NCBI GenBank assembly: GCA_004764695.1
Contig: SMSO01000037.1
Coordinates: 2,890,747-2,954,746, forward strand
Direction: 5' to 3'
DNA length: 64,000 bases
Source: Schizochytrium sp. TIO01
Lineage: Eukaryota > Protista > Bigyra: Labyrinthulomycetes
In this document: one piece after another, positions 1 through 64,000 of the stretch
Numbering within the stretch: the stretch's first letter is position 1
Layout: every line of letters starts with the position of its first letter
Position numbers and translations under genes: made by a program
Notes under the pieces: model-generated
Databases searched by the model: none
The model's input: only the letters and a program-made list of their open reading frames with translations
Told to the model about the DNA's origin: nothing

Positions 1-2
1 TT

Positions 3-2180
3 TCAAATGATGCTCAGAGTGTGTCAAGCGGACATTCGTCTCCAGCACTTCTAACTCGTGCTACTCTCGTGAAGAAGACTATTGCTCAGCTGGAGAACTA
101 CAGCAAAGAAAAGGCACATGACATTTACACGCGCTTTTTTGACAAGTCAAACACAACAATGTGGCACCCCGGTGGTAGGAAGCGACGTTGGCAAAAGGAC
201 GATCTGATTAGAGCGCTTTTGCTTGAAGATGAGGCTGAGGCTGAGTCTGAGTCAGAAGATGATCATAGTGAGAACGCTATCAACAGTGTGGGCAATAAGG
301 CCAACACTTTGAAATCTAAGCACACAGCTGAGCAGACCTCTTTTGAACCGGTGCTGTCTCATACAGAGCCAGCACCCATACTACCAGAACCTATTCCATC
401 CTCCATACCAGCAACGGACGTATCAAATCTATCTGAAGATGGTTCAAGCACAGGAAAAAGCATTCCTCCTGAACTCGAAGAGGGGAGGAAGGAAACGTCA
501 AAGAAGGTAAGCAACCATGACGGCAAGGCGGGAAAGGGCCCGTCTCGTCGAAAGACAAGATCTAGCAAGAAGCCAGACACTTCAAGAAACAAAGTCCAAG
601 CTTCTTCAAAAGGTGTGTCAACTCCAGTACGCGCTTTGAAGCGAGTTCCAGTTCAGTCTCCTGTTAAAGAAAATGCAAAACGTATCACTGGCAAAACTCA
701 CCCCGGCAATTCGTCGAAACAACCTTCGAAGACACCCAAGCCAGCACCATCTTCAGGTGTAAGTCTCCTCACAACCCCTCCTACAACGCCGCAGCTTACC
801 CCAGAAAACAATGACTTGGAAGAAGAACCCCATCCAATTCAACCTAAGAACTTGTCATTTTCAAAGAATAACAAAGCGCAGAAAGAACTCAAGGAGCAGA
901 GTACTCCACAAGGACCAATTCAGGAACCCCAACAACAACAGCAGCAACAACAGCAGCAACAGCAGCAACGGCCCCAACAACAACAACAACAACAAACAGC
1001 TAAAACTCCTATATCCTCAACACTTCCTGACACACAAAAAAGGACAATAGCGTCTACAAATGAACAAGAAGACATTACAAACAACAGTGATTCTGCTCTA
1101 AGTAGCAGTCTTCGCTCAGGCGGTACCTACCAGCAAAGGCAAGAAAAGCAATACGATATTGTGAACTCGCAAGAGTCTACACCGTCGCATGTCATGAGCA
1201 TGCTTAAAGAACATTTCAAGACACAAGAGATATTTATGAATCGCTGCCAGGAACAATTCAAGTCAAATGATACTCAGCTTCACAGACTCGCAGACCAAGT
1301 AAAGGAAAGCAAGCTCCAAGCAACCCGGGCTCTCGAGCAACAATCTGAACTTCGCTCTACCTTTGCAAAGGAGTTGTCTTCTCAAATTCGGCAAGCATTG
1401 ACAAATCAGCGGCGAGTATCTCTACAGGATCAAGAAGAGTCTGATGATGAAAGTGCTGGTAAAGAGCTTAACGCGACGAACCCTGCGCAGGCTATTGACG
1501 AGCACGCAAATCAAGAACATGGGAATCCTGAAGCTATTACTTCGCCTCAGTGCCAGGATGGAGATGTCTTACATCCGCAAACCAATGAAGTTTTGAATGA
1601 ACAATCGAAACATTCGAGTGTATCTACCGCTGTTGATGCTAAACATACCCTCCAAGAGTTTGACCCAAGTATTTACGAGCGTCTCTCTCTAGCAAATGAA
1701 GTACTTTGTCGCGCCAAGCAGCAAGCACAGGCTGATATCGAAGCTGCTCAGCACCGGTTTGCTCTAGAGAGAATGAGCATTGCCCGAACTGCAAGTCGCC
1801 GTGTAGCTCGCCAGCGTCGTGCGCAACGTCGCAGTCTTCAAAAACGAGTTCGCGCAGAGCAAGCAACGCTTGATAAAATCCACAAGCTAGTATCGGCTAG
1901 GGCTCAAAGCCTTACGGAGCTTCAGGCTCAGCGGGAACATTGTATCCAAACCGTTCGGGTCAAGCTCGATGCCGCAAGCTCGATCCTTTCTGTCCAAGAA
2001 GAAGCTGTGCAGAAACACAAGGCACAAGAAAAATATCAAAATCCTAAGTGGGAATCCCTTATCAAGCAATTTGAGCAATACGCAAAGGATCAACTAGGAG
2101 TAATGCGAAAGCGAAAGTCGTTAGTGAACTCCCAACACACAAAGCTTAAGCGTCTTGTTCAAAGCTTTCAGGTAGTTTGA
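3..2180 (+). CDS. Hypothetical low-complexity/coiled-coil protein with polyQ, probably 5'-truncated by the window edge
   Basis: The frame is open from position 3, and the track start at 21 is a GTG. The N-terminus has a short helical segment (TIAQLENYSKE...WQKDDLIRALL) loosely like SAP/HeH motifs. The middle is S/P/T/K-rich with polyQ at ~929-977, and the C-terminus is coiled-coil-like. Confidence 0.75.
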   Translation, partial: SNDAQSVSSGHSSPALLTRATLVKKTIAQLENYSKEKAHDIYTRFFDKSNTTMWHPGGRKRRWQKDDLIRALLLEDEAEAESESEDDHSENAINSVGNKANTLKSKHTAEQTSFEPVLSHTEPAPILPEPIPSSIPATDVSNLSEDGSSTGKSIPPELEEGRKETSKKVSNHDGKAGKGPSRRKTRSSKKPDTSRNKVQASSKGVSTPVRALKRVPVQSPVKENAKRITGKTHPGNSSKQPSKTPKPAPSSGVSLLTTPPTTPQLTPENNDLEEEPHPIQPKNLSFSKNNKAQKELKEQSTPQGPIQEPQQQQQQQQQQQQQRPQQQQQQQTAKTPISSTLPDTQKRTIASTNEQEDITNNSDSALSSSLRSGGTYQQRQEKQYDIVNSQESTPSHVMSMLKEHFKTQEIFMNRCQEQFKSNDTQLHRLADQVKESKLQATRALEQQSELRSTFAKELSSQIRQALTNQRRVSLQDQEESDDESAGKELNATNPAQAIDEHANQEHGNPEAITSPQCQDGDVLHPQTNEVLNEQSKHSSVSTAVDAKHTLQEFDPSIYERLSLANEVLCRAKQQAQADIEAAQHRFALERMSIARTASRRVARQRRAQRRSLQKRVRAEQATLDKIHKLVSARAQSLTELQAQREHCIQTVRVKLDAASSILSVQEEAVQKHKAQEKYQNPKWESLIKQFEQYAKDQLGVMRKRKSLVNSQHTKLKRLVQSFQVV

Positions 2181-4095
2181 TCACTTTCGCGAGGAAGATC
2201 TCCAATGAAATTTCTATTGTCTCTGAAGTTTACATATTAAAGTATAATCAAGAACCTTATAACATATATCTAGTATTCCTAGATAGTATTTACATCTAGA
2301 AACACTTGTTCCGTGAGATCAGACACCATCGCCATATATTTTGTACAATTATGGGTATTTGCTTAAGTGCAAAGTCACCCATAGTAATGTTAAGGCACTG
2401 CATTTACATAATGGTTTGATATAGGAAACCCTTGTAACCTGACGCCTACAACTTGACATTAGCAAGCGATGAAACTTCTCGGTCAACAAATCTAGACCCA
2501 TTTTACATTTGTATTATATAAGTACAAACGAGTACAGTAAGTGCCTTGCTGCTTGTGTTCCATGGAATCGCACTACATTAATTTCCACTGCCGCGCATTA
2601 GTTCTGTTTAGTTCACTGCTAACCTCACGTTCTGGTGCCTGGTTATTGCAAAACATTTTTGGAAGAAGTATCCAGCCGCGGTCAAGATTGACCTGGTACA
2701 CGAACCTAACTCAAATCTTTCTAATGCTACCTCGCTACTGCATGAAAATGTTATTAAGCTTTATCAATGAGTTTACCAAAATATATTCGTCAGAACAGTT
2801 ACTATAGTTCACTTTAAAATCAGAACAGTTACTGCAAATAATAGATTTAGGATAGCTTGGAGTCGCCGTTACAGAATACGACTATCAAATTAAAAGGGTT
2901 CCGTGAGTCAGATGACTTGAATTTTGACTTTTCCAATATCTAACATAGAAATTCTGTATGATCATTGATGATTTTATGCAATAAAGGACTCAAGACAAAC
3001 TCGAATGTCTATGTGACTGTCTTTCCTCCTTAAGATGTATGATTTAATTTGAGTGCATTGAGTTGTTAACAAGGGTATAAGTTTGAAATTTTGTCTTCAC
3101 AGATCGGAATAGCTATGAATAATACTTTCATATCGTCCAGGAAATGCCAGAATAATGTGTGCAGAAAATATAAGTTACAAAAACGTGCCATTTGTTGCAA
3201 ACGTGGCATTGCATGGAGAATATTGTGAGAACTATTGCAGCAAACATGAGTCCAGGTAGACTTAACAATAGTTGTATAAGAAGTACTGTAGTGATTTTCC
3301 ACTTCCTTAATTTATAAGTATTTTTGTTCTCTAATCTAAGCTTTGTAGTAAAACGCGGTAGTTGCGTCGATATATTCTGTAAGGTATAATTTTGGAGAGC
3401 GATGAAATTTGTGAAGCTCATGCATCTCTATTTGCGAGAATCGCTCAAACTTCTGTCTCTACAGATGTTCTATTACCTTAGCTTATGTCGCTCGGTGATA
3501 AATTAATAAATTTCGCACCCACATAGATGTCGCATTATTGGTACAAATGTGCAGTGGGTCATATGTCTTATGCCTGCTCGTGTAAATCCCTCATCTATTT
3601 CGATTGTAAAACCAATATCTTTCCAGGTATACAAACAAATTTTACCTTTGAACTTTAGTCGAAGCTTTCTCAGTTCAGGTTAGACCAGTCAAGCATCAAC
3701 AACAGCTTGAGATATTTATGCAATGTCATGCAGATAAAAATAATTGTGAACTAAAACTCGCATTGTTCGATGAATGTCGTGACCGTGTAAACTATAGCTT
3801 CAGTAAGCCTTTCTAGTCTGTGGCACTTGCAGATTTAATGAGAATTACATTAAAATTACAGGTATCTATAAATATGCTGGAATCTTGCAATCTGATTTAG
3901 AAATCAAATAACCTGATGCACTGCAATAATCTAAAAAAGAAAATTAGTGCATCTTATTGCTCACTTCCATAAAAGAGGAGATACTAAGGTGTGTTTAGTG
4001 AATGCATCCATCCACTGATACGAAGTAGCAGCATAATCAGGAAGTAAAAAAATATGCATTATTGTATTTATAGTTGAACATGTCACCCAAAAAAA

Positions 4096-5382
4096 TTAGG
4101 GGATAACGCCACGGGCCTTACCAACCTTGATAAAGGCATCAGCAGCAAAGTGGATATCATCCTCAGTGTGAGCGGCAGAGATCTGGGTGCGGATGCGAGC
4201 CTGGCCAAGAGGCACAACCGGGTAAGAGAAGCCAATGACGTAGACGCCCTCCTTGAGCATATCGTCAGCGAACTCAGAGGCAAGACGGGCATCGCCGAGC
4301 ATGATGGGTACGATGGGGTGGTCGTAGTCACCGCGGAGCTCAAAGCCGGCCTCCGAGAGCTTGTTACGGAAGATGTGGGTGTTCTTACGCACAGTGGAGA
4401 CAAAGGTGTTGTTAGGCTGTGAGAGCATCTCGAAAACACGAAGGGAGGCGCCAACGACTGAAGGGGCAACTGCATTACTGAAGAGGTAGGGACGGGCCTT
4501 CTGGCGGAGAAGATCAACGACCGGCTTGATGCCAGTAGTGTATCCACCAGTGGCACCACCAAGAGCCTTACCAAGGGTGGAGTTGATAATTGCCACGCGT
4601 CCATGGACGTCGCAATGCTCAATAGTGCCGCGGCCAGTCTCGCCAAAAAATCCGGTGGCATGGCACTCATCAATCATGATGAGGGCGTCATGCTCCTCAG
4701 CAAGGTCGCAGATTTCCCGGAGCGGTGCAACATCACCGTCCATGCTGAAGACACCATCAGTGACGATGAGACGAGTGCGAGCGTCCTGGGTGGCAATAAG
4801 CTTCTCCTTAAGGTCAGCCATGTCCATGTGGTTGTAGCGGTGGCGCTGGGCCTTGCAAAGACGAATTCCATCAATGATAGAAGCGTGGTTAAGCGAATCA
4901 GAAATAATAGCATCCTCAGGCCCCAAGATTGCCTCAAAGAGACCAGCGTTGGCATCGAAGCAGGACGGGAAGAGAATGGTATCCTCAGTCTCGTGAAACT
5001 TGGAGATGGCCTGCTCAAGGTCGCGGTGACCCTGCTGAGTACCCACAATGAAACGCACTGAGCTGAGACCGAATCCGTACTTGTCAAGAGACTCGTGTGC
5101 AGCCTTCACCACTTCAGGGTGGTTGGCAAGGCCCAAGTAGTTATTCGCGCAGAAGTTCAAGACTTCACCGTCACGGCCGCTGACAGTGACCTTGCTGCTC
5201 TGAGGGCTGGTCAGAACACGCTCGACCTTGTAGGTGCCAGCATCTTTGGCAGCCTGGATCTCGTCACTGAGGCGAGCAGAGAAGGCGTTGAGTGCCTGGG
5301 AGGAAAACGCACGGTTCGAGGTCACGTTTTGTTGTACCTTGGAGCCAACGCGAGTCGCAAGAGAGCCGAGGGTCTGACTCAT
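4096..5382 (-). CDS. GCAT: Glycine C-acetyltransferase (2-amino-3-ketobutyrate CoA ligase), mitochondrial precursor
   Basis: Motifs NFCANNYLGLANHP, SSVRFIVGTQ, DSLNHASIIDGIRL, TDGVFSMDGD, DECHATGF, STLGKALGG (PLP Lys) and ARIRTQISAAH. First ATG at 5382 gives an S/T/R-rich, acid-free presequence (MSQTLGSLATRVGSK...NRAFSS). Confidence 0.95.
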   Translation of the reverse strand: MSQTLGSLATRVGSKVQQNVTSNRAFSSQALNAFSARLSDEIQAAKDAGTYKVERVLTSPQSSKVTVSGRDGEVLNFCANNYLGLANHPEVVKAAHESLDKYGFGLSSVRFIVGTQQGHRDLEQAISKFHETEDTILFPSCFDANAGLFEAILGPEDAIISDSLNHASIIDGIRLCKAQRHRYNHMDMADLKEKLIATQDARTRLIVTDGVFSMDGDVAPLREICDLAEEHDALIMIDECHATGFFGETGRGTIEHCDVHGRVAIINSTLGKALGGATGGYTTGIKPVVDLLRQKARPYLFSNAVAPSVVGASLRVFEMLSQPNNTFVSTVRKNTHIFRNKLSEAGFELRGDYDHPIVPIMLGDARLASEFADDMLKEGVYVIGFSYPVVPLGQARIRTQISAAHTEDDIHFAADAFIKVGKARGVIP

Positions 5383-5915
5383 AGTTTTCTCCAACGGCGT
5401 TGTACAGAAGCCAAGCGTCTACAGCTACGCTCTCTCCACCTACGCAGGGGCCTTTGCTTAGGAAGAGAAACGGGTTATGTGTTTGCTGCCTTACGTTTGC
5501 GCCTCTGGCAATTCTTTGTATCTCCGTTTGCTGCTTTGGCCTACTTTTCCCTGCAAATCCAGGGCCCCAAATTCCGCACTTTGTAAGGAAAATAAGTGCA
5601 AGACGCTTTTTATTTCCTGGTAGCTAGCTAGGTAACATGCTAGGATAGGTACATAAGAGACCGACCCCTTTATATCTTATAAAAGAAAAAGAAAGGGAAA
5701 AGATTTTTAATTCAGGAAAGAAAGGACTTGAAAAGAAGAAGTGCTAGAGTACGGCAGTAGAGCATTGCTAGCATCGATCCAAAATAGGATCTTCACAAAG
5801 AAACGAGGAATCTAAAGATAATCAATTAGTTCCCTCTCACTCTCAGTGGACAGAGGCTGTTCCTGCTCAAGTAGTCCTTTTGAGAATTAAGATGTTTTAT
5901 TTAAAAATAAAATAG

Positions 5916-5937
5916 CAAATAAATAAACAAACAAACA

Positions 5938-5972
<35 letters not shown>
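5916..5972. repeat. Compound microsatellite (AAAT)/(AAAC)/(CAAT)n
   Basis: Seen directly. Confidence 0.9.
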
Positions 5973-5974
<2 letters not shown>

Positions 5975-8170
5975 AAGAATAGTAGACTCATAATAGTACA
6001 GATAGTATACTTACTGCCTACTTAAAAAGTAACAGTAGACATGCTTCGCGTTCTTTCTATTTCCTTTCGCTTTTGATGCGTTTTTCAAGAGATATAGATT
6101 GCGAATTGGTTCTCTCTCTGCTGCGACAAATCTCGATGAGAACGACTTGCGGCGCGTTTTCTCAATTGATCCTCCGCCGCTGTTTCTTGACGGGACAGCC
6201 AGCCAGCCAGCCAGTCTCAGCGATGGGAGCCTGAGAGTGTTCGCGGGAGGAGCGTGAGATTGGAAAGAACGCTTCGCATGGAGCAGGCGCGGGAATGTGC
6301 TCGTGGGACAGATTTGTGGCAAGGATTTGGAGGAAATGAATGAATGCCATTCCTTCGTGGCCAGCAATAAAACCATGAAACAACCAAACAACCAGACGAC
6401 CAGACGACCAAATGACCAAACGACAAAGCAAGTCATCGATCGAGCAATCAGTCAGCAACGTAAGTTCTTTGCACCTATAAGGCCCAGCAGGTGCCAAGGT
6501 ACAACCAGCTTGGAGCATTCGCTACGGATCTCAGCTCTCGAGAGTCTCAAGCGAAGAGCGCCGCATATGTGTTCCCACGTCTGCCTTCGGGGCTGCTGAG
6601 AGGATGCTCACGACGAGCAGCAGGAAGCGACCCCTCGCGAGGGGCAGGTAACCGAGCAGGCCCGAAGATTGCTTGAGTTATGGATGATCGATGGATGCCT
6701 CAATGCATGCATTCATGCATACATGTAGTACTCAAGTGACACATTTGTACGAGATCTTCATAATGTTATAAGTCTAGATCGACGTTGCCTTGCGGATAAC
6801 CTCAGCGAGAACAACTTCTGTGCCCACGCTGCGACGTTGGGCACCAGCTTGCTCGAGGAACGAATACCTCGGATCATACGGTCAGAAGCAACACAACGAA
6901 AGCAGTGGTACAAAGTTTTGGCCAAGTTCTCGACAGCCTCGACGGGAGTTCTAGCGGGCTTTAAGGCTGCTTATGGCTTTGTATTTGTATCAACTTAAGC
7001 TCCTGGAAGGAATAGAATAGTTCACCACAAGCTGAAAGAGGTGCCTCCGCTGATGAGAGCACGTTACGACAGCTCTCGATTCGACCTGCACCGAAGCGTG
7101 TGCAGCCTTGCGAATTAGACGCTCTTAGACTTCTCAATCTCTCAAGAGCAGAGGTTTGTCCCAGGTCCTGAGGAAGCATAGTCTGAGGAATAATAACATT
7201 CTATAAAATGAAATCTACTCAGGGCTTTGGATACAAATCTGACTGCTATATGGGTGTTTAGCGGAAACACTAATTAGATAGTTGGAAAAGCGCAGAAAAG
7301 AAAAGAAAAAGAAAAAGAAAAAAAGAAAAAGAAGGTGCCACCGTACCTCAATTCTAGCAAGCCCTTCGGTCTTCGACAATCGTTTGTGCATCGCGAACAG
7401 AACAACGCCAATTCAGTTCAGCTGCTCAAGGAATGCAATGAAAACAATGGAAAATCAAGTGAATGTAAGTCGCGGTGTTTATTTATTCTGTATGTATTTG
7501 TAATTAATCACAAGAATAAGGAAGTGAGGAGGCAGGTTCTTGCTCAGGTGCGGCTGCCATTCTATCCAAATTGCAGATGTATATAGTTGACTGCCAATAA
7601 AAGCCATGCACAATCGTGCTGTGTTGTTTTAAGAAACTCTTTAAAACTCTTATGAAGATGATTTGCATAATTAGTGGTATAAGAGGAAGGCCTGCGTCCA
7701 AGGGCATGCACAGCAGTTCCTTATTCACCTTGCTATAACAATACGTTAATTCTATGTCATCATCATCGCTTTCAAATAAGAACTTCTTCATTAGTCGAGA
7801 AGATGCTTTGGCAAACGGAATCTAGTTGGGTAGGTAGACAATTGTTTTCGTCAGAACATAAAGTGAGGAGATGTCCTACTACTGCAGTTCTTGACATCTA
7901 TTCTAGCAGGCTTGCTCGTCCCGGAGAACGGGCACAATGGTCATCGGAGACTTGCTTTGAACAACCAAATTTTCTCAGCGATAACTAATGTCCCGGTAGG
8001 CTCTTCTATTACCTACACGGCGTTTAGGTGGTCATGACTTTTTATAGTTCTTATTGTAGTTTCAGGGTCAAAAGGATAGTACAGCAGATCAACTTTGATG
8101 CAACCACGTAATTTGATTAATAACAAACCAAATTACTTGAGTGAGAAATATTTATTACATCAATGCTGTT

Positions 8171-9964
8171 TTAACAAGGAAGTAACCATGTCGTTTCTTC
8201 AGAGCACTTCGACTCTCGCAGGGTCAACTCTAATTCATGCTTCACAGCTGGTGAAACAGGAGGTTTGGTAGAGCGGAGAGCTTCCGTGATATCAGCGTCT
8301 GTGCACTTGCTGACAAAGTCCAAGTCTTCTTGATACCGCATCGGAACAAGAGAAAGATCATAATACAAGGCAGGGCTGTTTCGCTTGATTCGAATATAGC
8401 GCGAGAAAGTAGAGAAGCCAGTGCCTAGAAAATAAGACGACCGAGTGCAGATGAGCTGCTCGATTAAACCGAGCAAGCTTGACTGTATATCGTTTTGCGG
8501 GAAGCGAGCCAGAAAACGTCCTACCTCAGGCACTTCTGCTAACTTGTTACTAAAAGTGAGCTCAAAGCCAGCCTTGCGAAATGGCTCGAAATAAGGTGAC
8601 CCTGAGCGTGACGGCTGGGTTGCTACGTACATCTGATGCGAGACTGTCGTGGCATTGCGTCGTGTCAAGCGCTTCACAAAACTCGAAGCCGGGCCAAGCT
8701 TATCTGTCAAAAGCATCGTGTCGCGATCCTGAAAGCGAATATGGACAGCAATGAAAGGCTCAAAACCAAACATATGTTCCACAGCAATACGAGATACACG
8801 ACGAAAGGCAGCTGAGAGTTGGACATGCTGACGAGCATACACTAATTCTTCCTCAGTGAATGCAAAACGTTTCCACATAGAATACTTAGCGAAGAACAAC
8901 ACTTCAGCGGGATCATTACCATAAATGCGTTGGATATCCTCAGTCGTGTAAGGGGGAGCACGGTCAGCGGCTTTGTAAGGAAGCTCCACGCGATGCCATC
9001 TTGGAAAACTCCGAGGTTCATTTCCTTCTACAAATCTCCGCAAGATGATATTACTCAGACCAAGCGTTGAAACAGCATTGTTCATTCGAACCTCGTCAAA
9101 AATCTGGAAGGCTTCTGCAGTGCGATCCCAGTCGACTTTATTATAGTTCCAAAACATACTCGTATGTGGGCACAGGGGCGGAACTACGAGGACTCGACCG
9201 AGTGCTCGTGCAACAAGGAGCGCTTGCTCGAGAATGATGCGTTGGTTACTCATGCCTCCCGATGGCTGATACACAAAGTACTTGCGACCAGGCTCGAACC
9301 ACGATCCTCGCATATAGTGTTTCTCAATGGCCACATCCTTCACAGGTTTGATGATTTGTTTCCGGCTCGACCACATGGAGACAAACTGATTTTGGTCCTT
9401 CAGCATTTCTTTGGCAATTTCCTCTCTCTCCTCTAAATGGCTAATGGAGTCTTTCGTTACTAAAACTGATAATTTCTGATGCGCTGGTAATTCTTCTTCC
9501 ATTTGTTCGTCAGGGTTGGTTTGCCGCGAGTTGCTGTTAATCTCTTCGTACGTTTGCCCGTCGTCGCGGGTATCTTCATCGTCTTGCGTCCCGTCCCTGG
9601 AGTCTTCCGATCTGCCAATATTCTTCATATTAGCACTATTGAGATCATCGTCGACATCCAAAATCGACGCGTCTCTAAACACATCGCCAATGTGCTTTGC
9701 ATGAATATCTGTGTCTACTTCGTCGGGAAGCTCCTGCGCTATCAGTGCTTCCGCGATGCTTTCGCTGAGCATCCAGCCTCGCCAGATCATTATCACCACG
9801 AAGGCGCACATTCCGTAGAGAAGCACTTTACGCGACATCTTCAAAAACTTCTCGGGGTTCCGAGAGCCCTCACGGACTCGGCGTCGCAGCCACGCAGAAG
9901 AGGTTGTCCACCACGGCAAACGCCTTGGAGACGCACTGGGCCCTCTGGCGAGGCGTTGCTGCAT
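8171..9964 (-). CDS. O-fucosyltransferase-family (POFUT-like, GT-B) type II membrane glycosyltransferase
   Basis: TM anchor (VLLYGMCAFVVIMIW) and acidic stem. Catalytic-region motifs QPSGGMSNQ, ARALGRVLVVPP, FIAVHIRFQD, MYVATQ, LIEQLICTRSSYFLGTGFSTFS. ATG candidates at 9964 and 9838. Confidence 0.85.
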   Translation of the reverse strand: MQQRLARGPSASPRRLPWWTTSSAWLRRRVREGSRNPEKFLKMSRKVLLYGMCAFVVIMIWRGWMLSESIAEALIAQELPDEVDTDIHAKHIGDVFRDASILDVDDDLNSANMKNIGRSEDSRDGTQDDEDTRDDGQTYEEINSNSRQTNPDEQMEEELPAHQKLSVLVTKDSISHLEEREEIAKEMLKDQNQFVSMWSSRKQIIKPVKDVAIEKHYMRGSWFEPGRKYFVYQPSGGMSNQRIILEQALLVARALGRVLVVPPLCPHTSMFWNYNKVDWDRTAEAFQIFDEVRMNNAVSTLGLSNIILRRFVEGNEPRSFPRWHRVELPYKAADRAPPYTTEDIQRIYGNDPAEVLFFAKYSMWKRFAFTEEELVYARQHVQLSAAFRRVSRIAVEHMFGFEPFIAVHIRFQDRDTMLLTDKLGPASSFVKRLTRRNATTVSHQMYVATQPSRSGSPYFEPFRKAGFELTFSNKLAEVPEVGRFLARFPQNDIQSSLLGLIEQLICTRSSYFLGTGFSTFSRYIRIKRNSPALYYDLSLVPMRYQEDLDFVSKCTDADITEALRSTKPPVSPAVKHELELTLRESKCSEETTWLLPC

Positions 9965-11771
9965 ACCCTGCGCGCTAAGGGATTGTGTTGGGCCCGCTAA
10001 TCGGCAAACTTCGATCGTCAACTACCTGATCAACCGATTCGAGGAGAAGAGCAAAGCACCGTTGCAAAGCAGGAGTAGATCTGCAACCGATCGGGATTGG
10101 TTGAGGACTTGACTGTTGATGGTTTTCGATGGAAATGTTGTCACTTAGTTTTCTCGCTCACGTTAACCGGTACTGAAAACAAATCCTTTTCCTTCTTCCT
10201 TTATTCATTTTCTTTCTAATGATTAATAGTGCTCATAATCTACATTTGGTGCAGGCCTAATTCCCAAAGTGGACTCCGCAATTCAATGTGGAAGCACACA
10301 AAAATGCCATACAAAGCTCACTACTCACGAGCACCCTCATGAAAAAATGTACGTGGGCCTCGCTGAGCTTTACCTTAGCACTACAAAAGTCAAGTCACGG
10401 TGGAGGGAACTAAGAATGCTGACTATTAGGTGGAGACCCTTTAGAAGTATATTAGTGCCAGATACTTGTTATTTTTGTATATTAACATTTTCCAAAGAGC
10501 TGCTATCATGGTATTAAAAAAGAGGAAAAGAAGGAGCTTATAATTGAAAAGATCAAACGTTGTGAACAAAATCAATACAAGAGTATTTGCGGAGGCACGC
10601 AATTAACGCAGCTGCTGGCCATCTGACCCCTCACGTGAGCTTTGGCCAAGTTGCGTTGAGGAAGGAGGGATCAGGGTTTAGGCAGTCGCTCAAGAAGGTC
10701 TCGAAGAAAACACTTAAGGGCCGAGTGTCCACACTACATCCGGTGGGGACAAAGCGGGTCCTAACAAAATGAATCCCTGGCTCTGGATGTTCATAATAAC
10801 CAAAGCCTTACAACCAAAGTCCACGATGAACTCAGCAGCTTGAAGAGCTCGAGAAACACGGCAACGCACACCTCTTCTATGGCTATAGATTGTGTGCAAA
10901 CTTAGTCTTGAAGGTTCTTTCGTAAGGTGCCTGGAGGTTGAACTGTGTATGGGCTTTCGTACCTCCCAGAGCATGACCGTCTCCAAGCAGACCGTACTAT
11001 TGACTTCAGAGCCCTTGGGAAGCGGAGGGGCGCAGAAGCTCGGCTGTAGATAGATCCACGTTGGTCCTTCGTTTTGGGTTGGGGCCGTACTAGTGCATAC
11101 GGCCTAATTTGTTTACAAACGGTTCTTGAAGAAATGAAAAAGAGCTTTCAACTGTCGCAGTTGTCAGTTCGTGCTCGTTCACAGGAATGCCATTCACACT
11201 CTCTGCAGATCTAGCGAGTACAGCATGCGTGCCAGCTTAGATGTGAGCCTTGCTCCTTCGCATTCCTTGGCTGCTGGCTGCTCATCCTCATCGTCTTATG
11301 GCTGCAATTCCCTCGCAAGCAACATCCGTTGCTAAAGATGTTTAAAAAAAATGTATAAAAGGTCATGCATGACCCTCCATTGTAAAATGTAGTGAGTGTT
11401 TTGATCATCATAACTAGCATTATTTTCATCATCACAGCATAATACTCTTCGAAGTCCTAATGCGAGTCAATTCTATTACTCAGGCCTCCCTACATGAAGA
11501 CGTTGAGCTGCCACGTCTTCGTTGGCTTTCTTCTTGGTTGGGTTAAACCCCTATTGCGAATCAAGTTTTTATTGCTTATTGTCTATTGTTAGTGATAGCC
11601 TAGTGTAGTTCCTAACCCTCCCTATCTTCTTGTCTTCCCATCAAACCTTAAAACCGTCACTGCGTTCATCCTCGCCAGAAGAGCCCTTCTCTGGCCCTCT
11701 ACCTCGGCGCCTAATCAATTTCTTTTGCAGTCCGACAGGCACCTTTCGACCTCTCCGTATTTTCCGCAGCT

Positions 11772-12362
11772 ATGTCCTCCTCTTCTCAGCCCTCGTCCGC
11801 CGCAGAATCCCTTGCGCTGTGCGCATGGCGCTTGGGCTTGAGCCCCTCTGAAGTGCATGAGGACTCCGCTTTTCTACGCTCTCTCCTGACAGCAACTGCT
11901 CACGACGAGGCTGCGCGTGCGTCTCTTTTACAAGCTCGAGATCGCCATGTCCAATTGCAAGAACACGTGGCAGAGATGGGCTCATTTCGAAGGACTCTGC
12001 AGAGACAACTTGAGGACCTCGAAGCCGAGACCTCTGTGCGTCTGGAGCAGGCTGCTATTGCGCAGAGCGAGACTAGGGCATTTCGCAACAAACGCAAGGA
12101 GTACGCATCGAGAAGGCGCGAAATTCTTGGTGCCCTTGAAAATGTTGACCTCGCGAGGATTGGGCACTTGCGTCTGCTACAGAAGAGGAATGATGTCGAT
12201 GCAGCAGTCGACAGACGAAATGAGCTCAAAAAGGCACTCAGACCCTATCACGACCTGCCGTGTGATGCACAGGAGGCTGAGCGGAAAGTACAGGAGGCGA
12301 GGGAAACGCTGGCGAAGCTTGATTCGGACTTTCAGAGGCTCGTGGCCGGGCTTGATTTATAA
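11772..12362 (+). CDS. HAUS1: HAUS augmin-like complex subunit 1-like coiled-coil protein
   Basis: The C-terminal LRPYHDLPCDAQEAERKVQEARETLAKLD resembles the conserved HAUS1 Y.DLPP...A..K.EEA..EL motif, on a coiled-coil body. Shorter than typical orthologues. Confidence 0.6.
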   Translation: MSSSSQPSSAAESLALCAWRLGLSPSEVHEDSAFLRSLLTATAHDEAARASLLQARDRHVQLQEHVAEMGSFRRTLQRQLEDLEAETSVRLEQAAIAQSETRAFRNKRKEYASRRREILGALENVDLARIGHLRLLQKRNDVDAAVDRRNELKKALRPYHDLPCDAQEAERKVQEARETLAKLDSDFQRLVAGLDL

Positions 12363-13210
12363 AGCGGGACAAAGTGAAAGAGGAGTAAATTATAATGATG
12401 ATGGGGAAATAATATGCCAGAACCACCACATCAGACAGAGGTGAGATCATGATGTAATTTGATGTTATAGCACCATGGAGAGAATAGCAATATCAAGATC
12501 ATTTGATGGTGAGATTAGTCGATGCTGGTCATGATTCTGAAACTGCTAGGAAAGCCAGCCTGAACTGGCGATGTAATCTACCTGCTCGCCTACTTGATGT
12601 AAGTGCGTACCTATGCAATTAGTGGTGTTGTATCTAAATCATAATGAATAATGAGTAACGTATACTGAATCATAAATTTAAAAACTGTAACTACTTATCT
12701 AATCTTCTGTAGATAAATAGTTCCCCATTTAAAAAGTTAAAATCTAGAATTATTCCGAGTTTAAATTCAACAATTCCTCCAGATGATCAAGATCCAGATT
12801 GACATCAATGATCGTTCTTGTTCCTTTCTCAGAGAATATCTTGAAAATCCAGATTGCGTTAAACATCATATTTTCTGCTTTGACCCAATCCTCCGACTAC
12901 TTTTCTTGCGGCCCAGAGTCAGAGGTTCTGCGCAAATTAAGAATTTTTACATTCAGGTTCTATATCCTCAACTAAAACATTCCGCAGCACTAGCTAGCCT
13001 CTATCATTTCTGATATATCTCGCCTTCACTGTCAGACATCTCAAGACGTAAACAAACTTAGTCAGAGGGATATTTATACCCCTTAGTTGCTGTTATTGTT
13101 CAAGAATGACTAAGGGAGTCTTAATTTATTCACCAGCTTGGCCAATGACGTAGCCTTGCAACATGACCAATTAGGGAGACTATATTATATTATGCAGGGA
13201 TTAATCTACC

Positions 13211-13717
13211 TCACGCATGACCAATGTGCTTCGTGAGGAGCTTTGCAGAGTTTTCTGAGCACATGTCCACAATGGCTTCTGCTTGGCGCGACTGTATTTC
13301 TTCGATGTCTGCACGTGCGAGATGAGCGCTGAGAATTAGCCATGCTGTGGCCGCCATTCCAAGGTTTTGCCCAGTAAATCCTGATGTACCAATAACCTCC
13401 AATGAAGGCGGGAGTTTCCTCTCCGTGAAGGCCGTAACGAGACGGTACCTCATAATTTCAGGGTACACGTGTGCGGCATGAATTGCAGCTTTACGTTCAC
13501 TTTGCCAGAATATCCACGACGAGACACCAAAGCCTGTTACTGAGCCCACCAAGTATGGCACCACGGGACCTACAGTTGCTGGAAAGAAGTTTGCTCCCAC
13601 GTAGCCTGCCGCAATCCCAAATGTCAGGCTCAGAAGGGTGCTTTGTCCCAGGTGCTGCGCGATCAGCATCCCTCGAGCAGGCACCGTGCCAAGAAGCTCC
13701 TTTACGAAATCCATCAT
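13211..13717 (-). CDS. Small hypothetical membrane protein (two Gly-rich TM helices)
   Basis: ATG at 13717 (MMDFVKELLG). Hydrophobic Gly-rich segments LLSLTFGIAAGYVGA and VVPYLVGSVTGFGVSSWIFW. Confidence 0.7.
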   Translation of the reverse strand: MMDFVKELLGTVPARGMLIAQHLGQSTLLSLTFGIAAGYVGANFFPATVGPVVPYLVGSVTGFGVSSWIFWQSERKAAIHAAHVYPEIMRYRLVTAFTERKLPPSLEVIGTSGFTGQNLGMAATAWLILSAHLARADIEEIQSRQAEAIVDMCSENSAKLLTKHIGHA

Positions 13718-14372
13718 GATCTTCAAAGCCGCGCAAGCGCCGAGGTTACTGCAATGCAATTCATCACTCGCCTTGTTGAAGGAATACTGTCTTTCAATCA
13801 ATTAAAAAACAAAAACAAAAGGACAATTTTTATCATTCCCCATTCCTCCTTCTATGAAAAGTGACTGCCTACTACGTAGAGAGCTGGCAGCAATAGGAAA
13901 TACAATTGGTTGATACTGATATGTCAGACGTGTAGCGAACTTTGTAACATTCTTAGGACAAAGCGCTGGCGACTGCTTGGCAAACTTGCGAAAAACAAAG
14001 TCCAACAGAGTTAGTAATATAAAGACAGCGCAAGTAGGTATGTATGTACGTACCTATGTACCTACTAGCCTCCTAAACTCTTGCTTCTGATTTTAACCAA
14101 AGTAGGAAAGACACTCCTCATCATAGCCTAGTACCAGGACTTACAGAGTGTTATGTTTTCGTTTACTTCGAATGAGCCTGGGTACACATAATTGAAATCT
14201 TTGATTTCATTTTACCATTAAGGTCGGTGTCGGTACCTCAGTAAATAATCCCATTTCCTCTATATGATGATGGGATAAACATAAAAGCCAAGCCTCGACA
14301 GTCCGCTTTTCAAGCCTAAGGAAGACCTCTCGCAGAAAGGACAACTCATCATAGACTTTGACGGTGGTGACG

Positions 14373-15088
14373 ATGGCGTCTACAAGCTCCACCAGGCTTG
14401 ACAAGATCCTCAGAATCGGCGCGGCCTTTGAAGCTGCGCAACTCGTGTAAGTTTCCTCTCGTGCAAGCACAGAATGTTCTTCATCAGCAATTGAGTTCGA
14501 CCTGAAGACAAACAGACCCTGGAAGTGCATTTTAACCTTAACATCACAAGTCATGGCAATGGTATCTAGCGCTTAGTTTGGTTTCCAACTATGAATAGTT
14601 CTCTCAGATATGGAAACCGCCTTTTGCAAGCATTTAATGAAGAAACTACTCAGTACCTACGGTAATACCATGGTTCTCCCAAATGTAAATGAATACTGAC
14701 AAATATAACGGCAAGCTTTTCTATGGTGATGGATTGGGTGCGCAGACGAATGTATTTGGGTGAAAAGAACAATTTGGAGTTTCAACCCTTACTGGCGCAG
14801 TCGTTGACAAACAATGAGTCATTTCGCAGAATTTGGGCGGTCTTCACTGCGATTTTGGCCTATTCACGCTGGGCTTGCGTGGGCCCTAACGCTTCAACAC
14901 AGGTCAAGAAAATGGCTTTATTCATTCATGCGCTTGAAGTGGCATACTTTGTTCGAGAGTTTAAGGCTTCAACAAAACCAACGCCCTTTATGACAGCTTT
15001 TATCGCTGTTGTCATGATCATTCCCTCAGCACTCACTGTAGACCTGCTCGCTAGCAGTTGGATGAAGAAAGACTCTGATAAGAAATGA
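14373..15088 (+). CDS. ERG28-like small membrane protein, three exons (14373-14446, 14608-14661, 14716-15088)
   Basis: ATG at 14373. Intron 1 is GTAAGT...CTCTCAG (14447-14607). Intron 2 is GTAATA...TACTGAC...GCAAG (14662-14715). Both are phase 2 and the frame is preserved. Exon 3 RIWAVFTAILAYSRWAC...ALFIHALEVAYFVREF resembles the ERG28 core. C-terminus KKDSDKK is a di-lysine ER-type tail. Confidence 0.6.
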
Positions 15089-15318
15089 GAAGCTATCTAT
15101 TTTGCTTGGTTCTTAGCAAGAAAAAATATAAACTTCCGACCATTAATGCACATTGTCAACCCCCTAGCCACGTCTGAACTCTACAAAAAGACGAAAATCA
15201 AACCAAATACTGGATCAAAAGTTTAATGTACATTGTTGTTTTAAAAGTCAAATTTTATAATTTGCAAATAGTGCTTTAGATTTAAAGTACAGCATTTGCA
15301 AATCTCAAATTAGTCAAA

Positions 15319-18300
15319 TTAAGATGGCTTGCAATTCCTGCAACGCCGCTGTCGAGGCTCGAAGGGTAGACCACAATCAGGACAAACCCGGACATTAGCT
15401 GCATTTTTCTTCCAGCCCTTGGGTCCTGAACTTCGTGACCGCTTTGAAGAGCCACCGCTCTTCCCTCGAGATCGTTTCTGCCCGCGGCCGCGACTGCCAC
15501 TGCCGCTACCGCTTCCGTCTCCCCAACCTTGTTGTGGGCAATTATTTGCAAAATGGCCTATACCCCCGCACTTGTAACAGCTTTGCGTAGAAGTGCTGTT
15601 ATCACTTCCACCCCCATGACCACCACCACTAAAACTATGATTGCTGCTGCTTCTTTCAGGGCAATTACTTGAAAAGTGACCAGGCTTATTGCAACTGAAA
15701 CACACGTTACCAGAGCCACTTGCTGATGAGGATGACGAGAATCCGCCCCCTCCACCACCCGACGAATTATTAAATCCACGAGAAGATGAATTTTGAGGGC
15801 AGTTGTTTGCGAAATGACCGGGCTGGTTACAGATATAACAGATACCTCCAGATGATGTTGCTGATGCCGAGCCTAATGCTGCAGTTGAGTTTGAGGAGGA
15901 CCCATAAGTGTTGTTGTTTTGGTTCTGCGGGCAATTACTCGCGAAATGGCCTGGTTGATTGCATTTGTAGCAAGTTCCTGACGTTCCTCCGAGAGATGAG
16001 GAGGCAACGGGCTGCCCGGGCGTGTATTCGTCAGCCCAAGCCTGGAATCCACAACCACCAGGTCGAGCACATACAAAAAACTCCCGGCCCTTGTTTCCAT
16101 TATCACGAGAAACTGTGCGCTTTGCGCATGGCTCTTGGTGTGCTTTGCATAAAGGTACAGATGAATCAGCTGTACTGCTAGCCATATTATTTCCTCGGCT
16201 GCTACCTTGGTGAAGCCCAGCATTTAAACTTGACGGTTGGGAAGAACCTCCGGGGCGGCCAGTTTGAGCTTCATCAGCCCATTGGAAAAAGTTACAGGCC
16301 TGATCCTTATCCAAAGAACATTTAAAGAACTTGCGACCAGTATTTGGACCTTCTTTACGAACAGTGAGCTCGACAGTTGGTACATTATGCTCGCAAAGTG
16401 GTCTCTCAGAGCCAAATGAACTACTTTGAGATGTTTGTTGCATAGAACCAACTGGTGGACCAGACAAGTCAACCTCCATGCCACTTAAAGGAGGGTCTGC
16501 TTGTACACGTCGTGTATTGTTCGCAGGTATTGCGACTTTTGGATTAGAAAATTGAGTTTTGTGTGGAGGTGGGCTTACCGATGAATTTCTAACAGACATG
16601 CTGCCGCCGCCATTATCTCCATAGCCATCCATCAAAACATCATGATCAGTACTCCGATCTTTGCAATTCGCAGACGGGCAAATGTAGACAGGGTTTTCAA
16701 CGCCCGGAGGAAGGGCGCGAGGTTTAAACTCAGCGCGAATCTTGCAAATACCACAGCTAGGGCATTTGCTACGCCCTTTCCGAGGGACACTTGCCCGAAC
16801 AATTGTACGTGGAAGATTCACACGGCCCTTGCAGCCTTTGTTTTTGCATCGAAGCAGGAATACGGTGGGCTTACCATCCATTCCAGGATATTTAACAAGG
16901 TGTAAAGGCGCATCCCTGCAAATAGGGCATGGCATAACATTGACCTCTCCGCCATCAACCCCTCCAGAAAGCTCACATCGGTCCTCCCGGCAATCACGGC
17001 ATGTCATTTTAGGACGGATAAGCACGTCTTCAATATCCGTAGACTTGGGGGGACATTGGTAACAACGCGGACAAACATTGAAACTCCACTCTCCTGGTTT
17101 AGCGCTTACAACTTGTGACTTGCATAGATAACATGAATGTTCTAGTGGGGTGATTTGCCCACGTGGCAGCTCAAACACCTCCGTACATGATGAACATATG
17201 AGAGCACTCAAAATCATTTTTGTTTTCCCTCCTCGTGGTCCAGGTTTACCATCAACAGACTGTGTGTAAAGATCCATACTTTGATGACCACATTTGCCAC
17301 ATCGGGAGAATCCTCGCTTCTTCAGGTTGTATTGTTGCTGAATGCTTTCAAGCTTCCGCGCATTGCTTCGTCCAAGATGGCGCTGCAAACTCCCTTCACC
17401 AGCACCCCCGGGGCCGCCACCTCCAGGAGGCTGATTGTTATTGTTATTATTATTATTGCCTTCATTTTCATCATCTCCATCTTGTCTCTCAAGGTTTGCA
17501 GCAAAATTATCATATCCTTCAAGATACTCGGCCACAGCTTGATGTAACAAGTTAATGCGCGCCAAAGTTGCTTGAAAAACAGCCCTGAAACGCGCAATAA
17601 GCCCCTGAATAACAACATCCTTTGTCAAACGACCTTGGCAAATCTCTTTCAGCTGATGTTCCATTTGAGCGCGTAGTGCAGGTCCAGAAATTTCTTTCTC
17701 ATGCCCAATACGCTTGTAAGCCTGAACAAGGGCATAACCAAGAGGCTCTGGGCGAAATCTTTTCACAGAATTACCAACCTTGGTGGCATATTCCCGATCT
17801 TGAACAGTCTTAATGTGGTCTTGGATCGTTGCATCAGTTCCAATTCCATGTTTGTCCATTAATCGAATCAGATCAGGCTCAGATAAAAGTTCAGGGGGAC
17901 TTGTACGCCCTTTGTACATTTCGAGCACACTAGGTACAAAGGTTTGCCCCTCTTCGAATCTTGGCAAAGTTCGTTGAGTCCATCGCTCGTAAATATACAC
18001 CTCCAGATAGTTGAATTCAAGCACCTCCAAGCCTGTTGTGATGAAAGTCTCCCCCCCCATGCTTACGACCACAGTACTTTTGCTACCACGCGCATCATGA
18101 CTACAGCACGCCAGAAAGTGGCGAACGACAAACTCATAGACGATTCGCTCTGGACCTTGCAGCTCCTCAAGAGGAACACAAGCAGTTGGGTGGATTGGTG
18201 GATGTGCTTGATCATTGTTACGTCCTTGACGAGGCATTTGGAATCCCCCCTGGTCTAGCAGTCCTGCGGCATAGTTTCCCCACTCATTGTGATTACGTTG

Positions 18301-19365
18301 AATATTGACCAACTCTTGAAGGTTGAAGCTTGGGTCGAAGCTATCTGTCTCTGTACGCGGATAACTAATTAGACCCCGTTGGTACAAAGCTTCTGCAACG
18401 TGCATAGTGGTCTCTGAGGCTAACCCACGCGATCGTGACAATCGAATTTGCATTTCTACCGTGGACAAAGGAACAGGCCTCCACTTTGACGTTGGGCGTT
18501 GCTGAACACGTTCAACTTGTGCTTCGCCAGCCTCAACGCATAGCTCGTAGAGAACCAGGGCGGTCAAGTGATCATATAGTTGGCCGCGGCTCCAAAAAAA
18601 ATCACAGGCTGCTTCGGCACTAGCTTGATAGGCCATCTTAATCGTCCAAAAGTCTTCTGGTATAAATAAGCGAATTTCTTCAGCTCGCTCCACAATAAAA
18701 CCCAAAGTGGGAAACTGACACGGCCCAAAGCTGATGAGACGTTGCTGTAAACCCATATTGTCGCGCAGGTCAAGAGTTTGAAATCGTGTAAATGCAGATC
18801 CAATTCGAAGGTCAATCTCAGTTCGTGTCTCTACTGCATCAACTTCGCGTTGGTTCAGTTCACGAAGGTTACGTAGCGCTTGCCAAAGATTTGCCTCATT
18901 CGCTACAGAAAATTGCGCACGTTTTACAATAATGTTGGGCGCCCTTTCTCGACATGTCTGCGCAATCTCTGCGCCAATAGCTTCGCCCTCTCGGTCACAA
19001 TCTGTCCAGATAATAAGTACCTTTGCGGTCCTAGCTTCACGCTGCAAAGTTCGGGCAATGTTCTGGCCTTGTGAACCAACTTTGCGTACAACTGGTGCCT
19101 CAAAAAGAACACTTGGAGCGCAGCTACTCCAACTTCGGAATTGGTCTTGAAAATCAAGTTCCATAAGGTGTCCAGAAACCGATGTGACAACCATATTAAA
19201 TTCCTGTTCTTGAAACGCTCCTGGAATAGCAAAGCGGCATTTGAACTCAAAGCACCGATTATATTTCGAGTACCCATCGCGAGATCCAAAGTTATTCTTT
19301 GAAAGAACTTCAGCCACACGTTTCGCAATAGAGGGTTTCTCTGCCACATTCAGGATGGCCACCAT
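15319..19365 (-). CDS. TOP3A: DNA topoisomerase III alpha (type IA) with C4 zinc ribbons, two GRF fingers and four CCHC knuckles
   Basis: TOPRIM motifs LNVAEKPSIAK and IWTDCDREGE. Also SFGPCQFPTLGF, catalytic GLISYPRTET, DQAHPPIHP and GIGTDAT. GRF motifs NTGRKFFKC and NKGREFFVC. Four CX2CX4HX4C. First ATG at 19365. Confidence 0.96.
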   Translation of the reverse strand: MVAILNVAEKPSIAKRVAEVLSKNNFGSRDGYSKYNRCFEFKCRFAIPGAFQEQEFNMVVTSVSGHLMELDFQDQFRSWSSCAPSVLFEAPVVRKVGSQGQNIARTLQREARTAKVLIIWTDCDREGEAIGAEIAQTCRERAPNIIVKRAQFSVANEANLWQALRNLRELNQREVDAVETRTEIDLRIGSAFTRFQTLDLRDNMGLQQRLISFGPCQFPTLGFIVERAEEIRLFIPEDFWTIKMAYQASAEAACDFFWSRGQLYDHLTALVLYELCVEAGEAQVERVQQRPTSKWRPVPLSTVEMQIRLSRSRGLASETTMHVAEALYQRGLISYPRTETDSFDPSFNLQELVNIQRNHNEWGNYAAGLLDQGGFQMPRQGRNNDQAHPPIHPTACVPLEELQGPERIVYEFVVRHFLACCSHDARGSKSTVVVSMGGETFITTGLEVLEFNYLEVYIYERWTQRTLPRFEEGQTFVPSVLEMYKGRTSPPELLSEPDLIRLMDKHGIGTDATIQDHIKTVQDREYATKVGNSVKRFRPEPLGYALVQAYKRIGHEKEISGPALRAQMEHQLKEICQGRLTKDVVIQGLIARFRAVFQATLARINLLHQAVAEYLEGYDNFAANLERQDGDDENEGNNNNNNNNQPPGGGGPGGAGEGSLQRHLGRSNARKLESIQQQYNLKKRGFSRCGKCGHQSMDLYTQSVDGKPGPRGGKTKMILSALICSSCTEVFELPRGQITPLEHSCYLCKSQVVSAKPGEWSFNVCPRCYQCPPKSTDIEDVLIRPKMTCRDCREDRCELSGGVDGGEVNVMPCPICRDAPLHLVKYPGMDGKPTVFLLRCKNKGCKGRVNLPRTIVRASVPRKGRSKCPSCGICKIRAEFKPRALPPGVENPVYICPSANCKDRSTDHDVLMDGYGDNGGGSMSVRNSSVSPPPHKTQFSNPKVAIPANNTRRVQADPPLSGMEVDLSGPPVGSMQQTSQSSSFGSERPLCEHNVPTVELTVRKEGPNTGRKFFKCSLDKDQACNFFQWADEAQTGRPGGSSQPSSLNAGLHQGSSRGNNMASSTADSSVPLCKAHQEPCAKRTVSRDNGNKGREFFVCARPGGCGFQAWADEYTPGQPVASSSLGGTSGTCYKCNQPGHFASNCPQNQNNNTYGSSSNSTAALGSASATSSGGICYICNQPGHFANNCPQNSSSRGFNNSSGGGGGGFSSSSSASGSGNVCFSCNKPGHFSSNCPERSSSNHSFSGGGHGGGSDNSTSTQSCYKCGGIGHFANNCPQQGWGDGSGSGSGSRGRGQKRSRGKSGGSSKRSRSSGPKGWKKNAANVRVCPDCGLPFEPRQRRCRNCKPS

Positions 19366-20787
19366 CTGCAGACAATATTCTAGAGCCTGCACGATGGCGT
19401 ATAATACTCCAGGAAGTCCACCAAGTTTTAGGTAGGCAGAGCCAGACGGTCTTCGTACGTTACGTCCTCCAAGAAAAGATTCCCTAGGCAGTAAATGTGC
19501 GTCTTTGCGTCCCTGAGTGAGTTTGAGCAAAGCGTTCTCAAGAGCCTGTAACTAAAAATGAGAACCAATTTTTTAAAACACCCGCTTGCCTCAACTTAGC
19601 CTCCAGCAACACCTTATCGCCGCAAGAGTTTCCCTTACGCTTCTCTACAGAGGCACCTGGAGATATATGCGAAGATGCGTGCGTGCTTACGGAGGCTGTC
19701 TTTTGTAGCTGGTCGACGTTCTTCAAAGAAAGATGAGCACAATCCGGGCTTAACTAGCTCTTCTGCTCCCAACGATCGCGAACTGCTTTCCGAGTCCGAG
19801 CTTCAAAGCAGCAGCTGCCTCTGCCACCACCTTGGCTTGTGGCAGCTCTTGCACGGGTGCTCCCCTAGCAGCCCAGAGCTTTCGCTGTGCCGGTGGGTTT
19901 GCGTTCTGCTGTTGTTTGTGATCGCTCTCATTTGCTCGGTAGTTGAACAAACGAAGAGTTTAGTCTCATTTTGACTTAGCAGTATTAGTATTGTTAATGA
20001 TAGGAAGCGGCTAGTACATTTTGGGGCTCACGGCATGTGATGATAGAGCACCAGGAGTTTTACAAACTGTTGCCTGGGATTGATTGGGTTGTTTTTCCTG
20101 CTGGTGCATCAATATGTGCATTGGTTTGGTGGAGTGTCTATTTAGATTGCAGATTGCTGAAGTTGATCATGATGTAAAGTTGCTTCGCTTTCACGAGTGT
20201 AGCGGTGTGGGGTTTGTCAGGGAACCTAGGGATGATCAACGTAGCACTAAGACCACCCTTTGGAAAAAAGGGGTTTAAACAAAATGGAAGTGCAGGAATT
20301 CAAGTCAAGCTCTTGGGGCGAAAGGCGTTAGCACTGATGGACTTAGGAGATGACATAATATGGGAATCAGCGACGAAGCTCGACAGTTTACAACGAGCTC
20401 AACGAGGAAGCGAGAGAGCTTATACGTGTACATAGCAGCATTCATCAAGTTAAACGTATATGTCACCTGATAGATGTACTGCTTGTTAGGAGGCAATAAT
20501 GAGGGCATTCCAGGTTTTGGCATGTCAACAAAGACATGCCAGAGCCTCTGGCAAGTTGATAAGGATATAAAGGGAGCTACATAATGTCGATGTAAATGAA
20601 GTTGCTCAAAGAATCTATTGTTGATGCAAAAGCTGGTGCGAAACACACAAAAACAAATGAGTAGGTTATGAACAAGGAATCTAATACAAAGGAGCCCTCG
20701 GAGGAGCAAAGATGGAATCTTGCCCTTGCAGACAAGCAAACATGTGAATAAGTTTTTTTTTTTTTTGTAACTTGCGAGTCAATTGGT

Positions 20788-23700
20788 TTAGACAAAATCA
20801 ATATCCTCGGGACGGAAGTTTGGATCATCCTCATCCTCTTCAGTATTGGTAAACACGGAACGCGTCTGGCGGCGCCGTGTGAACAGGGTTCCAGAAAATG
20901 TCGAAGGGCGACGGTTTCTTGGGCCACTGCTTGCAATGCTACGTTGCATGCCGCTGTCACTGCGCTGAAGGGTGCTGTCACTTCGGTATGCGTTGGCGTT
21001 GTTTGTTCTCGCGGCGGCAATTGACCTCGGTTGCTGAAATGTCAGGTCCGTACCAGCGGTCTCGTAGCCGTCCTCATAGTCCTCATACTCGTCATCATAC
21101 TCGGTGCCATAGTCTGCTGTAGTCACAGTGTCTCGTTTGAAACGTGTAAAAAAGCCTGTTAGTCCTGATTTGCTTGTGCTTGCCGAGTAAGCGGAGCCAC
21201 GATGGCGTCTCGGTTTTGGCACAGCGGGACGAGACGCCCCAGATTTCTGGTCAAAATCATGCTCGGCCGCTTGTGGGGCCCTGCGAGCTGTGGCAGTGGC
21301 AGTGGCAAGAACATTTCGTTGACTCTCGCTTTGTGGTAGAGGCTGGGCAAAATTCTGCCCTCCCATATTCTCAAGCTCAAGCGACCGAGTTGACACGCGG
21401 CTGTCCCAAGAGAAATGTGTACCACGGCGACTAGCCACAAGTGGGATTTTCTTCCGCTTGTGACGCGGAAACAATGCAAAAGCAATGAAGAATAGAGTGA
21501 TGAATTCAAGAGCAGCCCCCAGACCAAAAGAAATCATCCCGTTGAGCGTCCAGATACCTGGCGAAGAAATCATTTTCGTTCCCAAAGCGATTACATAAGA
21601 GCAGCCAACCAAAAGAGCTAAGACCACAACAAAAAAGAGCAATCTTGCAGGGTTATACCATTTTGCACGGATATGGTATCGCTCCTCCATTCGACTCAGT
21701 GCACGCTCGTTACGCATGAGAGAGTAAGAAACATTTGCTTTCCCACCATAAATACGATAAAGTCCATCGTTAAGTACTCGGAAGAACCATACGGAATTCA
21801 TGATACCTTGGAAGAGTCGGAAGTACTTGGAGTGTTTAACATGGTCGTGCATGGACTTGAAGTACTTCAACTGTCCACGTTTGATAAATACCTGCATCTG
21901 GCGCTTGCACAGTTGTTCAAGTTCTGGATTTGCGGTACGTTGCACTGCGTTATTCTCCAAATCAATATTAGCTTGATCATTTTGCTCTTGCTGCTGGCGT
22001 TGAACTTGTCGAGGGTTACGCCAAGCGACTTCGTTAGGGTTTCTCCGAGCCGGTTTTTTTGCTTTCTTTGACTCTGGCTTCTGATAATGATGCCAAGGAG
22101 AATTTGTGATAGCAATTGCTTGTGCTTGCAAATGAGGCACACGTCGAAGAACATGTCGTTCATTTTGTGAAAGAGAGTAAAGTGAAAGGCGGTAGAGGAG
22201 CATGACAAAGGTCACTGTGATTGCACCAACAGTGAAACCAGCTACTGACATCTGCAATGTGTTGGTTTCGGTTATCAAATACGAAACATAGACACTTGCG
22301 AATGCAGCAAGCAAACCCATCGGGATACCAAAGCTCCTTGAGATGCGTGATAATTCGGAATTATAGTATATGATACCAACAATCGAGTGCGCACGTAATA
22401 CATCTCTCAGAAGCTCAATGAATGACTTCGTTGCGCTGCGAGGTTTGGCCTTATACGTCCGAAGTTTTTCAAAAGCATCACGTTGCATAAATTTCAGGCT
22501 TTCTTTTTCTTTCTTAAAGTGGCGCATTGCTAGGAAGGCAAGAACAGCGCCTTTTTGAACTCTAGCCGAATCCTTGACATCTGCGCGATACAATACAAAA
22601 GTAATTGCAAGCCAACTACCAAGTGTTCCGGCGATAATCTTAGCTATCAGTTTACCATCATATCCCACACTGGTGGTGTAGCGTGACACAAAAAAACCCG
22701 CAAACTGGCTCCGATCACTGATACCTACACATTCGCAGGTCATAGACGCTCCATCTATCGTGATATCCGAGGTTATGTTAATGAGACGACAGTTAGAGCT
22801 TGACCATGCATTGATGGTTGAGTTCCACATACCACATGCAATCCCCGACGCGTCAGACGAATTGTAGCCATCGGGGTAAAGGATTTCCAAGGTAACGTTC
22901 ACAGATTGCTCAGATGCAGCAAAAACTACAGAGCTGTGAATTAGCTCAAGGGATATCACATCTGTGACAACATTTTGGCTCACAACAACACTATCGTCAG
23001 CACTGTCATAGTCAAAAGATTCGACAAATTTGCTATCAAGACGGCGGCGCATACGTGTGAGGTCATCTAGGTCACGCGCAACGACCTTGAGGTTGTCTGA
23101 GCAGACACCGGATGGCGGAGCTCGGAATACTGCTGTCACGATCTCATCGTATATCGGTGATGGGCCTGGGTCAAACAGATCAGAAGATATATCAATGAAG
23201 GTAGAATCATCTGCTGGCTGAAAGCGGCCTGCAACTTCGTTAGAATAGACCTTCTTTGATGTAGACTGTAATGACGTTAACGAAACACTAAACGTCCCTT
23301 GATCAGCAAGCCTAGGTGCAAACACAGTTTCGACAATATTGCTGTGAAGCTCTGCGACAGAAAAGTTTGAGGAACATAGCTGAGAAAGCTCTGTCAGTTC
23401 TGCCAAAATTTCTGCCGCGATACCCATAGCTCCTTCGGGAACAATAAAGGCAATATTGGGCTCAATATTTGATTCTGAGGCTTCTTCAGCCTCGCGGACA
23501 ATATAATTGCGCCAGAGGAGTAAAGAGGTCTGGAACATTTCTGCGACACGGGCAGCCAAAGAAGCATCATCATCGTCGAGGCTAAGAGCAAGCTCATTAA
23601 GTACGAGCATGATAAGTTCGCCAAGTTGCGTTGAAAACTCGCGTTCATGGAGAAGGGCAAGAATTTCTTCCATGGCGGACGCAATGCTGTTCTTCAGCGC

Positions 23701-26667
23701 ACGAGTTTCGCTATCTGAAACGCTGACTAGAGCGCGTGTGACGACAGAAGTAAAGGCAAGTTGGTTGCGTAAACTTCCCGCTGGGTCTTCTGTGTCCACT
23801 TCAGTTTCTACATCGACATCATCCAGAGTCTCAGGTACAGAGAGCCGGATATATGTGGGTGTTGATGCCTTGGATTCTGCACCATATTGATCACGCGCGT
23901 ATGCTACAATTGAGGTGTATGAGACTTGGTCGGTCTCTTGAGTAAATGGTAGGACAATGTTAGCAAGAACAGAAGAAGAGCTCCATTCCGCGATTGACAC
24001 CGGTTCAGCATCAATTGTATTTCGTTCCAAAGCAAACTTGTACTCGTAGTTGTCCTCACTATCAGTAGCATCTGCAAGCACAGCTGTAAAGTTAAACCTT
24101 GTTACTCCAGCTGTACCTTGAGATCGCGAAACTGTCATTGTGGGGGCATCTGGGAAGCCGTAGACACGAAACCCAATTTCAGATTTTGAGCTGGTCATAT
24201 TTTCTTGCGCGACAGTTAGCTCATAGCGAAAGTTGACCTTGCCAGATGATGATGCAGGTACGGTGTAGGGTTTTATGGCGAGATTTGGTGAGGTCGAGGA
24301 TGTAGCGTATACTTTGGCTAAGATGAGTTTTTCTGCCGCAGAAAACGTACAAGAGGATCGATTCACCAAAGCTCCAACCTCTTCCTCGAGATCATCAGTA
24401 AAGTGTCCAGCAGTGCGAACCCAGCAATAGTGCAATGGGAGGTCTGACCTGGCTTGTTTTACTTTTGTAGACAAGACGATACCTTCATGAGAGTAGGTAA
24501 CTTCATTGACGTTGGTGATGGCCACCTTCACTGTTGATACACTTCCTGTTGTCGGTGTCGCCGTTGTGGGACTTGATGTAGGTCTTTGAGTTGGTGCTTC
24601 TGTGGTAGGGTTAAAGGTTGGCGCCAGTGTAGTAGGTTCAGGAGTGAGGCTGGTTGTGCCATTTGAAGGTGTTGATGTAGATGGGGGCATTGTTGTTGGC
24701 ACCTTTGTCGGACTGCGAGTAGGAATTTTGGTTGGAATACGAGTGGGTGCTTGAGTTGGCACAGAAAGTAGAACTTCGGTCCCACAGATGTCAGCCCAAG
24801 GCCTGGTCAATGATGGGACACGAGCGTCAGTAAGGTTCGGGTTTTGAATAATGTACGCTTGGGCTTTCGCGCCTTCATCAGAATGCTCCAAGTTATGGCA
24901 GTGTAGAGCAATTCGGCCAAGGAAAGTATCAGGCTCGAATCGGAATCGAATCGCCATATCTCCACGGGGACGGATAGTATCAACCCAATCTCCTCGCTTG
25001 TGGAAGCCTGTTTCATCAGAAATATCATCAAGAAGTTGATAGTGGTTAACATGGATGTGGAGTGGATGATTCAAGCTGGTAGCTGTCAGATCCCATTCTT
25101 GAACTTCACCTAATAACATAATAGACGCGTTTCGCTGACCAGGGTTGCCTGCTGCATTTGCTTCGTCAGCTGTGATCCAGTCCTTCGCAAACTCTTCGTT
25201 ATTGATTGACCATGGGTTGATAAATATAGTCCAGGAGCGATTCTCGGGGGCCTCCCAACGCTCAAGAAAATCTGGGCGAGCAAGCGTTGTTGACAATTCC
25301 TCAACTTGGGCTTGCGTAAAGCCAGAAAACTGGTTTGGACTCCGCTCAAGCAGGTCCGCTAGATAAAAGGGTAAACATGGGACATATGTGAATTCATCTG
25401 GGAGCTCTGATGTTTGTGAAGCCGCAACAACATTTAATGTCATCAGAAACTCTCGCTGATACACTGGATCAACTCGGCTTTCGTCCACAAGGCCATCTTC
25501 ATCAAAAGCATCGAAGTTGTCATACACGAGGGCTTTCGTTCCAATCGAGCCTGTGCAACGAATCAAAACGTCACAACGATTTGCAGGGTGGAGATGGATT
25601 GAGTGGTTGGCGGCAAAGTTAAGGTCACGAGGCCCACCCTTTAAGTATACACCATCGCGGCTGATAACGCGCACCTGACACTGAGCCGGTTCGGATTCAG
25701 ACTGATTGTAAATTGCCATTTTAAGGTCCCGGACTGCGGCAACATGAGCCATGCGCCAGCGATACCATACGCCTTGTTCAAGCTCCAAACGTGGCTTATA
25801 AAGTCCATTGATCAAGAAAAATCCATCGGATTTGTAATCTGCAAAGCCCTCCTCGGGGTCATCGTAGCCAACACTGCTAAGGTTAACACTGAAGGTGGTA
25901 TCCTTTAGATTAATTCGATGTGAGAAAGGGTCATTCTCCACTCCATCAGATAGGTCCAGGAGCCGAGGTGGGTCCATGTGTTGTATAAAGATGATTTGCT
26001 CAGGAGTATTCATAAGCTCTATGGGAATTTCTGAGCCATCATCTGCATCCTCGATAATGATCATGCCTGCTGCGCCTGCCCCGGTGAAGGAAACAGCAAG
26101 CGGGTGCATGTGCGGATGATACCAATGCGTACCACCAGCATGGTCAGTAGGCAACGTGTAATTATAAAGGTGCATTTCCCCGGGCTTGACTTTGATAGCG
26201 ACGTCATCTTCAGCGCCAGATACGTGTAAACCATGCGTATGGATGTTTGAAGTATGGTTTCCTGGACTAGGCGGGTCAAGGTCATTCATAAATTGCACAG
26301 TTACCTTTGCGCCTTTGTCCATACGTATTACAGGCCCTGGGACGGAACGTGCCCCGCCATTGGCTCCATAGCCCTTGCCATTCATGGTGAAGGACCCTTC
26401 ATGTGATATGATTCGGCTGTCACCTACCGTGGACTCCACTAAGTAAGGGAGGGAAAGCTCAATGGATCCAAATGAAAGGTTCATAGCATCTCCATCATGG
26501 AGCACGATTTCTTCAATAGGGCAGTCAGTCAAGAGAATACCTTCGTCATTGGAGTTGCAGGTAGTCGCGCTATGCACAAATCTTGCGCTTGCCAAGATCG
26601 CTAGCACTGCCACACCTAATACAACACTGGTTCTTGTCGCTGGTCTTGCCCTTTTCTTCTTTTGCAT
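20788..26667 (-). CDS. Multicopper oxidase - Thr/Pro stalk - REJ - GAIN/GPS - multi-TM polycystin-1-like fusion protein
   Basis: Signal peptide after the ATG at 26667 (alternative ATG at 26742). Four Cu motifs: HTHG, WYHPH, HPLHIH, HCHNLEH. PT-rich repeats, REJ-like GVTRFNF...YEYKF...ARDQYGA, GPS-like CGMW...WSSSNC...TCEC...FAGF, and about 5 hydrophobic helices. One uninterrupted ORF. Confidence 0.85.
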   Translation of the reverse strand: MQKKKRARPATRTSVVLGVAVLAILASARFVHSATTCNSNDEGILLTDCPIEEIVLHDGDAMNLSFGSIELSLPYLVESTVGDSRIISHEGSFTMNGKGYGANGGARSVPGPVIRMDKGAKVTVQFMNDLDPPSPGNHTSNIHTHGLHVSGAEDDVAIKVKPGEMHLYNYTLPTDHAGGTHWYHPHMHPLAVSFTGAGAAGMIIIEDADDGSEIPIELMNTPEQIIFIQHMDPPRLLDLSDGVENDPFSHRINLKDTTFSVNLSSVGYDDPEEGFADYKSDGFFLINGLYKPRLELEQGVWYRWRMAHVAAVRDLKMAIYNQSESEPAQCQVRVISRDGVYLKGGPRDLNFAANHSIHLHPANRCDVLIRCTGSIGTKALVYDNFDAFDEDGLVDESRVDPVYQREFLMTLNVVAASQTSELPDEFTYVPCLPFYLADLLERSPNQFSGFTQAQVEELSTTLARPDFLERWEAPENRSWTIFINPWSINNEEFAKDWITADEANAAGNPGQRNASIMLLGEVQEWDLTATSLNHPLHIHVNHYQLLDDISDETGFHKRGDWVDTIRPRGDMAIRFRFEPDTFLGRIALHCHNLEHSDEGAKAQAYIIQNPNLTDARVPSLTRPWADICGTEVLLSVPTQAPTRIPTKIPTRSPTKVPTTMPPSTSTPSNGTTSLTPEPTTLAPTFNPTTEAPTQRPTSSPTTATPTTGSVSTVKVAITNVNEVTYSHEGIVLSTKVKQARSDLPLHYCWVRTAGHFTDDLEEEVGALVNRSSCTFSAAEKLILAKVYATSSTSPNLAIKPYTVPASSSGKVNFRYELTVAQENMTSSKSEIGFRVYGFPDAPTMTVSRSQGTAGVTRFNFTAVLADATDSEDNYEYKFALERNTIDAEPVSIAEWSSSSVLANIVLPFTQETDQVSYTSIVAYARDQYGAESKASTPTYIRLSVPETLDDVDVETEVDTEDPAGSLRNQLAFTSVVTRALVSVSDSETRALKNSIASAMEEILALLHEREFSTQLGELIMLVLNELALSLDDDDASLAARVAEMFQTSLLLWRNYIVREAEEASESNIEPNIAFIVPEGAMGIAAEILAELTELSQLCSSNFSVAELHSNIVETVFAPRLADQGTFSVSLTSLQSTSKKVYSNEVAGRFQPADDSTFIDISSDLFDPGPSPIYDEIVTAVFRAPPSGVCSDNLKVVARDLDDLTRMRRRLDSKFVESFDYDSADDSVVVSQNVVTDVISLELIHSSVVFAASEQSVNVTLEILYPDGYNSSDASGIACGMWNSTINAWSSSNCRLINITSDITIDGASMTCECVGISDRSQFAGFFVSRYTTSVGYDGKLIAKIIAGTLGSWLAITFVLYRADVKDSARVQKGAVLAFLAMRHFKKEKESLKFMQRDAFEKLRTYKAKPRSATKSFIELLRDVLRAHSIVGIIYYNSELSRISRSFGIPMGLLAAFASVYVSYLITETNTLQMSVAGFTVGAITVTFVMLLYRLSLYSLSQNERHVLRRVPHLQAQAIAITNSPWHHYQKPESKKAKKPARRNPNEVAWRNPRQVQRQQQEQNDQANIDLENNAVQRTANPELEQLCKRQMQVFIKRGQLKYFKSMHDHVKHSKYFRLFQGIMNSVWFFRVLNDGLYRIYGGKANVSYSLMRNERALSRMEERYHIRAKWYNPARLLFFVVVLALLVGCSYVIALGTKMISSPGIWTLNGMISFGLGAALEFITLFFIAFALFPRHKRKKIPLVASRRGTHFSWDSRVSTRSLELENMGGQNFAQPLPQSESQRNVLATATATARRAPQAAEHDFDQKSGASRPAVPKPRRHRGSAYSASTSKSGLTGFFTRFKRDTVTTADYGTEYDDEYEDYEDGYETAGTDLTFQQPRSIAAARTNNANAYRSDSTLQRSDSGMQRSIASSGPRNRRPSTFSGTLFTRRRQTRSVFTNTEEDEDDPNFRPEDIDFV

Positions 26668-29070
26668 TACATTTCTCGTTGCGTCTCGTCCATCTTCCTT
26701 TCCTGTGCACGTGCTTGCGCCTTTCAATGTCCTCACAACCATCTCGAACTTCTGTACTCGTCTGTGAGTGATTAAGGTCTGCTTCAAGTTTATACAGCAC
26801 GTATGCAGCCTGACAGCTACACGCGCGACTCCAGCCCACCCAAGGCCAAAGCTTTTTAACTCCAGGAAACTGGCTCACGGTAGGCACTCCACACACGTCC
26901 ACTTAGCTCCTGTTTATATACTTTCGCACACGTCTTCTGCCGCCACAGATGCTTTGCCTCGTTGTTCCCCTCGTTTGAGGGCGTTTACTTTCTGCAGTTG
27001 CGAGTCTGTGCGTCTTCTACCCTGAAGGCCTCCACGATGAACAGACTTCTCTCCTCGACGCTCCGTTCACAGCCTTTACTTCGGCTTTTGATTTCGCTGT
27101 CACTCTTTCGGCCGCTATCGATAGTGCTGGAACACGTGAAAACTCGCTAACTGAGTAGATGAAACTGGAAAATCAATTATCCCGTTGGTCTGTCCCTGCG
27201 CAAGAACTGCGGAAAATCAGACGAGGCTTTGTTTTGTCCTTGTACTGCAGTCGGTTTGTCTTTCAGGACTGCATGTAAGCGCTAATGGCAAATACAATGC
27301 TTTTGTCTTCAGTTGTTATTTTCTCTTTTTTGCAAACTTGTACGTCGTTTACCTCAGAAACAAGCGTCGAGCACGTGCCAATCCAGCACCGCTGCGTCTC
27401 CTGCGCTCTCTCTCGCTTTGTGCTTTTGCTCAAGTGATGCGAGCCTGAGCATGTACAAGGGGTTGAGGTGGTCTTGACACACGACGTGCAGCTATTGATC
27501 TTAGTGCTGTCCTCGGCAGGAGTTTTGGTTTGCGCTTTTAGTCTTACTTAGGTGGAGAGGGATCTCAATTGAATGTAGAACACTGTTGTCCCAAAACTTG
27601 GGACATGGACTTTTACATCGGTAGGTCTCCGCGCCAGGTATTCCTTATATGCCCTCTAAACAGAGGGGAAGAGACTTATTCAAAGGGCAGAGTGTGCACG
27701 AAATAGGGGCTTCGTAAGGAGTCAAGATGGGGACACTCGTAGTCCATCGACGACGCGCAAGGGACTCCATATTGCTACCAGGCAGGAGTCCATTTCCTGT
27801 GGAGACGATGAAGGAAGGAGGAGGATCCTCGGCATTAAGTAAGGCCTGGGTAGAAGTAGTGCTTAGCTCGCTGTTATGGAGTACCACTGGCTAGATTAAA
27901 AAAGGCGCAACTTTTTTGTGGCGAATGCAGTACTACCTAGGGACTGCTTCTTGCTAGATTCTTTGGTTCAACCTGGAGGTTCACGCCCTCGGCCTTGGAT
28001 GGCAATGTTTCGGGCTCAGGCTCGGGAATGCCACCGCGTCGACCAACTGTAACGAGTGTGTGCGAATGGCTTGAAGCACTTGACTGAAAACGAGACTCAC
28101 CGTGCGACCCACCCCATCCTACATACTAATGGTAGGTAGGTGCATTGCCAAGGCTGTCGTCATGGTCTGGTGCATTTTGGAATAGCGTGACTAAGAGTGA
28201 GCATTGAGTTTGGCATAGCTCTGGAGCTGGACTTGTTTTGCGGTAACAGATATCAAAGCATTCTCTGTACGTAATGGGGCAAATACTGTAGGGAGGAGCA
28301 CGCAGGGACATGGGAAGGCTATGGGAGGCTGTCCTGTGTAGATTGCTTTTTGTGTTGTCTTCGGCTGTGTTATTGCAATGGAGGTTTGGTTGATTAACCT
28401 GGGGGTTGCTGTAATAGTTGTACGTTCCACCTTCAATGGAAATTGATTGTTACATGTTGGCCAAGTTAGAAATGTTTCTTCGTCAGCAAATTTCGTCTTC
28501 ATAGTATTTGAAAAATAAAATAAAAATAAAAACACTGAAGGATGCAGGTACCCCATGTAAGATTATAAGATCTGAAAGTTATTTTATCTTTTAATCGCGA
28601 ATGTTTACAAATATTCCAGGCGCAGATTAAAACAGGGGCTTATCAATTGCAATCAAGTAAACTGTTCTTATGTAAGTGTAGTGTTCACCGTCAGATGAGC
28701 AAGACCAAGGATATCTTGCTCCTTTGCTAGTAAGCTTTAAGTTGTGTTCTAAGATATAAGAGGGACATACTTCTAAATGAACGGAAAACATTGAACAGAC
28801 CGCAAGTTGGTTTACAGAAAAGAGAGAATGAAAACAAAGAAAAAATCAAACCATTTAACACTCCAGTGATGAAAACTAACCAAGGCGTACTAATTTAGAG
28901 GAATATAAACTGCCGAGTCTCAATAGAGTCCAAAATACAGTTGGCTGATGATAAGAAATTGTGAACAACACCTTCTTGGAAAATTGCCTTTTCTAATTTC
29001 TTCCGGCATTATTACCTTCTGTGTATTCAAGAAGATGTTCTTTCCAAGTGCGCAGAGACTGAGCTTCTAA

Positions 29071-30570
29071 TTATTCCGTAAAACCGCCACAAATTGCAGT
29101 TTCCGAACTGTGGCCAGACTTTGAGATCGCCTTTGCAGCATTGTAAAGGGCTTCTCGATAGCGTTCTGCAGGTTTTGTTTTGTCATATCTACTCTCTGTG
29201 GGTGACTCTGCAAGATTATATATGCCATGTTTAGCAGTCGCGAGCCATTTATACTCCTTACAGCGAGCAGTGAGGCGGGCGTGGGCATCTTCAATAATAA
29301 TAGGTTGATTTTCACGAACGTTTTGGGATGCTGCGGTGTCAATGTCTTCTAAAACAGACCATAAACTAAAGCTATCAGGCCCAGCAGTATCTGGGATACT
29401 TGTGCCTGTCATTGCTGCGAATGTAGCGAGCAAGTCAAGTTGACTGACAGGCTCATCCCATGTAGAGTTCGGTTTGATTTGATCTGGCCAGTGCATCACG
29501 AAAGGAACGCGATGGCCACCTTCGTAGAGCGTGCGCTTCTGGCCTCGGTAAATGTATGTGGTGTCAAATCCAGTTTTTTCGAACTTGCCTGCACCTTCAG
29601 TTCCGTTGTCGCTGGTGAAGACGATCAAGGTGCTGTTGTAAATACCAAGATTCTTGAGGGTTGTCATGATCTCTCCAAGACGATAGTCAATCTCTTCGAG
29701 ATAGTCAGTATATGCACCATATGTAGTACGGCCCACGAAGTCAGGGTGAGGGGTGTGAGGCAAATGGGGCGCTGTGACGGCAAGGTACAGAAAAAACTTC
29801 TGAGATGGATAGTTTGCCACGTGGTTCTCAATCATGTTGATGGCTTCCTTTGTCATGTTGCTCAGACAGTAGTGAGCACGATAGGAGGGTGCGACCGTGA
29901 TCGACCCATGCTTTTCAGAATACGGGAATTTGAGATTATAAGTACGGCAAGTTTTGTCTTCACTCGGGCAGGACTGAATGGCATCGCTAGAATGCTTCGC
30001 TTTTGCAGTATGCATATTAGGTGCTTCCGTAAATGTCCTGTTACGAATATATGACAGATATCCGTAGTTCATGGACGCTGGAATACCGAAAAACTCCTCA
30101 AAACCCGCATCCACGGGTCCTCCAGTGATGTTGCCATTCTCTAAGTCACTTGGCATGTCCATACCAAGATGCCACTTCCCAGACATAAGTGTGCGGTATC
30201 CAGCGTCTTTGAAAAGGTTAGCCAATGTGTAGTGGCCTGGGATCATCGGGGTTGCAGCAGCACCAATAGCACCACCGTTGGGGCGTTGGCGAAAGGAGTA
30301 TGTACCAGTTAGCAACGCAAATCGAGCAGGCGTGCAGACTGCTGCACCAGAGTGACCGTCGCTAAACTCAATACCATTCGCCGAAAGGGTTTCAAGGTTT
30401 GGCGTGCTGACGAGAGTAGGGTTATATTTTTGACGATCGCCGTATCCCTGGTCATCCGTATAGAAGATGATGACATTTGGGTTGGCTCCGAGTGACTCCT
30501 GGGCTCCTAGACACATGCCAATCAGCGCAAGCACTGCGTAAGCCAACGAAGAACCATGAAAAGACCGCAT
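29071..30570 (-). CDS. Secreted formylglycine-dependent sulfatase (family S1, arylsulfatase A-like)
   Basis: Signal peptide. Motifs PNVIIFYTDDQGYGD, CTPARFALLTG, GKWHLG, PHLPH, FTSDNG, YEGGHRVPF. Confidence 0.95.
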   Translation of the reverse strand: MRSFHGSSLAYAVLALIGMCLGAQESLGANPNVIIFYTDDQGYGDRQKYNPTLVSTPNLETLSANGIEFSDGHSGAAVCTPARFALLTGTYSFRQRPNGGAIGAAATPMIPGHYTLANLFKDAGYRTLMSGKWHLGMDMPSDLENGNITGGPVDAGFEEFFGIPASMNYGYLSYIRNRTFTEAPNMHTAKAKHSSDAIQSCPSEDKTCRTYNLKFPYSEKHGSITVAPSYRAHYCLSNMTKEAINMIENHVANYPSQKFFLYLAVTAPHLPHTPHPDFVGRTTYGAYTDYLEEIDYRLGEIMTTLKNLGIYNSTLIVFTSDNGTEGAGKFEKTGFDTTYIYRGQKRTLYEGGHRVPFVMHWPDQIKPNSTWDEPVSQLDLLATFAAMTGTSIPDTAGPDSFSLWSVLEDIDTAASQNVRENQPIIIEDAHARLTARCKEYKWLATAKHGIYNLAESPTESRYDKTKPAERYREALYNAAKAISKSGHSSETAICGGFTE

Positions 30571-32438
30571 ACTCCCTTAGTGTAAGGCACCCTTTCACGC
30601 AAGAGGGCCTTACTTAGAGTATCAGCGTCTTTAAGATGTGTGTTTGAGGTTTGCTGTTAGGCACCCTGGTTTCTGTTTTGCGCGGGCGCCCATTCAGCAA
30701 CGCCGGTTATCCAAGATGGTTCCTTTTTACATCATAAAAAAAAAACACTGAATAAAAGCAGCAGCAAAGTAAAACATAAAAACATCCAAAAAAAACACTA
30801 AACGGAAAGAGAAAAAGAAGAAAAGGAAGAAGAAAGGGGAGCGCCTTCAAGAATCGGAACATCTTGGTACGCACTGAGAGTGTTTCCTGCAAACCCTAAA
30901 GTCTCTATCATATTCAAGTCAGTTGAAATCATCATCATTTATCCTTCAGTTTGCTTCTTTGTTTGCGCTGCCATTCAGTCCACGCTTGTGTCGAGGTGTC
31001 CCCATAAAATCGTTTCTCCAACAATCTTCCCTTCTTTTTATTTATATCTTTCTTCGCCAACTTCTTTCCCATAACTAATCACCCCTCACAACTACTCGCA
31101 GGAGAAAGAAGAAAAGTCAAAAGTCCTACGCCAACGAGTTCCTCCGCTGTCGAGTAAAGAAATTGAAATCAACCCAAGACGGCTTTTAACCAGTCTTGCA
31201 AACGAAGTGCGTACCCTTATTCAAAACCAGTGCCTCTGGGGCGTTTACTCATTCTCTGCCTTTGATTCCGTGATCAGCCCTTCCGCTTAGAGAGTCTGCA
31301 AGTGAAAGTTCTTTCCACACCTCGCACTCAAAGCCCAACCTGCTCTCTTTACCCTTTGCTTAGCAAACGAAGCTAATAAGTGGCTATCTAGAAGTCAATT
31401 AATTGTCCCCGTCGAACGTGGGCTCTCTTTTTCTCTCTTTCTCTCTAAACTTCATTAAAACTAAAAACGAAAAAAACAAATGAAGAAGGAGCTAGTCAGT
31501 TATCTTTAAACAGCAGAGTGGTCGCACAGGGTACCCAGGTTGTTCATCGATTTACGCTGTTATAAATAGCTTCAAGTTCTGGTAAACACTAACACTCAAG
31601 CCAAAAGAATCCCACGAGGCCTGAGAGCCCTACCTACTATCAGATCATGATCGTGAGTGGATAAGTAAATGCCGAAGGATCGAGAGAAAACTTTTCAGTC
31701 GTCTGTTGGAGAGTAGGAAAGTAGACGTTTAAAATAACTTGGAAGCTTGCAGAGCCCTGCACGATCTTCTTAGTACCTATCTTCCTCTTACTGTCGATTC
31801 TCGCAGCTAATGTTGATGCATCTTTTTTGTCAATACATACCCTATATGGACCAATAATGCTTTTTACTCCAACACCGAACAAGTAAACGAAGATTATGTA
31901 CATATAGGCCTTTATAAGCGCGTATAAACGCCCGTATGATAGTACTCTAGCCATCTACGAATCGGGAGTGGAGCAGGCGTCAAAACCTTGATCAAGCCGG
32001 CGTTTCTGTATTCGCAATGTCTGTTTTTACGCACGTTTGGTACACATTCTACGGAGTTGGGTGTTTTCCCTCATCGTTTGAGTTCCACGCGGAAAAAGGG
32101 TACTCATACACCTTAAGTTAACTTGCCATAATAAGCAGCTATTTCGTATGCCTCAGAGGGTCTGGAAAGAGAAGAAGTTGGATGGAATTGAGTGGCTACT
32201 AGGCCGTCTGTTAGGCGCGCGAAGGCGTCAAAAGCGAGCTTTTCTTGAAACAAAGAGGTTTTTGAGACGCACTCGTCGAAACTAAAGCTTTGGAGCCGTG
32301 ACTAAATTGGCTCATTCCTTTAAGGCTCACAGTGGTCGAGGTGTTTGTTTGCTCATCGCTATCTTCGAATTCCGATTACTGTGCAGAAATATCAGAAACA
32401 TCAACGCTGATAGGTCGAGAACGGAGAATGGTGTTCCT

Positions 32439-32439
<1 letters not shown>

Positions 32440-32476
<37 letters not shown>
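32440..32476. repeat. Poly(T) tract (~37 nt)
   Basis: Seen directly. Confidence 0.9.
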
Positions 32477-32481
<5 letters not shown>

Positions 32482-32813
32482 TTTTAACACTTTTAAAAAA
32501 TATTTGTTTTTAATTTTATTTTCAAATTTTCATTTTATTTTCAAAATAATAAGACCACGCCACCCAACGCAACTACCATAATTTGGGTCTTAGTGAATGT
32601 GATAGCAAATGCACACAATGAGAATAAGCGAGAGCAACCTTCAAAAGCTTTGACTCTATTTTATGAACACTTTCGATAAGAAATATTTTAAAGCCCTGTG
32701 GAGTCTACTACGACTGAAAAGTCTTACAAATAGTCACTCCCGGAAAACATCTATCGGAAGATAAATAGACTAAAAGCAATATCTCATAGGTAGATAGGTA
32801 GGTAGGTAGGTAG

Positions 32814-32969
32814 GTACCTATTAAAACTCTATTATTTGATGCATGCTTTAGAAATGATTGTTCTCTGAAAATATATCGAAAATAGAAGAATGTACCTATT
32901 AAAACTCTATTATTTGATGCATGCTTTAGAAATGATTGTTCTCTGAAAATATATTGAAAATAGAAGAAT
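32814..32969. repeat. 78-bp tandem duplication (2 copies, 1 mismatch) adjoining a (TAGG)n microsatellite
   Basis: GTACCTATTAAAACTCT...AATAGAAGAAT at 32814-32891 and 32892-32969. Confidence 0.95.
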
Positions 32970-32999
32970 AGCAGCGACGACTCACGTGAATGTGAAGCT

Positions 33000-33842
33000 A
33001 CCCATGTAGGTGCTTCCGAATTTATATCTAACTACGAATACTGAGAGAGCACGTTGGAGGAGGTGCTTTTGAGAATTAATTATCTGTACGGTTCTTTAAA
33101 GTAAGGTACCTGAGCGTGTGAATTCTAACTCCATAGTGTACTCTTCTGCACAAACTCCCTGGCTGTAGGGAGTTCGATCGTGCCAAGTTGCAGCCACCCG
33201 TGTTCTGCCAATCTCTAGGCGGTTCTTCCTTGCTCCTGGGCAGTTTTATCCAAATTGGAAACGCTTCCGGCCTGGCGTGCTCTCGCATTTCAGAGTAATG
33301 GGACTGCCCCGATCAGCATCCATCCAAGCATACAAATTTCGGCTGTGCAGAACTACGCACTACAGATTTATCGATGCCTTTGCAGCTCAAGAGGCAGCCA
33401 ATATGCTCGAATTTGAGACTGGATGGTTTCCCCGCGTAATCTGTTTTTCTTTTTGATACGAAATGGCCATTAGGTGAGAAGACTAATGCCCACCTCCGCT
33501 CATTATGAAGCGTAGCCCAACAAAGGCTTTTCGTCCGTCTTCACAACCAGCCTGAGGGGCATCGCAGTGCTGTGTACAGAGCTGGTTAACTAAGAAAACT
33601 TCGGCTCTTAGCAAGTCTGGGCTAAACTGAACAGTATCGAAGCTGGATAGATCGAGGTACGCGGAAGCTCGATAGATAGGCAGTGAAGTAGAAACAGGAA
33701 CCTGAAACAGATCGATGCCGAGAGGATCTCGGAGAAAGAAAATAATCGAATGAGCTATTTTGATGGCTGTAGAAATCCCAAACAAAGCAATATCGGTTTG
33801 GGCAGTTTTGAAAATCTTACACACTCTCGTTACCGCCGCCAC
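33000..33842 (-). pseudogene. Possible decayed Cys-containing LRR (FBXL-like) coding relic
   Basis: Collinear minus-strand fragments broken by stops: LDLSSFDTVQF, LKFEHIGCLLSCKGIDKSVV...KFVCLDGC, IHTLRYLTLKN. Confidence 0.25.
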
Positions 33843-33909
33843 GATACTATCTTAGCTCTCACAGTCCTTAAATTGTTTTCAGGAATACACCACCTCTCTC
33901 CTATTAATC

Positions 33910-33911
<2 letters not shown>

Positions 33912-33945
<34 letters not shown>

Positions 33946-34030
33946 TATACACATGTTTAAATAAGTGGGTATAAAATAGGACAGGAGGAATCTATTCAAT
34001 GAAATAATAATAATAATAATAATAATAATA
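33912..34030. repeat. Poly(T) tract and (TAA)n microsatellite
   Basis: Seen directly. Confidence 0.85.
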
Positions 34031-36152
34031 CAAAGAGTAAACGATGATTAACTAGGTAGTACACTAATATAGTGTGGTAAAGGGAGGAATATTTTCTTTT
34101 TAAAGTTTAAAATTAAAAAATGAGCATCACTAAATCCGAGCATTGCGATTTTGTTTTCTGACGGGATAAGGAACCCCTCTGATTCCGAATGGTTGTGCAT
34201 AGTTCTTCTACAAACTTTGCTAGTTGTAGCAGCTGATGTGACTTCAGGAAATCATGGTATTGTGGAACAAGAAGAACTCAACTATGTCGCTTAGAAAAAG
34301 GAAGAAGTTTTCCATCTGAGACAAATAAAAATATTCTTTTCCCTAGATTTTTTATTTTTATTTTTATTACAGCATGGTCTTTTTACTCTCAGTCAGTAGT
34401 GATTGAAGGAAGTGAAATACATACCTAGGTGTGTAGGTAGATGAACTAACTAAATAAATAGTAAAATGAAAAATGCTTCCTCGGGAGACACTTGGCTAAT
34501 TCGTACACGAGCTATAAACCCAAGCACAGCCATCCAAATCATTGACATTGCACTTCTGCTCCACGTGCAAGGGTTCCAACTAGAAGCGTCCTGGCACGCG
34601 ATTGTGCAGGCGAAATCCTCTGTTGTGATGTCCAGAGTCAATAGTACCAAATTCCTTCTTGCGCAATTTTCTTGCACAGTGCACTCACTACTATCAAGCT
34701 TGTAAACTCCTAGGAATGAAATTGAATTTCGTAAGGATCATCTGCAAAGGTGTGAATAATTCTCAAATGAGCCACTTGCATTGGCTTGCATGAATGGCCG
34801 GGAGAGAACGTTTTAAGTATCTGCGCTAAACCAAAGTTCCCGGCCCAATGATTTAACTTCTTGGAAAGTCTTCTACTTCAAAAGACCGCGAAATAGATGA
34901 ACGCATTGAGCATGGCCGGGAAATACCGATTTAGGCGGAAGAAGGCAACTTACTCAAGAAATAGGGATGCTAGACCTGGCTGAATCAGAAAAAACAGAAA
35001 CATGTCCGACAAAGAACGTCTCAAGATGACATTAAGGCAAATAGTTGAACTATCCTATCGCAATGATCACAAGGTTTAGTCCAGCAAATAAGCTGATCAC
35101 ACTATTTCAAGTCTATATCATTTCTCAGAATTTTACGAACAAAATGAGCATAAGGCATGCATTACAGGAGTTGACCGAAATTTTTCAAGCTATCTCACAT
35201 GTATTCTGGATGAGCAACCTAGATGAAGCTTTCAATTAAAAAAAAGTTTGTGCCTTTATATAAATTGTTTGCGCAAGCCTGGTTTTCTGAAGACAAATTT
35301 CTTATCTTATTAATTTATTCTATATATTGTCAAATAAGGTATTATGTTAAATGACGATATACCTACATACCTACATGTTGAGAGATGTGCTACCAAGAGA
35401 TCTTGCAATATAGGATTGTTGGTTCTGTCCCAAAGGCCATGCCTTAAGCAACTAGTGCGAAACAAAATTAGCGCTTGGGAAAGATGGGATTATAATTATT
35501 TTGTGAAACAATAAAACACCCAGACGAACTCCTAACATGGGAATACAAGAAACATCTGCTCGGTCTTCGCATTCATGGCCCAGTCCTCAACTTCATTTAC
35601 AAGATCAGCACGCTAGTAGATCTCATAACGTAAATAACCTCGTATAGATTCTTCAAGCTGTCATCAACATTATGAAAAGGTGAATTCAAAAGGCTAATTC
35701 ATTCTATACATGTCTTAAACACAGTGGTGTTTAGGATTTGAGATTTGTCTCACGGTACTCATTTTATGTTATGGCGAATAATTCCTTTTTTATCGTCTCT
35801 AGCTTGATTCGTCAATTAGTTCATCCTGGATGACTTAAGCATAAGTCAAGTTACAACTACAGGTGCAAAACCGCAATTTTCTTCATCGCCTCAGTAAAAG
35901 GAATGCTTAGCATTATCACTGCACTCAAATCACTCCGGGTCAATGAGTGCATTTATGCTTTTGGCAAATGGATCCAGCCTTGGTTATGTGCCAGTACAAC
36001 GAGCAGGTGATAATCATGAAGGCGGTCAGAGGACCACTGAGTAAACATTTTTTTTTCTTCTTTGTTATGCTAATGCAGGTGGTTAAGAAAGACAAAACCA
36101 AGAGTCATGCATCTTTGTTTTTACTTCTTAAATAAATATGTAAAACGCGTAT

Positions 36153-37628
36153 CTAAAAGTCGTGTACAGTGGCACCTTCTTTTTGAATTTGGTTAATCAT
36201 CTTGGTAGTCTCCTTGATTTTATCTTTAGATAACGTGTGCCACAGATTACTCTTTTCGAAAGGGTCTTCCGTGATATTGAAAGCCTCCTTGCGGTTTATG
36301 ATGTATTTCATACTCTCTATACGGATCGCCATAACTCCTTTGTTATTTTCATATAGAAGGGGTTTCTCACGAGACAGCTGACAGTCACAGGTATCTGTAA
36401 ACACTTGAGCAAAACTAACACTGTCTGTGTGTTTGTTCAAATCATAGCTGCTTGTGTTCTTGCCACCTGTGATATCTAGCAAGGAAGCCATAATATCAAG
36501 TTGAGATATCGGCAGAGACACTGTACGGTTGGGATTGCTGATGCCATTCGGCCAGCGCATGAAGGTTGGTACTCGACTACCACCTTCGTACAAGCTGCGC
36601 TTGGATCCCCGAAAGTCACCGCGACCACGATAACCATATTTTTCCAGGTTGGAAACCAGGCCTTCTGGCCCGTTGTCAGAAGTCCAAATAAATAACGTAT
36701 CGTCCCCAATACCATGCAGATCGAGTCGATCAAGGAGCTGTCCAGCACGGTAGTCAAGTTCCTCCACCATGTCCGTCCAGCTTCCGAAGGAAGTGCGCCC
36801 CTTAAAGTCTGGGTGGGCAACGACCGGGTGATGCGGCGTCGTTGCAGCGAAATAAAGAAAGAAGTTCGTCTCGTAATTTCGATCGATAAAGTCCAAGGCA
36901 TGGTTTGTTAAATTCTCCATTACATAACTAATGTTGAAATTGGGAGCACATTCATAACGAGCTGATCCATAGGGCTTTTCACGTGGTTCGAGAAAGTCAT
37001 AGGTCTTTTGCTTCGGGTATGCGTTGATAACATCATGAACCCCAGTCTTCTTGGTCCAAAAATTAGCAGGTATAGGAGTTGTATCATTTTGAATGAATGT
37101 AAGAAAGCCATAGTTAAGCGATGCCATAAGCCCGTAGAACTCATCGAAACCTTTCTCAATCGGACCTCCCGTAATGGGTTCATCCCAATGCCGCTTACCA
37201 ACTTTACCCGGGATGTTAAGTCCAAGGTGCCATTTCCCTACCATTCCTGTTTTGTATCCAAGATTATCTCGAAGAAGAGTAGCAATTGTGGGCACATCAT
37301 TTTCGATGATTGATTTGGTATGGATGTTAGCTACACCGCCCCTTGGCCGCACCCGCGACGGGGTGCGGCCTGTCAGAATGCCGTAGCGGGAAGGGGTGCA
37401 AACTGAACAGGCGCTATGTGCATCGGTGAAGTTGAGGCCTTCGTCAGCAAGTCGGAGCATCGTGGGGGTCTGAATTAGACCTGGATTCAAACGTTCTTGA
37501 TCACCCCATCCTTGGTCATCCGTGTAAAAAATAACAATGTTAGGTAGCCGCTCATCGTTGGCGCCACTGGAAAATAACGTTCCCCACCCAAAGAGTAGGA
37601 CGGTTGCTAATGCGAGTGATCGAAACAT
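36153..37628 (-). CDS. Secreted formylglycine-dependent sulfatase (family S1), paralogue of 29071-30570
   Basis: ATG at 37628 followed by a signal peptide (MFRSLALATVLLFGWG). Motifs PNIVIFYTDDQGWGD, CTPSRYGILTG, GKWHLG, PHHP, WTSDNG, YEGGSRVP, NITEDPFEKSNL. Confidence 0.95.
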   Translation of the reverse strand: MFRSLALATVLLFGWGTLFSSGANDERLPNIVIFYTDDQGWGDQERLNPGLIQTPTMLRLADEGLNFTDAHSACSVCTPSRYGILTGRTPSRVRPRGGVANIHTKSIIENDVPTIATLLRDNLGYKTGMVGKWHLGLNIPGKVGKRHWDEPITGGPIEKGFDEFYGLMASLNYGFLTFIQNDTTPIPANFWTKKTGVHDVINAYPKQKTYDFLEPREKPYGSARYECAPNFNISYVMENLTNHALDFIDRNYETNFFLYFAATTPHHPVVAHPDFKGRTSFGSWTDMVEELDYRAGQLLDRLDLHGIGDDTLFIWTSDNGPEGLVSNLEKYGYRGRGDFRGSKRSLYEGGSRVPTFMRWPNGISNPNRTVSLPISQLDIMASLLDITGGKNTSSYDLNKHTDSVSFAQVFTDTCDCQLSREKPLLYENNKGVMAIRIESMKYIINRKEAFNITEDPFEKSNLWHTLSKDKIKETTKMINQIQKEGATVHDF

Positions 37629-37641
37629 GATGAATTGAGAT

Positions 37642-37804
37642 AATTCAAGGTATTTGGGGTTTGTTGAGCTCAGTATAGTGCTAATCAAAGCGAGGTCAGT
37701 ATGGAAGTCAATACGTTGAGAATCGTGACAATTCAAGGTATTTGGGGTCTGCTGAGCTCAGTATAGTGTCAATCAAAGCGAGGCTAGAGTATGGAAGTCA
37801 ATAC
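37642..37804. repeat. Imperfect tandem duplication (period ~88 bp) immediately upstream of the sulfatase ATG
   Basis: AATTCAAGGTATTTGGGGT..TGAGCTCAGTATAGTG..AATCAAAGCGAGG..AGTATGGAAGTCAATAC at 37642-37714 and 37730-37804. Confidence 0.9.
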
Positions 37805-39599
37805 AATGAATGTTTCTAGGAAGCGACTTATCATTAATCCTCTGTCCTATATGCTCAAATTCTCTTGGCTTTTCTAATGAGAGTGGGCGTCCCCACAACT
37901 GTAGTTTATCTTATAGTTGAGGTTCTATGATCTGATATTTATATGCTCTCGCTTTTTCTTATCCATTCACCCCTCGATAACATACATCATGATTTTTAAT
38001 CGAAACATGCTGTTGGTTGTCTGTCAATCATGACTGAATCTTGTGTTCAACCAGCAAACCAATTTTAGCACTAGTGCGTTGATGATGATTATTATTATGG
38101 AAAACCAACAACTTGCAAAACTTAAAAATCAAATATATATATATATTTTAAAAGTATCTTAATTATAAAGTTTTTCTTATTTCATTTAAAATAAAAATAA
38201 TGGCATCACTTCCAAGCAAGCTCCACTTTTCTCACTATATTTTCTAAGCTGTCAGTCTGTGGTGGTCGCGTTGATCTTTGAAATGGGAAGACGCAGGTGC
38301 ATGTAATCCTGGAAGCAGAAGCCGGAACTACTCCTATAAAATATTGTCTTCCATTTTTGAAATCAAAGTGAGGTTCTCAAAGGATTCTCTTTCCAGGAAA
38401 CATCATTCCTTCAATTATTTTTACCTTTGTTGGCGGCAGCAAAGAGCAATTCCCGTCAAAGTCTCTTTCTTTTTCATTGCTGTTTTCATTACATGCAGCT
38501 TCCACTCTTTTAAAAATTTATGGCCAGCTCACTTTCACTTAAACTTTAGTTCAGTTTTCATGGCCCCGAGGGATCTGTTTCTATTTATTTATTGTAAAAT
38601 AAATATTAAGAATGCTGTACATCCTGAGACAATGTTTAGATCATGTCTCGCTTCGATTATTGCACTCACTCGTGTCCATGTGCTAGGCAAGTTATCATTT
38701 TAGAAATTGAACTTCAATGAAATCTTCGTAAATAAATTTATTTTAAGAGAGGTCTCACTCAGTATTAAAAAAATAAACTAAAACTAATAAAGATAAATAA
38801 AATAGTACTAATACTGCAGGAGCGTCTCCAAAGGACCAGTTATCCACTTTTCAGGGCCATGAGAGCGTTTTGCTCTTATTCGAACTTTTCTTCAGATGAA
38901 CGCACATAGTAAGTACCTTACCTCCATAGTAGCATTGAATTCTCATTAGCACATTTTCCAGCTCAAAAAATTGGATTAAGTGCTTAGTAGCATCAAATTC
39001 TCATTAGCACATCTTCCACGCTAACTCGTCTTTTTTTGGGGGGGGCAAAGCATAAGAGAAAACATACGAGAGAACAAGCAAAAATCTAGGGCCAAAGTCT
39101 CCGTCTTTCCCTCCAAAAATTGTTGTGTAAGGCGAGTTTTCTGATACTCGTTCTCTGAGATTTATGGATGCACTAAGCTTTACTAAGAGTTTAAATTCAG
39201 AACTATTTCTGACAGGTTCTCACTGATTTTTAATTGAAACCAAGAGTGCACAGAGTCATCTACTTCTCCGCAAAAGGCGTATAGAGTATTTTTCAAGAAT
39301 AGAATATCGTTCGACAGATCACTGCAGCTATAGATTTATTAGTAAAGTTAATTGAAATAGAACTCGATGGCTTCATTGAACGATCACGTATTTGAGTAAA
39401 TAAAGAGGTCCAATTATCCAGTTGAAATCATCACGCTTTTAAAAAGCACTGCTCCAGAATGTTCAATTACCTGCTAAACGGCCCTCAGGTACTTTCAAAC
39501 GCGATCTTTACTTCTTCAGGAAAAAATGCTTTTGCCAGCACAACAAAAAGTTGAATTTCTTTGTATTATTTGCTGCTTATATCTCAAGTTGTACAAGAG

Positions 39600-42211
39600 T
39601 AAAACGATAAAAGAAAAGGAATGCCTGCATAGTAAAAATAAAGAAGAAAACATTTTGCACCATCCCAACCAATGCCTATCAGGCCTATATCTGATAGGAA
39701 GCTACCCGCGAGATTTTTTGATAGCACCTTGTTACCGTCCCGTTTTGCACGAACTGAATGTTTTATCGGACGTCAGTGAGAATGTTATCCTTTCTTTAAG
39801 TTTTGAATGCACTGTGCCTGTGCGTACATTGCCACCCTGCGGCGAATGAAGAAGTCTTCTCTTTAATTGCACTCATACATATAACATGTTGCGAACCTAT
39901 TGAGGAGGTAAATGATAGATAATTATCCGGTCGAACCCTAGCTTGCAGTCAATGGCTCACGATTGGCTTACCTTACGATGCTATTGTGTTTAAGCAGAAC
40001 CATGATCTAGGCAAATCCAGCGCCCTACATTGAGAGCTTCGACGTTATTATTCAAAACATGATTGCGGCCATTACTAAAGATTGTCTAGCAATGATTGCT
40101 TGTTGTATTATTCACATAGTATGAAGAAAAGATGGGATCTGTGCAAAAGTTAACAGACTGATCCTTCATATTGGTACAGCATTGATGGATACTTGCGAAA
40201 CCACATCATATGGCCCAGTGCGCTCACAAAGTCTTACAAGAAGATTCTTGACAGAGACTTCCATGCTCGCTGCTTTTCTGTTCACCCCCACATAGATTAA
40301 GAACATCTTACAGTAGACTCAAATCGATAACATCACGTGAGTAATCTGTCCAGCTTGCTGACATTCCGAAATCAAGAACTTTGATCGTAGGTGGAAAAAT
40401 GGATGAAACATCTGACAAAGGCAAGATGTTATTTCCTCCCACACAAACGGGAGTATCAAACTCCATGCTTTCTAAATTGATGTAAAGTTCTTCGGCATCA
40501 CGAATAATATAAGCCACCAACATACTCTGTAAATTCAAGGTCGTCAATATAGCGTTCTTCATTGCGAGAAAGTACACTCTTGTTTGAGGCCGATAGCTCT
40601 ACATTTTCACATCTTTGCGTTTGCAGGAGACTTGGTCTCATCTTTTCCGTCAAAGTTTTACTTGCGTTTGCCCCCCTCCGCCCCCCTCCGGCCCCCTCCG
40701 GGAGGAAAACGCTTCATAAGACCAAAATTTTTTGAAAAGCCTAAGCTGCACTAGGCTATACCCCAAATGACTACTCTACAAAGTGTTTTTGCTGAGATTT
40801 CCAATCGAAGGAACTAGTGGATGAGACATTGCTAAAGTTCTTGGTGTCCCCCTTTTTTTTCTTCTGTAAAGACCTCGTATAGGGCTTACACTAGAACAGA
40901 ACCAGACAACCAGACTTGCGTGGCTACCAGAGTCAAGAACCGAAAGTGTGACTATGCATAATCTAGATCCAAGTATGGTGTAACCTGAATTGATATTGGA
41001 AGAGATTGAATTAATCTGGCCCTATCAAGTATCTCTAACTCCGTTCAAGAGTGTCTTAGCCTCCTAGTTACATGAATCAGTCTGCCCCGGAATTCATTTC
41101 CAGGACAGCAGCTGTCATCTTAACAACAATTATCTGAAGCCTTCCTCAAGGCTCTTGCCTTCATCTTTGCAATCGACCTCCAGTTGACCACACTCCTCTT
41201 TCAGTAGGTGTTTCGCATCTGGTGGATAGTCAGAATGAACCTGCTTGGTCACGATTCTGTTTCTGGAAATGGGTCAGGACTATATAAATCAATCAAACTT
41301 TTTATAAGTTAGCATGAAGGGAGGATAACGAAGACAGAGGAATCAGTAGACCTGACAAGGAATAGCATCCATGCTGAAATTAAGTACAGAGGCGGGAAGT
41401 AGTGCAATCCTGGATAGCTAGAAGTAGTTAAAAAGCTGGCAGTATCTTCTCAAAACACGCTTAGCTTGCCTCTGCCTATTCCGGTGGCTTGACTGAAATT
41501 CACAAAGTACAAAGTTATGGAAGGGCCAAGAACAATGGCGAAATTCTAAGACATTACGACGTTCTGAAGGACGAGGTTTGGAAATGAGGGAAGTATACAC
41601 GTCTTGGGATTATGAACTGACATTTTATTCCATTGTATCCTCTCAATTTCAGTTTCTTCAAGTGTATTATCCTCCCAATAAGTAAGGTACATCATCCTTA
41701 GTATTTTCTCATTTTCGATTCCGTGTTCAATTGCACGAACTTACTAGATCGACGAGAGCTTGTACTTGTAGCGAAAAACTTTACACATTAATGGTCTCCA
41801 AGCCCATCATGTTGCCAAGGAGGTAGATCGTTCGTCTTACTAGCTACTAGGCCCTATCATAGGGTGGAAGTACTGCTGTTAGTCAGTTTGCTTTAGCCTG
41901 CGAGCTTTCTAAGGATAGCGATGACCAGCTCGGAGCCCATCTCGGCCCTAAACCTTAGCTACACAATGAACTAGCCAGCACTACTTACCTCAATGTTCTT
42001 ACTACTTTGATTCAGATTGTCAAGCGGCAAGTGAAAGGTACAGTGATAACATAGAACTAATCCTCTGTGACTCCGGGAGCAAAGACTCCTGCTGCTGCTG
42101 CTGCTGTCGCACGCCATCATGGTACACTCGACTGCCATGGGCCTCAAGTTTGGCCACGATCTCATTCGTTAGATCCAGTTCCCGGAACTTCGGATGGACC
42201 GTACCTGACAT
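39600..42211 (-). pseudogene. Possible decayed protein-coding gene (LRR-like fragments)
   Basis: A chain of short minus-strand ORFs with protein-like composition: MSGTVHPKFRELDLTNEIVAKLEAHG, PPDAKHLLKEECGQLEVD, ILTTLNLQSM...FPPTIKVLDFG...VIDLSLL. Confidence 0.3.
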
Positions 42212-43889
42212 ATTTCATGACGGCATGCGCCTATAAGGCTTCCAGGAAAGTGAGAAACGAGCTTCGATCTTTTAAAGCTCCTGCGTGTCTGTCTGTCATG
42301 CCTTGCCATGGTCCACAGGCTTGCCAGCACCGCCTCTTGGTTCGAAGATTTCTTGAAAGCACCCAGCGCTACAAGTGTGCTCCCTGTAAAACAGCTTGCC
42401 TACGAAGCTTGCATCCCTCAAAAACCACCAATCAATCAGGCTTAAGGCCTCGCATCAGCGGCAGGCTGCATGAGATCTAGACTCTGGTATCCTGATCTCC
42501 ACAGATCACTTTCCACGCGCGCCAATGAACTATTCAATTCATTCGTTCCTACATTCCACACGCCATCCAAATGACGCTTTGCAATTAATTTATGGCTCCT
42601 ACCCTCCCTAACAGTCCGCTACCTCTCGCTAGCACGCCGGTACGTACGTACGTACCTCCCTCCAAGCTAGACCAGTACTGGGAAGGTACTACCATAACCC
42701 CTAAGCATAGGCGTAGCAGAGTGCTTCCAACGAGGAAGCTCATTGAAAGGGAGGAAGGAAGTCAAATTTATCGCTGACTGACTGCCATAGTACTACTACA
42801 GACCTCCTATCCTTATCCCTAGCTGGGAGTGAGATGTGCAGTCCTCAGAGGAAGGCCATCTACTAGTAGTCTGCTAGTGGTTTGGGTAGGATGAGAGTCA
42901 AAGAGTGAAGTCTTTTAATTTAGAAATAAGTTCTTAATTGTATGATAGTAGTTGGTAGTATCTGGTACTAGGCAGAAATAATAATGGATGAAAGAAAGGA
43001 AGACAGAAGAAGAGAATAATATGTAGTTGCGAAGTGCATTACATTGACCACTTCGCAAGTGTTGTCATAAGTTCATTAATCCACAATACGATTCTTCCGC
43101 ACGTGGATTGAAATCAAACGCCAATTGGTCCGTACTTGGCAGCTCGGTTCCTGCAGAGGCAGACTCGCGAGGAGGTGCCTGCTAACTAACTCGCGTTCTT
43201 GCGCGATTGAGGATTAAGAAAGAGAAGGACACAGGAGAGCAGGGCTGACTGCATGTGTGAGTGAAACCACAGAAACTAGATCGCAACAAAAAACTACCAC
43301 CGCGTTGCAAACCGCGGAACTTGGACTGCTGGGCCGCGTGGCTCCTTTCTGGACGACTGTATCGGGGAGTGACCTCGGTGACCCCTCTCTGTCGTACTGC
43401 CCAGTTCGGAGGGACTTCATTGCACGGTCGTCGAGTGCTCTCAGAGTGAAACGAAAGAAAGAGTCGCCTGGGGCAGATAGCAAGTACTAGATAGAAGAAG
43501 TATTAAGATCTCTAAAGACACAGCGTGCAGGGTTTAACATTAACGACCTTGCTCAGAGCTGCTGCGTGTGACAGATTTCGAGTGCAGGTGCAGGAAGACT
43601 ACCTACATAGTTAGTCTTAGGACGCAAATCATATTTTTGTTCAGGCAGGAGTCAACTAGTTGAGGAAGACTGAGATAGGATTTGGCTTAACAAGGCACTC
43701 GTGCACAACTCTTACAGTATTTTATAGAGGGGATCGATTTTCGTGGTGCTGGTTCAATTACGTTTCGGAGAAATCAACCTTGGGAGCCTATCTTGCCGCA
43801 AGAGGCATTTCATTTCTGTACGGTATTGGACACAGAGAGGAGCGTTGCGATAGAAGCAGTCACTAACTTTAGCTACGAGGCAAAGAAAG

Positions 43890-45242
43890 ATGGAGACTTC
43901 CGATGCACCATTGACATATAAGGTCTATCGTCGACGATGGTTTATGATGACTTTATACTGTCTCGCAAGCGCCTCTAATGCGCTCTTGTGGATTACCTTC
44001 TCACCAATCAATACACTAGTCCAATCATACTTTGGCATTTCTGCAGCTGCTGTCAATGCTCTTAGTATTGTCTTCCTTGCCGCCTACATCCCGTTCTCCT
44101 TCGCAAGCAATTGGGTCTTTAGTAAATACGGAACCTACGTGGGCATCGTTTTGGCCTCTGTTCTTGATTGCTTTTGTGGGCTATTGCGATTCCTCAGTAC
44201 CGAGAGCAACTCGAACGCACGGGGAAACCATCCGTATGCTGTACTTATGGCTGGGCAGGCTCTTGGCGCAATCGCGCAACCGTTCTTTACCAACGCCCCC
44301 GCTCTTCTGGCATCGAGATGGTTTCCTACTTCGGAACGTGACGTTGCGACTGTGATTATGTCACTTGCAAATCCAATCGGCATCGCAATAGGCTCGGTGT
44401 TGCCCACGGCATATGTTGTGGGTGATGACGTCGGGGTGGATATGTTTGACCTTCTCCTCGTAGAGTTTATTATTACAGCGGTCATATTGATTATTATTGG
44501 GCTTTTATTCAGAGACAAACCGCCAACTCCACCATCGAACAGTGAGTGTCTTAAAGCGGAGCAAAAGATGCCTCTCAAGGATGAGCTAAAGATGCTATTC
44601 ACAAATCGTCAGTACTTAATTCTCTTCGTGAGCTTTGGTACTGGTTTGGGTTTTTTCAACGCTCTAACAACCCTAGTAGAACAACTCACAGATAAGAGCG
44701 GGTATAGTACCGATGATGCTTCCCTTTTCAGTGGTCTCTTAATTGGTTGCGGTCTCATTGCCTCAATCATTGTAGGTCTCGTTCTCGACCGAACGCATTT
44801 CTATAATTCCTTTCTCAAAGGTCTCTTCGTCCTGGGAGGTATTTTTATCCTGGTTTTTGTATTGCTCATTCGTCCAAATTACAGTGGTCCGCTCGCATTC
44901 ATCTTTGCTGCCATGGGAGCGACGATGCTTCCTTTGCTTCCAGTGTCTTTTGAATGCGCCGCTGAGTGCACGTTTCCCGTCCGTGAGGACATGAGTACAG
45001 GTGGACTTATGAGTGCAGGCCAGCTTACTGGAATTGTCTTTATTGTTGTCTTGGGAAAGCTCTTGGATAGACAACCTCAGTATGAATCCTACGTGTTTGA
45101 GCCGGCATACATTCTTATTGTGGTGTGCATTGGCCTATGCGTACTTGGAATTCTCTTCTTCAAGGGAAAATATTTGCGCCTCGCAGCTGATCAGGAGCGA
45201 AAGGCCTCTCAGCAAGTGAGCTCTTCGACAGACCTCTTGTGA
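43890..45242 (+). CDS. MFS transporter, SLC49/FLVCR family (MFSD7/DIRC2-like)
   Basis: YKVYRRRWFMM...SNALLWITFSPI, GQALGAIAQPF, ASRWFPTSER, DKPPTPPS, ECAAECTFPVRE. About 12 TM helices. Confidence 0.9.
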   Translation: METSDAPLTYKVYRRRWFMMTLYCLASASNALLWITFSPINTLVQSYFGISAAAVNALSIVFLAAYIPFSFASNWVFSKYGTYVGIVLASVLDCFCGLLRFLSTESNSNARGNHPYAVLMAGQALGAIAQPFFTNAPALLASRWFPTSERDVATVIMSLANPIGIAIGSVLPTAYVVGDDVGVDMFDLLLVEFIITAVILIIIGLLFRDKPPTPPSNSECLKAEQKMPLKDELKMLFTNRQYLILFVSFGTGLGFFNALTTLVEQLTDKSGYSTDDASLFSGLLIGCGLIASIIVGLVLDRTHFYNSFLKGLFVLGGIFILVFVLLIRPNYSGPLAFIFAAMGATMLPLLPVSFECAAECTFPVREDMSTGGLMSAGQLTGIVFIVVLGKLLDRQPQYESYVFEPAYILIVVCIGLCVLGILFFKGKYLRLAADQERKASQQVSSSTDLL

Positions 45243-45730
45243 TAAGTTGGCATCGGCTACTTTGCCATTCTTGTGTTTATCTTGCTTTGCATTGTTGCCA
45301 TAACCTCCCAAGGCAAAGCTACCATTGTTCTCGTTAAAAATGTCCAAATCAATCCCCCAAACTACTACAGGATTTATATGGATGTAATTTACTAATCTAT
45401 GTTCCTCCACCTTTAAACAAAAACAAACAAGAAAAGGCGTACCCAAAATAAATAAAGAGTGGAGAAGTTTGATTCTTAGACATGTTTGCCTGAGGAAGTT
45501 TTCCGAAAGTATCAAAATGTGTATATAATAAAGGGAAATTACATCTATAAGAATTTATTCTTTAGCCTTTTTGATAAAAAGGAGAAATAGAGAATAAAAG
45601 GGGGTTAAGAAAAAAATACTTGTCACACTACAGCTTCATTACACACGCTTCGCCTTCGCAGCTAGTATAGTTGCTTGTTTTCATACTTGCTCATTTGCAT
45701 ACTTGAAAGGCAGCGCATTCGTTAATAGAA

Positions 45731-46945
45731 TCATGCGTCTCGCAAGGTGCCGAGGTTATCTGCAAAAACAGTCTCAATCGGGGTAACGGTATCCGCGACA
45801 GGTGGCATGGCTTTTAGAAAGGGCCACTTAAGACGGTCCGCCCGGACAGAAAGCTTGCGTATCCGATAATCATCAAGTGGGTCTTCAACGGTGACCGCAA
45901 TCCGCATAAGGTCTGGTGAAGCCGCTCTACCTTGCACTAAGCAATAGCATCCGTTTAAATGGCTTACGGTGCTTGAACGCAGACCCTGCAGCATTGCTAA
46001 AGATCCTTTGTCCCACAGCAGTGGCGCTGTTGCCGACTGTGCACAGAGATGTACTTCATCCACGCTGATATCCTTAAGCTCATACCCATTGCCGCTGCTG
46101 CTCTTGGACCCTCGTTCTTGCCTGCAAATGCGTACCACCAATCGATGCCTCCTGTCCTTGGACCTTCCCACTACAACGCAACGTGCTCCATTGAGGTAGG
46201 CCCTCTTAAGCCCATGGAGTTTGGTCATTTGACCTGGAGACCACGGCACAACATGTGCGTCTTCGAACGCGTCCTCGTCCTCAATCATAATTTGCTTTTC
46301 TACATAGTCAAGGCCAAGGTCGTCAATGTCAATATCTTCTCCTAGAGAGAGAGCCGTAGGAATTTTGATGTCCTCTTCTGTGGAAGGCATCATAATCTGC
46401 TTCTTGAATGCACTTCCTCTCGCTTTGCGCACAAGTTTGACCTGGTCGAGGCTCGCCCTCAAAAACAATTGCCCTGGTCCTGCTAGTGAGACTATGATAT
46501 AGCCATCTTCGGAGACCTGGCTGACCCTTGCGTGTTGGCCTTCGAGACTTTCAGGTTCGTCAGAAGCCTCTTGAGATGCCAAATCTTCACGCAGAAGAAT
46601 TCTGCGGCACTCTTGACCGTACCTGAATTGCACAGTATCTCCAACGCAAATTTTTTCCTCGAACCTTAAATTTCGAGCTTGCACGGAGACTCTCGAGCCA
46701 CCCTTGACACGAACTCGAAACCTGAGCTCGCCAGAACTATTCTCGGAGGCGCTCTCTACAACTCCTCGGGCCCCGTTCAAATCTGATCTGCGTTCGAGGT
46801 TGCAAAGTCTCACGCGAGCGGCTTCGTACACGCCACACTCGAGCCCATTTCGGTCATCCAGGCCATCGTCGAAGCCATCGGAGCTCCCTCCTAAAGGCGA
46901 TCCTCGAATCGGGCCGCAGCCCATGCAGCTGGAGTTCTGACCCAT
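45731..46945 (-). CDS. Hypothetical protein with 3-4 SH3/KOW-like 'GL...LNG..G.V' modules and an N-terminal acylation motif
   Basis: ATG at 46945 gives MGQNSSCMGC. Repeats VRLCNLERRSDLNGARGVV, TKLHGLKRAYLNGARCVV and AMLQGLRSSTVSHLNGCYCLV. Confidence 0.75.
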   Translation of the reverse strand: MGQNSSCMGCGPIRGSPLGGSSDGFDDGLDDRNGLECGVYEAARVRLCNLERRSDLNGARGVVESASENSSGELRFRVRVKGGSRVSVQARNLRFEEKICVGDTVQFRYGQECRRILLREDLASQEASDEPESLEGQHARVSQVSEDGYIIVSLAGPGQLFLRASLDQVKLVRKARGSAFKKQIMMPSTEEDIKIPTALSLGEDIDIDDLGLDYVEKQIMIEDEDAFEDAHVVPWSPGQMTKLHGLKRAYLNGARCVVVGRSKDRRHRLVVRICRQERGSKSSSGNGYELKDISVDEVHLCAQSATAPLLWDKGSLAMLQGLRSSTVSHLNGCYCLVQGRAASPDLMRIAVTVEDPLDDYRIRKLSVRADRLKWPFLKAMPPVADTVTPIETVFADNLGTLRDA

Positions 46946-47182
46946 CTTCACCTGCCAATCGCAGGGCCCTGCCGCCGCTCAGACGGCAGGCTCAAGCCGA
47001 GGCGTTGATGTTCTGCTGCGCAGTTCGGACCCTCTAAGACCTGCGACGAAAACGAAAAACATGAGAAGTAATACCTTCTAAGGTCACTAGGCAGTAATTC
47101 TACTACCCTCATACTATGCGCCTCTAATACCCCCTAGGACTACTTCTATATTTCAGGTCACTTTTTTTTCATTTTGCGATTC

Positions 47183-47260
47183 GAATGAATTGAATGAATT
47201 GAATGAATTGAATGAATTGAATGAATTGAATGAGTTGAATGAATTGAATGAATTGAATTG
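47183..47260. repeat. 9-bp tandem repeat (GAATGAATT)n, about 8 copies
   Basis: Seen directly. It produces the spurious NELNEL ORF. Confidence 0.95.
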
Positions 47261-48461
47261 GACTGCTACGATTGTGACTACCAAGGCACTACAATCTCGA
47301 CACCATGATTCTCATGGTAATTTCACTCACTCAAAGTTCTCCATCTTTGCTCCGTGCCAAAGCAAAGGCCAAACTCGATCGAAGTCGATGTCAACGCCAA
47401 AGAAATCAGCGACGAGTCTCGAGTGGAGGGAGGGGTCGAGCTCACCGCCGTGCCTCCGTGCACGACCCTCAGGTTTGGGTTGGCGGCATTCGGTTCTCTG
47501 CGGACTAATGAAGGAATGAGCTGCGAGAAGCAAGCTATGGCGAGTAATAGAAACAAACGGAAGCTCTCGGGAGGAAGTGAACAAAAGGGAGGCGCTCAAA
47601 CAAACTAAGAAGCATCTTGAAGCTGGCTATGCCAATCTGTGAAAACCGAATCAATCGCCTTGGCGTGCCAGAGGCCGTGCAAAGAGGTCGGTGTGTCGTT
47701 CGACGACGCTCGTTGATCTGATCGTCTGCCGGAGTGTTGAATTGGTTCATCTATCATGTTGTTTCTCCTTCTTCCTTTCAAGTTCCGAGGGTTAGGCAAT
47801 ATTTATTAACTTTACTTACTTATTTATCCACAAACACTAAACAACAAACACTAAACAAACAAACAAACAAACAAACAACTTGAAGCAAGCGCATGAATGA
47901 AGAGATAACTCAACGTGTTTCCCATCTCTCCGTTTGCCAGCCATTGCGACTCCCTTTTTGGCGTCGGAGGTGCCTGTTGTCTATGGATGCTTCTGCGCCA
48001 TCAAGCTATTCCGTTGGTGGTCCACGAAGATGAGAAGGAGCGTATTCGGCATCGAATTGTACCTGCGATGATGTCGATGGTCAGTGAGGAAAGAAAAAGA
48101 GCAACAAAGATCATATTTTAATTAATATTAATTATATTTATTTAAAAAAAAAAATTAAAAAAAAAAAAAAAAAAAAAAAGCGCTGCAGGTGCGCAAGAAA
48201 ATTAACGAGGTCGATGATTCTCCGCAAGAACAGTAGCAGGTGCGCAGGTATCTGCCGCCGCTCATGCATCGGCGGCATCGACACCAGCATTGCAAGCTTG
48301 CCGCCGCCCCCATCGCTGCCATCTTAGTCTTAAATATCCTCTCCATCGCCGTCGTATACGCCCATAGAGCAGCCGTAGAGAAACACCCATCGGTGCACAA
48401 GTGAGCTCGCAACCGCGCACGTGACTGCCCCAAACTCAACTAATAAGCACGTGTCCCTCCA

Positions 48462-48503
48462 AATGAATGAATGAATGAATGAATGAACGAATGAATGAAT
48501 GAA
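48462..48503. repeat. (GAAT)n microsatellite
   Basis: Seen directly. Confidence 0.9.
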
Positions 48504-49884
48504 CCTCGGATCGATCCCCCCGTCTCTAAGCGCTCCTTCGCTTCAACTCCTGGCCACTTGGCCGCGACCTCTGCACGTGCCCCTCCTCAGGCGCCGATGC
48601 CAACTAGCATCGCGGCGGCCATTGAAGACGTCGATCTGCGCCGCATTTGTCCATACATACAGAGATCGCGATCTCTGTATGTATGACAGATCGCTGCGTC
48701 GTTAATCTGAAGACCACTCTTGAATCTAAATGGGGAAGACACAATCATCGAATCACGGCACACATTGGTTGAATCACGGTATTCATCGCACGAAGCACAC
48801 ACGAACCCACATCACAGCAGACAAACGACAGTAACTATGATTGACCAATCGGTCAATCGATCAGTCAATCGATAAAATGATCAATCAATCGACCAATCCG
48901 ATTGATCTAAACATAACATAAACTCGCGCTCAAAACGCGTGGGCTGAGACCCTCAAGGAGGCGCCCCGGGCAAGAGCTCGCGAGCACCTGACGTGGCTGC
49001 GCATTGGCTGAAGAACCTGGAGATGGGTTTGCTTTTGAGCGGGTTCGCGCTTTAGAAACGAGCCCCGATCGGGTTCAAGTTGTTTGTTTATTCTTGACGT
49101 CTTTAGTCACGTGCGACGCGAGAACTGCGAAGTTCGATGCTTTGACCAACTCCTGAGACGGATGGGGTCAAACCCAAACGCAGGGGGGGCGCCGCTTGCC
49201 GCGATGGGGGCGGGGGAGAGCACGCACGCGTCGGTGAGGCCGTCCTGAACCCGCGGGGCGCAGGGGTCTTCAACATCCTGGAGGCCTTTAGTACTCGTCG
49301 TGCATCCCATTCAACTGAAGCCTTCGCGTGCGGGAGCGCTTCCAACCCAAGGGAAATTACATCGACTTGAGCGCAAGTGGCAGACCCTAGTTTCAAAGCG
49401 CCCTGGATGACATGTTTTGCGCCAGAGCCCACTCCGTGGCGGACAAGTCACACCACAATACAGCGAAGCCCGTGGGTCGCGAACCTCCCGCATTGGTGTG
49501 CGCCACGGTCAACCCGCTCATTCATCTCCGCGTGGGCTTCCTGAGATCTCTCTTCGCGCCCCTCGCCTGCCACCTGCCTTGCAAGTACGCTCCTACGTGC
49601 GTACGTACAGCGAGCGAGCTGCAAGAGTTCACGACGGCCAGCTCGAGGTGCCGGGAACTCCTGTGAAATGGGCTGTGACGATTCCGTGTCTCGACCGACA
49701 CTATGCTCCGAAAGCAACGCTGAGCTACAATACTTCCACGCTGAAGGTCTTCGAGAGACCATCAGTTATGTCACAAATTCGACTGCTTCGAAGCACAATT
49801 CCTCCGTCGATTGTGTACGTACGCACCTAGAAGTGAAGGCTTCGAAGCTGCTTTAAGAGAGCACCAAAGATGAGCTAGGCCACA

Positions 49885-49982
49885 GCAAGTCGTTGATTGC
49901 AAGTCGCTGATTGCAAGTCGCTGATTGGGAGTCGCTGATTACAAGGCATTGATTGCAAGGCGTTGATTGGGAGTCGCTGATA
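49885..49982. repeat. 14-bp minisatellite, 7 copies (consensus GCAAGTCGCTGATT)
   Basis: Units start at 49885, 49899, 49913, 49927, 49941, 49955 and 49969. Confidence 0.95.
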
Positions 49983-51006
49983 GGTTGCTTGGCAACTTGC
50001 TCAAGTCCGTGTTGGCCTGCTGTGGAGTGGGTTTCACGGCCAGATCTGGTCAGCTTTCCCCAGGTCTTCGGGTTTCCCTCACGTATGTCCACCTCTCTCG
50101 AGCACTTGTTCTACTTTTCCAAGTTGGACAAGCGACGATGGACCCACTCCTAACTTGTGATAGACACACATAGAGACTTTCGAAAAGAAAAGGCAATCAG
50201 GACCTCTCATTGTTTATTTATTCAAGTAAAAATAAATAATAAAGAAAAAATGTTCACAAGGACCTACCTAATATGCTATAATAGTATGCCACTCTCTTCC
50301 GCCAGCCAGAGGGAATGCGCCTAGATTCTCTAGCTCGAGTAGCAGTAAAAACTCAAGCCAAAGCAATAACTGATAACATAGCGTAAAATCTTCTACTTTA
50401 GGGAAAAGCTACTCAGACCAAAGCAAATCACCAACTCATTTTTTAATCTTATTTTATTTATTATAAAAAAGCTTATTAAAATTTCATATATATGATAGAT
50501 ATATATATATATATTTCTTTTAAAATTAAATTTATCAAAATGTAAAAAAAGAAGTTCACATATACAATATGGAACTTTTGGAACTGGTAACACATAAGGA
50601 ACGTGTGGAACAATTGGATAGTCTGGAACTTATGTAACGGGTCACAAGTAACGCCGCTCACTTCGAGGATATTATCCAAAAAGAAGAGCTATAGCTACCT
50701 TGTACTAAAGAGGGACAAATTAAACATGAAGAAGGAAGACTTTGCAATTGATCCTCCGTGGAGCAAGCGACGGAAGCGACGAGCTTAGCGTAGAAAGTAA
50801 AGGGAGATTGGCTCCCCCCGGAGTGGTGCTGCCCGAGTGGAAGCCAGAGGTCGAATTAGCTGGTAAGCGTCTTGGGGCCGTGTGAGAAGGTTTTTCCTTC
50901 GAATACGACCGGTGACCTGGCTAAGGAGCAGCTGGATGCAGCTGCAATCTTAACGTCCTCTGCAGCATTAGCGAAGGCCCTGAGCAGCACAAGCAACTTT
51001 GCGAAA

Positions 51007-54000
51007 ATGATGTCTCATGGAGATGGCGTAACCAGAGATTCTGAGGACCCTCCCCAGCTTGAGGATGTCAATCTCGATAATGACGACCACGATGTTGATG
51101 AGGATCAAATAGAAAACACCACTACACACTACGACCGACCCTCTTTAGACTCCAACGTGAGGCCTCGTAACGGAAGCTTGATCAAGGAAACTGAAGACAA
51201 CGTGGACCAAAATGGAGATAGTAATGATAGATTCCAGGAGAGGAACTCAAATAACTCTTGCAAAGACCTTCGAGACGCAGAAGATGTGGATCATGAGAAG
51301 GGTAATTCTCAAAGTAATTCTCAAAGTAAGTCTCACAGTAACACAGTTGCCCACTCTATAAAGGAAAATGGGCACATGGAAACTGCAGACAATAATGGGG
51401 GCGAGGACTCGGAGCCCATAGAAGTTGAGGAGGAGATCTCGCCGCTCCCTGCACAACAAAGCAGACCACATTCCCCCTCAGCTGCTTCAACAACATCTTC
51501 TGTATCAACAAGTACATCCTCAAAGAAATCGCTGCAAGCGGCAGTGTGTCGCGATCCATCTTTAAATGATGCATTGCTGCAGCTGCAGCTCTTACTCACT
51601 GCTCATATTGGAAGGTCATTCGGTATTATCTGGCCTTCAGAAAGTGTGGCTGCAAAACTTGTGGAGATTGGTTTCCCTGCTACACGTGTAAACCCCTTGG
51701 TATCTGTTACTCTACGTGACATCGAGCGAGGCCTTGATCAGGTATTGAACTATCTTGCGTTTCTCCTCCGTGATCGAACTGGGACAGTTGTGCCCATGTG
51801 CAAAGTTCTGCTTCGCGTACGTGAGCAGGCAGTCATGATGGATCCTGAAACTACCAAACGCGGCTTGCGAAGAACTCATCAGTTCGCCTCAGAAAAGGGT
51901 TTGAGTATGGAGAGTCTATTGTTTAGTACACTTAATGAACTTCTTGCCGGAGTGTCTGCAGCAGCGGTGCTAGAGGATATCAACACCAAAGGGGAAGCGC
52001 TCGTGAATAGCTTTGTGGATATCTCATATGAACACTTTTCTAAATACCAAAAGACCGCGGAGCCTTTAGCTCTGGAACCATGCATTGCCTTGATTGGACG
52101 CCTGTCATGGTTTTCTTTGCCTCGTACCCTTCACAACTTCTCGGCGCGTATGAATAAAGTCTACTTCAATGCTAGTGCCCTGGAGTTTGTTCCGTTCATG
52201 CAAGTTTTGACCAACCACGTAAAGTTCTCTCTTGATCGCACATCTGGGTGTCGTGCTGCCTGTTTAGCATTTGTTCAATCAATTGCCAAGCTTTTAAAAA
52301 CAACATCATGTGCTGAACTAATCGAAGAGGTATTCCGTTGTGTCGTGTGTATGTTGGCACGTTTCCGCGACGAATGGAAACCGCAACGTCTTCCACGACA
52401 GGGTTCATCCTCAAGCTCATCAGTATACTCTTCATCCTCCTCTGTACCTTCTGCCTCGGCCAATGCTATATCTAGTGGCAAGAACAACGGTGCAGATGAT
52501 CCTTTTGGGCCTGCCTACGAAACCATCTTCGGGTATGCGCACAGCTATGCATCGAGAGGCCGATACCTCCCGTCGAGCCTAAACGCTATGGAATCGATGG
52601 TCAGTTGGCAAGTCTTGGAAACACCTCATCTCCCATTGCTTAGTACCCAACACGATAGGCTTTGCAGTGACCTAGTGAAGCGCATTGACAATGCCGAAAC
52701 GCGGATTTCTGGTCTTGATCATATGCAGCGATACTTCAAGCTTTTACCTCGGAACTGTTCATATCTTGGTCTTGACGCGCTCTTTATGCTCCCAAAGATT
52801 CTGTTCATTGATAGCGCCATTCCACGTGCACAAGAGGCAGCGTTAATTAGCGCACTTATCGTTGAACTTGGTCGATGCTTTCCACGAATCTTCGATGAAA
52901 CTATGACTCGGGGACTTACAAACAACAAAGCAACGAGTGCCCAGCGTGCGATTTGTCTTAGCGCACTGTCTAAAGTACTGGCATTTTTCCCTGTCCCAGA
53001 GGAGAAGTCTCCTCTTCGTGGCTACACTAAGTTTGTGGTATCTCTCTCTGGTCGTGATTCTCCAGCAGTAACAGTGGCTGAAGCTGTTGCTTGTTTCCCA
53101 ATGCTTGGTATGCACAGTGAGCAAATGCTGCAAAACTGCGTCGACTCTGCGTTTGGATTCGACATGACACTAGTGGATGCTGGCCGTGATGCACTGATCC
53201 GTTTCTGTCAACATGGCGACATCTATGCGGAAAAGGCAATTATGGTCACTGTTGAATCACCCAGTTTGAAGCTTATATGCACTATGCAACATACAAAGGC
53301 TCCACAGGATACGCCTCAAATTTTGATAAGTGTGATTACGCTGGAGCGTGTTCTTTGCGCGGCTCTTGACAAGGGCTTTAGTTCCGCCGAGCTCATTGCC
53401 GAGGCGGGTGCCTCCTTACTTCTGGCAAGTACATATCCTGACGCAAAGGTACAAGCACGAGCCAATCTGGCACTTGATCGGATCGGCCTTATCAGGGATC
53501 CTAATAATGAAAACCCTTGTTTGCGCCGTGCGCTTGATAAGCTTCTCCTGGGGCTTCTCGGTGCAAGCGGTTCAGCTGACTCGTGCGGGGGGGCTCGCGT
53601 GCAAGAGCTTAATCGTATGCTTGCTCGCAAACCCGGGTTTTGCGATTTTGTCGTTTGGTGGAGGAACCAGTGCACTTTGATTTGTGCAGCGGAAGTGCAA
53701 CACAGCAACAAACCATCTTTTGTGCGGTCTCTTGTTCATGAATACCTGACCGCAACAAACAACCGCTTGCAAAGCGCTGCTCTTATCTCGCTCGCCCACC
53801 TGAAGGATTGTCATGATGTAATCGAGAAAAAAATTGCTATGCAATCTCTTCAGGCTCGGAATGAAATTTACAATGGTCTGTTTATTCGACTCATGGCAGC
53901 CCTTCGCGAAACATATTATGGTGGACCACTTGAGCGACGTATTCATCAAATGGTGCGCACTTGGATTCAAAGTTCTAACGATGAAATTGCGCGGCTGCAT

Positions 54001-56886
54001 ATGGCAAAATGGTCCCCGCATGTAGTCGAAGCTGCTGCACGACTATTGCGCAAATTTGTCCTACATGGGCAGCTTCACAGTTTCCCCGATGCTGATGTTG
54101 CTCGTGATCAGGGCATTTTGCTCATTCAGGAGTGGCGTCGCGTGCGAGAGCGAGCACCACGTTTGGCAGCCGTGTCTGACGCTTTTGTTACGTTGTTGGA
54201 CTCTGGTCACCTGAAATCTGTTGCTGCTCAATCCTACGCTCTGAAGATGCTGTCGCGTCATGGTGGCTCCAAAAACTTTCAACAATTTGGTTTTCGTGCT
54301 CTCCTTCGTCAAAATCTTGATGCTATGCTCAAGCATTACTACGAAGCAGTACTGCGGTCTTTTGACCCTCCCCGATGGGCAAATGACCAAACCTCTACTC
54401 TCTTCCAGGCATCGGGAAATGATCGTCACTTTTTCATGGTCAATATCGCATCGGCTGTATTGCATGCGCTGGATATCTCTGTCTCCGGTGAAAGTGAACT
54501 TGCGGCTGGCTTAAAACCACAAATGGCAGTCCTTGTCAGTTTGTTGTTCGTACACCCAGAGATGGAGATGCGCAAACTTGTGGCCTCGTGGGTTCCTCAT
54601 AGTGCATTCCTAGGTTTGCCTGATGAACGATTCACTCCTGCGCTTGTGTCAAACAAGCTGTCGGGTCTAGAACGAGCTGTGTTAGTGTCACAGTTTCTTG
54701 CTAAATACTGGGATGGATGTATTATTGATGAAATTGTGCAAGGTGCAGCAAAGGTGTCGCCATATCTGAACGAATACCATATAAGTTGCCTGCTTCATAT
54801 TCTTGCGCCATGGCTTGTGCACCAATACCCACAGGGCACCCGACAACCTCAACGGCTCATCACACGCCTTTTGCGGCTATGTACAAGACTTCCACCCGGT
54901 GGTGATGACCCGGCATGGCGGATTTGGCGCAGTATTAATTTGACCAAGGGCCTTGATGACACTGTGAGAACTCTTGTGGACTATCTAATTAAAACCCAGC
55001 CAGCAGAGCATCAGACTGCAGCCTTGGATGCAATCAGTACATTGTTCTCTCATGACATGCAACTCGGGAGTGATCCAGTTGACACCCTTTCTTCTTTGGT
55101 TAGATCTTTGCCGCCAATGACTTGGTCCTCCCCTGAAGAGTACTTGCATGAATCGATTAAAATTAAAGCCAGTGATGCTCGTGAGGGAACATTGGCAGGG
55201 TTGTCGCCACGAGCAGGCTCTCCACCGGAGCTTCGCACTGAGGCACAAATCAAGGATACACAGGCCGTCTTGCGCCTTGTAAATCGGGCACCATTTATTA
55301 CAAGAAACTTCAAAGCTGCCGATCTCGCACGAACGCTGTACGCAGTGTTCATCGAGGAGGGCGTGGACAAGCAGTTGAGCCTTAAAACTGTTCAAGCCAT
55401 CAATGAAGAGTTTGAGGTTGCACGACCAGCTGTGCTTTTACATTTTGAAAGCGAAGTTGTTAGGGAGGATCAAGAGGAGCCTGGATCGACTTATGAAGGC
55501 CTTAGTCGCACTATGTCTGATGGTGGCATGAGTGAACAAGGTCGTCAAAATATTGACGGCAGTGATAATAGAAATGGAGAATGGTTGTCCACGATTTCTT
55601 TTCATAGTCAGGAAACTATGAGCTGCCTTACCAAAACAATTGTGCACTGTCTCATCTACTGCAAGGAACCTATGAAACGTGTTCGCGCCTTCACATTGCT
55701 CCAAAGTGTTTCTACATCTCACCTTGATCATGAGTTTATTCATGACCTCGTACTCCGTATTGAGTCTCGGTGTACATATCTGTTAAAGCTTTTGGAATTT
55801 GGCAATGGCAATTCAGCTACTCATGCCCGTCTTGAAGCCTTGGAGCATCTTTTTATTCTTGCTGAATGGGTTGCATCCGCTCCAGATCTTGCAAGGAAGG
55901 AGCAGGAGGATTTGGTTATTATTGCTACCTGTGCATTGTCAATTCCGCTGGTTATTCGACCGAACCCCTTCGCGCGTATCCGCATTTCAGCTCTTAAGAT
56001 CCTCCAAAGTTTGGCTTCAATGCTGGAAAATTCACGAACAGATCGTATCTTACAGGAGCACCTTGTGACTTGCCTAGTTAATCAGGAAGTGGCTTCATTG
56101 TCTGCAGAGATTCTACTTGGCCAAGACTGCGCAAGAGGGGCGCTCGAGCCTGCGATTTTTGTATTGATAACTGGCGCAATCTGTCTAGTTCAGTATGGTG
56201 CACAGGCCAATAGCGTGAATGCCGAAAAGCAGGTGGGCCTGGCCAGTCAGTTAGTGAAGATGGTTACCCCTCATGTGAGCAAGCGCCCTGAGGTCAAAGG
56301 TTTGTTGGATCAACTTTCTGCGCGACTTATGGCTTTATTAGGTAACAAAGCATCTGCGATTCTTGCTCGTGCTCGAAGCAGCTCCTCTAGCTCTCAGTAT
56401 AGCCAAACAGAAGAAGAATCGTTAGCGTTGTTGGCAAAATCTGTGATCACAAGAGAGGCCTTTGTACAGAGTTTTGTGGTGGTTCTGTTGCGCGGTTCTG
56501 GTCTTTCTTCTGGCCAAGACCAAGGTTACCAAGCTGTTGTACAGTTTCTAGTGCAAATTCTCGAGGTTGGCAGTGAGACAATGGGTATGGGTGCTTTATT
56601 ATTTCTAAGTGAGTGCTTCAAACATCACGAAATATCTGTCCTCCTGCTTGAAGAGGACAATAGCTTGCTTGACATTGTTATGGATGGCCTGATTGTTGCG
56701 CTGGAAACCTGGCCAAAAGGTCGCCGCGTCCATATTCTTAATGTTATGGCCGGACTACGATTGAAGCCTACGTCTTCATTCGACTTCGTACATGCCGAGT
56801 CTAGCGAACAAAAATCAAAGCAGGATCGCTTAGTTCGTGGATTGGGTTTGTGCCGCGCTCAACTTGAAGCGAATCTCGATGTGTAA
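51007..56886 (+). CDS. Large alpha-solenoid protein, divergent Furry/Mor2/Tao3-like
   Basis: Single ORF of ~1960 aa from the ATG at 51007, with an acidic disordered N-terminus then Leu-rich helical repeats. Segments CIALIGRLSWFSLPRTLHNF, CLAFVQSIAKLL, VSQFLAKYW, LLHILAPWL and IWRSIN...TLVDYLI recall Furry-family blocks in the expected order. The CDS is secure but the family call is by eye. Confidence 0.6.
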   Translation: MMSHGDGVTRDSEDPPQLEDVNLDNDDHDVDEDQIENTTTHYDRPSLDSNVRPRNGSLIKETEDNVDQNGDSNDRFQERNSNNSCKDLRDAEDVDHEKGNSQSNSQSKSHSNTVAHSIKENGHMETADNNGGEDSEPIEVEEEISPLPAQQSRPHSPSAASTTSSVSTSTSSKKSLQAAVCRDPSLNDALLQLQLLLTAHIGRSFGIIWPSESVAAKLVEIGFPATRVNPLVSVTLRDIERGLDQVLNYLAFLLRDRTGTVVPMCKVLLRVREQAVMMDPETTKRGLRRTHQFASEKGLSMESLLFSTLNELLAGVSAAAVLEDINTKGEALVNSFVDISYEHFSKYQKTAEPLALEPCIALIGRLSWFSLPRTLHNFSARMNKVYFNASALEFVPFMQVLTNHVKFSLDRTSGCRAACLAFVQSIAKLLKTTSCAELIEEVFRCVVCMLARFRDEWKPQRLPRQGSSSSSSVYSSSSSVPSASANAISSGKNNGADDPFGPAYETIFGYAHSYASRGRYLPSSLNAMESMVSWQVLETPHLPLLSTQHDRLCSDLVKRIDNAETRISGLDHMQRYFKLLPRNCSYLGLDALFMLPKILFIDSAIPRAQEAALISALIVELGRCFPRIFDETMTRGLTNNKATSAQRAICLSALSKVLAFFPVPEEKSPLRGYTKFVVSLSGRDSPAVTVAEAVACFPMLGMHSEQMLQNCVDSAFGFDMTLVDAGRDALIRFCQHGDIYAEKAIMVTVESPSLKLICTMQHTKAPQDTPQILISVITLERVLCAALDKGFSSAELIAEAGASLLLASTYPDAKVQARANLALDRIGLIRDPNNENPCLRRALDKLLLGLLGASGSADSCGGARVQELNRMLARKPGFCDFVVWWRNQCTLICAAEVQHSNKPSFVRSLVHEYLTATNNRLQSAALISLAHLKDCHDVIEKKIAMQSLQARNEIYNGLFIRLMAALRETYYGGPLERRIHQMVRTWIQSSNDEIARLHMAKWSPHVVEAAARLLRKFVLHGQLHSFPDADVARDQGILLIQEWRRVRERAPRLAAVSDAFVTLLDSGHLKSVAAQSYALKMLSRHGGSKNFQQFGFRALLRQNLDAMLKHYYEAVLRSFDPPRWANDQTSTLFQASGNDRHFFMVNIASAVLHALDISVSGESELAAGLKPQMAVLVSLLFVHPEMEMRKLVASWVPHSAFLGLPDERFTPALVSNKLSGLERAVLVSQFLAKYWDGCIIDEIVQGAAKVSPYLNEYHISCLLHILAPWLVHQYPQGTRQPQRLITRLLRLCTRLPPGGDDPAWRIWRSINLTKGLDDTVRTLVDYLIKTQPAEHQTAALDAISTLFSHDMQLGSDPVDTLSSLVRSLPPMTWSSPEEYLHESIKIKASDAREGTLAGLSPRAGSPPELRTEAQIKDTQAVLRLVNRAPFITRNFKAADLARTLYAVFIEEGVDKQLSLKTVQAINEEFEVARPAVLLHFESEVVREDQEEPGSTYEGLSRTMSDGGMSEQGRQNIDGSDNRNGEWLSTISFHSQETMSCLTKTIVHCLIYCKEPMKRVRAFTLLQSVSTSHLDHEFIHDLVLRIESRCTYLLKLLEFGNGNSATHARLEALEHLFILAEWVASAPDLARKEQEDLVIIATCALSIPLVIRPNPFARIRISALKILQSLASMLENSRTDRILQEHLVTCLVNQEVASLSAEILLGQDCARGALEPAIFVLITGAICLVQYGAQANSVNAEKQVGLASQLVKMVTPHVSKRPEVKGLLDQLSARLMALLGNKASAILARARSSSSSSQYSQTEEESLALLAKSVITREAFVQSFVVVLLRGSGLSSGQDQGYQAVVQFLVQILEVGSETMGMGALLFLSECFKHHEISVLLLEEDNSLLDIVMDGLIVALETWPKGRRVHILNVMAGLRLKPTSSFDFVHAESSEQKSKQDRLVRGLGLCRAQLEANLDV

Positions 56887-57409
56887 GAATAAAATATAGT
56901 CCAAGTATCGTGAACTCTTATTGGATATTCACCTTCGTCGATATATACATCCTCGTGCTAAAATGTCATGTTTCATGTTCCTGTCTTTTGTTTGGTTTTC
57001 TTCCAGCATAGTTCTTTATGCTGCCTTATATTTCCCGTTCTGACTTAACACGGTGATGGGCAAAATATATACGAATAGCGAAACAAAGAAGCCAAAGTAT
57101 GCGCCAAATCACTGGAGTTCTGTTGGCGAGACCACGATTGCTCCTTCTCTTCTACTCATGCCAGCATCAGAGTACGCTGTGAAAAAAATCTTTTGTAATC
57201 ACGTCCAGAGAAACTGATCGATTTTGCTTTTTGTCAAATTTAATTGAATTACACCATGAATTCATTATTACTTAATACTTTCCTATGAGATAAGATTCTG
57301 TTAAGATACATGCGAAAGAAACTTGTTTTGATGATGGTGAAGGAGGTGCTTTTGAAACGACCTTCCCTTTATATACCAATAATATGATTTTTGTACTGGT
57401 TGCGCAGCA

Positions 57410-58321
57410 TCAGTGAAGCTGTTGTTGGTGTTGTAGGGTCTGAAGCCAAGGGACAGCTAGTGGGGAGGGTGTAATTTGCATATGAATTGCATTTTGCAAA
57501 AAATCTGGCAGAGGCAAGGACGAAAGCATCGACTGGGTTGGCAAAGCTTGTACAGGAGGATAAGATTCCACATGACGACGCTTAGCAATGCTGCGAGGCG
57601 AGGTGTTGGAGCTGAGCTGCTTGGCTCCGTCAGCGTCAGACTCGGTGGCATCTGAAGAGAGGTCATCAGAAGTTGAAGACGAGATACTCAATTCACGCGA
57701 AGCACGCTTTCGCTTCTGTTTCATTGCTGAAAATTTTGCGTCAAGTAAGTCCATCACCGCTGGCCCCTCTTTCCGGACAACACCGATTTCACGCAAAATA
57801 TAATCTACAGACTGTACCCATTCTCTCACCTGACGAATCGCGTACATTTTCCCAGCCTGGCCATAGGGTCCTCGGAGAGCAATTGTGGCTATGAGGTCTC
57901 GATCTGGTGTTTCTGCTGTGTAGTTGGCACAAAGTCTTGTACAGAGATGCTCGAGCTTCTCACGGTTAAGTTTGCTCAAATCCTGCAGGTTGGGAAAGTC
58001 TTCCGAAATTGAGTTCGCCTGGGTCGGCGTTGTAATAGGAAACTGTGATGCTGATGAAGGAACAATGGTCTTTTGCATTGGCGCTGTGAGTTGGATCGCT
58101 TGATCAGATTGCGTGCTTGCTCCTTGCAGTAGGTTCTGGTTCTGGTGTTGATTAAATTGTTGCTGCATAAAGGCGAGTAGTTGCTCGGTAGCCGAAGGTG
58201 CACTAGGAGGAGGAGGTGGAGGAGGAGGAGTGTCCATAATTTTCTTCTTTTTCAGAACCTTGCGTTTAGTGTTCGTGTTTCGCCTGTGTACGTTCTGCAC
58301 GCAATCTGCAAGCTCGACCAT
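57410..58321 (-). CDS. Hypothetical Pro/Gln/Ser-rich protein, probably nuclear
   Basis: 303-aa ATG-initiated ORF. Basic clusters KRKVLKKKK and KQKRKR, polyP, and a central helical segment LSKLNREKLEHLCTRL...RDLIATI (SAP/HeH-like). Confidence 0.7.
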   Translation of the reverse strand: MVELADCVQNVHRRNTNTKRKVLKKKKIMDTPPPPPPPPSAPSATEQLLAFMQQQFNQHQNQNLLQGASTQSDQAIQLTAPMQKTIVPSSASQFPITTPTQANSISEDFPNLQDLSKLNREKLEHLCTRLCANYTAETPDRDLIATIALRGPYGQAGKMYAIRQVREWVQSVDYILREIGVVRKEGPAVMDLLDAKFSAMKQKRKRASRELSISSSTSDDLSSDATESDADGAKQLSSNTSPRSIAKRRHVESYPPVQALPTQSMLSSLPLPDFLQNAIHMQITPSPLAVPWLQTLQHQQQLH

Positions 58322-59236
58322 TGCCGTCGTGGTTCTCCTCTCTTCTTGAAATAAGTAACCAGGCTGAGACCTAGCTAGCTAGCTAATTGCCTTGCTGCTG
58401 CTTCAGTGTGGGCTCAGCTGACTTTTCCTTAGTCGCCACTACTTTGGATAGATAAACCTCACGGGCTGCCCTAGGTCTCAGTAGTTATAGTTCTGCTTGC
58501 AGAACTGGTCCTTCTTCACTCCAATGATGCGTTATTGGCTGCAAATGACGCAGATATTTATTTTTTTCTATCCCTGTTGTTTTCCTCGAATTTCTATCAA
58601 CCGCGCAGTTTCTGTATGCTCTGTAAGACCCCGCTGTCCGTAAGACCTTCTACGGGATACTCTTATAGTTTCCTCTACCTAGCTATCCGGTAGTCGTCGC
58701 GTGCACTAGTCCCCACAATTACCAATTCACCTTTTGCACCAAAATGAAGCAACACAACGCAATGCGACACAATGCAAGGCACGCCCTTTTAAGTAGTTCG
58801 CCACGTTGCGATAGTCCTCGTCGAATCTGCTGCGGTCGTTCGATTGGATCGATTCCCGAAGATGAACGCAGCAGAATGAATGTGTCCTACCAAAACAACT
58901 AGAGCAAGGTTTCTTAGGAATTTAGAGCCTTAGCTCGCAATTCCTTCTCTCGTCGACAGCAATCTTGATGGACGCTGCCTTCGCTCTCCAAGTTATCGCC
59001 ACTTGCTTGCTCAGCAAGCATTCACCAATAAACGGAGCTCTAGCTGGCAACTCCCGCACAGCCAAGCTCTAAGGTCTCGTCGATATCGAGCTCACTTCTT
59101 CTGCAGCTGCTGTCGCTACTTGTACAGCTTTTTCTCTCTTGCGCAGATGCCGTTTGAGAAAGGTCGCAGCACTTGAAGGTCTTGTGCTTCTCGATCAAGA
59201 TCCAGCTATTACCTTCGCCGTCGCTGGTGTGCTTCC

Positions 59237-59289
59237 GTTGTTGTTGCTGTTGTTGTTGCTGTTGCTGCTGCTGTTGCTGATGCTGTTGC
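59237..59289. repeat. (TTG/CTG)n trinucleotide repeat
   Basis: Seen directly. It reads as CAA/CAG on the minus strand. Confidence 0.85.
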
Positions 59290-62200
59290 GTTCGCGTTTG
59301 AGGTTTGGTTTTTGCTTGAGGATCGTGAATTGGTTTCAGGTCTGCTGCCAGCGTAGGATCTGGTTAATTGGCCGTAGGTCATCTCTATCGTCGTCGCTGC
59401 TGATTTCGATTACTGTCCTAAGACTCGCGGTTCTTGGTTTCTACGATAGTTTACGATTCAACGTGGATGGATCGTCGATCAGTTGCGATTTCTTCTTCTT
59501 TCTTTCCCTTTAACTTCTGTAACATTTTGGTAATGGAACATAGCGCTTGAAACTGTGGGTAGCACAGCTTGTACTTGAGTGTTTAAGACGAAAGAAAGAA
59601 CTTTTACTTGCTGGCGTAGTTGTTTTACTTCGACCATCATTTTTTATTATCCATTACTTTTTAATTTTGATTAATTTTAAATTTAAAATTAAAAGAGTAT
59701 AATAAAAGAGGATAAACATGCAAGTCTTAAGTTTCTAGAGAGAGAGAGAGAAACCTTTAAAAGATTTTGTGAAAGAAAAGAAAAGAAAAGAAAAAGGAAA
59801 AAAAAAAATGCCTGATAATTACAAAAGAAGAAAGAAAGAAAGAAAGTGGGTAGCCTATCGATTGCTTGCGATTGCAATACCTCCCTTCTTCAAGCTTGAA
59901 GCGCAAACAGTCGATGCATTGAGGGTTCGCCACCTTCACCTTTCGCAAGTGTACCCAGCTTACGCACAATTACTCAGAGATTCTCAGACTATTTCGTGCC
60001 ACGCTGGCGTCTCCAAACTTCTTATTCGAGCTTCGCAAGTACACTCAGAACCTGTGGAACGAGTTATGAATTCTTCATCCGAGTCAAAAGATTACCAAAT
60101 GTGAAACATGAGGTATTACAATGATGTAAGGCATCCAAGCTTTGCATCCTTTCGAATCAACATTACGAAATGATTGCGCGGGAGAGACGAACCATTGAGT
60201 AATGAATGAATTTGAAGACGCCCCACAAATCAAAAGGTAAACTCTTTCAGGCCTTAAATCTAGTTTTAAATAGCTTAAGCTATAAGACTATGGTTTCGAG
60301 AGGAGCTAACGTTGTTGCTTTCATTCGTGCTTCTCCTGACATCGCCTGCCCCTGCTCGCAACTGATCATACATTATACATTGAATTTGATTAGTCATTAA
60401 TTAAAAATAATAACAAATAGTCCTACTTCAGAATTCTTTTTTTAAAAACAAATATTATAATGACGTTTTCCAAAATCTTTACAACAAAGGAAAGAAAGAT
60501 AATATGCCTCTTCAAGAAGTTTCATCAAATTGCCGGAAGAAAAGTATCCGCGTAATCGATATTCGTTAAAGAGTGGAGTTGAGTTGAGTTGAGTTGGGTT
60601 GGGTTGAGTTAGGTATAGTTAACGCATCAACCAAGCTCAAATTCGTAAGTAAGCCTCGCAATAAGAAGCTGGCCAAATAAGCTGCAAAAGCCCGTCAACG
60701 ATGGCGGAGGCTGCTTTGCACTCTACGCCATGGAAGTTACATGAAAGGCCACCCCGAGCATCTTCCTTGCGTTTTGTGAGTCCTCAGAGTGTCTATGACA
60801 AGATTGAAATAGGTAGCTAGCTAGCTAGGGAGGGATGATCTTGGAAAGTATAAAAGAGTACTGGGTACTAGTCAGTTTTCTTGTTTTGGAAAGAATGAGC
60901 TCTTCGTAAACAACTCGAGCTAGCTCCGTTATGAACAGATAACTACGCCCTTGAGAGTAGAGTTTGGTTCTGGTTTTGACATCTGTATTGATTGGTATTG
61001 ATGTTGTTATTGTTCTCGCTGCCTATGGTGCCTTTCGAGGTGATCGAACGACCTCCCAGAAAGGCCGCATCTAAATTGAAGAACTGCGAAGGCCTTCTTC
61101 ACGAGGCAATCAGCTGATCCAGAATGGTTTGCATGCCTCTATATCATAATGCAGAAAGGAGCTTTAGCAGGTGCCGTCGCATCGAAGAGAGAAGAAACTA
61201 GTCCTCACTTCTTCAAAATGCGAGTCTATATCACGCTGCAGGGAAGTAATTGGAGCACGGCATACGCGTACGACCTTGGCCATGGCAGTATCGATAGATT
61301 GAGCCATTTCGTCATGGTCAATTGCATAACACATCAAGGGCGTCTGACAAGCCAGGGAAAGCTAGTGCTTCTCGCGTTTTCACCAGCTGGCAGCATTTTT
61401 AGTTTCACGGGGGCTATTAATTGCGCAATTTCAACAGGTTGGTGCTCTAGATCAGTGGTCTATCGCACGCACGCACACACATACACATACACACCTCCAT
61501 GAAAACCCGTGCTCCCGCGATTACGATTTCAACCAACTTTTTAAAAGCAAGAGAGGGAAAGCTCCTGCAGAAGAGAAGCAAAATCAGAGAGGGATAATCG
61601 CATTCTGCAGTCGATGGACTTCGATCTCGTCCATGTGATAGATCACTTCGGAACTGATTGCGCAGGTCGACTGATCCAATGCCACATAGTATCGAGGTAT
61701 GCATTACGAACCACGTGCCATAAAATTGCCTCCACCACAGTAGTATTTTTGTAAATTGAAAAAAGAAAGAAAGAAAAGAAAAGAAGAAGAAAAGAAACCT
61801 TTAAAGAAAGAAATATAAAACATTAACAAAAAACAATAACTCAAGTGAGAATGAAGAAAGATAAAAACTTGGAAATTCTTCAGGCCATCGTGGATTGAGA
61901 GCGTGGCAAATACAACGTGCCATGACGGCGGATACTCTCAGGCATCCTCCGTGCGGTTCCCAGCCATCAGGAGCCTCATGCTCAGGCCAAGCTTCGCAAA
62001 TGCTCGTCCGTGAATCCTCTTAAGTAAGATCTTCGTTTATGACCGGTCACTAAGTCAGTCTCTCTCTCTCTCTCTCTCTCTGTACCTTTAGGCTTTTAGA
62101 AGACATCGCCAGGAACTCGAGCTTGGAGCGCGCAATTTGCCATTCCAAGGCCACGCCTCGAAGGCCGTGGCATGCGAAGCTCGGCGAGGAGCCCATCGCC

Positions 62201-62782
62201 TCCACTCTCTCCGCAGAGCTCCGTCCTCTGCCAGAGCCTGGCGAGGGCTACGTCGCTGGGCGGCGCTGCATCGTGATAAGGCAGCAGCCATCCTGATGAT
62301 GTGGCCAGCCATCCATCCAGCCAGCCATTCAAGCGAGAGAGCGTACAAGCGCACACGCGTGCCCGCACGCACAGGCAGGCAGGCGGGCATGCAGGCAGAC
62401 TAGCTAGGCCTCCCTCCCACTCGCAAGGGCGCGGCGAGGCGCCTGGTCTGCTTGGGTTCGAAGAGGGTATTCATTTCATTTCCTGCAAAGGGCCAAAACG
62501 AAGGGGACTCAAACAGTGAATTGAATTGGAAGAGAGAGAAAGAGGCGCTTCGATATGGGATCCGTTCATTATTTCTTATTCGTTGCCCGTGGAAGAAGAA
62601 TGGCGATTACAGTGAGGGGTACTTACTTACTCGGAAAAGACTGCCGTCGCCAGGCTCTGCGCGACATTTCCTGGCATCTCGATGCTTTCCCGACTGCACT
62701 CGCAGTCTAATGCCTCGGAAAGGCCGGTTTTGGCGAGGCCTCGAACCGAATTGCGCTAACTTTGGATAGCGATGGTCCCCAA

Positions 62783-62792
62783 ATATATATAC

Positions 62793-62846
<54 letters not shown>
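62783..62846. repeat. Compound (AT)n(AG)n microsatellite
   Basis: Seen directly. Confidence 0.95.
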
Positions 62847-62849
<3 letters not shown>

Positions 62850-62953
62850 GAAACAAAAGAACACAAAGAACAGAAAGTAGAAAAGAAAGAATAATTAATA
62901 TGGCTATCGACCTACGAAAAACGTTGATTGAATCTGCTCACCACAAAAGAGTC

Positions 62954-63010
62954 AATGAATGAATGAATGAATAGAATAAATGAATGAATGAATGAATGAA
63001 TGAATGAATG
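62954..63010. repeat. (GAAT)n microsatellite; a further copy lies at ~63701-63742
   Basis: Seen directly. Confidence 0.9.
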
Positions 63011-64000
63011 AGTGAGAAGCCGCGATGTTTCTAATCAGGCGGTGCTCACGGACTTCAACTCAAAAGAACGCAGCGAATCAAGGACAGTCAATCAATCCCA
63101 GCGCTTTCCGAATCAGACGAGACGAGCCCAATCTCCTTCTGCAACGCAGTAATGGAAACCACGTTCCACCTTCTCGTGTCCAAGTCCTTTCCCTTTCTTT
63201 CCGTTTCGTCGTTCATAGCGTAACCATTTTTGAGTGAGCTTATGAATGAAAAAAAAATGAAATCGTCGCTGCTCATTGCTTATTTCTGAAGGACACCACA
63301 AAAAGAACGATCTAAAAGAACACGCTTGAAAAGAGCGGCAGCCTCGCTAGCCATCGCTACCGCCATCGCTAAGAGAAAGCAGATCCGTCTGATCCAATTT
63401 AAACTACGATTGATCGAATTTGGCTCGACGGGACCATTCGCGGTACCCTCAGCTCTCGCTGTGGGGCCTTCTATAACTCATTATGTGGCGTCAGGAAAGC
63501 AGTACTGGCCCCACAGCAGTGGGGCCTCGAGTCCCCCGACTGAGGGGCCGCGAACAGCCGCCAGTCCATGGCTTATCTATTTATCTATTTGTTTACTTAT
63601 TTACTTAAAAAAGAAAAATATGTTTTATGTAAAGTACGTAAAGTGAATGAGTGAGAGAGTAGTTTCTTATTTTCGTACATAATAAACAAAAGCAATAACT
63701 TGAATGAATGAATGAATGAATGAATGAATGAATGACTGAATGATATTACCCGAATGAGCGAAAACCAAACTTGCCCATAACTTTAGAAAGGACAAGAAGA
63801 GAGGTCTCTGCGGACGCTCGCCTGCGCTACGATCTCAGGTGAGGTGAAAGGGTGTGTGAGTGAGTGAGTGAATATCAGTTCGTCGACGGCGCAATCGTCG
63901 GAGTCCGCGCCTCAGACAGGACCTTTGAGGACGGACGCTAGCCTGCACAGGACAAGCAAGTTCTGCGCCCTCGTTCCTCTTATTTGCTGCTTTTTCTGCA

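Follow-up and report, generated by a model that had tools for sequence, protein, structure and literature searches.

A gene of Schizochytrium sp. TIO01 encoding a multicopper oxidase joined to a predicted polycystin-1-type REJ-GAIN-five-helix membrane chassis

Gene and genomic context

The gene described here is located on the minus strand of a window of 64,000 nucleotides, the whole stretch of DNA that was analysed, taken from contig SMSO01000037.1 of Schizochytrium sp. TIO01. The stop-to-stop open frame extends from 20788 to 26787 (1,999 codons). The ATG at 26667 is the first Met preceding a segment that resembles a signal peptide, and the resulting product is identical to P0001 of the public protein collection. 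A preliminary description, made from the sequence alone, had read the locus as one uninterrupted open reading frame, which is borne out by the open frame, the lack of introns and the identity with P0001. The features of the gene are summarized in Table 1.

The coding sequence is flanked by topoisomerase III downstream and a sulfatase upstream; these neighbours offer no functional hint. Differences between strains within the frame comprise 10 synonymous and 19 non-synonymous changes, the latter mainly in the stalk and the tail, and are too few for an inference of selection.

Table 1. Features of the coding sequence, with positions in the window
Feature	Residues (aa)	Nucleotides	Strand	Basis or remarks
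Whole CDS	1-1959	20788..26667	-	ATG 26667, stop 20788-20790; 1959 aa; intronless
Signal peptide	1-33	26569..26667	-	Hydropathy peak aa 9-35; cleavage site read by eye
Three-domain multicopper oxidase (MCO)	37-628	24784..26559	-	Pfam and PDB phmmer
Copper motif HTHG		26241-26230	-
Copper motif WYHPH		26124-26110	-
Copper motif HPLHIH		25068-25051	-
Copper motif HCHNLEH		24903-24883	-
Thr/Pro/Ser mucin-like stalk	634-712	24532..24768	-	Composition
Two FN3/Ig-like beta-sandwiches	~709/713-945	23833..24531	-	AF2 model; C-terminal part of REJ module
GAIN domain	962-1331	22675..23784	-	AF2 model; Foldseek and VIA-align
GAIN subdomain A	962-1116			Helical
GAIN subdomain B	1125-1331			Beta
GPS motif	1278-1331	22675-22836	-	Cys/Trp string aa 1278-1322
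Five-TM module with conserved cytosolic loop	1338-1735	21463..22656	-	Hydropathy, positive-inside rule, AF2
TM segments 1 to 5	1340-59, 1446-66, 1471-96, ~1674-97, 1710-35
Cytosolic tail	1736-1959	20791..21462	-	224 aa, Arg/Ser/Thr-rich, mostly disordered

Transcriptome-like contigs from four runs of four studies, which were guessed to be RNA and do not prove a single transcript, cover the range from 20713 or 20753 to 25299 as a single contig with no joints or indels inside the frame. They begin 35-150 nt past the stop, cross the stalk and enter MCO domain 3, and the intergenic region 19900-20700 is nearly devoid of contig cover. A fraction of 0.90-1.00 of the words sampled from the stretch is present in the runs; judging by the length of the contigs and the words they share, the N-terminal part of the oxidase (beyond 25299) is probably covered too. 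Contigs reach 850 nt or more upstream of the ATG. A split into two genes was looked for; starting at the 3' end, the contigs were found to continue unsplit across the stalk as far as MCO domain 3. The locus is one gene, transcribed and intronless. That two adjacent genes or an assembly chimera were mistaken for a single frame is extremely improbable: the low-complexity stalk would be a plausible joint for a misassembly and no positive evidence of one was found, whereas the frame is open throughout its 1,999 codons, the stalk is bridged by contigs from all four studies, and the order of parts across the junction is the same in seven homologues from independent sources despite variation in stalk length.

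The predicted topology, based on hydropathy and the positive-inside rule, is that of a multi-pass membrane glycoprotein with extracellular N-terminus and cytosolic C-terminus. The signal peptide, already noted in the preliminary description, lies with its hydropathy peak N-terminal to the oxidase and consists of a basic n-region, the hydrophobic core VVLGVAVLAILA and the end ...VHS/AT.

The multicopper oxidase

The distal ectodomain can be classified from its sequence as a three-domain MCO of the CueO/CotA type. Pfam matches above the cut-off were obtained for Cu-oxidase_3 (aa 107-208, 3.6e-14, 53.3 bits, cut-off 21) and Cu-oxidase_2 (aa 504-603, 6.6e-9, 36.1 bits, cut-off 20.4). The middle Cu-oxidase domain gives a weak Pfam match (0.11, 13 bits) and can be aligned with the second domain of the Thermus MCO, with which all three cupredoxin domains are colinear. 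Three cupredoxin domains with four copper motifs had been proposed for this region, and both the domain assignment and the motif coordinates agree with the present data.

The eleven ligands of the T1, T2 and T3 copper sites (H143, H145, H184, H186, H534, H537, H539, H589, C590, H591 and H595) are invariant in the alignment of seven family members, and the motif classes HxH, HxH, HxxHxH and HCHxxxH are complete when aligned to the Thermus MCO. The T1 axial position is occupied by A600, a non-coordinating Ala, opposite the axial Met of the Thermus MCO and CueO. In the PDB comparison by phmmer the best matches are the Thermus MCO and CueO (3e-20, every copper motif aligned); fungal laccases reach only ~1e-6, as against 1e-20 for CueO/CotA-like enzymes, and no Fet3 entry is present among the PDB matches listed. 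An acidic insert of ~100 residues precedes domain 3, and a Met-rich Cu(I) segment was not found in the MCO.

Two MCO loci were found in the genome, the chimeric frame and a soluble protein of 684 aa. As the membrane-bound one of the two, the chimeric protein is the obvious candidate for metal oxidation at the cell surface, and hence for the handling of iron or copper by thraustochytrids, some of which are used in industry to produce oil. It is possible, if on the unlikely side, that the protein is a ferroxidase of the Fet3 type, oxidizing Fe(II) to Fe(III) for the FTR1 permease of the genome, with the membrane chassis substituting for the single TM helix of Fet3. Such a role would suit the sole membrane-anchored MCO found in the genome, in which FTR1 matches were found in one 431-aa ORF only. 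The acidic insert and the missing Met-rich segment point the same way, as do CueO, Thermus MCO and McoC, the closest relatives of solved structure, which we take to be metallo-oxidases, and the machine name FET3 carried by the orthologue from Hondaea. That database name is automatic, however, FTR1 lies on a different contig, and the grouping with CueO/CotA-like enzymes (E 1e-20), with no Fet3 among the matches listed, argues against a Fet3 affiliation.

Stalk and REJ-like sandwiches

The stalk contains 25 Thr, 17 Pro and 10 Ser per 79 residues, in line with the Thr/Pro stalk reported at first reading, and its length differs among orthologues (alignments A1 and A2). The two beta-sandwiches that follow form a block with pLDDT values mostly between 72 and 93 in the AF2 model and match tandem FN3/Ig structures with Z ~10. 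By hhalign the sandwich region is placed with 98.1% probability onto aa 445-636 of P0007, within the Pfam REJ match of that protein (211-631). Pfam REJ exceeds its cut-off (25) in the homologues P0004 (29.7 bits), P0022 (33.8) and P0024 (33.7), at profile positions ~263-440 only, and the nearest clusters in the ESM Atlas are all REJ (top score 0.93). The 1959-aa protein itself gives no Pfam match to REJ, GPS, PLAT or PKD_channel even at E<=10. Of the REJ-like module claimed for this region the C-terminal part is supported through the homologues and hhalign, but not by a Pfam REJ match of the protein itself. Searched against Pfam in two pieces (E<=10), the 1270 C-terminal residues gave chance matches to MFS and prion profiles only.

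GAIN domain and GPS motif

Foldseek top matches of the ectodomain model are GAIN domains (4dlo, 2.3e-9). With VIA-align, 255-280 residues align to six solved GAIN domains (GPR110, BAI3, BAI2, latrophilin-1, latrophilin-3 and CELSR1) at Z 14.3-16.7, unrelated matches having Z <=11. These structural matches, and those of the five-TM module given below, were obtained with AF2 models for which the input alignments were shallow (18-19 sequences; pLDDT 80 for the ectodomain model and 73 for the five-TM model). What had been described as a helical GAIN-like region is therefore recognized as GAIN by comparison of the predicted model with solved structures.

The GPS scaffold (C1278, W1288, C1293, C1311, C1313 and F1322) is invariant in the family alignment, and the profile of GPS plus TM region of the family matches the GPS of ADGRF1 at 3e-5. 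In the HMM alignment the position of the cleavage triad is occupied by G1315-I1316-S1317, without His. The GPS-like Cys/Trp motif of the preliminary description is accordingly retained as far as the scaffold is concerned; a Pfam GPS match and the H-L-(T/S) triad are both absent. The GPS His is missing in all seven colinear MCO-fused members, three of which have also lost the Ser/Thr nucleophile, whereas the triad H-(A/M)-(S/T) is kept in 17 of 18 aligned oxidase-free relatives, and P0015, which diverges most, has retained the His, at a site with gaps. Certain GAIN domains with non-consensus sites do cleave. Given the loss of the His in every colinear MCO-fused member, self-cleavage is predicted to be probably lost in the oxidase-bearing clade, and the oxidase would stay covalently tethered rather than being shed. 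The confinement of this loss to the enzyme-bearing clade offers a natural experiment on the purpose of GAIN cleavage.

Membrane module and cytosolic parts

The five hydrophobic segments correspond to the multiple TM helices of the preliminary description, and the disorder it assigned to the tail is matched by pLDDT values below 50 over the last part of the model, ~aa 1735-1770. The five-TM model aligns to polycystin-1 (PC1) residues 3070-3610, which hold TM1-TM5 (8z6b_A), with Z 15.1, rmsd 3.1 Å and 18% identity over 181 residues; the runner-up in the exhaustive VIA-align search has Z 8.5. The TM model had no Foldseek match in the PDB below E 0.07, and single-sequence phmmer of GPS plus TM region against the PDB gave none. 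By hhalign, REJ/GPS proteins are matched with 99.5% probability across GPS and TM1-3. The polycystin-1-like chassis that had been suspected is upheld, for its TM part, by the structural search. Together, the models support a chassis of the polycystin-1 type below the stalk, consisting of two FN3-like REJ domains, GAIN, a five-TM bundle and a tail.

No PLAT domain was detected by Pfam after TM1, where the TM1-TM2 loop of 86 residues is helical in the model. Channel-like TM6-TM11 are absent (five TM segments only, no PKD_channel match in Pfam), and so is a class B2 seven-TM domain, with no 7tm match in Pfam and no structural match to a GPCR. In the cytosolic loop W1627, R1638 and Y1640-G-G, and in the tail SWDSxxSTRS (1753-1762, alignment A2), are conserved down to 30% identity. 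The tail ends in an acidic C-terminus (...DIDFV).

Homologues and oxidase-free relatives

The family was assembled by exhaustive phmmer and profile search. At least seven proteins carry MCO and chassis in colinear order (P0001-P0006 and P0017), including one from Hondaea fermentalgiana named "FET3". Further MCO-REJ proteins are P0022 and three that are shorter or have diverged further, P0023, P0024 and P0021; a search for other MCO+REJ proteins had been suggested in the preliminary description.

The family profile matches eight non-MCO REJ+GPS proteins in hhalign with 100% probability (E 2.5e-39; controls 0.1-0.9%). With the chassis as query, no paralogue was obtained at E<=0.01 from six-frame translations of the own genome, the first-look filter having given a false negative; Pfam REJ and GPS searches of the same genome revealed two paralogues, one of them strongly matched by the family HMM. 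On the L007 ORF of this genome the HMM match covers positions 83-993 (E 5e-36). Other oxidase-free carriers of the chassis are P0007, P0008, P0010 and KAH9252232 of Batrachochytrium. The match reaches TM4-5 in the L007 ORF and in P0008, and GPS and TM1-3 in most others including KAH9252232. The N-terminal regions of these relatives differ, P0008 for example having an LNR domain. Judged by these profile matches, the chassis without oxidase occurs elsewhere in the own genome and in other eukaryotes.

Proposed function

The overall picture is best explained by an active MCO tethered on a polycystin-1-type REJ-GAIN-five-TM chassis and encoded by a single gene, which we regard as the probable reading. 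The oxidase of the ectodomain would be catalytically competent and act outside the cell, reducing O2 to water with electrons from a phenolic substrate or a low-valent metal ion. With a non-cleaving GAIN domain it would remain permanently at the surface, and the five-TM module, the cytosolic loop and the tail motifs would serve placement and partner binding, possibly also signalling.

A stronger version, in which substrate turnover, metal binding or mechanical load at the oxidase is relayed via REJ and GAIN to the five TM helices and the cytosolic motifs, would make the protein a sensor and not a mere anchored enzyme. Anchoring needs one TM helix, yet a five-TM module, a cytosolic loop and a tail motif are conserved; the chassis is common to oxidase-free REJ/GPS receptor-like proteins; and 24 PKD_channel loci in the genome are potential partners. 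We nevertheless consider such relay unlikely. The loss of the GPS triad speaks against exposure of a tethered agonist by shedding, loops and tail carry no known signalling domain, and PLAT and TM6-11 are missing, the latter being what PC1 uses to assemble with polycystin-2.

Beyond the tethered oxidase, the REJ-GAIN-five-TM chassis might represent an ancient self-sufficient membrane signalling module that existed on its own before a TRPP-like channel half joined and that gave rise to the front half of PC1, here re-armed with a redox enzyme as its sensing head. This is a distinctly unlikely conjecture; if true, it would describe the first polycystin-type receptor with an oxidase reaction (metal or phenolic availability, O2) as its input, as opposed to adhesion or flow.

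Both halves of the protein belong to well-known families. Literature searches revealed no description of an MCO-polycystin-type fusion, and the preliminary description knew of none. To our knowledge, the ectodomains of PKD1-family and GAIN-domain proteins carry adhesion modules and not enzymes, as did those met in this analysis, and we know of no function assigned to TM1-TM5 of PC1. A bundle resembling TM1-TM5 that stands alone, as five helices, in protists and chytrids would make the module testable in a small, transformable organism.

Comparison with known systems

The PKD1 family (PKD1, PKD1L1-3, PKDREJ and sea-urchin REJ proteins) shares with the chimeric protein the order of REJ (FN3-like), GAIN/GPS and TM helices as well as a long cytosolic TM3-TM4 loop. 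It differs in an ectodomain of LRR, lectin or PKD repeats instead of an enzyme, in the PLAT domain after TM1 and the channel-like TM6-11, both missing here, and in the triad HL*T, which reads G-I-S in the chimeric protein. Members of the family with incomplete REJ domains, and with 1-11 TM segments, have been described (PMC1934368). The REJ of PC1 consists of four FnIII domains (PMC4810088), compared to two FN3-like units here.

The GAIN domains of adhesion GPCRs (BAI3 4dlo, GPR110 8hc0, latrophilin 4dlq) resemble the present one in subdomains A and B, the four GPS Cys, the Trp and a final hydrophobic strand (QFAGFFV here) immediately before TM1. Adhesion GPCRs possess a class B2 seven-TM domain and the catalytic His, whereas the chimeric protein has five TM segments and no His, and identity is 10-15%.

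Fet3 and hephaestin likewise combine an extracellular MCO with a C-terminal membrane anchor in one polypeptide. In yeast Fet3 and in hephaestin a single TM helix follows right after the oxidase, whereas in the chimeric protein ~700 residues of stalk, REJ and GAIN precede five TMs, and its MCO is CueO/CotA-like rather than Fet3-like.

CueO and the MCO of Thermus thermophilus have the three cupredoxin domains and the copper motifs in common with the chimeric oxidase (3e-20). Both enzymes are soluble and periplasmic and have Met in the axial position, and CueO also has a Met-rich helix; in the chimeric MCO the axial residue is Ala, a Met-rich segment is missing and the acidic insert of ~100 residues is present. 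The oxidase-free REJ-GAIN-five-TM proteins of protists and chytrids combine the same chassis with other N-termini and mostly keep the GPS triad.

Gene organization and neighborhood

The preliminary description had the candidate receptor oxidase encoded by one uninterrupted ORF. A 1999-codon stop-to-stop frame was found (see table), in which position 26667 is the first Met before a signal-peptide-like segment, giving a product of 1959 aa (the oxidase protein), and an identical protein, P0001, is already present in a public protein collection. The closest named homologue, from the thraustochytrid Hondaea fermentalgiana, is colinear over its full length with 55-61% identity and carries the machine-given name FET3; its C-terminal REJ-like, GAIN/GPS, five-TM and tail part (the chassis) is unannotated. 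The acidic C-terminus of the oxidase protein ends in D-F-V and resembles a sorting or PDZ-type motif; the database proteins P0002, P0004 and P0017 share this exact ending, and P0006 has a similar one (DFR). The topoisomerase III and sulfatase genes on either side are of eukaryotic type; together with the Hondaea homologue they point to a thraustochytrid-like stramenopile whose genes are poor in introns. The neighboring sulfatase gene has no evident functional link to the oxidase gene.

Features of the window and REJ loci elsewhere in the same genome
Feature	Coordinates	Strand	Remarks
Topoisomerase III-type gene	15319-19530	-	Toprim + Topoisom_bac, 2.5e-103; downstream of oxidase gene; C-terminus with two GRF zinc ribbons and four CCHC zinc knuckles
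Oxidase gene, stop-to-stop frame	20788-26787	-	
Acidic C-terminus of oxidase protein	20791-20850	-	aa 1940-1959, ...EDEDDPNFRPEDIDFV
Sulfatase gene	29071-30570	-	Pfam Sulfatase, 1.4e-47; upstream of oxidase gene, same strand
Second very long open frame	50872-56886	+	2004 aa; no Pfam match at E<=0.1
Large oxidase-free REJ protein	G000:C13:5538563-5545054 (L007:64-6555)		2164 aa; Pfam REJ + GPS; intact H-A-S site
Large oxidase-free REJ protein	G000:C5:863289-869954 (L008:1790-8455)		2222 aa

Transcription and strain differences

Transcript-like contigs occur in four runs, each from a different study; the runs that contain the stretch are recorded just as 'RNA?'. Transcripts splitting the ORF into two genes had been named as a refuting result; instead, one contig begins 35-150 nt past the oxidase stop codon and crosses tail, TM, GAIN, REJ and stalk into the multicopper oxidase (MCO) part without joints or indels (compared up to 25299), extending at least 2216 letters further. 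Intergenic positions 19900-20700 are almost empty of contig cover, and the topoisomerase contig terminates separately from that of the oxidase gene. This cover speaks against two genes, while contigs are no proof of a single mRNA. Strain differences are substitutions only, 10 synonymous and 19 non-synonymous, the latter mostly in stalk and tail.

Upstream of the ATG (26668-27520), the gene-covering contig ends after about 850 nt (about 27515-27521) in two runs, and judged from record lengths it reaches about 28820 and about 30534 in two others. A long 5' UTR could account for this extension, as could an overlapping transcript or transcription running on from the sulfatase gene.

Multicopper oxidase part

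Cu-oxidase_3 and Cu-oxidase_2 score above the Pfam cut-offs, and the three cupredoxin domains and four copper motifs all align to the best solved relatives, Thermus MCO and CueO (E about 3e-20), in agreement with the MCO assignment made at the outset. The eleven ligand residues are invariant across seven homologues that are merely 30-61% identical to the oxidase protein, and all seven share its Ala at the axial T1 position (Ala600). An acidic insert of about 100 residues precedes domain 3. Among stand-alone relatives, identity reaches at most 29% (33% over partial alignments); they comprise protist transcripts and FtsP/CotA-like enzymes of bacteria. Search of the genome turned up just one further MCO locus, whose 684-aa product is soluble and has Met at the axial position.

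Evidence for the REJ/GAIN/GPS chassis

No Pfam family matches the C-terminal 1270 residues of the oxidase protein, and the chassis was therefore examined by four other routes. In an exhaustive phmmer search, aa 705-1760 gave five strong matches (E<=1e-30; four of them new), all with an N-terminal MCO, and ten weaker ones, of which the six scanned are all Pfam REJ+GPS proteins without MCO. Profile search added P0021-P0024, and Pfam REJ scores above cut-off immediately C-terminal to the MCO in the family members P0004, P0022 and P0024. Profile-profile comparison of the family's C-terminal alignment with eight oxidase-free REJ/GPS proteins gave 100% probability (E 2.5e-39, 763 colinear columns), with each third significant separately (REJ 98.1%, GAIN 97.1%, GPS+TM 99.5%) and controls at 0.1% (MCO part) and 0.9% (reversed query). 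By residue mapping, aa 723-946 fall inside the Pfam REJ match and aa 1274-1333 onto the Pfam GPS match of P0007, an oxidase-free REJ/GPS protein. The 2164-aa paralogue shares the whole chassis, TM4-5 included, and the nearest ESM Atlas clusters, all REJ families, agree with this reading.

Structural evidence comes from AF2 models built from shallow alignments. The model of aa 705-1345 (pLDDT 79.7, pTM 0.80) comprises two beta-sandwiches, a helical bundle and a beta domain. GAIN domains are its top Foldseek matches, and VIA-align gave Z 14.3-16.7 over 255-280 residues with six different solved GAIN domains, followed at Z 11 or below by FN3/Ig tandems on the two sandwiches; the REJ module of polycystin-1 (PC1) has been described as FnIII domains (PMC4810088). 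The model of aa 1270-1770 (pLDDT 73.2) had zero matches in Foldseek. In an exhaustive search of 48,161 chains, one match stood apart, the polycystin-1 chain of the PC1/PC2 complex 8z6b, with 181 residues aligned at 18% identity (Z 15.1, rmsd 3.1 A); every other match was at Z 8.5 or below. The polycystin-1 match pairs TM1-TM5 with PC1 residues 3070-3610, which we take to be TM1-TM5 of PC1, immediately after the GPS.

GPS cleavage site

The GPS regions of 25 sequences, 7 oxidase-bearing and 18 oxidase-free, were aligned by HMM. All but one of the latter (17 of 18), the own-genome paralogue among them, read C-x-C-x-H-(A/M)-(S/T)-D-(Y/F); in P0015, the most divergent, the His is kept and the site gapped. 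Their H-(A/M)-(S/T) is the counterpart of HL*T, the self-cutting tripeptide of PC1 and adhesion GPCRs (PMC4810088). The His is missing in all seven oxidase-bearing members, which read G-I-S (the oxidase protein), P-I-T, E-I-S, G-V-P, N-V-L and, in two near-identical sequences, R-V-P; three of the seven also lack the hydroxyl nucleophile. The GPS disulfide cysteines and Trp are invariant in the oxidase-bearing family, which appears to have kept the GAIN fold and lost self-cleavage, so that the oxidase would be held covalently.

Predicted topology and function

The topology predicted from the signal peptide, the positive-inside rule and the five TM segments places oxidase, stalk, REJ and GAIN outside, with the tail and loops 1 and 3 on the inner side. 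The protein would be a permanently tethered cell-surface oxidase acting on a low-valent metal or a phenolic compound. The metal is somewhat more likely, because the nearest solved relatives, CueO and Thermus MCO, are metal oxidases, because this is the sole membrane-bound MCO found in the genome, and because the genome has an FTR1 gene, albeit unlinked (FTR1 matches are confined to a single ORF). Since the chassis is more elaborate than anchoring requires and its cytosolic motifs are conserved among homologues, a partner-binding or signalling role is plausible. The genome also holds 24 PKD_channel (polycystin-2-like) matches.

Related fusions and comparison with known systems

The preliminary description knew of no MCO-polycystin fusion, and full-text literature searches that combined the enzyme (MCO, laccase or ferroxidase) with the chassis or host (REJ, GPS, polycystin or thraustochytrid) turned up no account of one; a thraustochytrid enzyme survey goes no further than counting one 'laccase' unigene per strain. 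P0021 (Hondaea fermentalgiana, 1498 aa) is a second MCO-REJ paralogue ending in a thioredoxin domain instead of GAIN-5TM; neither of the two Cu-oxidase_3 loci detected in the genome of the window is a counterpart of it, and it could be a gene-model fusion. The same MCO clade includes other unusual fusions (database proteins P0071, P0026, P0060 and P0072): a protein of the diatom Attheya carries PKD-type Ig domains, a 2750-aa Prymnesium protein has peroxidase and DOMON domains, and two are MCO-peroxiredoxin fusions.

The oxidase protein lacks a PLAT domain (its TM1-TM2 loop has 86 residues and is helical), channel-like TM6-11 and a 7TM domain, and of REJ it has just the C-terminal part. As the PKD1 family is known to include members with incomplete REJ domains and with 1-11 TM segments (PMC1934368), the oxidase protein belongs at the margin of this family, not outside it. 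Compared with PC1 and adhesion GPCRs, HL*T is replaced by G-I-S; compared with CueO, the Met-rich segment is absent; and compared with Thermus MCO, the copper motifs are the same, but Ala600 stands where that enzyme has its axial Met.
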